Positions 1-64,000 of a stretch of DNA of 64,000 nucleotides are shown one piece after another. Every line of letters starts with the position of its first letter. The stretch's first letter is position 1. The stretch is from Xylographa opegraphella (taxonomy: Eukaryota), in assembly GCA_022813865.1 (NCBI GenBank), contig JALDZX010000009.1, positions 434,001 to 498,000 on the forward strand, given 5' to 3'. Made by a program: the position numbers and the translations under genes. The notes below the pieces were generated by a model. It saw only the letters and a list, made by a program, of their open reading frames with translations. It had not been told where the DNA came from and searched no databases.

Positions 1-370
1 AGGGAAAGTCTGGTTTATTGTAGCAGTTCGAGGCTTTGCTCAGAGGTGCGCCTGTTTTGTTGTAGGGTATGTCGCTCTGTCGAGAGTAAGGAAAGAGGGG
101 TAGCACAGCTGTCACTTGTCTTGCGGAGGCGGTCTTGCATGCAGAGATTGTTATAAGAAGCTCCATCAGATTGTCATTGACCTTTCCGCCTCCAGACTGA
201 ATAATGTAGACATCTTTCCCACGAACAGATTCCTTGATTTCGACCCGAGTCTCTCCCACAGAAAATTTGTCCAGCAACACATTCGCCGGAGCAACACCGA
301 GATGGTTGCAGATGGTGTGGGTCAGTTGAGGATGAGAGCTACCTCCCAAGACAACGATGTTTCGAACCAT
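1..370 (-). CDS. PRS5: Ribose-phosphate pyrophosphokinase (PRS5-type), 5' part; runs off the left window edge
   Basis: Not in the ORF track. Reverse frame from ATG at 370 reads MVRNIVVLGGSSHPQLTHTICNHLGVAPANVLLDKFSVGETRVEIKESVRGKDVYIIQSGGGKVNDNLMELLITISACKTASARQVTAVLPLFPYSRQSDIPYNKTGAP, a PRPP synthetase N-terminus; the YSRQxDIPY..GAP stretch is PRS5-like. Confidence 0.93.
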   Translation of the reverse strand, partial: MVRNIVVLGGSSHPQLTHTICNHLGVAPANVLLDKFSVGETRVEIKESVRGKDVYIIQSGGGKVNDNLMELLITISACKTASARQVTAVLPLFPYSRQSDIPYNKTGAPLSKASNCYNKPDFP

Positions 371-776
371 TGCGTGAGGTTTCGCGCTACTTCTTGTGAC
401 CGTAGCTCTTCCTAGGACTTTCTCTTATATGACTGCCGAGGATGTATAGAATCAACTGCAGGCTAGGAGTCAAACATTATCGGATCAAGTGAGCAGCTAG
501 CACACAGATCGCACAATAATGGAGGTTTACAATTCATGGCGGGGAGAAGCAAACCAATTCGCAGTGGGTTAAAGCAAAAGTTCTACTGACGTTCTGCCGC
601 CAGACTTCGGCAAAAAACTAGTGATTGCGGAGCCGAGAAAACATTTATCCGTACGAGCACGTGCTTCGCGCTAAATGTGCACTGTAGACATATTAAGGTA
701 TGTAGTAACTCGAGCGCTTGTCTCGTTCCCTGGGTATCATGATATCCTGATTCATCGTACATTTCCTAGTCGCGAC

Positions 777-1452
777 CTAATCACCCGTATCGACCTCCCT
801 ACATAGGTGGTCAGTAAGATCGATCAACTTTTCTTGGGCCATCTCAGCTTACAAGTCCAGCTGAACGCCATTGCTCACTCCGTAGTCTTCCAGCGTTAGA
901 GCATCTTTGAATGGTCGTTCACCTTGTCTCTTGAGCATGATCTCGTGGGGCTCTCGACCTATTTGAGCTGCGACTTGCGCCTTGAACAACCCTATGACAC
1001 TGTTAGCCATTAAGTAGCCGAGACACGCTGTCATCGCTCGACGTACTGATAGAATCGGATGCCAAACAGGGTATCGAAGCTTTAGTGCCCAGCCTATCGT
1101 TGACATTGACAATAATCATAGGCTCTCCTGTAGGAACTGGTCCCGATTTCTTCTCACGCTTCTCCTTCTTCTCCTTCTTGGGCTTTTCCACACTCTTTTC
1201 GGGAACAGCATCCTCACGTCTTTGTTCACGATATGGTGACCGAGGACGACCTTGATCTCTCTCACGATAACCTCTTTCTAGTCGTCTGTCCTCACCTCCA
1301 TTGGTAGGCTCTTCATCACGTCTCTTCTCTTTCCACTTGAAGCCACCTCCGGCACGCTTAGGCTTATCTTCTTCTCGCCTCCGCCGCGGTGACCGGCTCC
1401 TCGGCCTCTCCTCTTGCCTTGGTCGCGGTGATCGCGATCGAGAGTTTGGCAT
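777..1452 (-). CDS. HUB1: Ubiquitin-like splicing modifier Hub1/UBL5 with N-terminal RS/charged extension (3 exons)
   Basis: Exons 1452-1047, 991-853, 798-777; introns GTACGT..GCTAAC..TAG (1046-992) and GTAAGC..CTGAC..TAG (852-799). UBL domain MIIVNVNDRLGTKASIPCLASDSIRLFKAQVAAQIG...KDALTLEDYGVSNGVQLDLEVDTGD* carries the Hub1 NDRLG/CL..DS/LEDY signature. Confidence 0.9.
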
Positions 1453-1601
1453 CTTTACGAAGGTAGGTCTGGGGCGGTTTCGGCCAATGACGAAGAATCC
1501 TGGAGCCGCCGCTAGTGCCGGGAGAGGATCGCACTAATCCAGCCCTATGTCGCCCGTTCTAGATTCTGAGGTTCAGTCTCGAAGTTCTATGAAGCACACC
1601 A

Positions 1602-2409
1602 ATGTCTATCAGTACTTCCCATCTAGCGGTCCATCGACCCTCTTCCACAACTATTCTTTTCACGGTATCCGATGCTACTTCGCAAGGGAATATATCAGCG
1701 CGAGTTATATACTATATCACGTGCTTAGTACGTATTATCATTGGACTACTAACTGCATCATTGTTGCTTGTGAAATATGGATGTGATTCCAACCCGCACG
1801 GTTCCATGCTCAGCATGGATATGTGTCCACCATGGCTGCTCAAAGATATGCCAATACTGGTGACCTTTGCCACCAAGTACAGCTGGCAACTATTGGCACC
1901 GTTGTCGTTGGCGGTCTTATATCTTTGCTTCCGCCGTTTCTACACAGGTATTCCGCAACAGTCCTTCAAACCAGCCCCTTTAACTTGATTTGGATGGTAT
2001 ATAATATCTGGTCGACCGATATCTGATCTCGTCACAGAAGAGTCACTACTTGTCCTGCGCACGTTGGGCGTTCAGACCTCCACTACTTCAAGCACCTACC
2101 TGAGCACATCTACCACACGCTTCATACCGACATCTCAGATTCAAGACATCTTTATTCACGAAGCTTTCAAGGGGTTTGAAGTGCGCTACTATCTAGCTAT
2201 CGTCGTCCAGGATGAGGGGGAAGTAGTTGTAGTATTCCCTGTCAGTACCCCTTTCCCATTATCAATCAAATCACACCAACATTAGATCGAGGACATGCCA
2301 CAGCAGATTGACTGACCGGTGACGATCATAGAACTTGTTGCCGAAACTGGCTATTGTGGAGCAAGTATGGAAGGAAGCGAGAGCGTGTCTTTTTGAACCC
2401 AAGTCTTGA
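1602..2409 (+). CDS. GPI15: GPI-GlcNAc transferase complex subunit PIG-H/Gpi15 (3 exons)
   Basis: Exons 1602-1947, 2038-2240, 2332-2409; two hydrophobic segments followed by EESLLVLRTLGVQTST...TRFIP...IQDIFIHEAFKGFEVRYYLAIVV...VVVVFPNLLP, the PIG-H domain pattern. Confidence 0.88.
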
Positions 2410-3061
2410 GGGTGAACGTCGTATCCTGTTTCATTACCGGAAAGCATCCATCAGATCACGGCAAGACGAGAAATCTTTCCGACATTCCGCTACAGCAGCC
2501 ACAATTCTGCCAGGAATCTCCATCTCCCGACACCGATATTCTGCTCTTTCCGGGGTTTGTTTAAAATATGGACCCTCGACCACAAATATATCGGAAGTAA
2601 AGATTCCCAACCACAAACCACAAGCTCCATCTTACAGACCAAGCACAAGAATGCCACCCATCCGCCTCTCCGACCCCGTCGAAAACTGTCAACCCGGCCC
2701 ACGACAGTCACCGCAACACATTTCCGATCTCGAACCCCTCGCTTCTCCATCCGACAATCAACAAGAGACCCTCCTCAACACCGCTTGCAAGCATGCCAGC
2801 CTCTGATCTGCACTAGCACCGCAAAGCTCCACGGCGACGGAGTCATGCCAGAAGCCGATGTAGCTACAGTTATCGAGTCGTAATAGCTCCAGATATCAAA
2901 CCATAGCTCCTAGAAACATCATTACCAGTACCACCTCCCAAACCCGTGCACCACGTCCCCATCACCATGCAATCCACTGTTCCCAAACAACCCACCCACG
3001 CATCCACCTCCTCTCACGCTCCCATCCTCCCACCAACTCCAACCCCATAGCTCATATCCCT

Positions 3062-3606
3062 TCACGACTCCTCCCCCCTCTCCCCTCCCTCCCCCCCAAC
3101 AACACCCAAAATCCCCACCTGCTCCCCCTCCCCAAACCGCTCATCACACTCCTCCACCACACAATCCAACAGCCCCAGATCCCGCGGGCGCAGATTAACC
3201 AGCATCAGCAGCTCCGCCTTGCTAAGCTCATACGCCCTCAGCGCCGTGAGCAGCGCGCGCGTCGTAGACGCCGTGAAGGGCGGGGAGGTGTAGTCTGGGA
3301 GGGGGGACGGGGGGGTTGTGGTGGAGGGGGCGATGTGCCCGGAGGTGAGGTATTCGACACAGGAGGCGCGGATGGTTTCGAAGTTGGGGGATTTGAGCGG
3401 GGGGGTGGTGAGGGTGGTGAGGATGGTGGTGGGGGGGGTGGTTGTAGCGGGGGTTTTGGAAGAGGAGAGGGAGAGCAGGTGCGTGAGGACTTCGGCGTTG
3501 GTGAGGGTGGCGGATTGGGATTCGAGGATCTGGAGAGTCGGAGGGGGGGGGGGGTTAGTGCTCTGCGTCTGGGGTGGGGCGATGGTGGGGGGGCAGGTAC
3601 CTTCAT
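3062..3606 (-). CDS. RPC17: RNA polymerase III subunit RPC17/RPC9 (Rpb4/CRCP family), 6-nt first coding exon
   Basis: ATGAAG (3606-3601), intron GTACCT..CACTAAC..CAG (3600-3530), then exon 3529-3062: MKILESQSATLTNAEVLTHL...PNFETIRASCVEYL...YELSKAELLMLVNLRP.DLGLLDCVVEECDERF...*; characteristic C17 N- and C-terminal motifs. Confidence 0.88.
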
Positions 3607-4112
3607 AGCGAGAGGTGGGGAAACGGATGAGTCAGTGGAGACCTCGAAGGGACGGTGGCTTGGTGGGGGTGGACAATGCCAGCGTGGTGATGTGCGCGGG
3701 CGCGAAGAAAAAGTGCACGTTTGGCAGAGGTTGGGATTTCGGGAGGGGAGGTGAGGGTGGAGGGGTTTGAGGGAGATATTGATTCCTGGCAACTACACGG
3801 CGGAGGACGAGGGTCTAGTTTAGAGTGATCGGTTACAACAGGGTAAGTGAGTCTATGTTTCGCTACAGCCAATTTTGTCTATGGAGGTTCGCTGTTTGTT
3901 ACCAACACTTTTCAATTTTTCTGATATCCATCCCATATTCGATGCCCTCCGTAGGAGCAATTCCCATGCACTAGGCCAATCCGCTTCCTAGGAGTAGTCC
4001 CCCCCAAGGGACCAATCACCTTTGTACGACCGATCCTCTCTACAGGAGCAAACCCCTCTATCCGCAGCAATACCCTACATATGAGCCATTCCCTTCACAG
4101 GACCAATCGCCA

Positions 4113-5267
4113 TCACAGCAGCATAGCCATCCCATCCACCAAGCTATCCACCCCCTTCTCGTGCTCCGTCATCTTACTCCTCTTCCCCAGCATCTTCGCA
4201 TTCGCCTTCCGCAGCTCCTTCGCCTCCAGCGCCGTCAGCCGTCCCTCGTCCTCTTCGATACGCGTGCGTACTACGAGAGCCTGCCGCGTGACGTTGTTGA
4301 TTTTCCTCTTGACGGAACGGACTCTGTCACCACTGTGGCGGAGAGTCGTGATCTGTTTCTCCAGTTCGATCAGACGCTTCGAGAGATCTCGGGGTCGTCG
4401 GACTTCCTTTCCCTTCTTGGACCGCTTCCCTTGCTTGCCTGGCTGGTTCCGGTTTTTGAGAGCTTGTGCCGTGAGTGCGGCCCAGGATGAGCTGTCTGCG
4501 GATTGTGTTGGGACAACCGGGTGTGATTTCCCAGGATCATTCGTTTGAGAAGAGCTGGCTGTAATATCACTCCTGCTTATGAATCCGAATTCGACAACGG
4601 GCTTCTCTGCACTGAAAGATGTGGTAGCTGTTGTCTGCGAAAGATGATCAAGTGGGTCGTTGCGTGCTGATAAATGACCAGAATGGTTGTTTTCGTTGAC
4701 AGTGAGCCGGTTGAAGCAATCCTGAATGCTACTTTCTTGATTGGAGGCTCCACTGACTGCCTGTATCCCGTTCCGGTCTCGAGCGATCCTTTCTTCTCGT
4801 AGTTTGATTTGTGCTGCGTTTAGACGATCAGCGGCTTCACGACCCTCTTTTTTCATCAGATCTCTCCCAGCCTTGCACGGCCGTTTCTTTCTGCGGGACC
4901 GGAAATTCATAGCAGCAACATTAATATCATTTTCCGGCCGCTGCCATGGTGGTCCCCTCTCAACCGGATGTGCGAGTGATGCAGAATTGCTGGAGCCACT
5001 CAGCTGGACGGGTTGAGGCGACCTTACGGAGAGGCTGGCATGTTGGGAGTTACAAGGCTTTGTCCCATGTATTGGATTCGTGGGATTCGTGGTGGCGATA
5101 TTGTAGGAAGGATAAGTGGCTTTTTGTACTGGCTGAGGATTGCCAAGCGTGTCTGCATAGTCCACCACGGCCGTAGAAGCAGCATCAGGGAGACGGTAAG
5201 GTACAGTCTGTGATGAATGAGATGGATATGAGAACGGTGCGTCTGACGGAGGGAAGTCGATGTCCAT
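4113..5267 (-). CDS. Hypothetical protein, 384 aa, with basic predicted coiled-coil C-terminus
   Basis: Single long ATG-initiated ORF filling the RPC17-VMA6 interval; K/R-rich clusters (RSRRKKR, KQGKRSKKGK); no recognised domain. Confidence 0.65.
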   Translation of the reverse strand: MDIDFPPSDAPFSYPSHSSQTVPYRLPDAASTAVVDYADTLGNPQPVQKATYPSYNIATTNPTNPIHGTKPCNSQHASLSVRSPQPVQLSGSSNSASLAHPVERGPPWQRPENDINVAAMNFRSRRKKRPCKAGRDLMKKEGREAADRLNAAQIKLREERIARDRNGIQAVSGASNQESSIQDCFNRLTVNENNHSGHLSARNDPLDHLSQTTATTSFSAEKPVVEFGFISRSDITASSSQTNDPGKSHPVVPTQSADSSSWAALTAQALKNRNQPGKQGKRSKKGKEVRRPRDLSKRLIELEKQITTLRHSGDRVRSVKRKINNVTRQALVVRTRIEEDEGRLTALEAKELRKANAKMLGKRSKMTEHEKGVDSLVDGMAMLL

Positions 5268-5797
5268 GGTGGACGAAAGTCGTGTGACACCAAGTTCTGA
5301 TGGATTAGGTGGGCCTCATAAGCACGTTCGAAATGCAGCCCTAAGAGGATGGTTTGCTGAAGAAAGGTACGGCGAATAGGATGGAGTTGTATTTGTCGAA
5401 CCTTAGTGTGACAGTGCCAAAGTTCAGCAAGCGAGTGTAGCTTCTATCCTAAGTCCGAAGGTTTGTTCACGTAAAGTCTACCTACTCTACCAGGAGTGTT
5501 TAAATATCCGCAGTGATATCTCGCCAATTGATGTGATGAGGCACGGGCACGAGGGCCATCTAAAGTACCCTGTTCATAGGCACCGGCCCGTTGAATAAGT
5601 CAAAGCGAAATGACTTTGGTTCTTTCGTGTGGATGTGACTGCGGTCGTGCACGTCTCGCACATAGATATGATACAGTATTGAACAGTCCTATGAGCAGCC
5701 CTCCCCAGCCTCTGAACACCGTCGCATGAGATGCATGAATGAAGATAGACTTCTTCACAAGGACGACGACCTTACAAGAAAAAAACAAGCGCTCGCT

Positions 5798-7072
5798 TCA
5801 GAAGACGCTAATGTAGTTGCCGATCCGCTCCTTCTGATTCTGCGCGATGCACTCGGAGATCCACGTGATGTTGCGGATTTCCTTCGCAATCGGTCAGTAT
5901 CGCTCGTGCACCCCTTGGAAGCATTGCATTTGTTGATTTACGTACCTGTTCCCGGAGCTTGACCCACCCGTATATTACGGCATGGGTAAACTGCCGTGTG
6001 AAGGCGTTTTTGGATATCTCCATTTCTTTCTGATAGAACATATCTTCCAAGCTCTTTCCGTCACTCCCGGTTCCTCCGCTCATGTTCCCCGCACCCGATC
6101 CACCCATTCCGTTCTGACCCATACCGATGATATCGAAGAACGATTTGTAGTCGTGAACACCACTGACAGCCAGGCTGACTCCCTCAACGTCGTCCGCTCT
6201 CGATAACATGAGAGTCCCCTCAGGGTAAAGCCGTCCAAAATCGGGGTAGAGCTTTTTGCGATCATCCTTGGAGAGCTCGGTGCCAAAGGAGTTGAGGGTG
6301 ATGTTGATCGCTCTCCGATCCGCCTCGAACTCCAACACCTCCGACATAACTTCCGAGGTTGGGGTGTTTCGGAGCTCTGGATGAGTGGTGACGAACCTAT
6401 AGAAATCCTCGAGATAGTTTTTGTAGAGGGTGTTTCGAATAATCTCGATATTGAGCTCGTCCAGGTCATGGTGACTCAAGGACCCCTTGAAGTATGGCGC
6501 CAGAGGTGTCTCGATGAGGACAGAATTGTAAAGCTCCTCGATATTGGTAGCCACGCAAAGCACGGGCATGGTCTCGAACCAGCCCAAGGGATGACATCGT
6601 TCCAGCAACTCCCGCGTATCCCGTTCGTGGAGAGTGCCGGTGATGAGGAGCGCCACGTTGTCGATCATGTATCCATAAGTCAGGTATTCCATGAACTTGG
6701 AGAGCGTTCCAGTTGCTTGCGCCTGAAGATACCGGAATTCGGCGACGAGCTTATCCGTCGTTTTGTTTGCGAGCGATGAGGTGGAGGGGTTTGGAGGCAA
6801 GGAGGCGAGGAAGTCCCCGTACGCCGGAGAGAGTTGTAGCTTGACATCTAGAAGCGTTTAGCATATCCCGGCAGAGGCGAGCAATGCCCGAGGCTGACCA
6901 TCGATTGTCTCGCATTGGGTTAAGTTGCCATAATTCTGGCTTGTCAGTAGACTGTTACGATATCCTCGCACGATGCCTTCCACGTATCTGCAAGAGTTAG
7001 CCAAGAGGCCGAGCTGGTATGCTTGCCACGCGAAGCTCACCCGCCGTTCACGTTGAAGAAGAGACCCTCCAT
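5798..7072 (-). CDS. VMA6: V-type ATPase V0 subunit d (4 exons)
   Basis: MEGLFFNVNGG|YVEGIVRGYRNSLLTSQNYGNLTQCETID|DVKLQLSPAYGDFL...YMIDNVALLITGTLHERD...CHPLGWF...REQ|EIRNITWISECIAQNQKERIGNYISVF*; canonical GT-AG introns near 7040, 6899 and 5945. Confidence 0.97.
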
Positions 7073-7488
7073 CGTGAAAGCACAGACGTGTGATTTATGA
7101 TTGAGCCTGTGTGATGCTCTGGAGAAGACGTAGTTAGACACCTTAGTATCGAACATCAAGCATTGCCGCTGGTCTAGCTCAATATTCACTAGCGGCCTTT
7201 GCGACAGGCAGGGAGACTGGAAATTACAGAATATTGTTAATACGTGAGGTACGCAAGTGGTATTGATCGCAAGTTCTCTTCAATTAAAAGCTTTGATCTC
7301 GATTCGTGGAGAGCGCTATTGTTTCTAGACGCTCTGACTGGGGCTGATGCGTGTCTAACTCCTCGCTTGCTATAATGCGACAAATGTGTATCCCAACCGA
7401 AGAACGTCCATGGTATTTGCCCCCGTAATGCCCGAGCTTGCTCCATCCCAAATGCAGCAAAAGCGTATCCACATATGCCATAGACCCA

Positions 7489-9375
7489 TTAATCGCTTCT
7501 CCTGATGACGAAGACTCCCACCTCGATCCCGCCTTGTTCAGAGGGACCTCCGCCGTGTACGTAATCCCGCTGCTCCACCCCCTCCACAATGGAGCGCATT
7601 AGCATCACCTGATTAACACTTTCATTGCCCAGCTGTTTCCTCGCACGGCTCAGATACTCGGTGGTTACATGTCGAATCTTGGGCGCTTCCTGCTTCAGAT
7701 ACCATTGTGTCCAGACTTTGCGATGCAAATGAACGGTGGATTTGTTTGCGTGTAAGAGTGTATAGCGTGCGTGGCTCGTTGGGATTGTACCCCGACTCAA
7801 TCCTCTGAGTAACATGTTGACTTTACGCGTCAGGCCTTCAAAAGAAACAAGATGATTGATAGATGCCATGGTTCCAAGCTCGACACCAATATCAAGAGAC
7901 AGACAATGACTCGTGACAACACTCCTCAATATCGGATCCAGGATCGGGTTCAGATAGTCCGTTTTGAAGGTCTCAGCGCCCACCTTGGTTGGATAGATGA
8001 ACAATAGAGTGCCTCCGTCTGGAGACAACTCAACAAGGCGATCCACCAGGACCGAGGGACTGCCCAAGGTAAAAAGGTCCATGAACTCTTGGGTGGAGCT
8101 GGGCGGGATAAAGCGCTCCAACAGAGCAAAATCGGTACTGGCAGGAGGAACGGCGAGACTAGGTGACAAGAGGGCAGACAATTCGGTGTTATTGTTGCGT
8201 GGCGTGAACGTGTCGTGACGGTCCGCAAGCGCGACAGCACTGCTGAAAACCCTCGAGGTGAAATAGTCTTCCGGTGGATTGGTGATGCCTGGAGTTCCTG
8301 GTGGAGAATTTGGGAGACTGGTGAGCGCGAAGTTGACGGGAACAGCGTGGGTCACTTGAATGTACTGTGTCGAGCTCGTCAAGAGCTTTCTCTGAAGAAC
8401 ATCCATCAATGAGGGGAATGCTGTCGTAGCGACGACGACGGGCTCTGTTGGCTTGGGTCGAGGAAGGGAGACCGGGGCTGGTAGTGTTTGCGCGACAACT
8501 TTGATCGTGCCTCTGATGCTTGAAGTCTCGGTGAACTCGAAAGCTAGGTGTCATTTTTAGTCGAGTCATTCCACATATCCAAGCGATGAGTGGAACATAC
8601 CCGATACTCTCATAGCCTCTTGCAGCCACGGCTCGGTGGCCATGAGCTCGCCATCATCAGCTCCACCACTTGAGATCGCGGGTCTGTTGTCTGTGCCGAC
8701 ATCACCCGGTCCACTGGATCCTCCCTGAAGGATCTCCACATTCTCTGCGTCGGTCGCTGAGGCTCCTAATATCGTCGAGTCCATGTTCGCTGATGTTTGA
8801 GATCGTGACTTGCTCGAGGGGAAGTCTCCGTGTCTTACAACGGCATCATTCACAATTTCCTGCGTGAACGAAGCCGCAGATCTCTCGTGGGTGGATGTGG
8901 CTAGGGGCGGTATCACTGACGACGCCGTCGGTCTTTCGTGAGTGGGTGTGGCTAGGGGCGTTATCATTGACGACGCCGAACCATGTTCTTCTACGGTGGG
9001 AGAATCCAGCATCGACGGCGCCTGAGGTAGCTTCAGTGGTTCCTGAGCCTGCGATCCAGGTCGACCGTTTGAGCGGATGTTGAAGAAGTCACGCGGGGGG
9101 AGTTGGATTCTAAAGAAGGGCTTCGCGGAAGCTGACGCCGATCTTGAAGAGCAAGGGTGCAGCGTGCTTGCAACAGAGCATGCTCGCTTGAGCTCAAATG
9201 TGTGCTGGGGAAACGCTTCTGTCTCTTCCAGAACGAGAGACTCACTGACGGCAGCTGTTCCGTCCACGCGTGGTTGATCAGAAAGCGAACGACCCTGGTG
9301 TTTCAAAACGTCTGCTGCCGCCATTGGGGCTGGAGGGAAGGCTGGCTCACAATCTCCTCTGCAGGTTGCCGACAT
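7489..9375 (-). CDS. Uncharacterised protein (2 coding exons; S/T/P-rich N-terminal half, globular C-terminal domain)
   Basis: ORFs 8566-9405 and 7489-8409 are joined in frame by an intron GTATGT..CTAG (~8600-8545). First in-frame ATG at 9375 (start uncertain). C-terminal block ERFIPP...SVLVDRLVELS..GTLLFIYPTK.GA.TF...YL.PILDP...GIEVGVFVIRR looks conserved. Confidence 0.7.
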
Positions 9376-10839
9376 TAAGGTATCTCTCACATCAGTGAAG
9401 GTCAAGCCCGCAGCAGTATTGGCAGGATAGAGTACGCCTAACCGCGTGCGTTCCTGTTAGGCCGGGGAACGGCACAGACAAGAATTGGGCCCAGGATATC
9501 TCGGGGGACAGATGAAGGTGAAGGAGAAGGATGGGTGGAAGTGCGAGGATCAGATCACAGAGACACAGAGCAGGACGACAACGACGATGAGCATGATGTC
9601 AACGTACGTAGAGATTGGTGATAGGAGATTGAAAAGTTCTGGGGAGAATTGGAAGATTGGAGTGGTGGTGGAGGTGGTGGAAGGGTTCGGGCTCGGTGCC
9701 TGTGACAAGGATGCGAGGTCCTGGGCCTAGACCGCCGCAGACCGCCTGTCACGGTTCGTGGGCGTGCTCAGTACTGTGGTACTACGTGGGATAATATGTA
9801 CTATGTACTATGTACTCATTCGTATTAATAATTAGAAATGCCGTTTCTCTCTCCAAGAAGCCGTTTCACCGAGCACTCGACCGGGGACGACAAACATGCA
9901 TTTAATTGACGTGGGCTTGCAGGAAACAATCACATTTCCCTTCGGCCCTTCGGGCTCGCATTGATCCCCTACCCGCGCCCGCCGACAATGCCAGGGGCCA
10001 CGACTCACGACCCACGGAAGGGCATGATTAGGGCATCGTGGATTCAGACTACAAGTAGATGCAGAGAACGATCTGATGGAGAGTGCTCTGGCTGCATCTT
10101 GAACGTCACCCTGCACCCGAGCCAAGCTGCTTGATGGGTTGATCTCAGGGCATTCTCATAACGGTGGAGCGTGGATCGCGGTCCCCTGGTCAGCATGTCT
10201 GATTAGTCCTACCTATCATCTACCGAGCAGGCCTGGCTGGCGGCGGAGAAAACACCGAGGCGGGAATGACGACAGCTGCCGTTGTGCTTTTGCATCCGCC
10301 ATCCCCCATCTTGTTCCGGTGTGCATTGTTTAGTGTCCACGGTCACAGCGGTCGCTTCTCCGGTTTGAGATCTTCTGCTAAGCTGGAAGCTACGCACACG
10401 ATACCAGCAATGTTTGGATCGGCGGCTTTTGTGGCTCGACCGCGTTAGGTTAAGACTTGTCTCCTTGAATGCCGTTGGACAGCCTCCATATGCGCCATCA
10501 AGCGGAGGGCCGGAGGGTACAAGGCAGAGTGACGATGGTGGCATGATCGATTGGCCGATTCCTTCTTCTTATGGGTCCTGCAAACGTCGACCGTTTTCTG
10601 GTCATACGACCAACGGCTACGGCTCCGTGGTGGAGTGGAGGCGCACGACAAGTCTTTCCCTTGGATATGCCGAGGCCTGGATCCTAATGCCTAGCCAGCA
10701 TTTGTGCTTACCATAGCATTCACGAAAGCGTTCGAGAGGACATCTCACTTGTGTTCGCAATCCTCTACACTATCATCCCTTGCCGATACCCAATAACGTT
10801 CGTGGAGAATCTTCCTGCTTTCCTGATACCGACGGCGAA

Positions 10840-11765
10840 ATGTCTCAACCCAAAGTTCTCTTCGTGCTCACATCCCACAACAAGTTGGGCGACACTGGAA
10901 AGCCTACGGGCTGGTATCTGGTGCATGACGTCTCTGATACAACATTAGAGTCTCTGCGGACTGACACGGTAACAGCCTGAATTCGCGCACCCGTATGATG
11001 TGCTTGCTCCTCATACCCATATCACAATTGCATCGCCTGCCGGGGGTGAAGCCCCTCTGGACCCGTCAAGCATAGACAAGTCCGACAAGTCCTCCGCCGC
11101 TTTTCTCGAACACAAAGAGGCCCTCTGGAAGCAGACCGAGAAGCTCGAGAGCTTCGTCGGACGTGCTAAAGAATTCGACGCCATTTTTTACGTTGGGGGC
11201 CACGGACGTAAGTTGACCTCTTAAAGCGCATGTGTAGTGCTTGATATTTTATAATTGGTGGAAGCGAAGCAATTTTATGTTCAGGCGCTAAAACTTTGAT
11301 GCTTCGACGTCGACGTCTTACTTGACCGACCAGCCACTCTATGGGACGAGCTGATAGTCTTTCACAGCTATGTTCGATCTAGCCGGAGACGAGACATCTC
11401 ACAAGGTCATTCGGGAGTTTTACGAAGGAGGCCGTATCGTGGCCGCGGTCTGTCATGGCCCAGCAGCGCTCGTCAATGCTCAATTATCAGACGGCTCTTA
11501 TCTCATCGGCGACTCTCCCGTAACTGGTTTCTCTAACGCCGAAGAAGACGCCGTTGGGTTGACAGCCGCAATGCCCTTCCAGCTGGAAACCGAGCTGAAC
11601 AAGAACAGCGGTGGCCACTTCCAAAAGGCACAGGAACCGTGGGGTGTAAAGGTCGTGACTGCCAAGGGAGGCAGATTGATCACCGGCCAGAACCCTGCTT
11701 CGGCGAAGGCCGTGGGCGAGGCCATCTACGAGGCCATCTTCGGTGAACTGGTGTCCAAAACCTAA
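10840..11765 (+). CDS. DJ-1/PfpI (ThiJ) family protein, Hsp31/glyoxalase III-like (3 exons)
   Basis: Exons 10840-10920, 10976-11207, 11368-11765; KVLFVLTSH..LGDTGKPTGWYLPEFAHPY, FDAIFYVGGHGPMFDL, catalytic AAVCHG, LITGQNPASA. Confidence 0.95.
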
Positions 11766-13147
11766 TGCTCGGCCAGGTCGGGTTTCAACGGGAATACTCG
11801 CAGGTATTAAGCAAGTAGTGGATCTGGTTCGTGAGGAATGCACCGGCCGGTGTGCCTGCAACATGGTGACAGTGGCTCTCACGACACCTACGCTGCCATG
11901 TCCGAATGTGCGAGCTCGACCAGCTCCAATAGAAGCTTTTTGGTTGGACGATGTGCAGAGGTTCGGCACTCCCACATTCAGCCAGGCGGGTTCTCCATTT
12001 TCTTACTTATAGCTGCTGAGATAATGAAAAGCAATACTGTCACTGTTCTTTCTCCTTTGCCGTGAAGTTGAAGCTGTTCCAATTCTATAGTGAGAAACGT
12101 ATCAAAAATACTAATATACAGTAGTCCTTGCCAATCATATAGCGCTGTGTAGGTGGTAAAGGATTGCAGGATAGTGATGCATGAAATCGCCAGACCGAGT
12201 GTGTTTGTGGGAAAGGCGGTTGAGCTCACGAGCAATTGCAAAGACTGGGCATGTCGAGGCCGTCTGACTTGCCGGGTCACTTATAAGAGCATCCGTGTCC
12301 GGCCAGCCCGCCAGACTCGCAAGGTTGGGTTGGTGTTGTTCATCGCCGGAGCTAACCATCACGTGCCTTGTTTCCCGATTGGGCGTGCACGCTCGCGATT
12401 CAACGAGACCAAAAAGCGAAAAGAGCGATCAGGAGGACGGTAAAAATGGCAAAAGAGACTGCCAATAATTCGCAACCCGAATTAACGGGATAGACGACTT
12501 CATACCCGGTCCGAGTGAGGCTTGAACACTGACTTTTGTAGGGATGGTCAACCTTTAGACAGGCATCATGTGAGAAATGTGTGAAGTTTTTGAGGCTAAC
12601 CACACCACCCGTCCGCTTGTGAAGTACAAATCATTTATTCTAATATATAAGCTTTTGTGAGAACTAATTTTGTACCTACGTTTTCCACTCACGCACAACT
12701 CAACTACGCACATACATGCTGCTGTACTCTGTGAAATGCTACTGGGCCCTAAGAGAGACTTGACAGTTGGGAAATATTCTACATCATGGTAATTGTGCGA
12801 TCGGCCACGGGGTCAACCTCGGATTGGAAGCTTCATGGTTGTCTTTACTACTTATTATACATTGCTGTCAGCAGATATTGGAAGCACGCTTCCTGAAGTA
12901 CATAACTGTCGAGTTCAATCAACTTCTTTAAAGGTGAGGCATCAGCATGACGGGTAAGCCTTGAGATGTTGACGAATTGGGATGGAATGGACAAGCAACC
13001 AGCCCTAATGCTTATCGATAAGCCCTACCCAGCCTCCACCGTCTCCAGGCAGTAGTCGTCATTCGCACTTGGAGCTGAGCTGTTTCACACTCCCACGCCT
13101 CATCATTGAACTCTTTTAATACTTCTCGTAAGGTCAAAGTCACACTC

Positions 13148-14622
13148 ATGATAATGGCGTACTCTCCTACCCCTGGCCCTTCACAATCGCGTCGCCTTTC
13201 TCTCACTCCTCCCCTCCTGACCAAGCGGGACAAACGGCGCAACGCTATCGAGCAGCGGATGAAAGACCTGGACTTCAGCTTCATGTCGCATCGAGAGCAG
13301 TATTTGCGGGCACAGCTCAATATGCTGTCCCGCGATATAGGCTTTATTAATCTTGCCAATCCGTATGACAACAAGCCTTTGGAAGACTATGCGGACGACA
13401 TGGGTTCAGACCTGGCGCTCTATGGAGGAGAGAACACTGTCGGCATGCTACGTGGAGCTTTCGGCGGTTCTGATGCAGAAAACCGACCTCCACTGGGAAA
13501 GTACGCCGCGAGATTTGTACAGGATGTTAACGATACCATGGAGAGGAGGGACACAGAGTTGACTGAAATTGTGGTATGGAAGCCTCCGACAGCACAGTTA
13601 TCCTCACGCATGACCATTCTTTACGACTTTACCTAGAGTGTATTCTAATGCTAAGCTTCTTGACTGTACAGAATCGATTCAATCAAAAAGTTCAAACGTT
13701 GATGGAAGAGTGCGAATTTGCAATCGCGCTTGCATCAGAAGAACACAAGGTCTTGAAAGAGAGCGTCAGGGAGCGAACGATAGCCTCAGTACAGGCTAAG
13801 AAGAGAAATCTTGAGAAAGAGAAGGGTCTCCTTGACAATGCCGACTCCAGTGCCCTGCTCCTCCACCCTGCCCAATTTACAATCACCCAACCGGCAAGTC
13901 CTGGGGGTGCTCACAGCAATCGCAAGACCCGACATACACGACACCGCCTAGATGCAGACAACGCAGAAATCAATGGTGAGGCAGTGAAACGCAAGCGGAA
14001 GGCGCCCGCTGATTTCGACAACGTCTCGCCTGGTCCAGTAGGGCGTGGCCTGGTGGATTCGGAGAACACTGTCTACTGGGATAGAGGGTACTCGATGCTC
14101 GATTCCCAGCATGCGACACCGATGTTGTCCATCAACCAGCTCTTCAACGCAAAAGAACTTCAACTCTTTACTCGCTCCGCCGTCGAGACAGTCGGCCAGC
14201 AATGGAGCAAGCGCTCGAGATCACTCCAGAGTGGCACCAAGCCTGCCATGTCATCCAACTCCGCCGCCAACGGTGATGGATCGGACGCTGAAGCAGCGCA
14301 TCCCAGGGACAATACAGTGGGTCCTGAAAGCGAAGACGACGTCGAGCAAGAGCCCGCTGCAACCCTGGTAGCGCCAATGATGGAACGAGGCGGCAGCTAC
14401 GCCACACGATCAACGCGCAAAGACGAAACGGCCCATCTGTATGAGGCTTTCGATGGCAGTCGCCAGGAGGCCGTCAGGTGCTTCGGCATCGCGGCCATAG
14501 GAGCACATCTGCGAATGCTGAGGACGAAAGATGAGATCCCATTGACGACGCCGCTGAGCGGGCAGGAGATATTGGAGGATATGGCGCTGATCGAGGCGGC
14601 CAAGGCGTCGGATGCGTATTAG
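13148..14622 (+). CDS. SDS3: Rpd3L histone deacetylase complex subunit, Sds3-like (2 exons)
   Basis: Exons 13148-13573 and 13672-14622 (GTATGG..GCTAAG..CAG); LTKRDKRR, coiled coil, SALLLHPAQFTITQPASPGG..SNRKTRHTRHR typical of fungal Sds3. Confidence 0.82.
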
Positions 14623-15391
14623 ACGCTACTGTGGTTTTGGGAAGGAACCTGTCATACAGCGTCTGGCTGTGTGGTGGTCTCCGGGCAATATTTGCAATAC
14701 TATATACCTCGATTCCAGTCATGTCTGCGGCGCAGGAATTGTGGGAGTGGGAGAGTAACATGGATACAACCGCTGTATGTAGTCCACAGTAGGGGATCAA
14801 ATATTTCATGGCTGCTCATTCGATGATTCAATTCCAAACTCCACGCCCCCTCACCAGGAGGAATGTTATCATGCTTCGAGTAATCAGCTATCTTCCAGTA
14901 TAAACGACTGCGGCCAACTAGCAGAATGCCATCGAACCCGTCTTGCACCTCATACTGGATTGAATCTAGCCTTGCAGTTTCGCGAAGCTGCATCGACGGC
15001 TCTGCCCTTCTTCATCCGCTTTCCCACGCTCATTCCAGCGCTCGCACCTGCCCTGTATTTCCTCGCAAGATCTGTTCGTCGCTCTCCCTCTCTCCCTTTC
15101 CCAATTCAGGAGCCATCATTCTTCTATAGTGAGCTCTTCCGTATCGCTGAATGCTGCATCGTCGTTCTCCGACCACGAGCCGGACAGCTGCTCAACTTAG
15201 TCACCGTAGTAATATGCTCGGCATGAAGCTGTCCTCGGTTCAAGGCTGGTGATCTAGGTCTATCCGCGGGGCTGGAGTTGGTGACACTTCTTCGAACGAA
15301 GCTCGGTGCGGTTGGTGCGAGGTTTATGAGCTGGGGCGGCCACAAAGTATAACCCATTGATGAACGAGCGCAGGGTAAGGATTTCATCCCA

Positions 15392-16091
15392 TCACATCAT
15401 CGAGCAAGACGGCTCGGACAGTGCACCCTTCTCCGTCGTCGTCCGCGCCGCCAGCCTCGCCACATCCTCGAAGACTTCGTTCATCAGCTCCCCGCTGACC
15501 GCAGAGCACTCGGCATACCGATCACAGCGCATCTCCTGAGCGACCTGATAGCCCTTTGCCGCCCATCAGTAACGACTGACAGATGCTGCACGCTGTAAAG
15601 TAGAGTACGAACCTCTTGCGGGTAGACAATTCCCTCCCCCTCCACCCTCAGATCGCGCTTCAGCCCCAGCAGCATCACCGGGATGGACTCATCATCTCTG
15701 GCGTAGTTCCTCACCACCTCCTTCCGCCACACCTGCTGCACGTTGAGCAGACTCGCCCTGCTGTTGACGTCGTAGCACAGGATCACGAAGTTGGGGTGCA
15801 GGAGCGTGTAGTTCTCCGGCGAAGCGGTGTCGTAGAATTCGAACCGGTACGGCCGGTTGTACATGCGGATGTCGTACACGAACGGCTGGTCGAGGTCGCG
15901 GAGCAGGCTGAAGCCCGTGGTTTTGGTGCGCACCGCGTTTTGCCCATGGCTGAGACCACTGAAGGGCGGTCGGGTCAGTGGGGAGGTGCGTGGGAAGGAA
16001 AGCTTTTGGGACGGACCTACGAGAGGAAGGTCGACTTGCCGCACTCGGAGTCTCCGAGGAGGAGGATGGTCACGGTTGGGGGTTCCGCCAT
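15392..16091 (-). CDS. Atypical Rho-family small GTPase with CaaX box (3 exons, ~192 aa)
   Basis: Exons 16091-16021, 15958-15613, 15553-15392; P-loop ILLLGDSECGKST, FYDTASPENY, VILCYD, LLGLKRDLR, YAECSA, C-terminal CSMM*. Confidence 0.9.
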
Positions 16092-16387
16092 TGGTTGTGG
16101 TTACTATGTGTACAGTGGACGGAGCCAAAGGCGATTTTGCTATGCATATATCCCTGCGTATATCCGATCCTAGCTCTATCGATATCTTACGCGAGTTCAT
16201 ATTAAAAGGTTTTCCCAGGAGTATATATTCGGCCTACACATATCCACCAGGAAGTGACACTGGTATGTCACCTCGGATATACCTGCATAGATCTAATGTG
16301 TTTCCTATCAAATATCAAAGCATATACTCTGGCTTCTCGTGTAAATACTATATATCAAGATCTCTTCGTACATCGTCTCTGAACAAT

Positions 16388-18225
16388 ATGGAGAGCAATG
16401 GTATAGACCATGCATCATGGAGTCCCGAAAAGCTTGTAGCTCGTGTTTCTGCTCTGGAACAGCAGCTCAAAGAGGCGACTGAAAGGTATTTGCAATTGGT
16501 ATCCGAAGGTCATATTGATGCTTATTCCTGGTCTACAGATATCGTTCCCAGTCTCCATCGAAGCCTCCTTCACCTCCAGGTCGACCCAAGAATGCTCGAG
16601 CAGAGCGAGAGTTTGATCCTTCCAAGTACTCTACGCGCCTGATAGCACTTAAGCTTGCGTATCTTGGGCAACGGTATAACGGCTTCGAACATCATGCGAA
16701 CAACAAGACACCCTTACCAACCATCGAAGAAGAAATTTGGAAGGCGCTCATGAAAGCACGGTTGATCTTTCCCACCGAGCCTCTAGTGACGGAAGGAGAA
16801 GTCAATTGGGAAGGATGCGACTATTCGAAGTGCGGCAGAACAGACAAGGGAGTCAGCGCCTTTGGTCAGGTCATTGGGATACGAGTCAGAAGCAATCGTC
16901 CTCTGACGAAAGAAGTCTTAGAGCCAGAGCTCGTGCAAGAGAGTGTATCTAGCAATGGATCTTTGGAAACTGCTTCCCCCCCTCTGCAACCGCTGGAAGA
17001 CGATTTTATGATGGCTGTGGGATTGGATGACGCCACGCTCGATGAGCCACTTGCCTTCCATCCCATACGCGATGAAGTCCCCTATGCACAGGTCCTCAAT
17101 CGTCTCCTCCCTCCCGATATCCGTGTCCTGGCCTGGTGCCCGGCGCCGCCGATCGACTTCTCGGCTCGGTTTTCCTGCCGCGAGCGGAGGTACAGGTACT
17201 TCTTTACCCAGCCGGCATTCAATCCTACACCTGGACCGAAAGCCGTCACTCAAAAATTCACACACTCGAATACTACGAGGAGGGAGGGCTGGCTCGACAT
17301 CGCCGCCATGCAAGCCGCAGCCAAGCGGTTCGAAGGTCTCCACGACTTCCGCAATTTCTGCAAAGTCGATGCTAGCAAGCAGATCGACAACTTCGAGCGA
17401 CGCATCTTCCACTCCGAGATCCGAGAGCTCGACCCTACCTCCGAACCAGCCGCGTACGTCTCCGGTGCCGATTTCTCCGAATTTGCTCCATCGTCCACTT
17501 CGCACGTCACCCCTGACGTATCAAGCGCTGCCGCGTCTCGAAGCCCGACTCCAAAGCTCTACGCGTTCGTCCTCCACGGCTCCGCCTTCCTCTGGCACCA
17601 GGTCCGACACATGATCGCCGTCCTCTTCCTCGTCGGGCAGGGGCTCGAACCCCCCGAAGTAGTCAGCCAGCTACTGGACACGCGCGCCACGCCCCAAAAG
17701 CCCATCTACGAGATGGCAGAAGACGCGCCCCTGGTGCTCTGGGACTGCGTCTTTCCCCGTGACGGCAGCACCAGCCGCGACGACGCTCTGGAATGGATCT
17801 ACGTCGGCGACCAGCGTTTCCACGGCGACCCGCGCGACGTCAAGGGCAACGGCAAGTTCGGCCTCGGCGGCGTGGTGGACGACGTGTGGACGCTGTGGCG
17901 GCGGAGGAAGATGGACGAGGTCCTGGCCGGCATGCTGCTGAACGTCGTGGTCGGGCAGGGCAAGGACCTCGATGAGGGGCAGGGGAGAGAGGAGGAGGAG
18001 TATAGGACGATCGTGAAGAGCGCGAGCCAGAAGGTTTACATGGGCGGTGACGCGGTTCGGTTGAAGGGGAAGTATGTTCCCTTGATGGAGCGAGCGCGGA
18101 CGGAGAGCGTGCAGACTATCAATGCGAGGTACGCGCTCCGGAAGGGCTTCGAGCAGGGAGAGGTGGTGAGGGACTCAGGCTTTCGGCAAGTTGCGCTGTT
18201 GCCTCGGATGGATGAAGATGTATAA
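16388..18225 (+). CDS. DEG1: tRNA pseudouridine 38/39 synthase (TruA family; 2 exons)
   Basis: Intron ~16486-16538; FDPSKYSTRLIALKLAYLGQRYNGFE, catalytic KCGRTDKGVSAFGQV, FSARFSC.ERRYRY, GLHDFRNFCK, GSAFLWHQVR. Confidence 0.95.
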
Positions 18226-18509
18226 AATCAGCCACGTAGTGCATAGTTGAGGATATAAGAGTCGCTTTACGTAGGACATCATCTCTAATCCGAGTCTTGG
18301 TTCTTGTGCAACCCTCGATTTGCAGCGTTGTTTAAGCAATTTCGAATCAAGTTTTCCATAATTTTAACCACAAACCCAACTGCTATGCTCAAGGAGCTTG
18401 ACTTGTCTCGAAACACGAGTCTCTTTACAGCTGCCCAGAACAATGACAAAATCCTCCACGTATCACAAACAACGAACTCCTCTCCATTCTCCGCTTCGCA
18501 TACCCACAT

Positions 18510-19586
18510 TCAAACCCTCACAACCCCGCCCCCTACCCTGGGCCCATCCTCCACCGCGATCTGCCCATTCCACGTCGCCTCTGTCAAGCCCAGCATGCCC
18601 ACCAAATGGCGCCACCTCTCGCCGTCTCTCTCCTTCCGCTGCATGTACTTCAGCAACTTCTGCCTCCGATGCAACAGCAGTCGCAGATTACGCTTGTTGA
18701 CTTTGTCGTTCCTCTCGGCCCCCTCCCACCGGTTCGCCAGGATGCGGATCTTGGCAGTGAGGATCGCGATCTGCACCTCGCTACTCCCGGTATCTTTGCC
18801 AGCCCTGGGTGTTTTCTTGTCGGTGACGACGTTCGGGTCGAGTTCATAGGAAGTGAGTGGCCGTGGGCGTAGGAAGGTGTCCGTGGCATGCCTGCCGAAG
18901 GTCTCGATGCAGCGCTGTACATTTGCCTGTGTGCGAGCGCGGGAAGAGGCGTTGGACAAAGAGAGAATGCGGGAGAGGGCTTCGGATGCGGTGGTGTGGG
19001 CGGCAGCGTGGTTGGCGTTGGCACGGGAGAGGAGAGAAGGGTCTGAGATGAAAGAAGGCAGCGGCTGAGTGAGGGCGTGAGAGGTCGCTAAGGCGGCAGA
19101 TAGGTCAGGAGGGGCGAGGAAGTGGTTGAGGAGAGGGGGCTCTGGATCTGGGCGGGAGAGGGGTTTGCTTTTCGAGTCAGGAGAAGTGCTGACTTCGGAA
19201 TCGGGAGGCGAGGTGGTTGTATCTCGGCCGGCAGCACTTTCAGCAGAGAGATCCAGTTCCGCGGCCGAGGCCGTTGCTGGTGGAGGGAGTGCTGTGTCGA
19301 AGGACTCGAGGAAGGGGGTAGGGATACCACGGATAGGGTCACCAAGCGCAGCGGCGCGTTCTTCCCGCAGGACGACTTGCCGGGCGATGTTGGCTGCCCG
19401 CCGAGCTTCGGCGTGCTTGTTCGCATAAGGGTCACGGTATCGTGGTCGTTGCTTCTTCGGTGTGTGACCTTTGGCACCTGCCAGGGTACTGGAGGTGCTG
19501 GAGAAGGGTCGAAAGGCTGGACGTAGACATAATTCTGAGGTTTGAGGGAGACTGCGGCAGAGCCAACTAGATAACCGGGGAATCAT
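18510..19586 (-). CDS. MRPS28: Mitochondrial ribosomal protein uS15m
   Basis: R/S-rich presequence; C-terminal S15 domain GKDTGSSEVQIAILTAKI...NDKVNKRNLRLLLHRRQKLLKYM. Confidence 0.92.
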   Translation of the reverse strand: MIPRLSSWLCRSLPQTSELCLRPAFRPFSSTSSTLAGAKGHTPKKQRPRYRDPYANKHAEARRAANIARQVVLREERAAALGDPIRGIPTPFLESFDTALPPPATASAAELDLSAESAAGRDTTTSPPDSEVSTSPDSKSKPLSRPDPEPPLLNHFLAPPDLSAALATSHALTQPLPSFISDPSLLSRANANHAAAHTTASEALSRILSLSNASSRARTQANVQRCIETFGRHATDTFLRPRPLTSYELDPNVVTDKKTPRAGKDTGSSEVQIAILTAKIRILANRWEGAERNDKVNKRNLRLLLHRRQKLLKYMQRKERDGERWRHLVGMLGLTEATWNGQIAVEDGPRVGGGVVRV

Positions 19587-20344
19587 TGAAACGTTATGGT
19601 GTCAAGTATGCGCAGTCAGTCGTGAAGAAAGTATTGAAATGTCCGGATCTACTAGAGTCAACACTAGTCCCAAAGCGGTAGCACTGCACTACATCGAGCA
19701 AAAATATATTACTATGTTCACGATGCCTACTAGGGCTTGTATTGTGGATATTCTGAACAGATCCATGGGCCATAGGATAAATCAAACTTAATTGATATGA
19801 TAGAGTTCTTGATTCCTTTGAAATGTTCTGTGGTGGGCTCAATAAGGACTGTATCACAAACAAGTTTAGCATGGTATTTCTTAGGTCAAGACTGCAATAA
19901 CTCATCGGCTTACTTCGACAGCCGATTATTTCAGAGCATATCAAGTAATATGGTGTTACTGAGGGCTCTGGGACGACAGGATCATCAAGGAAACTGGTTG
20001 AAATGGTTTCCCAGGACTTTGATGTTCAAGTTTTCTTGCCCAGGAGTTTTCGCACAGCCGCGTTCTTGAAAGCTAGCTCATTCAAGCGTTATGTCTCCTA
20101 TGATAACTACACAGATTTCTGAGCTGAGTTCTGAATTGAGCGGTAATCCAAGGATAAGCGAACTTCTGGCCCAGCGGCTTTTGAAGAACAGGAAGTCGTG
20201 TGAAGCTTATTACTCTCCTAAGTTATCTTCGAGGTAAAGCGATCGCCAGACACGTTGTCTTCAATAAGCCACATCTCTTGGTGACCAAGCCTCGACCAGC
20301 GACCGAGAACTCCCAGAACAATAGTGTGGCATTTCACAATGCTC

Positions 20345-22800
20345 CTAACTCCGCGTCAAATCCAAGAATTCTACACCAGAAAGAACGCGCTCCGGAGTGG
20401 ATAGCTCCAATTCCCAATCATCCATATCTCTCCAAGCACCATTCAAGCTACTGCGGAGCATGATGTGCTTCTTGGAACTTTTCGGAATTAACGGCTCACG
20501 AGCATGAGGGCGTGTGGCAGCTTGTCTATGGAAAGTAGTGTCAGGTTTCGGAGGTCGAGAACGCAGCAAAGCCGAAGGCGATGGTAGTGAGGGCGATTGT
20601 GGTGTTGATAACGCTACCGGAATTCCAACTGCTGTACCAAAGTCCAGACGGCGATTTGTTCGGGGGGTTACTCCTGCGTGTGTGCGCTCAAGGTCGTCAT
20701 GAATAACACCACTTTGATGCTTCTCTTTAACATAAGTCCTCTTTGCTACCGTACTTGTTCCGGATGTAAACTCTTGCCTAGATTTAGCATTTTTATTACT
20801 TAAAGGCGATTCCACCAAAATGGGTTGTTCGAAAACGTCGCCAGCCTTACTAGAAGACTGATGCTGACCATGGTCCGGCGTTCTCGGCGAGCAATTTATC
20901 CCGAGTGCAGAGTACCTCTTTGTATTACATTGGTTGACGTCAAATGTATCTGACGGCCTCCTAGACAAAGTCCACGGATTGGCATCCGAGTGTCGGACGG
21001 GCGAATCTGTTATCACAGGGGCACGCTTTTTTCTCGTCTTTTTGGTGACCTTGCTGGGCGTGGTCGGAACTTTGGCTTTTACGTTTTCGTTCCCATCAGC
21101 ATCAACGTATAGATCTGAAGCTTTAAAATTTTCCATATCCGCAGAGGGTATCATAAGCTCTGGAGATATAGCTCTATCATTCTCAAGGCTTCCCAAAGGC
21201 GCCTGCTTCTCGTAATACATGCGTGCAACATCGTACTTCTTGACTTTGACAAATGCGTCTATTGCTCCTTTTTTCATTCCACCGGGTGCCATGGCGGTTT
21301 TCTCGCGCCCTTTTCGAGTTGCAAATTTCTTGGGATTCCTCATGTCGGCTTCCCAATCCTCCATCATCAATGGTATTCCTAGCTGGGCAATGGTCTCAGG
21401 AATCCATATCCTGTCCGGGATTGTCGGATCGTAGAGTGAGGGGTCTCGCTTCTTGGTCGGGCTTGTGCATTGAGCTTCCTCTTCGCCAACAGGCCCAATC
21501 GCTTCCACTTCGGTTTCGCTGTCAGAGGAGCAAATCCCGGCATATTGACCGCTTTCTTCCTTTTCTAGGTCCAGAGCAGTAATTTCGGCAGGCATGTAAA
21601 TTACGCGGATTTCCTTTATTCCGCCAGTGTCAAAATGTGTTCGTGATTTATCGCACACACCTTTTACGTATTTCTGCTCTTCTTCGGCCTGTAGCTCTGG
21701 ATTTGCCGCAGAGACTCCTGCTCTGTGGCGTAATCTTTGGTTAAGTAGCGCTGGTGCCAGTCCACGAATGAATTTGAAAGCTCCTTCTAAATAGTGCCAT
21801 TCGAATGCGTCTGCAACAAATATCCGCAGATTATGAATATCCGCCGGACTATACCATCGAATACTGCTCCTCAAATCCGCAATTTTCTCCGCGGAAGATA
21901 TCACAGGACGAGCGTAATAAGAGAAAATTTTCTTGTCTGGGAAATTATCAGGCACCTGTATCGTTTTATTTTTTCGTTGGAAGTAACTTGATTCGTTTGT
22001 GCGCAGTTCATAGTTCAGCTTTTCTCTCCACTGCTTGAAACCGACGATATCGTCCTTAGCAAGCTTGCAAAGTTCCTTACCAAAGCCAGCTCTCGCGGCC
22101 TGACATGCAACTTTGGGTCCACATCCAGGGATACCGACTGTATCATAATCACCTCCACTCATGAGTGCTATCAGTACCATGCCGTCCCGATCTAGCCCAT
22201 ATTTTCGCTTTATCAACTCCGCGGAGTAAATGTTTACGTGACTTGGAACCTTGCTCTTGCCTTCGCCGCTCCAATCCCTCATGCTCATACCACAACCAAA
22301 CATAAGTGTATCAACATCTTCACTCATCACAGCATCTACTATTCCTTCTCGTTGAAGCAGGGCACACTCCGCTTCTGCTTCACCAGGAGCTGTGAGGTAT
22401 GGAAAGCCAAAGTGTTTGAGCAATTCTTTAGCAAGCATATTAGGTAATGAAGCTCCCTGATTCCCAGTCTTGAGATTCCTTTTCATAGGTGGCTTGTGAG
22501 GCCCATCAAATACAAACAGCGGTTCTATAGGCAGAGCAAGAAAACGTAACAGGCGGAAATATAAAGTTCGCAGTGCAGGGTTCTTTCCACCCTTGCCAGA
22601 CAAGATCTGAAACTGCCATATTGAAATATCCACGGCGAGTCTTAGAGGTCGGCCTGTCTTTTCGAGCTGCTCGATTGCAAACTTAGCAAAAGCCTCTCGT
22701 TTACCTTTGCCCAGCTCGTGATAAAGACTGTCCCATTATATTAGCATTAGCCCTCAAAAGTGGTTACGGACGTGAGAGGTACACACCCAGGGATACCCAT
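20345..22800 (-). CDS. YEN1: XPG/Rad2-family Holliday junction resolvase GEN1/Yen1
   Basis: Short first exon MGIPG (ATG 22800), intron, then LRLAVDISIWQF, NPALRTLYFRL, FVFDG, APGEAEAECALLQ, VMSEDVDTLMFG, GGDYD..GIPGCG (H2TH); long disordered tail. Confidence 0.92.
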
Positions 22801-23033
22801 CGGATAAGGCTAAAACGATCAAACAATAAGTGTGAATGCTATGCAAGAATATTAACCAATGATGATGTTATGCTTCGGATATATTGGCTCATGTTGTGTT
22901 TGATGCCGAGCCGAGCGTTACCACCTAGCAACGGCATCTACCACATCACCAATATGTAAACATTCTTCACTGATCAAAGGTCCGGTGACAATAAGCCTCA
23001 GGAGCGAATTATGTCTGCAGCTTGGTCCATGTA

Positions 23034-24806
23034 ATGGCTACGACAGTAGAATCCCTGGACCGGCCATATCCTTCCGCGGCACGCCCGGCCATATCCAGCC
23101 TACAACAACAAGCCGCAAGAGACCCAACGTCCCCTCATACGCCCGTGCGGGGCATCTCCTCTACCTTCTCCTCACCACTCGCTAGCTACCGAGCTGAAGA
23201 AGAAGCTCTGGTCTTCGAGGTTGGCACCCGCAATTTGCGCGCCGGTATTGCTGGAGAAAGTGCCCCCCGTTGTTCGTTGGCATTCGGTCCAGAGCAGTCT
23301 AGGCGCGTTGCGGACTACAGACAATGGCTTCCTGGCTACGAAACGCGGGCCAGGAAACAGCTTGAGGTTGATAAATGGGGAGACGATCATGAGCTATGGC
23401 GAATGGACCTTCGACAGGTCGATCTGGGGTTGGTTGAAGATAAGCTTGAGCGGGCGCTGCGTGATGCTTATAGCAGATATCTATTGCTAGATTCGAAGAC
23501 AAGACGCCTCGTTCTAATTCTACCGTCGGTGATACCGCACGCGCTGATCTCTGTACTTCTAACGTGCTTGTTCACCAATTTTCTGATACCCAGTCTTACT
23601 ATCTTACCTGTACATACATTGTCTATCGTTGCCGCTGGGTTGCGGTCCGGCTTGGTTGTTGATATCGGCTGGCAGGAGACCATAATAACAGCCGTTTATG
23701 AATACCGTGAGGTTTTCCAGTGTAGGACAACCAGAGCAATGAAACTTCTTACACTCCACATGGCGCAGATCTTACAGAAAATTTATCGTTCTACGCAGGA
23801 AAAGCCAGCGAAAACTCACGCCGAGTCTACAGCCTTCGATGAAGGGATCGATGTGGACTTTCAGCATGTAGAAGAAGTCACAGCACGCTTGGTATGGTGT
23901 CAGAGCTCTCCAAGGAATCAGGAACGCTTGGAAGAAAACCTCGAAAAGCGTATCGAGTCTCCTCGACTCCCCGAAGAAGACCATGGCGATAGAGACAACT
24001 CATCGGAAAGCAACGTCCGTGACACATTAATATCAGTTCCCCTACTATCCTCCTCCTCGAAACCATTCCCAGTACCATTCGACACCTTCAGCAAACCCGT
24101 CGAGTCAGCCCTCTTCCCTCACGACTTCAATATTCACGATCTAGACGATCATGAGCAACCACTTCCTCATCTCCTTTATAGAGCTCTTCTCGCCCTATCT
24201 CCAGACATTCGCGGCCTCTGCATGTCCCGCATCGTCTTTACCGGCGGCGGTTCCAATATCCCCGGCCTGAAATCGCGGCTTCTCGACGACTTATCATCTA
24301 CTGTGGCCCAGAGAGGCTGGGACCCAGTCTGGGGCAAAGCAGCAGACAAACACCGACAGACTCAACAAGAGATCGCTAGTAATCGGAAAGAAGCAGCTAC
24401 AAAACTCCAATCATCGATCAAGACCACCGAACATACGAAATATCCCTCGGGTCCTCCAGATGATCCACCTTCCAGAATAGCTACCGCGTTTGAGCCACAG
24501 GTTACTGATCCGATCGAAGACAAACTGCGGCGTGAAGAGGCAAAATTTAATCCTGCGACGGTCTCAGGGGTTGTTCGGGGCGTGGAGACATTGGGAGCTT
24601 GGGCGGGAGCAAGCTTGGTCGCTGGCCTAAAGCTCAAGGGTGTTGTGGAGGTGGACAGGGAGTCATTCCTGCAGCATGGACTGGCAGGTGCGAAGAGGGA
24701 TATGGACATCAGCGTTTCGCAGTCCTCTCGGCAGAGTCTAGTACCAGGATACATGCGTGCTGGAGTCCTTGACAAGGCTGGATGGACATTGGGATCATGG
24801 GCTTGA
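23034..24806 (+). CDS. ARP10: Dynactin actin-related protein Arp10/Arp11 (RO7-like)
   Basis: Actin-fold motifs LVFEVGTRNLRAGIAGE..PR, AAGLRSGLVVDIGWQET, IVFTGGGSNIPGLK, LGAWAGASL; single exon, first in-frame ATG 23034. Confidence 0.85.
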   Translation: MATTVESLDRPYPSAARPAISSLQQQAARDPTSPHTPVRGISSTFSSPLASYRAEEEALVFEVGTRNLRAGIAGESAPRCSLAFGPEQSRRVADYRQWLPGYETRARKQLEVDKWGDDHELWRMDLRQVDLGLVEDKLERALRDAYSRYLLLDSKTRRLVLILPSVIPHALISVLLTCLFTNFLIPSLTILPVHTLSIVAAGLRSGLVVDIGWQETIITAVYEYREVFQCRTTRAMKLLTLHMAQILQKIYRSTQEKPAKTHAESTAFDEGIDVDFQHVEEVTARLVWCQSSPRNQERLEENLEKRIESPRLPEEDHGDRDNSSESNVRDTLISVPLLSSSSKPFPVPFDTFSKPVESALFPHDFNIHDLDDHEQPLPHLLYRALLALSPDIRGLCMSRIVFTGGGSNIPGLKSRLLDDLSSTVAQRGWDPVWGKAADKHRQTQQEIASNRKEAATKLQSSIKTTEHTKYPSGPPDDPPSRIATAFEPQVTDPIEDKLRREEAKFNPATVSGVVRGVETLGAWAGASLVAGLKLKGVVEVDRESFLQHGLAGAKRDMDISVSQSSRQSLVPGYMRAGVLDKAGWTLGSWA

Positions 24807-24929
24807 TTACAGTAGCATGACTGCCAGAGCTGCTTCCGGTATCAAAGCCTCGGCGTGCCTGCAGAGAGAAGACTTGAAGAGCTGTATATAATCCATTAAT
24901 CTAAAGGCTATCGTTGAGCTGGAATGGCA

Positions 24930-26099
24930 TCATCCGAAAACCTTCAAGAAACCCGCTAATCCAAGTCCACTCAACACCGGAATTGTAAGATTGTCGTCCC
25001 AGCCAAATAGATCCACCACTTCGCTGGCACTAGCCACAAGCCCGCTCCACAAACTGATGACCCCCAGTGCCAGCCAGCCACCGATGACCCCTTGTCCTTG
25101 GCTCGACAATCCTAAGCCTTGCTTTGCAGCTTCTGGTAAACTCAGGGTACCCTTGAACATAAATTCATCCTCGAATCCCCAATATCGTGGCACCATTACT
25201 CCATAAAACAGCCCAGCTGCAGCTACTCCGACAATAGAAGCGGCGACACTCCCAGCTAAGCTTTTGCCTCGACGAAGACGTGGCGTGTATCGGCCGTAGA
25301 GTCTTCCAAACGTGCTGGCGGCTGTATCGCACCAACTGAGCAGTAGCACACTCATCGCCCCAACGTCTTTTGGGAAGAAACGTAGGGCCACCCACGCCCC
25401 TAGCAAATACCAGATCACACCGTTGTATTTGTCGTTCACTTCGCTCTCCCGCATCATGGCGCCTAAAACGCGAACATAAAATCTGTTGAAGCTAGGGATA
25501 CGGTGACGCAGCAAGTCGACGCTCGCGATTGGAATGAGAGCACCGAGAAGCCATGGGTGTATAGCCGCAGGTTGTATTCCTCGGGTGTAGAGGTTGAGCG
25601 TGAAGAAGCCAATGGAGAGGTGGAGGGCTTTGCGGGGGATTTCGTGGCGGTGGACGAAGGAGCGCCAGTGTCTGTGGATGGGTATCAGGCCGAGAGGGCT
25701 TGGGGATCTTGAGAACTCCCGCCAATAATAGGAGGCGGCTGCAGCAGGGGAGAGATATCCGTTAGAATTTCCGTTCGGGACAGTTTCACCAGCCATCTGC
25801 TTATTTGAGCGCGACGTGGATCTTTTGGGGATGCCTGATCTTGAAGAAACAGCCTTCGGGCCACTCGGTCTGCGTTGCTTAAGCGCGGAGTTGGGGCTTC
25901 GGCTGCGTGTCCGCGCCCTCTTCTCGACATCTGAATCTGTATCTTGTTCCTCGGTGATCGCGGAGGAGGATGTAGCACGCTTTGCAGCAGAGCGCGTAAT
26001 AGGAGCGAAATAGCTTCCAGACGCCTCGGAAGCTTCTGAAGGAGTGGGTGAGGGTGAGGTCACACGGGGAGTGCCGGGAACCTGGTATTGTTGTGACAT
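24930..26099 (-). CDS. DGK1: CTP-dependent diacylglycerol kinase (cytidylyltransferase family)
   Basis: HEIPRKALHLSIG, GAMMRESE...YNGVIWYLLG, LLLSWCDTAASTFGR.YG, GKSLAGS, WDDNLTIPVLSG; multiple TM segments; ATG at 26099. Confidence 0.93.
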   Translation of the reverse strand: MSQQYQVPGTPRVTSPSPTPSEASEASGSYFAPITRSAAKRATSSSAITEEQDTDSDVEKRARTRSRSPNSALKQRRPSGPKAVSSRSGIPKRSTSRSNKQMAGETVPNGNSNGYLSPAAAASYYWREFSRSPSPLGLIPIHRHWRSFVHRHEIPRKALHLSIGFFTLNLYTRGIQPAAIHPWLLGALIPIASVDLLRHRIPSFNRFYVRVLGAMMRESEVNDKYNGVIWYLLGAWVALRFFPKDVGAMSVLLLSWCDTAASTFGRLYGRYTPRLRRGKSLAGSVAASIVGVAAAGLFYGVMVPRYWGFEDEFMFKGTLSLPEAAKQGLGLSSQGQGVIGGWLALGVISLWSGLVASASEVVDLFGWDDNLTIPVLSGLGLAGFLKVFG

Positions 26100-26578
26100 G
26101 GCGGTAAGGAAGAAACAAGAATAGTAAAAGGATGGGAAGAGCGGCGCCTTCAAGAGGCCGACAACATCGCGCGATAGGAAGTAAGGACCGAGAGAGGGGA
26201 GATATATATGCTCATCCGAGAAAGACGTCCTGAGTTTCGTGATTTAAAGCCCTTGAGGCTGCAGGTCGCAAGCTTGGCGATCAGAAGAATTCCATATGGT
26301 AGTAGAACAGTAGACCGCTGTCTAAAATCAGGTCAGTCTATCGCCTGCGCATGCTTGTAGACCAGCGCAGAGGAAAGAGACGCTGGGCATGATCAACGAG
26401 GTGGCCTTTTTGTTTTGCAGAATCACACGATATGATGACAGGATTGCTCGCTTTGGAAGGCATCACGTGCTGATAGCGATAAGAAAAGTTTATGGGCTAC
26501 ATCCTCTCGGAAACATGTTTAACATTGCAGTAATATTTTCCTTACTGAATAATGAGATTCTTCTAAAACATCGCAGAG

Positions 26579-28631
26579 ATGTCATCGAGAGCTTGGGAGG
26601 CTCTAACGCCTTCGTTGGCAGAATGGATCATCGATGCGGTCTCGAGTATGGGCTTCAAACGCATGACTCCAGTACAAGCCTCCACAATACCGCTTTTCAT
26701 GGGCCATAAAGATGTCGTAGTAGAGGTATGAAACAGCTTTATATGACCACGACCAGCAAGCTGAATTTCTAAAGGCTGTCACAGGAAGTGGTAAAACCTT
26801 AGCTTTTCTCATACCAGTTATAGAAAGGCTCCTGCGCCTCGAAGAACCTATCAAAAAACATCATGTAGGTGCCATAGTAGTAGCCCCTACGAGGTACGTT
26901 TTTTATCTTAGTAGAGTCTCAAGTGTACTATATACTTACCAATAAAGGGAATTGGCAACACAAATCAACGGTGTCCTGCTCTCATTGCTAGCGTTCCATG
27001 GTCCTTCGGCAGCTGCTCTCAGACCACCTGACAACACAGACTCCTTGCTAGATGCATCCGCTGAGCCCAAAGTTCCACCCAAACTGTCATCTTCGATGGT
27101 CAGGGTTATTCCACAGCTATTACTTGGCGGAACCACCACGCCAGCACAAGACTTGAGCCATTTCTTGAAGCATTCCCCCAATTTGCTCATCTGTACTCCT
27201 GGACGACTTTTAGAACTTCTATCTTCTCCTCATGTTCACTGCCCTCAGTCGTCATTCGAAGTGCTTGTTCTTGATGAAGCTGATCGACTTCTCGATCTTG
27301 GCTTCAAGGAAGATCTGCAAAAAATCCTCGCCAAACTTCCAAAGCAAAGACGTACAGGCCTTTTCAGTGCCAGTGTGAGTGAAGCGGTTGACCAAATTGT
27401 CCGAGTGGGATTACGGAATCCTGTAAAAATTGCTGTCAAGGTTAAAGGGGCAGCTGGAGGACAAGATCAGAGGACGCCCGCGAGGTACCAATTGAGTCGT
27501 TTACTTCAGCGGAATACTCATATGCTAACTTCTTATAGTCTTCAGATGAGCTATTTAGTCACACCATCATCGCACAAGTTTCCTATGATATGCAAGTTGT
27601 TGTCAAATATTGAGCCTGTACCTTCTAAGTGTATTATATACTTATCCACCTGCGCTGCCGTCGATTATTTCCAATACGTACTGCCTTCCATTCTTCCCAG
27701 TCGAGATGGTCAAAGCTTCTCCCTCGTACCTCTCCATGGTAAACATCCACCAAACGTACGACAGAAAAACTTTACCAAGTTCGCCGACGCCGTCATTCCA
27801 AGTGTTCTGCTTACAACTGATGTCGCTGCACGTGGTCTTGATATACCTCAAGTCGATTTAGTCATCCAGGTAGATCCACCCAGCGACCCGAAGGTTTTCT
27901 TACATCGTTGTGGACGCGCTGGACGTGCAGGTCGGGAGGGTTTAAGCGTGATATTCCTTCAGCCTGGCCGGGAGGAAGACTACATCCCTTTCCTTGATGT
28001 CCGAAAAACGCCTATCAGTCCACTCAAGTTGCCGGGCCTCAGCATTCCCAGTACAGAAGTAGATACTATTACCGGGAAGCTCCGAAAGACTGTTTTGACC
28101 GACCGAGCATTCCATGACAAAGCGCAACGTGGGTTTGTCAGCTGGGTCAAATCGTATAGCAAGCACCAAGCGAGCAGTATATTTCGTGTTTCAGATCTTG
28201 ATTGGGAAAACTCCGGCAAAGCATGGGGTTTGTTGAAGCTTCCCAAGATGCCTGAACTCAAGCGTTGGGAAGGCGACAAGAGCCTCGGTGTCAAGGTCGA
28301 CTTCTCGAATTACGCGTACAAAGACAAGCAGAGGGAGCAGGTGAGAAGACATGAGCAGAAGGACAGAGAAGAAGCGGCTTTGTTGCCTATGAAGGAATCG
28401 GTACCCACACCACGTCCTTTGAAGCGAGCTTGGAGCCAGAAGCTGGACCAACGGGACGAAAGAGAGTTACGAAGGACAAAGAAGCAGACCCGGCGGGAAA
28501 AGGAGAGGTGGGAGCAAATGACGCCTGCCGAGCGGGAAAAGCACATTGAGCTACAGCGGCTGATCGAAGACGTGAAGCGGAAAAAGGCCGAGGAGGATCA
28601 GTACGAGGAATTCGCAGGCTTCGATAGATGA
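26579..28631 (+). CDS. SPB4: ATP-dependent rRNA DEAD-box helicase Spb4 (4 exons)
   Basis: Q motif [64 protein letters not shown], Spb4 C-terminal [11 protein letters not shown]; introns 26726-26774, 26894-26947, ~27485-27538. Confidence 0.95.
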
Positions 28632-29495
28632 CGAGAATAATGAGGGAGTCCGGCGTAGACCACAGGTAGCGGAGATCTTAACAAAGTTGTATAACACACC
28701 ATAGATGGTCACGGAAATGTGAGCACGACACGAACTTTTATGGTTTCCTTCGGGCTTCAATAAGCAAGTCCTGGGCATGGATAAATGCTGGTCACTGCGG
28801 TCTCTGTATGGCTTAACCTGCAGATCGCTGTCATTGCATATGATACGCAATCGCAAGAAAACACGTTCAAGCCTCTATAATCATCAGAAACAGCATTCCG
28901 CTCGCAATAAGAAAGGAGAACTTCGACAGTTCAGTATAACTACCATTCACATCCTATGCCATATTTTCATCCACAGAAAGTCACGAAACCCTATAACTTC
29001 CTATCACTCCTGAGAAAAATGTCCCTCGTGTGACATCGTATCCACTATGGAAACACACTCTTTTCAGTCAGCATCAAGGGTGCCATTGTGAGGTATGTAA
29101 ACAGAGGAAGTTCGCAAACGCAATGTAATACGAAGTGTCAACAGAAACAGAAGCTTCAGTGGATGCAACAAGACATCAGTCAATCTTTTTAGTCTATCAA
29201 AAGTCTCTCTTCATGATCGTGAGGATCACATATGTATGTGAAAAGGAGCATTACAAATGAGCTTCGAACTTGTCCCAGTGCACCTTTCTATCAACAAAAA
29301 CAAAAACTTTTCTAACAACAACAACAAAACCCTTTCTATAAACAAGAAGTGAAAACTCCACCGTGACCACCGTCCCATGCCCCGGCCCACCCCCGCCCCC
29401 GAGCAACCTGGACAAACCCCATCGTGGACCGCCGGCCACCTTCCGCACTAAACAACTTCTCCAACAACGCGATCTTGACCATCCCCTTCCCCATA

Positions 29496-29595
29496 GACAT
29501 ACACCGAAGTCAGTCAATATGGGAAAGGGGACGTCTGGAACCATCCCTCCCGTTTGCGCCTGCTCATTGGTACGACATACACCGAAGTCAGTCAA
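29496..29595. repeat. Perfect 22-bp direct repeat GACATACACCGAAGTCAGTCAA (29496-29517 and 29574-29595)
   Basis: Two identical copies with a 78-bp period, just downstream of the 917-aa gene stop codon. Confidence 0.85.
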
Positions 29596-29662
29596 ATACC
29601 AAGAGCGCTGCAAAGGGACAGGAGGGATGGTTTGTTTTGATGCGTTGAAGGGTGGAAGTTGT

Positions 29663-32465
29663 TTAGACAGAAAGTGGCTCCTTGACATTGTCGGCGATCC
29701 AGTCCGGAAGAGTGTCATTGAAGACGCATTGAGCGCGATGCTCGTCTTCAATGCTCCAGGCTGCGTCGAGGGCGGCCAATACGGCGGGATCCATGTGATC
29801 CCCGCCGTATTGGCTTACAGGAAATTCAAATTCGGCCAGGTCGTCGACTGCGATTGCGTCGACTGCGGCACGAACTTCTTGATCCATCACTTCATTGGAT
29901 TGGGATGGGCCAGTTGTATCTTCATATTTATAGCCGTGTGTGTCGGCATCTGCGGGACTAGCGACGATGGAACTCGATAGGCGACTCGCTTCTCTCAAGC
30001 CACTTGGTACCACAGGAGTAAAGCGCAAAGCATCAGACCTTACACGGGTCAAAGCATCAGTGTCGCTGGTTATATAGGTCATTGGTAGAGTGGGCGTAGC
30101 TTCGGTTGTTGCTGTGAATGATACAGTGGGTGTAGCTTCGGGAGTTGCTGGGGATGTTGCAGTGGGTGTAGCTTCGAGAGTTGCTGGGAATGTTGCAGTG
30201 GGTGGAGCTTCGGGAGTTGCTGGGAATGTTGCAGTGGGTGGAGCTGCGGGGGTTGCTGTAAATGTAGCGGTGGATAGAGCTGTAGGTGTAGCCATAGATG
30301 GTGCTGGTGCCACCGTGGTAGCTGTGAGTAATGTAGCATGAGCACGCGTTGGGGAAGGCGGCAGAGCCTCCTGCGATGACTCAGCTGGCCTGGTGCTTGC
30401 TTTCATTGCAGACTTGAGTGGTGCTGAAGACATTGATGGGTGGAATGTATTACTTGCTCCACGGTTGGACGGTTGGTCGGAGAAGTTGAGTTGATCAGAA
30501 AACTGTACTTCTTTGCCTTTTCCTTTGTCCATGAACACTCCCGCAGTCGTTTTAATTCCATCGCTATGTTCATCAGAGGATGATTGCGGAACCACAAATG
30601 AACGATTCCGATTGACCCCATTGAAAATGTTGCTATTCTTTGGATCCGCGAAGATTGTACCAGTGTATGGTGTGGCACGATGTGGATCACCGATAATCTG
30701 TCTAATTGGGGTGGATGGCCCCGCGTGAGTTGAGCATTGACGCTTAGCTGGATGTAAAGATGGATTGTTCCTGGAGAATTCCTCGTCGTCCTCATCACTC
30801 TCAGAGTCAGAAGCGAAAAACTGAGCATCCATTCCATAGCTAGTCCCCACAGGATTAGGAATTCGGTTAGGTGAGTAGCGCTTCCTCTTGGTACCGGTAA
30901 GCGCAGCTAATTGTTCCTTGACCCTACGTGCAACCTCATCTTGAATAGCGTTCTCACGAGTCTCTTTTGCTTTCCGCTCGAACGCTGCTTCCCTTAGCTT
31001 CTCATGATCAGCTTTCTGGTGCGCATCCGATAAAAGCAATGTGGGTTTGGGTACTCTTAGTGATTTACCGTGAAATGACACTTGTGTACTAGTAGGATTC
31101 GTCGATAGTGATTGATGAGTGAATAATGGTGGGTTGTTGAAAGGCGCTCCAGTTGCCGAGGTGTTATTCGGGTTTGCATTGCCATGTCCATTTGGTGCAG
31201 TTGTTTGAGAGGCTTCAGCTACACCAGGTATGATAGTGTCAAGCTGAGGGCGATGAAGACCAGGGACAAGTCGGCGGACGCTGCCCACCAAATTACCAAG
31301 GAATCCTGCACGGCGAGGGGTGTGAGTTTGAGCATGCAAATCAGATGACTGTTGTGTTTGCTGGTCAGAGGACGTCTGTATGACTGTACCACTTCCATCT
31401 ACAGGCCCGGACTGTCCTTGAACTTGGCTTGTATTGACACCTTCAGTGTTTGTTGGAGCGGACGCAGCGCCATTACCTTCGGTGTTTGTTGGAGCGGACG
31501 GAGCGCCATTACCTTCAGTGTATGTTGGAGCGGACGGACCACCATGGGTTGTCCCTGAATCATTCACATTCACAACGGAAGTTCCAGCAGTTAGTGTCTC
31601 TTGTGCTTTGAGAGCCGCTGCTGCTGTCTTCTCTGCTTTCTTCTTCTCATGCTCCTTGAACATCCCCATCAGGCCCTTCTTACTGGTGTTTATCTTCATG
31701 ATTTGGTCAGGCATGATCAAATCTTCTTCTTGATCCTTGTAAGGCATCAGTATGTAATTGCCATGCATGTCGTATGCATGATGACCAAGAGGTACTCGAA
31801 CTGGAGGCTTCGGTTGCATCACGGTCACAGGAGGTCCTTCGAAAGCAACTGCAGGCAGCGCTGGCGCTGTACGGACAGCTTTGACGACAGTTTTAGCTCG
31901 CTTATTGGAACTGTCCAAGGCTGCCTCAGTCTCTGCGAGTTTGCGCTTTGCAGCTTTCATGCGACGGGATAAGTTAGTAAGTTTAGTCTTTTCGGGTTCT
32001 GCTGGTGCAACAGTGTATGCAACAAATGGTACAGTGTTTGGCTGATAACCAGGTTCCAATGTACGAAGGAAATCTTGAATTGTGTCAAGCGGAACTGCGA
32101 TTTTGACCGTTGCTTCCCCATGAGGATATAGTGCCTTAGACTTGAGAAGAATATTGGTCGGGTTAAGCCAAATGTGTACTAAAGAGAGATCTTGACTAAA
32201 GAAAGGTTTGCGGAGTGTTGGGGTGTTATTAACAGGGGGTAAAGAAGATTTTGTCGTCTCACGCGAAGTCACCTCATCCTTCTTCGGTAATTGTTTCAAT
32301 TTGGGCACTCTTGGGACACGAGTAGACATAGGCAGCGCCTGAGGAGGAGTAGGAGGGTAGCCAGCAGCTGCAGCTGCGATACGCTGTCCACGACTATGAA
32401 GATGTTAGAATCATAACATGTTTTTTCGATGTTAACACTTACGTGCGAACACCGTTGCTCGACAT
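29663..32465 (-). CDS. Large low-complexity protein (~917 aa, 2 exons); possible nuclear-basket nucleoporin (Nup60/NupA-like)
   Basis: Exon 1 32465-32443, intron GTAAGT..CTAAC..TAG 32442-32394, exon 2 continues the 888-aa ORF. Short motifs KRKRYSPNRIPNPVGTSYGMD, ALRFTPVVPSGLR, LAEFEFP; nucleoporin identity is inference. Confidence 0.75.
30091..30291. repeat. Coding minisatellite, 36-bp unit (~5.5 copies), encoding ATPEAPPTATFP-like repeats
   Basis: Repeated GAGTTGCTGGGAATGTTGCAGTGGGTG(G/T)AGCTTCG(G/A) units visible on the + strand. Confidence 0.85.
31438..31540. repeat. Coding minisatellite, 36-bp unit (~3 copies), encoding GAPSAPTNTEGN
   Basis: CCTTC(A/G)GTGT(T/A)TGTTGGAGCGGACG repeated at ~31440, 31476 and 31512. 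Confidence 0.85.
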
Positions 32466-32754
32466 TGTTGCGTTCGTATGAAGAGACTCCAGCTCGTTGA
32501 AGTATGATAATCAGTTGATTACAAGTGATTTTAAAGAAGATTGTGAAAGTTCTGTCAACAAAATCGTGGTTGTTGATGTTTGTTGTTGTTGTGAAGAGGA
32601 AGAAGTTCAGAGGTGTCGGAAGCTCGATGTCTTGAAGTCGCGGGATAAGATGCTGCTAGTGTAGAACCTAGCGAGATAAATGTGCCGATGTGCTCTAGCG
32701 TAGACTCTAATTTAGCGACGGCACACCAACTTTTAATTTGAGCCTCATTCACAC

Positions 32755-32802
32755 GCGAAATCGCGAAATTGCGAAATTGCGAAATTACGAAATTGTGAAA
32801 TT
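32755..32802. promoter_or_regulatory. Six tandem 8-bp units (GCGAAATT consensus) in the bidirectional promoter of RPS0 and the 917-aa gene
   Basis: GCGAAATC-GCGAAATT-GCGAAATT-GCGAAATT-ACGAAATT-GTGAAATT; includes two CGCGAAA (SCB consensus CRCGAAA) matches. The repeat is certain; a regulatory role is inferred. Confidence 0.55.
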
Positions 32803-32807
32803 TAACT

Positions 32808-32859
32808 CCAGCTTCTTCTAGACATCTTGAACACCAGCTTCATCTGGACATCTTGAACA
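32808..32859. repeat. 26-bp tandem duplication in the RPS0 leader
   Basis: CCAGCTTCTTCTAGACATCTTGAACA followed directly by CCAGCTTCATCTGGACATCTTGAACA (2 mismatches). Confidence 0.85.
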
Positions 32860-32882
32860 CTTCCAACAGCGAGACTGTCAAC

Positions 32883-33840
32883 ATGGCGCCATCAAACCTT
32901 CCCTCGATCTTCAATGCGACCTCTCAAGATATTGAAATGCTGCTTGCAGCTCAATGTCATTTGGGATCCAAGAATCTTCAAGTGCACATGGAGCCCTACC
33001 TGTGGAAGACTCGCCCAGATGGTATCAACGTGATCAACATCGGCAAGACCTGGTAAGCAGCTCTGAGGACTGTCTGGAAAGTATCAGAACTGACCAGCGT
33101 CTTGAACCAGGGAGAAAATTGTTCTTGCAGCCCGCATCATCGCAGCGGTTGATAACCCCGCCGATATCGCTGTCATCTCTGCTCGACCCTACGGTCAGCG
33201 TGCAGTTCTCAAGTTTGCTGCGCATACGGGAGCGGTTGCCATCGCTGGTCGTTTTACTCCCGGCAACTTCACTAATTATATCACCCGCTCGTTCAAGGAG
33301 CCGCGTTTAATCATTGTAACCGACCCTCGTACCGACGCTCAAGCCATTAAGGAAGCCTCGTACGTTAACATACCCGTTGTCGCTCTCTGTGATACCGATT
33401 CACCCACCGAGTTTGTCGACGTCGCAATTCCGACCAACAATAAAGGTCGTCATGCTATTGGTCTTATTTGGTGGATGCTTGCACGTGAAGTGCTTCGCCT
33501 GCGCGGTACATTGGCGAACCGAGAGACCGAGTGGGATATGATGGTTGATTTGTACTTCTACCGTGATCCCGAGGCTGAGGAGAATAAAGACTCTGCCGGC
33601 ATGGATGAGAGCAAGGTCCCCGGTGCCGACGAAGTTGGACCTGGTGCTATTGACCAAGGCTTTGCGGGCAATTCGGAGTGGGAAGTACCAGGCGGAGCTA
33701 CTGGTGCTGCGGCATTCAGTACGGCCGCCAATACTGGTGGAGCTGCAGCTGGTTCCAGCTGGGAGGCTGATGGGGCAGATTGGGCCACGAGCGCTGCACC
33801 TGTGCAAACTGGGAATGATGCCGCTGAGGTGCAGTGGTAG
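32883..33840 (+). CDS. RPS0: 40S ribosomal protein S0/uS2 (2 exons)
   Basis: [83 protein letters not shown]; intron 33053-33110. Confidence 0.98.
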
Positions 33841-34169
33841 GCAGCGTTGGAGAACGGCGGAGGGAAGAGACTGTCTGCATTGGTGGAGCACATCTACATT
33901 GGAGACAAACTTGGTGGCACTCATGAGGGAAAGATACCTGTAGTTACGTTGTAATTACAGGGGAAAGCCCTGTGCTGCCGAAAGGGATGTACTTGATAGT
34001 TGCCCATCTTCAATCAGAATGCACTGCCATCACAGTTGTTCATATGACCATCAGACGCTGATGGGTGACATGTCTAAATTTCGATGTTCATGATAGCATA
34101 GCGCGAATGCCACGGAAAGTACGAAAATATCCTGTGACCGACCTACCATGCATCCTCTCTCATTATTTC

Positions 34170-35450
34170 CTAACTGCGTCTTTTCTTCTTACTAGCAGTG
34201 TCTTTCGCTTGCTCTTCCTCATCTTTCGTATCTTCCTCTCGCCCTCGTTTCGTTCCTCTCACCCCGACTCCTATCTTGATCCCCGATGCATCATCTTGTA
34301 GCAAGTCCCACAAAGGCTGCAGGTCCGGGAAGTCGGTTTGATCATATTTGATCTTCGGTAAATGCTCAACACCAACCCTGCTTCGGTCAGATATCTTGTC
34401 ATTGTCCTTATACCATGGGAATAAATGCGGCACCCCGATCTTCTTCATCAGGTCCTCAATCGAGTACGCTGTTTCGGGAAAATTCTTTAAGTGGTTGACA
34501 AGGAAGACCAGATTTTCTTTGTGGTCAGCGCCGAACGAATACTTAACCAGCGCACACACAAACTCGATCCAATTGCATATCGTATCTCCGTCCAAGGTTC
34601 CTGCGTGCTGGCGGAACTCGATCGTTTGCTTCCGCTTCGTTTCATGACTTGGATAAGTGTCGGGGTCGATGAGATTCCTGAGATTGTAAGCCTTGTGTCT
34701 TTCGTCCGAAAACACCTCGTTAATATCCTCAAATGTTTTCTGCCGATCCAGCACTGCTATACTAGTAAGGGGCCCTAAACGAGAAAGCAGCTCGGGCTGC
34801 TGACTTGGTGCTCCTGCAAACTGATTCCGGATTCGGTCGTCTGAATGGAGTGACTCAATCTCGTGCTCGAAAGCTGTGACGGTCTGAGTAAACTTCTTGA
34901 GAAAAGGTAGAACGAACCTCCGTTGTTCTGCGCCTACATGCACATGGAAACCTGTGAGCCGGTTGACATAGAACTTGTAAGGACCTGGGAAGTTCTCCAG
35001 TATCGCAAGCACCAAGCGCACTTCCTCGAAACTTTTCTCCTCGAGTACCAAAATCCTCGAGACTACTTCTATTTCCGCTGTTTCGCTATTCGCCTCTGGG
35101 GGATCCCAAGTGGGGCATTCTGTTTTGACAATCCATTTATCGTACTTAGCCTTATAATGACTCTCTCGGAAAGTGCTGACAGGTACGTTGTTCTCCGCTA
35201 GCATTCGCGCAACGATCTCGAAGATGAGATTGTGTTCCATCTCAGGCTCCAAGTAAATCTCATATCTGGATGCTAACTTTCTTAGTTCACTCGTATAGCT
35301 CAGATCATATTTATAGAAGAATTCAAGCTCTATACCGAATGTCAACCGAACCTCAGTAGACACCGCTTGCGTAGCCGTCCGCTCATTTTCTTTTGGTGAT
35401 CTCCTGAGCGAACCCCGTAGATCCGGGCCGGGTCCCGAAGCCGGTCTCAT
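34170..35450 (-). CDS. Putative amidoligase (Amidoligase_2 / GS-GCS-fold COOH-NH2 ligase), paralogue A
   Basis: Intronless; LTFGIELEF, W.VKTE, EIEVVSRIL, VNRLTGFHVHVG, FEHEIESLH...R, AYNLRNL, QTIEFRQHAGTLD; first in-frame ATG at 35450 (the ORF track starts at a TTG). Confidence 0.85.
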   Translation of the reverse strand: MRPASGPGPDLRGSLRRSPKENERTATQAVSTEVRLTFGIELEFFYKYDLSYTSELRKLASRYEIYLEPEMEHNLIFEIVARMLAENNVPVSTFRESHYKAKYDKWIVKTECPTWDPPEANSETAEIEVVSRILVLEEKSFEEVRLVLAILENFPGPYKFYVNRLTGFHVHVGAEQRRFVLPFLKKFTQTVTAFEHEIESLHSDDRIRNQFAGAPSQQPELLSRLGPLTSIAVLDRQKTFEDINEVFSDERHKAYNLRNLIDPDTYPSHETKRKQTIEFRQHAGTLDGDTICNWIEFVCALVKYSFGADHKENLVFLVNHLKNFPETAYSIEDLMKKIGVPHLFPWYKDNDKISDRSRVGVEHLPKIKYDQTDFPDLQPLWDLLQDDASGIKIGVGVRGTKRGREEDTKDEEEQAKDTASKKKRRS

Positions 35451-35903
35451 AGCTTGAATGCTAGATACAGAGAAGTTATTTGACAAGCAGTTGTATAGAT
35501 TATACAGTCAATCATATGTAAGTACCGTGAGATCCTAGAGATCAGCGAGGTAGATACGGAGGAATGGGGGACCACGGAAGTAGGCATAGAACACGATTGA
35601 AGAGAAAAGCAGGACGGTGTGGTTCCTTTGAAAGGTACATGTAGAGATTGCAACCGACAGCATGTTCCTTGTCATAAAAAATGGCGACCAATTTCCCAGC
35701 TCTCGTCATTTGCTCTTGAACAATGTGATCTTCGGACTTACTTTACCTTTGTACTCGAGATAAAGCAAGCCGTCTCGAAACGGGCATGTGGATATGCTCG
35801 TATATAAACCACATCGTGAGGACTTTCGTAAGGATTCCAGTGAGGACTTTAGGTAGTATGAGAGCGAACTGGCGGTCCATTGTGAAAGACTATCATCTCG
35901 AAC

Positions 35904-37073
35904 ATGGCGACTAACTCTCCACTCCAACTCACATTCGGAGTAGAGCTCGAGTTGCTTCTTGCTTACTTTCGAGAACCACAATTCGGATTCAGATTGGCGA
36001 ATATCAGGCAAGAATTGCTTGCTCAAGGAACGGATCAGGACGAAATTGATCGAGTGATAGGCATCGAAACTGCTCCGGAGAAGAATAGAGAACGCCGCAA
36101 AATTCTCACTCGATTGCAGCAAGTTGGAGTACCGGTCCACGATTGGGGCGTGGACGGCAAAAAAGACTACAGCCTTTGGACCGTTTCGCTTGATGACTCA
36201 GTGGTTCCGAGTGATGAGGAGTTGTATTCAATGAATCCACGGTGGGCTAACGGTCAGGTCTCGACCCTTACAGCTGAGGGGCGGGCGGCTATGTGCTACG
36301 CAAGTGTGGAAGTCTTCTCCAGAGTCCTTCCATATCATATGGACTCCCTTCGCGAAGTCGGAACTGTGGTCAATACAATTGTCGCAAAGTTTCCTGTTTA
36401 CGTCAACGAATCTTGCGCTCTACACGTCCATGTAGGTAATAGAGATTTCGGATTCCCTGTACAGACCGTGAAGAACTTCGCAACGCTAGTCACTTGTTTT
36501 GAAACGCAATTTAACCAGATCCATCCGCTGCATCGTCTTGACTACGCCTACTGCCTCCCCGAAACACTAGCTTTCAGGCCTAGGGAGCGGAATCTATGGC
36601 GGATGGCTGAGATAATCGACCAGTTGGACACTCACGAAAAGATTGTAAGACAGTTCGGAACGAAGCGCAATGACAGAGACGAAGTCTACCACTGGTGGTG
36701 TTACAATTATAACAACCTAGTATTGTCGAAGAGAACGATAGAATTTCGTCAGCATGCTGGCACGCTAGATCTTGCCGCAGTGTATCGATGGATCAACCTG
36801 ACCTGTACTGTCACAGCAATAGCCCATAATACTGAAACCGAGGCCTTCTGGGGCTTGATCCTACAATTCATCGACCACGAACGTGACCGCAATTATAATA
36901 TTTTCATGCTTCTGCGCTCCCTGCAACTTCCACTGCTTGTCGACGCTTATATAGGGCAGTGTCATGAGCATCCAGCTGACTTCAAGCCACAAGACCCGTT
37001 CGATGACGACGACGGATATGATTCACCTGACGATCTAGATCCAGTTTCCGATGATGACAGTCAATGTATCTAG
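35904..37073 (+). CDS. Putative amidoligase (Amidoligase_2 / GS-GCS-fold COOH-NH2 ligase), paralogue B
   Basis: Intronless 389 aa; LTFGVELEL, WTVSLDDSV, VEVFSRVL, VNESCALHVHVG, FETQFNQIHP.HR, CYNYNNL, RTIEFRQHAGTLD. Confidence 0.87.
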   Translation: MATNSPLQLTFGVELELLLAYFREPQFGFRLANIRQELLAQGTDQDEIDRVIGIETAPEKNRERRKILTRLQQVGVPVHDWGVDGKKDYSLWTVSLDDSVVPSDEELYSMNPRWANGQVSTLTAEGRAAMCYASVEVFSRVLPYHMDSLREVGTVVNTIVAKFPVYVNESCALHVHVGNRDFGFPVQTVKNFATLVTCFETQFNQIHPLHRLDYAYCLPETLAFRPRERNLWRMAEIIDQLDTHEKIVRQFGTKRNDRDEVYHWWCYNYNNLVLSKRTIEFRQHAGTLDLAAVYRWINLTCTVTAIAHNTETEAFWGLILQFIDHERDRNYNIFMLLRSLQLPLLVDAYIGQCHEHPADFKPQDPFDDDDGYDSPDDLDPVSDDDSQCI

Positions 37074-38996
37074 CAACAACGAGACTGTTTATGAGAACAG
37101 AACAGAACTTACTAGCGAGCCTCAAAAGAGACAATTGCAAAGGTTGAGAAGAGAACAAAGGGATGAAGTATACCAGATTCGACAGCATAGATATCATCAC
37201 GGTAAGACCAACAGAATCAGGAACCATAATGCAGCATCAGATATAAAGAAAGAGCAGATAAACATCCGACATACATCATGAAATATACGAACAAAGAAAT
37301 GCATGGACAGAAGTGAAAGCATTTGGGGATCGTGCTTGTAGACTTATCCCCCAAAACGGATGATTTACCTTACGTATCCAGGAATAGCTCCTAGGGTTTA
37401 AGTCCCTTTAATGATCCATCGTGAGGGGCCCTCTTGCTGAATGTGCAGCTTCCTCGTTCTTGATTCTTTAAAGTTAGTGGAGTTGAATTCCGCAAGGACA
37501 GTTACTGTGTGGTCCTAATAGGTCCTACGGGAGAGTTACGGGGTTCGTCCCAAAAGGGCTAGCTTGGCTTAGACTACCTTCTCGCCTGTCGAGCCGCTAT
37601 TACGAGACCTCGGGGCAAAACCGAGTAGCGAATTGCCCGCCTCTTCCCGCTATACTAGGTATGTTACCAAGGAGCCGAGCTAAGGTATCGGAGGATGTTT
37701 TAAGAGTCTCTGTTTGAGGATTATAATAATGACTCAGACTACGGTCGGCTTGAGAGCATCGCAGGCCCTGTCGATCGACGGGATAGTACGTGGCACATCG
37801 ACATTGATAACATCTGCATGAACTCTGCTTCCCACCCATAGAATCCCTTCCATACGATTGCGCAAAGAGATAGCTCCTTCATAGTTGGACATCCACTTTG
37901 ATTATCTGATGCCATCCTTTATCCTTCCAACCCGTTTGAGCATCTGTCCCCATTCACCTGATGTTTGACGGTAATCGGTTTCTCGGAATCATTTCACACA
38001 AGAATTGTCCTTTTTGAAATTTAAGAGCATGACCTTCACTGCAGGATATAGGCTCACGTGGTATTTCTAATGAATTCGCATAGTCCTCATTGCGTACTTT
38101 CTGTCTTGAAATCGTATGTGCACAGAATGACGAGGATTGTGAGACTCAATATAAGAGCAGGAGGTAGGGGTTCACGTTGAGAGCACTTTATCTGTATATA
38201 GACAGATTTATATCGACCTGTGTTATAACGTATAGCAGGAATAATTTTTAGCATGTATAGCATTTTCGCATTGAGGGAAAGCTTGTACTTCTTGTGCAGA
38301 ACTTATGCCCAAGATACTGTCCATGAATGCGCAAGTAAAGATCTCAAAGTCTAACTCAACGACAGATAGCATCGAAGGGAGACCACTGGAGGTTCAAGAC
38401 TTCAACACCAATATCGCGATATCTTAACCAGATGCTGCTTTTGTCGGGCAATGGATGATAGCTCGTCGAAGCTGCCACACCGATTGTTTCTTTTATGTCA
38501 TCCTCTTGTACTCTGAGCTGCCGAGCGGTTGCTCTACACCATAGAGTGAACCGACGAGAATGAATGGATTGGAGCTTTTCATACTTCACATACTCCGTAC
38601 TGTCGACGTGACAACTGCCTAATAGGGTCGTGCCCTAGATGCCGTGACGCCATCGCAGCATGGGTTAGCTTTTAGCTGCAGATTAGGGGCGGTGAGGCTG
38701 AAATCAAACCCAGTTTCGCTCCGTCCCGCGTTCAATTCTTGAAGAGGCATGGCGAGCTAGTCTATCGCCCCCATTGGGCACAGGCAGCTTGCTGTTTTTG
38801 TTCTACATCTGCTGGGAGTCTGTGTTTTGTTGAATGTACTGTCGTTATTACACAGCATTACGCCGCTTACATATGCTACTTGATGGGATGCCAGCTGCTT
38901 GGGGCGTCATTTCTTATCGCCTTGCAGTACTTAATGTCCAGTGGCTAGCAGCTTATCGATCTACCCAATCGGTTCTCCCGCAACAATCATTCCACA

Positions 38997-41900
38997 ATGT
39001 CCTTTGTGTCTGAGTCGCCTCGCAATCCTAAAGACAAAGATATCAATGTCGAGTAACAAGCTTCTTCACCACACTCACAAGCGAACTCACTGACCAATTC
39101 ATAGTATAATCGGAGTGCCCTCGATCCTTGGCGATCCATTCAAGACCTGGAATACCACGCGTGACCATCATTCCTATCAATGGCTCGGTCCCAGCCTTCA
39201 AGCAGAGATACCTTCAGCCCGGGTCCTCCTCTATGACCACCTCGAGCTCCAAGAGAGATCTATTGAGATCAAACCTACGGAGCACTCGGAGCACAAAGCT
39301 ACCTCGGAGGCGCATGCAGCTGTTCAACTCACGATCGACCAGCTTGGAGTGGAGGAATGGGCAGACAGGTTTCTTGACACCGTTCGTAAAAGTCGGGAAT
39401 CTGCACATGTAGGTTCCTCAATTTGGCTTACTGGCGCCTCTGATAATCGTTGCTTCAATAGCTAGGGAAACGCCCTATCGTAATTCTGTGTCACAGCACC
39501 GGTGGAGTGGTCGTCAAACGAGTATGATTTACACGAAATCTGACCTATAACGAAGTGCTAAATACGTATACAGGCTTTAAGCAGGAAACCCACAAAAAAA
39601 GGAGAAATAAGTTTAGCTTCTATCTGCATAGGTATTGTGTTTTTTGGAACACCACATCATGGGTCGCGGGTATTCTCGCAGCTAGAATTTGCTAGGCCTG
39701 TCAAGAATAAATTGAATTTGAAGTTCGAGATGTCGGAACACTTACAAGCAGATTTCGCCCTAGCCAACCCCGAGTTAGAGGCTGGAAATCATAGGTTTGG
39801 GGCAGCTTCTCTCGGTATCAAAATATGGTAACACCTATTCAATCGGCTTCTTCTACATTGAAAGAAAACACTGATGGTTGCAGGAACTATATCGAGACGA
39901 GAGATACGCAGCTTAAGGTCCTCGTCGGCGAGGAAACGGGCGGCGAATACCTTGCCAAAGTCAATCTTCTCGTAGTAGATGATCGGTCTGCAACGATGAC
40001 TACCTCCGATGTTTTGATTGAGGAGGAAGAAGTAAAAAAAATGAATACCAACCATGTCGGACTTGCTCGATTCGCCGATGACAATGGTAAGTACGATAAC
40101 AAACTTCGATTCAGGAAGTTAAACCATTGGTAGCCCTCCGTACCGACTTCTGTGAGGACCTCAAAGCCTACATCAAATCCACCAGCGCGCAGGATCGTGC
40201 TGCCCACCATTCTCTCACGACTGCTATAATGACAGATGTCAAAGTCTCCGTCCATCAGTTTTATAAAATGGAAGTCGCAAGTGGTGTGTATCAGTCATGC
40301 TTGAGCTCGAAGCATGTGCTAACACGGAACTTCTAGATGCTCGCGCTTTATTAGTATGGTCAGTGCAGCCCACGTTACAAGACTACCTTGATCTGGGACC
40401 CAGCGAATGCCTGAAGGCACGATTACATCCAGCAACCGAGAATGGTCATCAATCAAATGGAACTGTCAAACCATACATCAAGGTCAGACATGCTTCTGAA
40501 GTGTCTGCCCCGGGAGCGCTCGAGACACCACATATATCAATCTCGGCACCTACTTCCACAGTCGCCTCCATTTCGGGAGACAGTCCAGCCCCACCTCTTG
40601 ATATGGAATCTGCTGTCCTTAATGCTCCTACTATCATACTACCCAAGAATATTCACACTCGAAGACCACCGTTGAATGTCGCCGCTCACTCAGATCCGCA
40701 ATCTGCGAAACACCTTACCCCTGCATCCATAACACCTCAACCCACCTCTGCTGCCATTGAAGGAGATCCTGAAAATGTACCACATCCGGCTCGAGAGCCT
40801 CGGCCTCAAAGAGCTAGGACTTATCAAGCTCCCAGCCGAAGCACCGATCGCTTCCGTTGGGTCCACGTTCCTTATACTCATTCAGGTTGGGTGGCTCCCG
40901 TTTTGACCACTATCTCCCAAGAGAAGAAAAACATGGACCTTCATCGGAAACTACTTTCCGATCAGGTTTGGCTCTCCCAGCACAACCGTAGTCGACATAG
41001 CTCGTCTCATGCTCGTTTCGTTCGTTCTGCATGCAAGAGTTTGTTACCGAAATCTGCCGCGCATCATCACGATGAGCTTCTATCACCGTCTAGCTCTATA
41101 GATGAAGCGCAGCTTGCGCTGTATCTCCCTTATCTTCATTGGGACAACTTTGACCAATTGCAAACTCGTGCCGAAGTTATTCGGAAAAGAGGTGATCTAC
41201 CACACGCCCGTCCCGTTGATCGGGACATTGCTAAAGGCAAATCGACTGAATGCAAGGTACTAATATATATGGAATCCCGAATTCAACTACCGAGGACTAA
41301 AATGTATAGTTGATATGGCAATATCTCCATTCAAAGTGGCCCTTGCACACGTATGTTGCTGTCAATAAGCCATAAAGCTCGCTAACGGATTTTCAGGAGA
41401 CGCAGCTTGGATCAATATGGATATCCAGCTTTACGTAATACTGCTGTGCGAGATGCTGATCAGGTAAGCATAGCATTAATGTGAGATGTTCCTTCCAGTG
41501 TACTTAGCAGTTTTTTAAATAGGTGATATACAAGCAAACCAGAAATCCGGTTCTTCCGGAATCCGTATCGACCAAAGGATCCTCGATGCACAACATCAGT
41601 GCAATATTGCGTGCAGCTCGGGGCTCTGGCCCACGTCCCAACAAGATAAAGACAATGAGCGATGGCGCAGCAAAGGTCCTAATGGTAGACCAACTCTGGT
41701 TGTTTGTAGTCGACTCGTCCACGGTTGTGACGTTTGCAGCTCCCAAGGAGAAAACCGACGACAACCCGAGTGAAGAAGCAGATCTACTTACTCTCATGTA
41801 TAAGGATATCAACGGAGACCACGCTGAGCAATGCAATGATTGTTTCGACTTCGCGGCCTTAGCGGTAACCCATGCTGTCAAAGCACTCCTTGAGCATACC

Positions 41901-43133
41901 GACGACCCGAATCTCCAAGTTTTTCGCATCTTTGAGGAATACATCAGCGAATTGGTTAGTACGCTTATGCAATGTGAATCTGTGTTACTCCTTTATTTAA
42001 TACATTCTGTATTGGATGATGTTTTATCACTCCAGACGATATTGCTGACACAATTTTACAGACTGAACAGCAGACAAAATCGTTCAAGGTGATTCATAGC
42101 TCGAGATCTATTAGAAGACGTCACCAACTGAAGATAGGAATTCCGGGACAATTCACGACTCGAAGTAGAGTATATCGACAATCGCGATGACCTGAATGCA
42201 CTGTTGGAGCTGCGAGACGTCGAAGACGAGTGTAAGACCATTCATCTTTGTATCACACCCAAAACTAATAGAATTCCGTATAGTGAAAACAATCAATAAG
42301 TTATTTCTGGAGCAGCACAAGACCATAAAAGATATGATTAGACAATATAAAGAACTTAACCTACGGCAGCTTGGTATGTTCGGGAGACTTTTGCTTGAGG
42401 ATGTGGATAAATGTGTGGAATACTATCTCGAGCAAGTTTCTAGCATGTTAACGAGTGCTGATGTGGCACAAAATTCCGTAGGTGGTACGAACCTATTGAT
42501 TCCGAAGCTGCTAATTTCTTCTCAGTTCGAAAAATTGCTCGATATGAAGCAGAAGCAAGCCAACATCGTCGAAGCTCATCTTGCACGAGAGCAAACAGAG
42601 GTTGCCGCGGATCAATCTAGGAGTGTTATGATATTCACCATTTTTACCATTATCTTTCTACCACTCTCATTCTGTAAGACACCCCTACATGCATTGCTTG
42701 GAGAGGTGCTTCTGCACCTTCACAGACAACATATCCCCCTACTCAAACAAAACTCACACTAAGACCTATCTCCATAGTCGCAAGCGTCTTTGGCATGAAC
42801 GTCAGCGAGTGGAGCGGCGTCGATTCCAACATCTCGTCCTACCACGCATTCCTATACATGGGAACAATCTCCCTCGCCGTCATCATCGTCGCTCTACTGG
42901 TCGCGTTCAACAAATACACCAGACGCATCCTTCAACGAATATGGAAGAAAATGGCGGGCCCGATGACGCGTTTCCTGCCGAAGATCCCGAGCAACAGAGT
43001 CCAGGGCTTAGTCCATTACTGGGATGTCGAACGTGTCCCGATCCGGGAATCCCCCTTGCACATAAGGGAGCGATCGAGGTCGCGCCCCGGCAGGCCGCAG
43101 ACACGAGGCCACGATGTACAGCATTTTTTCTGA
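38997..43133 (+). CDS. SesB-like alpha/beta-hydrolase fused to a fungal CorA-like membrane channel (~15 exons)
   Basis: Splices in frame across ~14 GT-AG introns (first 39053-39104, last ~42674-42777). N-terminus: IP.ARVLLYD, KRPIVILCHSTGGVVVKRAL, GIVFFGTPHHGS, NHVGLARF. C-terminus: RWVHVP, LYLPYLHWD, RRSLDQYGY...RDADQV, VLMVDQLWL, LLELRDVEDEL, LLDMKQKQAN, SVMIFTIFTIIFLPLSF..SVFGMN and a second TM helix. Confidence 0.85.
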
Positions 43134-43545
43134 GTAATTGAACTTTACGTGATGATCATGACTTATGAATAGGAGGATATGTGTGCGTTGCAAAGCAAGA
43201 AGTCGATCCTGGATACCCTATCGACCTCGGTCGAGCGTCTTTCTGTGCTTACGTTTGACACGTTACAGTTTGCAGGCGTGTTTGGATAGTAATGTATTAA
43301 CTGGAGCTGCTTACGAGTATGGCTGCGGTTTGGGAGAGTGTCGCAGTTCTGGCGTCATTATTTCAGAAGTTGATGGTTTTGTCATTTGACGCGAATGTTC
43401 ATAAGATTTAAAACGAAAAGTCTGCGGTATCATGTGATCTTTGTAAGACGTGTCCCTGTACTTCTATAACCGCCTTCTCCCACCCTCAGGATAGAGGTTG
43501 GCAGGCCTTAACCAGATCTTTCAGCGTCTATTCTACTGCTACCCT

Positions 43546-45093
43546 CTACCCTCTCTTCTTTCCAATCTCCCTCAGCCCATGCATCCACGGCCACAAACAC
43601 TTCGGCACCCTGACACATTCCCTCTCCTCATTCCACCCATTCTCCAACAGCGCCGCCAACACCCTCGGCACGGCCACCGCCGTCCCGTTGACCGTGTACG
43701 GCCACCCCACCCTCCCATCCGCCTCTCGCATCCTCGTCGCCAGCCGCCGGGTCTGATAATCCGTACAGATGCTCGCGGACGTGACCTCGCCCCAGCCGCC
43801 ATCCCTCTCCCGCCTGCCCGGGAAGAAGGCCTCGATATCCCGCTTCCGCACCGCGCTCGCCCCCAGATCCGCGGTCGGCTGCTCCAGCACGCGACAGTGC
43901 AGCCCTAGCTGCCGCAGGATCTGCATCTGCACCGCGACGACGGCGTCGAACAGCGCCGGCGCGTCTGCGGGGCTCGTCCAGGCGAACATCTCCACCTTGG
44001 TGAACTCGTGCACGCGGTACAGGCCCTTGGTGTCCACGCCGCGGCTGCCCGCCTCCGCGCGGTAGCAGCGGCTCGCGCCCACGACCCGCAGCGGCAGCGC
44101 CGAGACGTCCAGCTCTGCGGAGGCGTGCATGCCTGCGAACGGGATCTCCGCCGTGCCTGCGAGGCTGAGTTCCGGCTTACCCCTGTGTGCGTCCGAGGCT
44201 GACTGCGCGATACTGTAGACTTGTTGCTCGCCGCCGGTGTCCCGGGGGCGGAAGCCGCATGCTGTGGAGATGTGGCTGTAGGTGAGGGAAGGGGGCGTGA
44301 TGGGCGTGAAGCCGCGGGCCATGGCGGTGCTGAGGGCGTAGGAGACTAATGCGTGCTCGAGTAGCGCGGCGCCGTTCTTGAGATAGTAGAAGCCCCAGCC
44401 GGAGGTGAGAGCTGCGGCGGAGAAGTCGATGAGGTCGAGGGCGGAGGCGATGTAGACGTGGGAGCGGGAGAGGGGGGAGGACGACGACGACGAAGAAGTA
44501 GAGGATGGCGGCGGGTCAGGGTGCTCGTTGATGTACTTAATGAGACGAGGGGTCTTGCCGATGGGTGTTTCCGCGCTGGTGAGGTTGGGGAGCTCGAGAG
44601 CGAGGTCTTCCATGGAGGTAGTCAGTGCCTCCTCTTGGGCTTCTATCTCCCCAATTTGTTGCTTGAGCACGCGGGCCTCCTCAAGGATCGTGGCTTTGTC
44701 CTCTTCGGGGGCAGACTCGTCGACGACATCGCGCCCGCTGAAGGTCTTGCTATGGGAAAGCTTCGTTCGAAGGGTGTTGTTCTTTTCGCGCAGAGAGCGG
44801 CCATGTTGCTGCAGGGCTTTCCATTCGTCGAACAGGGCGATGATTTTGAGAGGGTGCGAGGCTTGAGCGTCGTAGTTGCGGTCGAGGCAGTTTTGGGCGT
44901 GTAGCTCGGGTTTTTGTCGGATGTGCTTGATGTCGATGTTTGGTTTCGGGGCAATCGAGGGACGTGATGGGGTGGATGGAGAGGAAGAGAAGCGCTTGGG
45001 AGGTTGAAGACGGGTATGTGGCTTTTTGAGTAATGAGAAGCCCAGTACGGGCCTGTTGAGAGCCATGGCATACGAAGCTCTGTGAATTTTCAT
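43546..45093 (-). CDS. DIA4: Seryl-tRNA synthetase, mitochondrial
   Basis: Presequence-like N-terminus; LPN, SGWGFYYL, LAGTAEIP, RCYRAEAGSRG.DTKGLYRVHEFTKVE, DLGASA.RK.DIEAF, GEVTSASICTDYQTRRL, TVNGTA.AVPR. Confidence 0.95.
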   Translation of the reverse strand: MKIHRASYAMALNRPVLGFSLLKKPHTRLQPPKRFSSSPSTPSRPSIAPKPNIDIKHIRQKPELHAQNCLDRNYDAQASHPLKIIALFDEWKALQQHGRSLREKNNTLRTKLSHSKTFSGRDVVDESAPEEDKATILEEARVLKQQIGEIEAQEEALTTSMEDLALELPNLTSAETPIGKTPRLIKYINEHPDPPPSSTSSSSSSSPLSRSHVYIASALDLIDFSAAALTSGWGFYYLKNGAALLEHALVSYALSTAMARGFTPITPPSLTYSHISTACGFRPRDTGGEQQVYSIAQSASDAHRGKPELSLAGTAEIPFAGMHASAELDVSALPLRVVGASRCYRAEAGSRGVDTKGLYRVHEFTKVEMFAWTSPADAPALFDAVVAVQMQILRQLGLHCRVLEQPTADLGASAVRKRDIEAFFPGRRERDGGWGEVTSASICTDYQTRRLATRMREADGRVGWPYTVNGTAVAVPRVLAALLENGWNEERECVRVPKCLWPWMHGLREIGKKRG

Positions 45094-45283
45094 GTTTGAG
45101 CTCGCTGAAGTAGAGGCTAGCCTCGGCCCGAGTTACCTGCCACTAGTCCACCGATAGAGGCTAAGCTCACGCGTCTAGGATTGGCGAGGTCGCGTCGCGT
45201 TGGCCCTCGACCCCAGTGACGCGGTTCGTTGCATTCCCTACGGCGCAACCTCATCAATTTGCCTATCACAACACAGACCAGCG

Positions 45284-46155
45284 ATGGCGGCCCCACTGCC
45301 CAAACGTAAGCGCGCAGACACTGCGGCAATTCCTAACCCCGGCCCGGCCGACAACAGATACCTTGGAACAATTCTGTCACTGCCAGCCGTGACCATAGCC
45401 AGCCTGGTCTCAAGCGCTGCGGACAAGCACCCTGATATTGCTACTACCATAGCCGGCCTGCTCTCATGTGCTGCTGGAAAGTATCCGGATGTCGCTGCCA
45501 CGATACCTGCCTCGAAAGGGCGTGCTGAAGCCGCAGCGCCTGTTGAGGCCAAGGATTCCTCATCCACGAGTAAGAAGGTTATCGACTTCGACCACTACTC
45601 GAAAACGGCTTGGAGGGCTATCAATACGCACTCCAAGAGTATGAAAGGGTCATATCAATACAAGGCTTCCTTCGGCGTTCGAGATATGTGGTAGGCTGCA
45701 TCATGGATATCAGGAGGATGTGTCCGGCGGAAGCAAGCTACGGCACGAAGAAGAGTGCACTGGAGACGCTGAGGAAGATCGGTAAGACGGGTTGTGTGAG
45801 TGGAGGGGATGTTATCGGTTCTGAGGTGCAGAAAGGCTTTCAGTGGGATGCGTGTTTAGAAGATACAATGTTTGGGATTGTGCAGACGATGACCCAACAA
45901 GAGAGAGATATGATTATGAAAGGGGACTTTGGAGTGAAACTGGAGGAGCTTGTGGAGCTGTCGAAGGATTATTGTCTTTTTGAGACATTGGACGAGGTGC
46001 TGGCGCTTTTGGAGGGGACGGAGAAAAGGCCGAGGGATGCTGAGAATCCCAAGGGGACTGATGAAGATGACAGCGCAGACGATAGTAGAAAGCCGAGGGA
46101 TCGTGAAGAGTTGGAGGATCACGATGGAACTGCCAGCGAGACCGATAGCGAATAG
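45284..46155 (+). pseudogene. Fungal hypothetical gene with apparent 1-nt frameshift near 45685 (pseudogene, sequence error, or weak intron)
   Basis: Frame A (ATG 45284) ends ...FDHYSKTAWRAIN...GSYQYKASFGVRDMW*; frame B picks up VVGCI.DIRRMCP.EASYGTKKSALETLRKIGK..C.SGGDVIG.EV to TAG at 46155. Contains a 54-bp internal duplication at 45392-45499. Confidence 0.55.
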
Positions 46156-46415
46156 TGGGGAAGCCACACATAAGATTTGAAGGTGGTCCGATATGAGAAC
46201 GACTAAATTTCTTTGATCAACGGGCCATTTTGTATGGGAAGAAAGCCATTTCGGTCAGCTTTTGGCAGTTCAACGCAACCAATCTGGATTGCAACATTGG
46301 AAAAGGAGTCCATACCCCTTGGACTGTTTAACCAGTATCTGTCTATATAACAGCATTGTAATAGCAGTAAGTAGCTTTCTACAACAAATTTACGGCTCTT
46401 AGTAGCCTATACAAG

Positions 46416-47645
46416 TTAGTCAATCCTCTCTCTCAACCTCCTGATGTGATCCGGCGAAGTCCTACAGCAACCCCCTACCAGAATCCCATGCCACAGTCCT
46501 CGTTGCCTTGTATTTTCGACAATCTCAAATATTTCTTCGTCCCACGACCGTATGCTTTCGCCTTTGCCATCTGTTGTAACTTCCCAAGTCTGCGTGCTGG
46601 TATTGTACTCTTCGTTTGTCGTCCCATCGGGACAGACCACAAGCCAAGGCCATTTGCTGTGTGGAGATCCTCGCAACGATGTACTCGACTCTTCATTTTT
46701 CTCACCTAAACTCAGCCTTCCTTCGGCATCAATACATTCTATAGCATTCTCGAATCCCTCGATCAATGATGCCAGTCGTGACACCTTCGTGCAGTTGATC
46801 CCGATTCCCCAGGGCGTGGATCTTTCCACATACTCACATCGCTCTACCATTATGTCATTCGCCAGCATGGCTTCTACAACACCATAGATGGGAGTTGAAT
46901 CTGGCAATTTCATGTCATCGTTGGGAAACACGCAACTGATGTACCATGGTTTTGGCCGAGCTCCGGAGGGGCCTCCTGACCCATTCGAAGTTGCCATGGC
47001 AGACCGTATAGCGTAGACTTCCTCTCGTAATGGGATTGTCTCGAAAGCCACAAGGTCAATCTCGTTCCAAGTCGACCGATCCTCTTGAAAGACTTTCATT
47101 CGCATCAGGTGCCAGTCTTTCAGCATACCGGATTCAAGAAAGCACTCTGGTTGGTATTTCCCAGTGTATTCTTGTGAAGGCGTCATACAAGCCCCATATG
47201 CGCCGAGACTCAGCGCTACTAGTTTGGCCCTTCCCTGGTGTAGACCTCGCCCGATGTCTGTTACCCGATCGATTGCTTCACGGGCGATATGGACTGCCAG
47301 AATCATTTTGGCGTCTGCAGTTCGCCGGTACTCTAACGCAGGACGATCCCCAGCTATGTCCTTGTTCTTGCTAGTATCAATAGCTTTCGATCCATCCTTT
47401 GCTTGTTGAGCTAAGGTAGCTTCAAAACCATGGTAACTTGCTTGGTAAGTGGCCGTCAGAAGTATGTCGGCACCAGCACCAACGAATGCGCATTGTGCAG
47501 CTAGTAGAGTTTCTGGAGAGTCAATCAGAAGATGAGAGGACCACAAAGGCGTCGACGAAGAGAATTTGACGTTGTAAGGAGAGCCTTCCAGTGTGGTTCC
47601 TAGACCACCATCGAGAAGTAAAATTGGACAGAATGGGCCACTCAT
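46416..47645 (-). CDS. SAM4: Homocysteine S-methyltransferase (Sam4/Mht1 family)
   Basis: LLLDGGLGTTLE, PLWSS, GADILLTATYQAS, SLGAYGA...QEYTGKY, DLVAFETIP, Zn ligands GINC and GGCCRT.P.HI. Confidence 0.93.
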   Translation of the reverse strand: MSGPFCPILLLDGGLGTTLEGSPYNVKFSSSTPLWSSHLLIDSPETLLAAQCAFVGAGADILLTATYQASYHGFEATLAQQAKDGSKAIDTSKNKDIAGDRPALEYRRTADAKMILAVHIAREAIDRVTDIGRGLHQGRAKLVALSLGAYGACMTPSQEYTGKYQPECFLESGMLKDWHLMRMKVFQEDRSTWNEIDLVAFETIPLREEVYAIRSAMATSNGSGGPSGARPKPWYISCVFPNDDMKLPDSTPIYGVVEAMLANDIMVERCEYVERSTPWGIGINCTKVSRLASLIEGFENAIECIDAEGRLSLGEKNEESSTSLRGSPHSKWPWLVVCPDGTTNEEYNTSTQTWEVTTDGKGESIRSWDEEIFEIVENTRQRGLWHGILVGGCCRTSPDHIRRLRERID

Positions 47646-48167
47646 GGTAACATTTGGCAGTAAGACGATGTTTGAAGATGAGAAAGCACGGAATACACTT
47701 AGGACATGGTATAAAAGATATTCAAGTATCGCTCTCTTTCACTAATAAACGTGCACGGATGAGTTACGAAATTCAAGACTCATAGCGCTCTAACACAATT
47801 TAAGTAGGACTGAAGAAGGAGCGACGCCGTCTAACATACCGTAACTAAGTACTTCTGCCCATTTACCGTGTGCTTTCTACTCGGTACTTTATTGATCAGT
47901 TCAAGGAGTGAGTGGAAGAAGCTAGCGCGACTGAAGCCCTGACTAAGATCTCTAGCGCGCCCGCCAAACGTCATAGTGCTGAAACCTCGGCTCGAGACGC
48001 CTTATCCGGACTCTGCATTCTGCCACACGACGAAGTGCAGCCGACTATCATCAGAAGCTGCCTAGACGTCACGCATCACCTCTCCGCACCCTACAAAGTA
48101 TCTCGCCGTTGTTCCTCTCTTGCGTCTTCCTTTCGCGATGGCCTAAGCCACTTCTCCACCGCCCGCC

Positions 48168-49311
48168 ATGCTCGACCCATTCCTCGCCCCCATCCCCGCC
48201 CTCTCCGCGCTCACCGCACCATTCGCCCGCTTCTTCCACCTCACCACCCTTCCCCTACACATCCACGAGCTCCTCATCGCCTTCACCTTCTACTACCTAG
48301 TCAACAGTTATGGCTCGCCATACATCTCCACACGCCTCTTCCCGCGGGAGTACGGCAGCCTAAGCGCGAAGACGCGGCTGAATTGGGATGTGCACGTCGT
48401 GTCGTTCGTGCAGTCATGCATCATCAATTTCCTGGCGCTGTGGGTTATGTGGCGGGATGAGGAGCGGCGGACCATGGACTGGCGGGAGAGGGTGTATGGG
48501 TACACGGGCGGGGATGGCATGATCCAGGGGTTCGCGGCGGGTTACTTCCTGTGGGATCTATGCATCAGCGTGATGCATGTGGATGTCTTTGGATGGGGAA
48601 TGCTGGCGCATGCGGTGTCTGCGCTGATGGTCTTCTCCTTAGGTTTTGTATGTCGCTCACTCAACCTGGTGCTTCCTTGCTCTGGTACCAGTAGTCCTAA
48701 CTAAGGCCTACGTCTATAACGAGATGGGTTATTGCTGACGATTATTACTACAACAGCGTCCGTTCGTTAACTTTTACGCTCCCACCTTCATTCTCTACGA
48801 GCTCTCGTCACCCTTCCTCAACATCCACTGGTTCTGCGACAAACTGCACCTAACCGGCTCCCGCATCCAACTCTACAACGGGCTCGTCCTCCTCGCCACC
48901 TTCTTTTCATGCCGCCTGGTCTGGGGCACCTACCAGTCCCTCCGCGTCTACCAGGACGTCTGGGCCGCTATCCAATCCCCCGGCGCCCTCCCCATCCTCA
49001 CAAACGCCACCACCACCACCACCACCACCACCACGGAAGTAGATCCCCGCAGCGAGATCCTGCGCTTCCAGGGCGATGGTGTCGTTCCCATTTGGCTGGC
49101 GTGCACGTACTTGGGGAGCAACATGGTGCTGAACACGTTGAACTTCTACTGGTTCGGGAAGATGATCGAGGCGGTGAAGAAGCGCTTCCGGCCGGTGAAG
49201 AAGGAGAGTATGGGAGTGAAGGTGGAGGAGAGCGCAAAGGTGGGGGTAAATGGCTCGGCACATCTGGTTGTGGATGTGCAGAAGACGGAGGTGCGCCGGC
49301 GGAAGGGCTGA
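48168..49311 (+). CDS. TLC (TRAM/LAG1/CLN8) domain membrane protein (2 exons)
   Basis: Exons 48168-48647 and 48757-49311; NWDVHVVSFVQS, GYFLWD, MLAHA, RPFVNFYAPTFILYELSSPFLNIHWF.DK, FFSCRL.WG, LNTLNFYWFGKMI. Confidence 0.92.
49009..49032. repeat. (ACC)8 microsatellite encoding poly-Thr in the TLC protein
   Basis: Direct reading of the trinucleotide run in exon 2. Confidence 0.9.
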
Positions 49312-50092
49312 GCGGGGGCTGTGTGGCGGGGGCTGTAATAATTCATGCAGCGCTGAGGCTAGCGAAGTGTGGATAGGTAAGCTGCGGTATGTGTCGATAG
49401 ACTTCACTATGCGATTTCTTACCTACCTTATGTATGCTTGTGGATGCGAGCGAGCGAGCGGGCGAGTATAACGCTTCATATAGGGAGTGCTGCGTGTACA
49501 TCGAACGTGGCTCCGCGCGGATTTCGTCAGTCAGGAGCGTACGGGATATATACACATATATAATTTCGAACCGCAGCTTTAAGAACTTTGTCAATCAGAA
49601 GCGAAAGCGTCCGAGGGAGCATCAGGTGATTTTCCAGTATCAACGCCTATTCCTAGCTCGCGAAATCTATCTACTCCTGCTGGCCCCCCTTGGTTTTCTT
49701 CACGTGTGCTAGAGGTCTTAATTTTCGTGAGCAATGGACGTTGAGCCAGCGGAAGCAGACATGAGTTTTCACATTCAATTGTCCGTTTTTTTGGTCAGTT
49801 CCGTGGGAAGCGTGTTTATTCTCACATCTGACGAGCAAAACTCCAAGCTGCAGCAGCATTTTCAATTCGTATGATAACCTACCTATCACCATACCCGCCA
49901 TTATATTATTTTTCCGCCGCCATATCCTCCATCCTCACATTTATCCTACTCTCCTACCACTTCTATTCTCATACCAAGAAATCATCTCCCCTTTTTCCTA
50001 GAACCCCCCTTCCCAGCGCCTTGCAAATCCCCTATCTCAAGACATCTATATACAAACCATCCACACCTCACCGTCCACCCCCCCCAATCCAC

Positions 50093-50419
50093 TCACGCAT
50101 AATACGCCGTAGTCAGCATAGTAGGCAAGCCCGTAGTATTCCGATGGTGTTTATGATGATAACACACGGCAGACGAGTTCGTACCCGTCGACGCGTTCAC
50201 ATGGTGGCGATGGGAGTGCGAGGACGCATCCGCGCTGCGGTGGTGGTAGGTTATGGCGTAGGCCGTGTGCGGGTGGAGAGTGGCGGGAGCGGTGGTGGTT
50301 GGGAGACGGGTGGCGTTGACGCAGAGGGGGTGCGCCGTGGCCGGGAGGGGCAGGAGGCAGATGGCGAGGGCGAGGGCGAGGAGGATGGTGAGTGTGGAGA
50401 GGGCTATTGTGCTGGACAT
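50093..50419 (-). CDS. Small secreted His/Thr-rich protein (108 aa)
   Basis: N-terminal hydrophobic signal peptide (LTILLALALAICLLPLPATA-HP); His clusters; four N-x-S/T sequons; TATAAA ~135 nt upstream. Confidence 0.65.
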   Translation of the reverse strand: MSSTIALSTLTILLALALAICLLPLPATAHPLCVNATRLPTTTAPATLHPHTAYAITYHHRSADASSHSHRHHVNASTGTNSSAVCYHHKHHRNTTGLPTMLTTAYYA

Positions 50420-50420
50420 G

Positions 50421-50459
<39 letters not shown>

Positions 50460-50492
50460 GTGTGTGTGTGTATATATATATGTATATATATG
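50421..50492. repeat. Compound microsatellite (GT)n(GA)n(TG)n(TA)n abutting the secreted-protein ATG
   Basis: Direct reading of dinucleotide runs. Confidence 0.95.
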
Positions 50493-50553
50493 TTTGTGTG
50501 ATAGTTTTAGGGGCGAGTGGAGAAGTGGAGGGATGGGGGATTCGAGAGGGGTA

Positions 50554-50559
50554 TTTATA
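50554..50559 (-). promoter_or_regulatory. Candidate TATA box for the small secreted protein
   Basis: CTATAAATA on the minus strand, upstream of a pyrimidine-rich leader and the ATG at 50419. Confidence 0.5.
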
Positions 50560-50912
50560 GGGTGGTGGGAACAATGGCATTGATTGAAGAGAATGGAGTG
50601 GTTGATCGGGGTGGTTGAGGAGCGAACAAAGTGACAATGTTGGTAGAAAGCGCATTGTAAGGTTATTAAGGGTGAGTGTGGCATGACAAAGGATTGAGAT
50701 CAGATTGTGGCGAGGCTCTTTGGGCGCACGAGAACAAAGCAAGAATCATCGGCAGAGTAAGCCGTCAATACGTGGAACAAGGAGATTGTATTGCCGGCAG
50801 CTCCGGCGCGTTGATTCTTTGCGCTTTTGTTGGAGAGCGCGCGATGAATGTAGTTTACCTGCATCATGAAGTGTAAAGAAAGAACGGAAGATCCTATGCT
50901 CTCACAGGACTA

Positions 50913-53640
50913 TCATTGAAGGTAAGTAATCTTGGGCTGAAGGTGTCCAGAGACCTTCACTTTGCCGTCTGCCGGCTCAACCTGCAATGTTTTCTTGACT
51001 GTATACGTCTGGTCTGGATCGACGAGCTCGATAGAAACGGTACTGAGGATAGTACCATTAACTAGCAGCTCGAGACCTTCTTCATTCAAATCCTGCGCGG
51101 CCTTCAGTTGCCGATTGATGGGTACGACGGCATCAGGTCGTACCAACAATGGCAGAGTATCGAAGTCATGCTGCTCTGTATACCATTTGCCCCCCTCATA
51201 CACTTTCTTCTGATCAAACCAAGACACCCACTTCATATTCGAACCTTCCTTCGTCCCGCTTAACGGTACATAGAAGCTGACAGTGCCTTCTTCGGTGAAC
51301 ACGGGTGCGACGAGCAAATCGGGTCCGAGGAAGAACTGGGTGTCAACGTTATACGCATTCAGATCTTCTGGAAATTCCAGGAATGTTGCACGCATCAAGG
51401 GTGTTCCTGTACGATGTGCTTCTAATGCGTGTTGCAAAAGGTAAGGTGTTAAAGAGATCTTCAGCTTCACAAAGTCTCGGAGAACTTTGGAGCAATCTTC
51501 TCCGTAGATCCAAGGTACGCGGTATGAAGCGGAGCCATGGAGTCGAGAGTGCGAGCTCAGGAGGCCAAATTGTGCCCAACGTTTGTAAAGCGCTGCTGTG
51601 GGCGTGCCTTCAAAACCCTGTAATAAGCTGTATGATCAGCGCCTTGGACCCCGTAGAGGAACCATCCTGGCCACGAAAGCCGTCCCGTGAGCTGTACTTA
51701 CGCCAATATCGTGAGCCCAAAATCCGAATCCACCGAGGCCGAAGCTCAATCCTCCGCGAAGGCACTCTGCCATTGCCTCGAAAGTGCTCTGAGCGTTTGA
51801 CTTAGGTTAGAGACACAGTCTCATAACTTGAACCGGACATGCACACAGACTACATACCTCGGGATCTCCCGACCAGTGTACGGGAAATTTTTGGCTTCCA
51901 ACAGTCGCACTACGAGCAAAGAGACATCCTTTCGACTCGCCAAGTGCATCAGTGAGCACGTTGTTCACGCAGCGATTGTACAGAAATGAGTAGTAGTTGT
52001 GCATCTTAACAGGATCCGAAGTATCGTGATAGATGATGTTCTTGAACGGCACTCGCTCGCCGAAGTCGGTTTTGAACGAGTCTACACCCATGTCCACGAG
52101 CTTGCGGAGATAGCCTCCATACCACTCGCATGCTTTAGGGTTCGTGAAGTCAACAAGGGCCATACCAGCTCTAAGAATCGTTAGACAGTGCTTGACAGAT
52201 GAACCAAAACAAGGCTTCCACTTACTGCCAATTATCCCATTGGAAGACTTGTCCATTTTTGCGTTTGATAAAGTAGCCTGCTTTCCTGCCCTCTTCGAAT
52301 AAGGGAGAGGCTTGTCCTATGTAAGGATTGATCCACACACATATTTTCAATCCCTGTTCTTTCAATCGCCTCAGATAACCGGCTGCGTCCGGAAATACGT
52401 CTTCGTCAAATTTGAAGTCGCACCACTGTAGTCATGCTCAGCGAGTGTGATCTCAAGTTGGCCGAATTGCATCGCCTGTACCTGAAACGCTTTCATCCAG
52501 AAACAATCGAAGTGAAAGACACCTAGCGGTATATCACGCTTCCTGAAGCCGTCCAAGAAGCTGGTCACAGTTTTCTCGTCATAGCTTGTCGTGAAGCTAG
52601 TGGTGAGCCAGAGGTTGTAGCTCCACGAAGGTGGTACTGCCGGACGTCCAGTAAGAGCTGTGTACTTGTTGAGGATTTCCTTGGGAGTCGGCCCATAGAT
52701 CACAAAGTATTGCAAGCTCTCGCCGAGAGTGGAGATGTTGACTCTTGTGGTTCGCTCCGATTGGACTTCAAAATTCACTTTACCCGAGTCGTTCACAAAG
52801 ATACCGTAGCCTTTCGAGCTTATGTAGAACGGAATGTTCTTGTATGCCAGTTCCGAGGAAGTTCCGCCGTCCTCGTTTGATATGACAATACTCTGCCCGT
52901 TCTTGATGAAGGGCCCAAAGCGCTCCCCTAGACCATATATCTTCTCACCAACGCCAAGGTCGAGCGCTACCAGCATGTAGCCTTCGCTTTCCATAAACAG
53001 GCCATCACGGAACTGAGATTTCTCTGTTGTCTGGTCACGGACATAGCCTATGGATCGGAAGGAATGTGAGGTTATCTTCTCATCGTCCAAGCCAGTATAT
53101 CTAAATCCAAGCTCATTTGGAGCTGCATTGACGGAAAGTTTGAGAGAGCCACTACCGAACTCGATGTTCTCACCCTTTTTGCCGCTGATCGACAATTTTG
53201 GATTGTGGTGATGAAGATGAAAATGCGGGCCGTTTTCTTCAAGATTCCTGATCTAAGTATTAGGCGTCCCGTAGTAAGTCGGCCACATCTAGCAGGAACA
53301 GATTCGTACCAGTGAACGAACTTGACACTGATGACTTCCTTGGCAGGCGAAGTGACACGGGTGGTGATTGTAGCTGGGAAGTTCTGGTTAGAGAGAACAT
53401 AATAGTCAAGTTTGCGTACGGAACATGCCGGTATTGAGCGTATCGCCGCGGTATCGTTGAGGTCTACTGAGAAGCATGTCTAACTTGTGGCCATCATGGT
53501 TAGCCTGCTCGACATGGCCCATCCAGTCGATATGCACTCCTTCCTAGCGGCCAAGTTAGCAACATCTTGTCCTTCCCATCGAACTGATAAACTCATTGTG
53601 GTAGTACTCTTATCCGCCACATTCCTTCGGTAAACTTCAT
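50913..53640 (-). CDS. Glycoside hydrolase family 31 alpha-xylosidase (YicI-like), ~8 exons
   Basis: MKFTEGMW, YGLGERFGPF.KNGQ, NEDGGTSSELAYKNIPFY, WLTTSFTT.YDE, FHFDCFWMK, nucleophile motif KTDFGERVP, HWSGD, WAHDIGGFEG, HSRLHG..SYRVPW. Confidence 0.93.
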
Positions 53641-54691
53641 TGTCAGAACTGTGCCTCCAATTTGCCCAGAGCGGTTTCAGCTTCCATGAAGCACACTGGA
53701 GAGATCTATATGAAGTAATGTGTCTCCGTAACTACAGAAATGCCAGCACTTTTCGGGTGCATAAATGGTACCAGCTTGCCATAAGCTGCCCGCTCGGTCT
53801 TACACCTTTGGATGCCGGCACAGAAGAAATGACCTGATTCAGGCTGAAGTCCTTATCAAGTAGTCTACACGGGAAAACTCCGCTGCATTTATTCCGCGGT
53901 TCGATTACTTGAATGATTGAGGTCTAGAAATAAGGACATTATGAGCGAATAACGCCTCGAGATTAGCTATAATGTGGATTCCAAGAAGTAATGAGCTCGC
54001 CAAATTGCATTTAATTGGAACCCACTCCGTAGGCCGATGGAGTGCGCAGAGTATGTAAAGTTCACAGTCGTCCAACCGCGGTAGGTTTTGCCACAACATT
54101 TACCCAATGTTCACCCACTATATAACTCTAGAATGGAACTATCGAACAGGTCCTAGCCAAGTCTGATGCAATATTCAGAGTATCCTTTGTTGCACTGGTG
54201 TGAGACACAATAGCGCATACAGTTCCTCAGTTGGAAAACCTGAATTCGAGCCCTCCATCATGTAGTTCAATCCCTCCGTGAATATGCACGTTGACCTTCT
54301 GGCACTTTGGCCATCACCCTCCTCAGCAACGTCAGTCTGTCGATGAAAAACAGAAGTATCACAGACCTGAACATCGATGATTAAGCTCACACGTGATGGC
54401 AGCGGCCAGAAGAATTGTGTCGGTTAGTCATTGCTTCGTAGCATACGAAAGTAGCGGCTAAAAACACAACGCAAGCCAAGGCACTCAAAGCGATCCACCA
54501 CAGACTTAGAACAAGGTTGCCTAGGGAGACGTTATACGTATGCGATAGCGTAACAGCCGTAATGGAAAAGAGCATGACGCCCGAATACGCCAGGATGATT
54601 GATCCAACCAAACAGCGGAACCAACCTCGTTTATAAGAATCACGGGGCCAAGCTTCAAGCCCTGTGTCTCGTGCGGGAGTATGAATCAATG

Positions 54692-56134
54692 CTAGAGGGA
54701 CGTGCTGAGTATTCTGAATAGGCTGGAAGCTTGGAGAGTTTGAAGGATTGGTGTTTGTGTTGTGGCCATGGACCGTTCCTTTTCGTGTCTCTGCCCTGAA
54801 TTAACGTGGTAGTAAAAGTTTCGCATGGGTGTCATCGTATTGGAGACCACAGCTTTTGCTCTGGTATGATTATACATCGTGACGTGGGAAGCTAGGAGAC
54901 ATCTTCAAAGATTTTGCATGTGAAAGTCATTCGTGTACCGTAGAATATTTCCGCCATACTCATTATCGGTAAACCAAGTAACAGAATTGGTAGCCACTGT
55001 CCGAAACTCCACACGGCGTTGCCATTGGATTCGTTGGATAGGTGTACCGATGCACTGGCAGTGGACATCAGTATTAGCTTCACCGTGCCGAAAGCGAGTG
55101 CCGAAAACAGCCATAGTATCCTAGAATAGGAACCGATCAGCAGCCGAGCAGTTGCTATCGTTGAGTGGTTATCGGTAGATGTTGAAGAAAAGATTGCTGT
55201 ACTCCCATAGGGTTGACTCAGCTATGTCAAAAAGTGCTCGCAGAAATACGAAAATGATGAAGAAGGTTGTATGGAGGCTCCACCATAACAATTTTGCGGA
55301 TGTATCTTGAATACGACATTGTAAGAGTTCTAGGAAACCTTTTAGCTGGTTACCAGGCTTCAGACGTAGCCATTTCCCGAAAAAGGCGGAGGTGATTCTT
55401 GAGAGCTCGACAAGCCTTGTAACGTAGCTGGAAATCAGGTAAGTTAGGAATATTGCTAGTGTAAGCACACTGTCCGTAGTAACGACCGGGTGGCCGAAGT
55501 TTGTCGGAACGAAGGTCAAGACACAGATTGCGGGAAGGTTGGGGCCAAATGAATCATAGATAGTGGGTAGGAGTGCTACTGTCTGCATGACAGCTAACAC
55601 GATCATTAGAGTGATCCTCCAGCGCCGAGACGCCGCGTTCTGCCAGAAGTACTGCCGTAGAAGAGTCAACGTTGTTAGATGTGTCAGTGATGAGAACCAG
55701 GCAAGTTGTAAAAGAAATTGCCGGTAGTAGACGGGAAGCCCGCCTGACAGCTGTGAGTAGCCTGCACTAAGTATTGCGATACCCGTTACAAGCTGTTGGT
55801 CGCTATACATAAGAACGCCTTTCACGATAGAAGGGCCCCAGTTGGATATATCTAGACGTATACATATACGAAGGAATTTGGTAATCCCTCGATCGATGGG
55901 ATTTCGATCCGCCTCCTGGGAGCAATCAAGAACATAATGGACAAAAATGAGTATAAATGTAAAGTATGCCGTGAACACAAAGCTGATAATCACCTGGTTG
56001 CAGACATCAGAGTACTTCTCCGAGGGCATCATACGAGTACTCACACCAATACCTGCAATATCTGGATTAGTTTGCAGAGGCAGCGAGCTATTGGAGTATA
56101 GAGTTGAACAGGTGACCTGGTTGTAGGTGGCCAT
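54692..56134 (-). CDS. Multi-pass membrane protein of unknown function (4 exons; 3' end uncertain)
   Basis: NPDIAGIG|VIISF, SDQQLVTGIAIL.AGY, LAWFSSLTHLTTL.LLR.YF, STLWE|ILWL, WSFGQWLPILLLGLP; introns ~56044-55995, 55202-55121, ~54938-54892. Confidence 0.75.
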
Positions 56135-58771
56135 TGCCTGATGACGTCTGTCGTCGCTACTGTAGTTTATTCGAGTCACAACCAAAGAAAATTATGGAGA
56201 CAAATTACAATAACAAATTATCAGCTGAAAGTTTTCTTATACGGCCAGTTCAATATAGGAAGCGACATTATACTGCACTGACGAAGATACCCAAATATGC
56301 CCTGCTATGGATCTCGTAGCGGCTAGAATGTTTCGCGGAAGCCCTCTTCATGCACCATACAAGCGCACCCGTCATCAGTGAAGCAAGGACAGCAGTCATG
56401 TCTCGATACATCATTGAATGAGAATACGAAGCCGCCACTTCAACGCGGATGAGATAGAACGAAGTGATCTGCATTTGAGAGTCCAAAACATGGACTGGGG
56501 TTAACCTCCAAATCACCAACAACTAGCGCGCCAAGCAAATGCCAAATCGTTACCCGATACAGGAAGACCAAACATATGCTCTCTGACTAGGTATCTCAAG
56601 GTAACGGAACACTTGATACAGGTGTAGTCCCAGAAAATAGACGAGCGCGAGATCAATTCAAACCCAGTCTCCATGCCAGCAGTGGTCAGTTGCCTGAAAA
56701 TGGATGCTGAAGAGGCTAGAAAAAGACTTGCAGCGAGGTTTATGAGACGAAGGAGAGCTTGTCAAAATCCACCCCTGCCTAAGAAAAGGCCGATAGAAAA
56801 TAAGTAGCGGCATTTCAACCTACTATGTCCGTAGAAACTGTGGGTTCTTCACGCATCGCAGATGAGGAGAATGGAGCAAACACGGTCCCGATGCCTTATT
56901 TCAAACCGGCCATGACAAACATGATCCTGTTGGGAAATCATATCGATGACAGTAATCAGACGTAGACGCTTTTCCAGAGAGTGCAACTTGATGGATCAAT
57001 TTGACAGGTGCACGGTTCCCGACCTCGGCCACCGGCTGTAATCGTCCCAGATTTCCTAGCAGCTGAATACAGTTGGAGATGGTGATATCAAAGAGCAGGA
57101 ATCGGCCTGGACGGGCGATTGCAGACGCGGGTTCAGGATCTACACTGTGACGATGATGAGTAAGATCAACGTCCCATGCTGGGAAGGCGGCTGTGGGCGA
57201 TGCTGGGACACGCGACTATTTTGTTACTATAATCATCTCCAGTACAGGGACACCAAGCTTAGATGCCTTTTATCCACAAGAGTCGTGCAACGTTTAGTTG
57301 TCGTCGAAGAGCGGAACGGAGTAAAAGTCGAAAGATGCAGTTATAACCTATGCGAGATATCTGCCATTGGTAGAAGTTCTGCCTCCGGACAACCGCTGAG
57401 GCCATGCTCTCGCCTAGCGCCCAGCTTGGCGTCATTCGATTGCTGGGCGGCAGGGCCGACTCGGGAGGAACTCGAACGGGTGCATCAACACGATTCCGCC
57501 GCGGCTTTCTGTACCTTCGTATGGGGGGGGGGCTTTGATACACAGCTCATGCGCCGAGGTTGAGTGGTCGAGCCATGCATGAAAGGCACTTCACGACAAA
57601 CAAACTAGCCATGGGGAAGCCCTGGAGGCCCCGCGGTTGCGGTTGTGACCCCAGATCTTGGCAGTCGATCCTCTCTTAGGTACGCTCGGTACGGTCGGTA
57701 GGTAGCCTTTCGTTTGCGCCCGCGGGACATGGGTGGCGGATGACAGTCGGAGCAAAGAGTTGAATGGTCGTTGGCCGCTTAGCCGTGATACGGGCAATAT
57801 CACCGGGCACATCGGAGTAAAGTGGGAACTCCATTGACATGGCGGAATCACGGGCTGAATCACAGGACACTGGAAATGGTGGCGTATATTTCTCGACTCG
57901 GTGATGAGGTGGACGTCCCACATATCGGCTGGTTGGTGCTTCGAATTGGGCCTCTTGCTTCAACCACTGGCCCTCTATGATACTCGTTTCCGCTGTCATA
58001 TCCTTATCGGCACAGGGGGAAAGGTCATGAAATCATTATAGTGTTTGCTTTACAAAGGACGAAACCGTAAGGTGTAACGCGATAACTGCCACTACAACGA
58101 TGCATGTTCCGCCCAAGCAGTCTTTCCACACCGCACATCACACGCCCTTTCTCATCGTCATGCGATCGGGCGACAGACGGCTGATCGCGATGCTAAGCTT
58201 TATTAGCGTGACAACTATGCCACTCTGCGATTAGCGTGGGCTGCCATAGCCCCGCACCCTTGCTGCACTAAGGAATGGCCTCATCGACATTGACGACGTT
58301 GCTCCGAGCACAGCCCGCCAACTCCGCGTGCCAATCAATGTAAGACCCGAGCAGCAACAAAGCAGACAAAGTCCCTACGAAAGTAATCCCCTCACACCAC
58401 CCCCCTCCGCCCACCAACGACACTAAGGGAGTCCTTGGAGGAAAGCTCGAACCCGCCTTGCTGCTCTTGGCAACAGCCTGCACGGGACTACGCTGCCGAC
58501 TAGCTGGAGTAGACCGAGCACATAAAGAAGCTCTTGCACGTCACCATTCCCAAACCCACCACGTTTCGCCCCCTCCATAGCTCGACCGCGTCCACGCAAT
58601 AGTCCATATATTCACTGTCGCAACGTCCGAATCCTCCGACTCACATCCACATCTTCTTCACAATCATCTATCTTCCTTGCGATCGCATAGTGTCACTTCA
58701 CCTATAGCACCCTGTCGTCCACACGTAGCATCACAGCTCCGTCAACAGCCTCGTCTCGACCGTCAGTAGCC

Positions 58772-59968
58772 ATGAGCACCCTCTCAGATACCGGCAAGAC
58801 CTCTTCGCCACCCAGCGGGTTCCGTCCAACCAACGGCCGCCCCAACGGTGGCCCTCAAGCCATCAACGGTCTCATCAACGTCCAGCCACCGCGCCGTGAA
58901 GACCTCCAGCCCGCATATGCGCAGATCTTGCAAGGCGAGAGCGAGGATGCTGGCACCCACGGCTGGTACGGATCTATGAGTACGTTTCGATCGCTTCGTG
59001 TGTCATCAAGGAACAGACGCTAATCCTGCGGCAGTCAATAACCTTGGTTCATGCATTGGTTTCTGCGGAGCCATCCCGTGCTGTGTCGTCTGCCCCAACC
59101 CCTACAAGCCAGTCAGCCAAGGAAATGTCGGTCTCGTGACCAAATTCGGTCGCTTCTACCGCGCTGTCGACCCGGGTCTCGTCAAGATCAACCCGCTGTC
59201 CGAGAAACTGATCCAGGTGGATGTCAAGATCCAGATCGTTGGTATGTGGCAATCAAACAAGAATCCACATTGAGCGACAAGTTGCTAACATTGCGCACAG
59301 AGGTACCGAAGCAGGTCTGCATGACCAAGGACAACGTCACTCTCCACCTCACCTCGGTCATCTACTACCACATCACGTCCCCGCACAAGGCCGCCTTCGG
59401 AATCTCCAACATCCGCCAAGCTCTTGTCGAGCGGACCCAGACCACTCTCCGTCATGTCGTGGGTGCTCGCGTCCTGCAGGACGTGATCGAGCGTCGGGAG
59501 GAACTTGCACAATCGATCGGCGAGATCATCGAAGATGTCGCTTCCGGGTGGGGTGTCCAGGTCGAGTCCATGCTCATCAAGGACATCATCTTCAGCAACG
59601 AGCTCCAGGATTCGCTTTCCATGGCTGCGCAGAGCAAGCGTATCGGAGAGTCGAAGGTCATCGCCGCTCGTGCCGAAGTGGAGAGCGCCAAGTTGATGAG
59701 ACAGGCCGCCGACATCTTGAGCAGCGCCCCGGCCATGCAAATCAGATACCTCGAAGCCATGCAAGCAATGGCCAAGAGTGCAAATTCAAAGGTGATCTTC
59801 TTGCCTGGACCAAGCAACCCAGCGCAGCAGCAACTCGCACAGGCGGATTCCTATGGTGAGGGACCCAGCAGTCACGGCTTAAGCAAGAAGCAAAGCGAGC
59901 CATACAACGGCGACTCCAACGACGGGTTCCAGCAAGCGATGAACGCCCGAGTCATTGAGAACATTTGA
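58772..59968 (+). CDS. Stomatin / band 7 / SPFH domain protein (3 exons)
   Basis: Introns 58980-59034 and 59242-59300; GLVTKFGRF.RAVDPGL, PKQVCMTKDNVT, ERTQTTLRHVVG, WGVQVESMLIKDI, AMQIRYLEAM. Confidence 0.95.
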
Positions 59969-60503
59969 GCGACTGTGATATCACGTGGCTGTGAGGGGAG
60001 GCGGTAGTAATGGGACATGCTCGTGTTGGAATATGTTCGGTGGGGCAAAAGGGCTCGTCAAGGGCCTCAGCGTGGTTCTATTGTCCATTTTCATGGCCCA
60101 TTCTCTCGTTTCCCGCTTGATACCCTTGATTTTGGTCGTTGGTGCATGGAATTTATATTCGAGATATTGCGATTTGGATCCGAGGTACCGTTCATATGAT
60201 TGCACAATGTGATCCGGGACCTACGAGTGACTGATGCTAAGATGTAATTGTGAGAGCAGGCTTGCTGTGCCCACCACAAATAAATATCAGATGAATGTAT
60301 ATTATATAGTTCTACAAAACTTATCATTCTTGCCATTCAAATAAATATGAGATTGGATAGGTATTCATTATTGATACACACTCGGAAATGTACTAGAAAT
60401 CCAATCCGTGAATATTCCAACGTCATAGTCACGTGCCGCGACCAGTCGACTAATTCCACCACGATGTTGAAATCCTTGCACCACCACACCACCCCCCCAC
60501 AAC

Positions 60504-61985
60504 ATGGCCGCCGAATTCCTCGCCACCCACGGCATCGACCTCCAAGCCGAGATGTCAAAAGTCCAATTCGGGACCGCGATTCCGCACTCTCCTGACCACG
60601 ATTCACCGTCCCCCACCACCGACGACTCCTCCACCCTGCCCCTCCCCGTCCCTGTTCCACTCACCACCCTCCCCTCCATCCTCCTCCCGTCCTCCCCCAC
60701 CACCCCCTACACGCTCACACTCTCCGCCTCCCCCTCCGTCATAACCTCCATCCACCCCTCGACCTCCCCCCTCCCCCCTCTCCTCGCCCTCCCCTCCCTC
60801 TGCCACCCCCACATCCACCTCGACAAAGCGCACCTCAACTCGCACCCCACCTTCGCCGACTTGCAACCGCCAAGCTCCTCCTTCGCCTCCGCCCTCACCA
60901 CCACCGCCCGCGCCAAAGCGCTCTTCACCCCCGCCGACCTGCTCACCCGCGGCAACTGGCTGCTCGCCGAGTCCGTCGCCGCGGGCGTGTCGCACGTGCG
61001 CGCCTTCGTCGAAGCCGACTCCACCGTCGGGCTCACGTGCGTGCACGCCGGCGTCCGGCTCCAGCGCCTCTGGCGCGCCCGCTGCACCGTGCAGCTGTGC
61101 GTGTTCGCGCAGGACCCCGTCTTCAGCGGCGGCGCGGCCGGGGACGGGCTCGAGAACCGCGCGCTGGTCGAGGAGGCTGCCGGCCTCGACGCCGTGGCCG
61201 CCGTGGGCAGCACGCCGTACGTGGAAGCCGACGCGGAGCGGGCGCGGCGCAACGTGCGCTGGGCGGTGCGGCTGGCGCTGCGGTCGCGCAAACACTTGGA
61301 CTTTCACCTGGACTACAACCTCGACGCCGGGAGGGAGCCGCTGGTGTGGTGCGTGCTGCAGACGCTGCGGCAGGAGGACTGGGTGCGCCGCAACCCGGGG
61401 CGGACGGTGTGCCTGGGGCATTGCACGCGGCTGACGCTGTTCGGGCGCGAAGATTGGACGCGCTTGCGGGACGCGGTGGCGGGCCTGCCGGTGTACTTCA
61501 TCGGCTTGCCGACGAGCGACCTCTTCATGATGGGGCGGCCAACGGAGGAAGAAGAAGGCCAGCGGCGCGATCGCGTGCGCGGCACGCTGCCGGTGCCGTG
61601 GATGGTGCGCGCGCTCGGCCTGCATACCGCGCTGGGCGTGAACAACGTCGGCAACGCCTTCACGCCGTGGGGCGGGGCGGACCCGCTCGGCCTGGCGGCG
61701 CTGGGCGTGGGCCTGTACCAGGCCGGCACCGCCGCCGACGCGGAGCTGCTGTACGAGTGCGTGTCGACGCGCGCAAGGGAGGCCATCGGCTTCGCGCCCA
61801 CGCCCGCGCCCGCGCAGCAGCTGTTGCTGCGCGAGGGCGACGCCGCTGATCTGGTGCTGTATGGGACGGAGGGACGGGGCGCGCCGCTGCGGAGGAGGCG
61901 GACGACTGTTAGGGAGGTGGTGTGCGATGCGGGACCGTGTAGGACGCTCGTCAAGGGCGGCTGTCGCGTGGTGGGGCTGCGGTGA
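60504..61985 (+). CDS. Metallo-dependent amidohydrolase, cytosine-deaminase-like
   Basis: LPSLCHPHIHLDKA (HxH metal site), GVSHVRAFVE.D, FAQDP, GSTPYVE, HLDFHLD, GHCTRL, GLPTSD, GVNNVGNAFTP.G, ADLVL. Confidence 0.9.
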   Translation: MAAEFLATHGIDLQAEMSKVQFGTAIPHSPDHDSPSPTTDDSSTLPLPVPVPLTTLPSILLPSSPTTPYTLTLSASPSVITSIHPSTSPLPPLLALPSLCHPHIHLDKAHLNSHPTFADLQPPSSSFASALTTTARAKALFTPADLLTRGNWLLAESVAAGVSHVRAFVEADSTVGLTCVHAGVRLQRLWRARCTVQLCVFAQDPVFSGGAAGDGLENRALVEEAAGLDAVAAVGSTPYVEADAERARRNVRWAVRLALRSRKHLDFHLDYNLDAGREPLVWCVLQTLRQEDWVRRNPGRTVCLGHCTRLTLFGREDWTRLRDAVAGLPVYFIGLPTSDLFMMGRPTEEEEGQRRDRVRGTLPVPWMVRALGLHTALGVNNVGNAFTPWGGADPLGLAALGVGLYQAGTAADAELLYECVSTRAREAIGFAPTPAPAQQLLLREGDAADLVLYGTEGRGAPLRRRRTTVREVVCDAGPCRTLVKGGCRVVGLR

Positions 61986-62483
61986 GGTGGGGGGGGGGAT
62001 GGCTGGTGCTTTCCGCCTGCTGTGCAGAGTGTTGGGTTTGTGGCGGATATGCTGTTATCGCCGCCTCCCCGTGGGGAAAGCTTTGTGGAGCGCGTTGGTG
62101 GAGGAGTGGTGCGACCGGGTGGGTGGGTGGGGGAGGATGGGATGGGGATGGAGAAGGGGAGTTTTTGAGGGAGAGAATTGGGTTTGCTTGGACGAGGAGA
62201 TGTAAAAGCGGGGGGGAGTGTGTACGAGGGAAAGAGATACATGAGAGAGGGGTGAATTAGAAGCGCAAGCGGAGGGGGGGGTATTATGGATCATTGTTAT
62301 CGAATGGCTTGATGAGATGCTCAAGCTCGGAGATCCGAAGGAGAAGTCAAAGAGTGGTTCAACGTTGCATTGTCGGTGACAAGAAGTATATATACTCTCC
62401 ACGCGCGCACCACCACCTCGAGCGGATACCTATAATTATGTACAAGGACCCTCGCTCACAATGCGGATTGAAGGAAGTTTTAA

Positions 62484-62532
62484 TCTCTCTCTCTCTCGCT
62501 CTCTCTCTCCCTCTCTCTTCCTCTCTTTCTCT
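62484..62532. repeat. Imperfect (CT)n microsatellite between convergent gene ends
   Basis: Direct reading. Confidence 0.85.
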
Positions 62533-62819
62533 AAGCCTTCTAGACATACACAATTTAAATAACGCTGACCCATTTTCGACTTTTCAGCACCCACCAAGGT
62601 GGTGAGACGGATATAATGCAGATGTGAACAAAAGACGCTTTCGTTAAGATGTCATGAAAGGCCCCGCGAAGGCGGGGTATTATTACCGACAAGTGTTAGA
62701 TATATGGGACGGCGACCGGAAGGAATCAGCGTAGCTAATCGCTCGAGTATGACGATGGTTTATGGTGATAATCGCTGATGTGGATGCTGAATCCGAAAGG
62801 ACGAGGAGAGGCTTCGGTC

Positions 62820-64000
62820 TTAGAAGACCGACGGAAGTCCAGACTTGGATTGTCGCTTGCTGAATCGCTTGAAACCCTTCAGTTCGTCCGGATTGCTGAT
62901 CGACGGGTGCTTCTTGAGATTGTTACGGCCAGTCATGGCTAAAGTGCTATGCGTTCGTCGATCCGCCACCATGTCCAAAGTATTCGTTGGACTAGGTAGT
63001 CCTGACTGTAGATCTTTAAATTCATCACCAGAGTAAGAATTGTTTTGGCTCTGTGAGAAGGCTATTTCCTGAGCACGATCAATGGCATCAATCCATTCTT
63101 GCGCTGCGGATGAGGTGGCTGACCCATCAGAAGATGCAGATTTAGGATCCTCGAACGTGTAATGCTTTTCACGCTGCGCAAAAACTTAGTACGAGGTAAA
63201 GAACCGAGTCTTCTGAGGACATACCGTATCGATGCACCAATAAGACAAGCCCTTTGAATCCTGCATCTTTCTCCATGCACAGCCAGCGCTAAGCAACGAG
63301 ATCTCCGTTTTCGTTTTCTTCTCGTCACCTCCGGCCGCCGCCATGATTACGCGAGCGCTGGATGTTACCATCACTAATCTCTGACGTTTCTTGGTGTTGT
63401 TGCCTCCAAAAAACCTTGAGAACTTGCTTCCGTCACCGTTGTGTCCGTTATTCTTGTTCGATGGACTGTGAGGGGTTGGTGCTGACAAGACCAAGAGGTT
63501 TCCAAGCTTCAAGATCCGCTCATTGTTCCTTGTCAGGACAGGAGACCATTCAATATCTAATTGACTAGGTGGCGGAAGTTCGGTAATGATCCGAGGAGAT
63601 GGACGTGCTGGTCCAGTATTGATGCTCGCACTGGATGCATTGATCGCTTTGGTGCTGTAAGAAGCGGCGATATCAGGCGGAAAGCTGTTGCCATCCCCAT
63701 TGCCACTCGAAATCCCATTAGAAACGCCAAGTCCATTAAGATTGATTGGCTCTGAAGCTGGGGGCCTGTAGCTTTTGAGTTTCGGTGCTTTCTGACTCCA
63801 TAACCCGCGTCCCCATGTTATACCGTCGAAGAATTCGTGATTCTTAATATGCTCAATAGTAAGACGACGAGATGGATCTAGGACTAGCAATCGTTCTACT
63901 AGATCTCGAGCAACTGGAGGAAAGCCTTGAGGAAAAGAGTAGTCGAGTGCCACAATCTTCTGGAAAGTCTGGTATTCATTCCCGGCCTTGAAAGGTGGAC
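62820..64000 (-). CDS. ksg1: PDK1-family protein kinase (Ksg1/Pkh), C-terminal kinase lobe plus PH domain; 5' part lies outside the window
   Basis: PPFKAGNEYQTFQKIVALDY.FP.GFP..ARDLVERLLVLDP..RL..EHIKNHEFF; PH-like ERILKLG...KKRQRLVMVTSS; intron after WCIDT (~63224-63174); final exon ends KRFSKRQSKSGLPSVF* at 62820. Confidence 0.93.

Follow-up and report, generated by a model that had tools for sequence, protein, structure and literature searches.

A conserved gene of Xylographa opegraphella joins a predicted SesB-like hydrolase to a divergent CorA-type membrane domain

The fusion of a lipase-like enzyme with a CorA-type channel described here, encoded within a 64-kb window (the whole stretch of Xylographa opegraphella DNA that was analysed), is real and conserved. 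The explanation that we favour, and to which we would give about an even chance, is that one gene specifies a membrane protein of about 1101 amino acids in which a cytosolic SesB-like hydrolase of lipase or phospholipase type is coupled to a CorA pore.

The gene model was built from the DNA by splicing open reading frame (ORF) fragments together at canonical sites. The resulting gene has 15 exons separated by 14 introns, all GT-AG and 46-107 nt long, and gives a single open frame of 1101 codons with the stop codon TGA at 43131-43133 (Table 1). For intron 6, the donor GTGTGT at 40284 was used, following the annotation of Xylographa parallela. The protein annotated in that species, P0001, a hypothetical protein of 1107 aa at NCBI, is 94% identical to the fusion protein (1034 of 1100 aligned residues, counted on the gene model with the intron-6 donor at 40281). 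Profiles of the relatives matched the ORF fragments of the gene colinearly on the plus strand and gave no other match in the 64 kb. The open frame, the GT-AG introns and the annotated orthologue bear out the preliminary description, which had read scattered ORF fragments as one protein of roughly 1100 aa. The motifs that it had picked out (CHSTGG, FFGTPHHGS and NTNHVGLARF, Table 1; FGMN, 42789-42800) all lay at the positions it gave, including the serine codon of the nucleophile elbow, an AGC that begins at 39495.

That two adjacent genes, one for a hydrolase and one for a CorA-like protein, were falsely joined by read-through is extremely improbable. Such a reading draws on a search that found no transcript data for X. 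opegraphella and on an intron-rich model that includes a 27-nt exon (42062-42088). However, in exon 7 one open stretch of 306 codons links the end of the N-terminal fold to the CorA-type domain, and because it spans both halves, these are joined independently of any intron call. Both modules were also found in 131 of the 138 relatives retrieved, the seven with the C-terminal module alone resembling 5'-truncated gene models, and a strong hydrolase match lay upstream of the CorA-like module in 43 of the 79 metagenome loci. Furthermore, residues 327-373, which precede the disordered stretch, seem from the model to belong to the CorA-type domain. The open frame and the conservation of the fusion among relatives suggest that the gene gives a single transcript.

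Table 1. Positions of the fusion gene, its exons and its predicted protein features within the window
Feature	Position	Strand	Basis
Whole coding region of the hydrolase-CorA fusion gene	38997..43133	+	Splice model, colinear family-HMM matches, 94% identity to P0001
Exons 1-5	38997-39052, 39105-39408, 39462-39521, 39574-39827, 39884-40086	+	
Exons 6-10	40134-40283, 40337-41256, 41310-41350, 41397-41463, 41523-41954	+	
Exons 11-15	42062-42088, 42138-42231, 42284-42477, 42526-42673, 42778-43133	+	
Predicted SesB-like/DUF676-type alpha/beta-hydrolase domain, aa 15-310, exons 1-6	39039..40186, introns included	+	AF2 model of P0001, VIA, profiles
Nucleophile elbow CHSTGG, Ser132 codon AGC 39495-39497	39489..39506	+	Family conservation; after strand 126-131 (model)
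FFGTPHHGS, lipase-type motif after strand beta6	39640..39666	+	Kept in family
IETRDT, putative catalytic acid Asp232 (39903-39905), directly after strand 223-229	39891..39908	+	Topology only
NTNHVGLARF, putative catalytic His282 (40053-40055), after strand 273-278	40044..40073	+	Model, family conservation
Conserved beta-hairpin and helices, aa 327-373, VHQFY motif	40235..40428	+	Alignment ranges; mean pairwise identity 0.50
Disordered P/S/T-rich stretch, aa 374-505	40429..40824	+	pLDDT 24-32; mean pairwise identity 0.29
Predicted CorA-type cytoplasmic alpha/beta/alpha domain, aa 506-901	40825..42378, introns included	+	Mean pairwise identity 0.59
Stalk helix running into TM1, aa 902-995	42379..42812	+	Helix 901-994 in model
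TM2, aa 1005-1028	42840..42911	+	Hydrophobic window; helix 1004-1027 in model
Basic, weakly conserved cytosolic C-terminal tail	42912..43130	+	pLDDT <50 from 1063; identity 0.29

The AF2 model of P0001 had a mean pLDDT of 70.9 and a pTM of 0.64, with pLDDT of about 85-95 in the hydrolase domain. Its top match in Foldseek was the phospholipase PlaB (6.7e-6), and VIA likewise gave the PlaB phospholipase domain as the best structural match of the hydrolase domain (Z 20.0, rmsd 3.1, 238 aligned); lipases and monoglyceride lipases came next (Z 17-19). In the model, the putative triad runs in the order Ser132 after beta5, Asp232 after beta7 and His282 after beta8. Among 42 family members, the position of Ser132 is Ser in 39 and Gly in three, that of Asp232 is D in 36, E in four, V in one and N in one, and that of His282 is His in every member, as are His131, Gly134 and Gly135 of the elbow. 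The PlaB fold match, the predicted Ser-Asp-His order and the family conservation support the earlier assignment of the N-terminal domain as an alpha/beta-hydrolase, for which the model predicts the three residues in canonical order. The FFGTPHHGS motif aligned with TPHHGS of the Bacillus licheniformis lipase BlEst2, a weak match (E 0.13). Against Pfam DUF676 (PF05057, gathering score 20.3 bits), P0001 and P0003 scored below the cut-off (16.9 and 18.0 bits) and the Aspergillus protein P0064 above it (21.8 bits); PF05057 is also assigned to P0098 and P0099 in the precomputed Pfam annotation.

The likeness to PlaB of Legionella pneumophila (N-terminal domain, PDB 6zth) extends to the serine elbow, which has the form xHSTG in PlaB and xHSTGG in the fusion family; the PlaB serine is located in THSTG (bioRxiv 10.1101/2020.09.01.246603). 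The Ser-Asp-His spacing is also similar (85/203/251 in PlaB, 132/232/282 in the fusion protein). However, identity to the hydrolase domain is 10-14%, and neither the C-terminal domain of PlaB nor its NAD(H)-controlled tetramer has a counterpart in the fusion protein. The likeness is one of fold and motif only, and implies no substrate.

Outside the family, the nearest relatives of the hydrolase, in the best 150 of 7897 profile matches, were the N-terminal DUF676 domains of NACHT and NB-ARC proteins, in agreement with the SesB-like kinship proposed at the outset. P0280, P0279, P0278 and P0259, all with NACHT/NPHP3_N or NB-ARC, are among the long proteins without a CorA module in these best 150: P0280 has DUF676, NACHT/NPHP3_N and ankyrin (E 3.7e-28), P0279 has DUF676 and NACHT, and P0278 has DUF676 and NB-ARC. 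Among the representative-library matches listed that are at least 900 aa long, 28 of 30 contain a CorA-like module and the other two are of NLR type. In a published annotation of Sordariales NLRs, the labels sesB and Pfam DUF676 overlap (PMC12258605). The hydrolase shares with these NLR heads its domain family, its N-terminal placement, profile E-values of 1e-28 to 1e-33 to the DUF676-NACHT/NB-ARC proteins, and the motifs ..TW, RPI.F(I/V).HS.GG.V.K, TPH.GS, (F/Y).ET and NH...RF; NTNHVGLARF, for example, aligned with NH..M.RF of P0280. The two differ in the nucleophile elbow, which is HSTGG in the fusion protein and HSLGG in the NLR relatives, and in the first-strand motif, VPAIGADP as opposed to VHGLGG. 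The fusion family as a whole has VP(A/S)I(G/L)(A/G)D at that place, and the usual HG oxyanion motif is absent there.

These relatives bear on the role first proposed for the protein, that of executing regulated cell death or a non-self response: a SesB-like lipase effector, which in NLRs is normally activated by NACHT oligomerisation, would here be mounted on a pentameric CorA pore and would kill by lipid hydrolysis or ion flux. We regard this as unlikely, the kinship with NLR heads and the overlap of the sesB and DUF676 labels being points in its favour. In NLRs, NACHT or NB-ARC follows the hydrolase, whereas neither does so in the fusion protein. No NTPase family match was found in P0001, P0002, P0003 and five further family members scanned, and in the precomputed Pfam annotation NACHT or NB-ARC occurred in 0 of the 67 proteins retrieved with the N-domain query. 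By these scans, the fusion protein lacks the central NACHT or NB-ARC NTPase domain that marks fungal NLR (STAND) proteins. Against a killing role also stand the lack of a NOD, an amyloid motif and a repeat sensor in the fusion protein, and the literature consulted, in which no experimental cell killing by a SesB-like domain was found.

For the C-terminal part, a CorA fold is predicted, together with a pair of TM helices and a GxN motif. Hydrophobic windows of 19 residues occur only twice in the entire protein, at about aa 966-990 and 1006-1029, and FGMN stands at the end of TM1 (aa 988-991; GMN, 42792-42800), followed by the conserved loop residues E and W; the two TM helices with FGMN claimed earlier are thus present. 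P0001 scored 44.3 bits against Pfam CorA (PF01544, cut-off 27) over residues 809-1023, while in the fusion gene the domain is split by introns, so that the separate exon fragments scored just 14-15 bits each. VIA aligned residues 327..945 of the P0001 model with residues 26..289 of Thermotoga maritima CorA (2iub_A; Z 17.2, rmsd 2.9, 259 aligned) and gave Z 17.6 with 8tmc_C (319 aligned, rmsd 13.6). These matches indicate that the cytoplasmic domain of CorA is what the preliminary description called a fungal CorA-associated soluble domain; the family motifs RFRWVHVPY, YLPYLHWD, RRSLDQYGY and MVDQLW are found within it. The alignments to CorA start at model residue 324-327, upstream of the disordered stretch, and judged from these alignment ranges only, residues 327-373 probably lie within the CorA-type cytoplasmic domain already. 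The stretch that follows was described as a P/S/T-rich linker; its composition agrees (P 21, S 14 and T 11 of 132 residues), but it may be an insertion within the CorA cytoplasmic domain and not a linker.

With the CorA/2-TM-GxN (MIT) superfamily, for instance T. maritima CorA (2iub, 4i0u, 3jcf, 8tm*), the fusion protein shares the alpha/beta/alpha cytoplasmic domain, a long stalk helix that runs on into TM1, a GxN motif where TM1 reaches its outer end, and a TM2 helix with a basic stretch behind it; it differs in the addition of about 320 N-terminal residues that form the hydrolase, a disordered insertion of about 130 residues and an 80-residue C-terminal tail. Solved CorA is matched only weakly in sequence (E 0.13), within the TM1-GxN stretch alone, and the scores against the corA equivalog TIGR00383 (21.4 bits, cut-off 200.75) and the ZntB equivalog NF007092 (16.4 bits, cut-off 292) are low. 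The C-terminal half belongs to the CorA/2-TM-GxN superfamily as a divergent member. Among the 42 family members, the GxN motif has G in 41, I (38), M (3) or V (1) at x, and N in 39. GMN, which had been taken as the signature, therefore occurs in only three members and is confined to the Xylographa/Lambiella clade within the fusion family, GIN being the usual form.

The variable x, the loss of N in three of the 42 members and the very low sequence likeness to functional CorA proteins would suit a C-terminal half that no longer conducts ions and only anchors a lipid-remodelling hydrolase in the membrane and provides the scaffold for its oligomerisation. This seems very unlikely to us. The stalk and TM1 region has the highest mean pairwise identity anywhere in the protein (0.63), and the stalk, TM1, GxN and the following loop form its most conserved part, which argues for a role beyond that of a passive anchor; the near-invariant TM1-lining residues T972, T975, P980, S986, G989 and N991 would be rare in simple anchors.

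Proteins of the 2-TM-GxN type have a known family signature and pentameric state (PMC6972854). Four copies of P0001 residues 850-1060 modelled together reached the self-association mark (median 0.35; runs 0.35, 0.38 and 0.29), a pass that may reflect memory because CorA pentamers have already been solved; the best of three controls gave 0.00. In the calibration, 21 of 30 proteins solved as pairs of one chain reached the mark, as did 0 of 23 solved as single chains; among eukaryotic proteins without an older solved relative, one of seven did so. The P0001 run, unlike the calibration of the mark, used four copies without an alignment. Contact agreement in the four-copy runs was at least 61% and partner pLDDT at least 53, and the predicted self-contacts lie along residues 936-991, including TM1 (965-989), which would support self-association along this helix.

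In the lipase-coupled arrangement that we favour, the N-terminal 310 residues would lie on the cytosolic side and form a serine hydrolase of the SesB-like (DUF676) type, with the character of a lipase or phospholipase. By analogy with other CorA-family proteins, the protein would assemble as a homopentamer with the TM1 helices lining a divalent-cation pore, and five hydrolase domains would be placed around the cytosolic funnel, adjoining the membrane. Occupancy of the funnel by an ion or ligand could then be coupled to hydrolase action on membrane lipids, which would make the protein either a membrane lipase that responds to cations or a channel regulated by its lipase. Against this explanation speak the DUF676 score of P0001 below the cut-off, the altered oxyanion motif, the loss of Ser in some members and paralogues, the weak sequence match to solved CorA and the variable x of GxN. 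For a cell-death executioner, a constitutive pentamer would require a different trigger, which counts against that role.

Conserved orthologues of the gene occur in many Lecanoromycetes, and Aspergillus and Penicillium have relatives of it. The genes around it are of the housekeeping kind (seryl-tRNA synthetase, ribosomal protein SA, Spb4 helicase and Gen1), and a profile search found no second copy in the window. The gene looks like a conserved orthologue and comes close to the single-copy, slowly evolving orthologue that had been named beforehand as refuting the proposed role; all three observations count against a cell-death executioner. The conserved orthology and core-genome neighbourhood would instead suit a housekeeping, ZntB-like transporter of the GIN type for Zn2+, Mg2+ or Co2+, with the hydrolase fold as an accessory regulatory or protein-binding domain, catalytic or not. 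We consider this possible but improbable. It fits the prevalence of GIN in the family and the strong conservation of the TM and stalk region, and the loss of Ser in some members suits a non-catalytic hydrolase fold; in addition, a CorA-like protein with ankyrin repeats, from Fusarium oxysporum, is regarded as a Mg/Zn transporter (PMC12345182), and 2-TM-GxN ion selectivity is broad (PMC6972854). However, retention of Ser in 39, Asp or Glu in 40 and His in 42 of 42 members would be hard to explain without catalysis, and the corA and ZntB equivalog scores are far under their cut-offs. We know of no housekeeping CorA, Alr1 or Mrs2 that carries a hydrolase. The literature search found no paper on a hydrolase-CorA fusion and none combining 'DUF676' and 'CorA'. 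The earlier claim that this is not a housekeeping protein of the Alr1/Mrs2 type thus stands as far as the equivalog scores go, but is weakened by the conserved orthologue and its housekeeping neighbours.

Ankyrin-repeat CorA-like proteins of Ascomycota share the CorA-like module with the motifs PYLHW, RRTLDQ and MVDQLW; in these the ankyrin repeats precede the module, either alone or behind a Ser-less hydrolase. Against the C-module profile of the fusion family, ankyrin-bearing loci scored 63-185 bits, as against mostly 400-1000 bits. Paralogues that unite a Ser-less hydrolase, ankyrin repeats and a CorA-like module are new here; they are distant, and in locus L062 all three lie in a single 706-aa ORF. 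Several of the Ser-less distant paralogues have the elbow variants AHGYGG, GSGFGG and AHGLGG. Since Ser is lost in these paralogues and in three of the 42 family members, catalysis is dispensable in some lineages. The paralogues take the two modules found on either side of the NOD in many fungal NLRs, a SesB-like (pseudo)hydrolase and ankyrin repeats, and combine them with the CorA-like module, which makes a cell-death role in which pentamerisation replaces NACHT somewhat more plausible.

A precedent of another kind is found in bacteria, where CorA-family membrane effectors operate in type III CRISPR defence (PMC10600005, PMC12255297), among them a SAM-AMP-activated effector, a CorA-family membrane protein used there for immunity. 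At the sequence level, the parallel drawn to these effectors gained no specific support: the PADLOC CorA model reached 13.1 bits (E 0.0083) in the TM region only, without specific likeness, which speaks against the executioner. To our knowledge, no type III CRISPR CorA effector is fused to a hydrolase.

The biological setting of the fusion protein is most likely the handling of membrane or ion stress, which could extend to regulated cell death; bulk Mg2+ uptake is probably not its role. It is distinctly doubtful, though conceivable, that the fungal CorA-like module is the NOD-independent, oligomerising membrane executioner of a protein family derived from NLRs. SesB-like lipase heads, in some paralogues along with ankyrin sensors, would then have exchanged their NACHT/NB-ARC scaffolds for a pentameric pore, and a bound ligand or lipid signal would either let cations leak through or release the five lipase domains to attack the membrane. 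If true, the family would be a eukaryotic counterpart of the type III CRISPR CorA effectors.

The reading frame of the fusion gene was obtained by joining plus-strand stop-to-stop ORF fragments between 38.9 and 43.2 kb of the window at canonical GT-AG sites, in a surrounding region of fungal DNA whose introns are short. The donor taken for intron 6 is GTGTGT at 40284 rather than GTGGTG at 40281, because it fits the donor consensus better and yields the residues annotated in Xylographa parallela. A micro-exon encoding TEQQTKSFK is required to keep the frame; the proteins of X. parallela and X. carneopallida contain this peptide too, but the Lambiella gene model does not. The stop codon lies six residues short of the end of the X. 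parallela orthologue, whose terminal residues (NFT, stop) are readable just downstream in another frame (window 43110–43160), which suggests that a small indel has occurred in the tail, a part with little conservation.

Profiles of the N-terminal domain and of the C-terminal module, both made from relatives of the window protein, were run on the ORF fragments of the window. The results showed colinear matches to the fragments of the fusion gene for the N-domain (profile positions 19–121, 123–140, 140–224, 225–296, 293–342, and 340–371) and for the C-module (1–148, 147–160, 158–183, 183–326, 335–381, 371–486, and 478–561), with no further match elsewhere in the 64-kb window. Pfam gave no significant match on single-exon translations of the window, because introns divide the domains. 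As exon 7 is a single open stretch across both halves, the hydrolase/CorA junction needs no splice call. Only two hydrophobic 19-residue windows were present in the window protein, at about residues 966–990 and 1006–1029. The single spliced protein of roughly 1100 aa put forward in the preliminary description was thus recovered as one frame with colinear profile matches, and every motif named there was found in it.

Features of the window and of metagenome locus L062 (window coordinates except in the last row)
Feature	Coordinates	Strand	Remarks
Open stretch	29663–32404	−	913 aa; no Pfam family at E ≤ 1e-5
Amidoligase_2 paralogue	34170–35507	−	Pfam E 1.6e-18
Amidoligase_2 paralogue	35886–37073	+	Pfam E 4.5e-24
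Fusion gene	38997–43133	+	ATG 38997 to TGA 43131–43133; 15 exons, 14 introns of 46–107 nt, 1101 codons
CHSTGG	39489–39506	+	Ser codon AGC 39495–39497
FFGTPHHGS	39640–39666	+	
NTNHVGLARF	40044–40073	+	
Exon 7	40337–41256	+	306 codons; from behind the hydrolase into CorA-type domain
Micro-exon	42062–42088	+	27 nt
FGMN	42789–42800	+	
Seryl-tRNA synthetase	43546–45132	−	Neighbour
GC-rich part	60001–62000		GC 0.647, highest in window
Long frame, GC-rich part	60471–61985	+	
Long frame, GC-rich part	60603–62054	−	
Long frame, GC-rich part	61313–62290	−	
L062 ORF (locus coordinates)	4546–6663	+	706 aa; SesB-like domain (VHG, AHGYGG, Ser lost), ankyrin repeats, CorA-type domain start

Of 5451 candidates in a search with exon 7 for longer proteins, 64 matched at E ≤ 1e-3. 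Hypothetical proteins of X. parallela (93% identity, 1107 aa), X. carneopallida (88%), and Lambiella insularis (75%) led the list, and many lichen-forming fungi came next; an Aspergillus 'DUF676 domain-containing protein' was among the matches as well. The window accordingly derives from a Xylographa-like lichen fungus, and the fusion relatives are named 'hypothetical' or 'DUF676 domain-containing' in the databases. The first splice model and the X. parallela protein (P0001) were identical at 1034 of 1100 aligned residues, and P0001 was used as a stand-in for the window protein in structure and profile work. A local profile search showed both modules in 131 of 138 retrieved relatives. The other seven carry the C-module alone, with their start either within the disordered stretch or where the CorA domain begins, and look like 5′-truncated gene models. 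A word-index search with the C-module gave nothing but orthologues among the best 120 of 420 matches. Judged from the open frame and from conservation of the fusion in relatives, the hydrolase and CorA-like halves can be assigned to a single gene, and it is highly improbable that two genes have been wrongly joined. One member, P0022 from Dirinaria sp. (1145 aa), has an N-terminal ribosomal L27e domain but not the beginning of the hydrolase, and is probably a gene model merged with an adjacent gene.

The structure of P0001 was modelled with AlphaFold2 from the 42-sequence family alignment (mean pLDDT 70.9, pTM 0.64; the first 372 residues mostly 85–95). A Foldseek search of the PDB with this model gave phospholipase PlaB as the top match (6.7e-6); next came esterases, lipases, LCAT, and a thioesterase. 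VIA comparison of the model gave Z 20.0 against PlaB (rmsd 3.1, 238 aligned, model residues 15–309), 18.9 against the Bacillus lipase BlEst2, and about 17.5 against human monoglyceride lipase; BlEst2 was also matched weakly (E 0.13) in a PDB sequence search with the N-domain profile. In the model, strands 126–131, 223–229, and 273–278 lead to Ser132, Asp232, and His282, respectively, placing these predicted catalytic residues in the canonical order of an alpha/beta-hydrolase triad. Among the 42 members, the His282 position is invariant, Ser132 is retained in 39 (G in three), and Asp232 in 36 (E in four, V and N in one each). The PlaB report places the catalytic serine in THSTG, with the triad Ser85/Asp203/His251 (bioRxiv 10.1101/2020.09.01.246603); this motif and triad spacing resemble the xHSTGG elbow and residue spacing of the window family. 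The first-strand motif of the family is VP(A/S)I(G/L)(A/G)D, and the usual VHGLGG is absent after this strand, implying an atypical oxyanion loop.

In the C-terminal half of P0001, Pfam CorA scored 44.3 bits at residues 809–1023 (cut-off 27), and the model showed a mixed alpha/beta domain, a helix (901–994) that enters the membrane, and another helix at 1004–1027. VIA gave Z 17.2–17.6 against Thermotoga maritima CorA structures, with rmsd 2.9 over 259 aligned residues for 2iub_A (model 327..945 versus chain 26..289). These alignments begin at about residue 324–327, ahead of the disordered stretch 374–504. Going by the alignment ranges, the conserved hairpin and helices at 327–373 may be part of the CorA cytoplasmic domain, in which case the P/S/T-rich stretch would be an insertion in that domain rather than an inter-domain linker. 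The stretch reported in the preliminary description is present, but may not be a linker.

At the sequence level, a PDB search with the full profile matched CorA weakly (E 0.13) and over TM1-GxN only. Scores for the curated equivalogs were 21.4 bits for corA (cut-off 200.75) and 16.4 bits for ZntB (cut-off 292), and PADLOC and NCBIfam gave CorA or ZntB matches below threshold only. According to PMC6972854, GxN is the signature of the 2-TM-GxN superfamily, and its Asn forms the filter. The window protein has GMN, but the 42 members carry GIN (38), GMN (three), or GVN (one), so the GMN selectivity signature previously invoked is unusable here as an indication of Mg2+. A ZntB-like housekeeping transporter that carries an accessory domain, with its ZntB score below the cut-off, is an unlikely reading of these data.

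Mean pairwise identity was highest in the stalk and transmembrane part (0.63), followed by the CorA cytoplasmic domain (0.59), the hydrolase (0.51), and the insertion (0.29). That the stalk and transmembrane part is the best conserved speaks for a putative working pore over a passive anchor, and a CorA half serving only as a non-conducting anchor and scaffold is quite improbable. A four-copy model of P0001 residues 850–1060, made with no alignment, scored 0.35 (median of 0.35, 0.38, and 0.29; best control 0.00), a pass that may reflect memory, given that CorA pentamers have already been solved. Contact agreement in these runs was at least 61% and partner pLDDT at least 53, with contacts along TM1. 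Among proteins solved as pairs of one chain, 21 of 30 attained the mark for this score, against none of 23 solved as single chains; on eukaryotes, only one of seven proteins without an older solved relative did so.

The architecture and folds of the window protein are well supported. We put at about even chances the reading in which a lipase-type hydrolase, facing the cytosol and probably active, would be carried on a pentameric cation pore of CorA fold, the two activities presumably being coupled.

The hydrolase lies close to the Pfam DUF676 cut-off of 20.3 bits, with a close orthologue below it (16.9) and an Aspergillus member above it (21.8). A word-index search with residues 1–340 returned family members only (67 of 2391 candidates), and NACHT or NB-ARC was listed for none of them. 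A profile from 11 N-terminal segments was then searched exhaustively against 1.84 billion representatives, giving 7897 matches at E ≤ 1e-3, 2544 at ≤ 1e-10, and 138 at ≤ 1e-30. Among the best 150 of the 7897, the CorA-like module was present in 83 of 143 new proteins and in 28 of the 30 proteins of at least 900 aa; the other two of these 30, together with two shorter proteins, are NLR-type. These four are P0280 (DUF676, NACHT/NPHP3_N, winged helix, and ankyrin), P0279 (DUF676 and NACHT), P0278 (DUF676 and NB-ARC), and P0259 (1071 aa; two tandem SesB-like hydrolase domains, then an NPHP3_N/NACHT-type NTPase), and all share the entire hydrolase motif series with the N-domain profile. The second hydrolase domain of P0259 reads ICHSTGG, like the window family. 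In the Sordariales NLR annotation (PMC12258605, supplement file 5), an in-house 'sesB' label and Pfam DUF676 coincide at the N-terminus; the table contains 'DUF676' 848 times, and both labels, with overlapping spans, stand in the two rows examined. The four proteins from the best 150 matches and this overlap of labels support the earlier view that the motif set is that of SesB-like NLR heads. According to PMC4986451 and PMC12258605, few N-terminal domains are as common in fungal NLRs as the SesB-like ones.

Two family motifs were used to scan metagenome contigs, and the 79 loci obtained were sorted by local profiles. The hydrolase match upstream of the CorA-like module was strong in 43 and weak in seven; another seven, with 2.5 kb or more of sequence upstream, showed no hydrolase match, and in 22 the upstream sequence was too short to judge. 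For 10 of the divergent loci, Pfam was run on a total of 25 ORFs lying upstream. Ankyrin repeats immediately precede the module, in the same orientation, in L065, L071, L061, L073, and L079, the last with GSGFGG as well. L062 has ankyrin repeats and the CorA-like module in one ORF, and no published description of its three-part architecture was found. Other loci showed AHGLGG (L059 and L058), a canonical VHGINGG/AHSLGG hydrolase upstream of the module (L069), or a faint ILVHGLEGDPF (L043). These loci agree with an Atlas cluster of 949 ascomycete members, 'Ankyrin repeat protein family', 91% of which carry CorA; the cluster served as a lead only, and the ankyrin–CorA pairing was then confirmed on the loci. 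In many fungal NLRs the NOD is flanked by two kinds of domain; the CorA-like module is joined with both of these, and none of the architectures examined combined a NOD with it. An exchange of modules between NLRs and the CorA-like membrane family is suggested by the paralogues in which a Ser-less hydrolase and ankyrin repeats accompany the CorA-like module.

That the hydrolase is related to NLR heads and that some paralogues bear ankyrin repeats both favour the earlier suggestion that the window protein is a cell-death or non-self effector. However, the protein is without any trigger or sensor, and its gene behaves as a conserved orthologue, which leaves this role doubtful. The neighbours include genes for seryl-tRNA synthetase, ribosomal protein SA, a Spb4-type helicase, a Gen1-type nuclease, an actin-related protein, and homocysteine S-methyltransferase. 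With these housekeeping neighbours and its wide, fairly even conservation across Lecanoromycetes, the fusion gene looks like a core orthologue and not a fast-evolving non-self gene. Just upstream lies a divergently oriented pair of Amidoligase_2 paralogues. Elsewhere, the window contains a long open stretch and a GC-rich part with long overlapping frames on both strands (see table).

No publication on the hydrolase–CorA fusion was found, and none containing both 'DUF676' and 'CorA'; in the NLR papers checked, word matches to CorA were 'coral' only, and for fungal ankyrin CorA-like proteins the search gave a passing mention only. Both kinds of domain are already known, and their conserved fusion is unstudied as far as could be found. 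Nor did the literature yield direct biochemistry on SesB-like domains. The fusion gives an entry to their function, as the protein that contains the SesB-like domain here is conserved, is probably single-copy, and has orthologues in Aspergillus species amenable to genetics. Should the hydrolase prove active and coupled to the pore, no earlier CorA-family protein would have had an enzyme built in, and signal transmission by the CorA funnel could be studied in a simple system.
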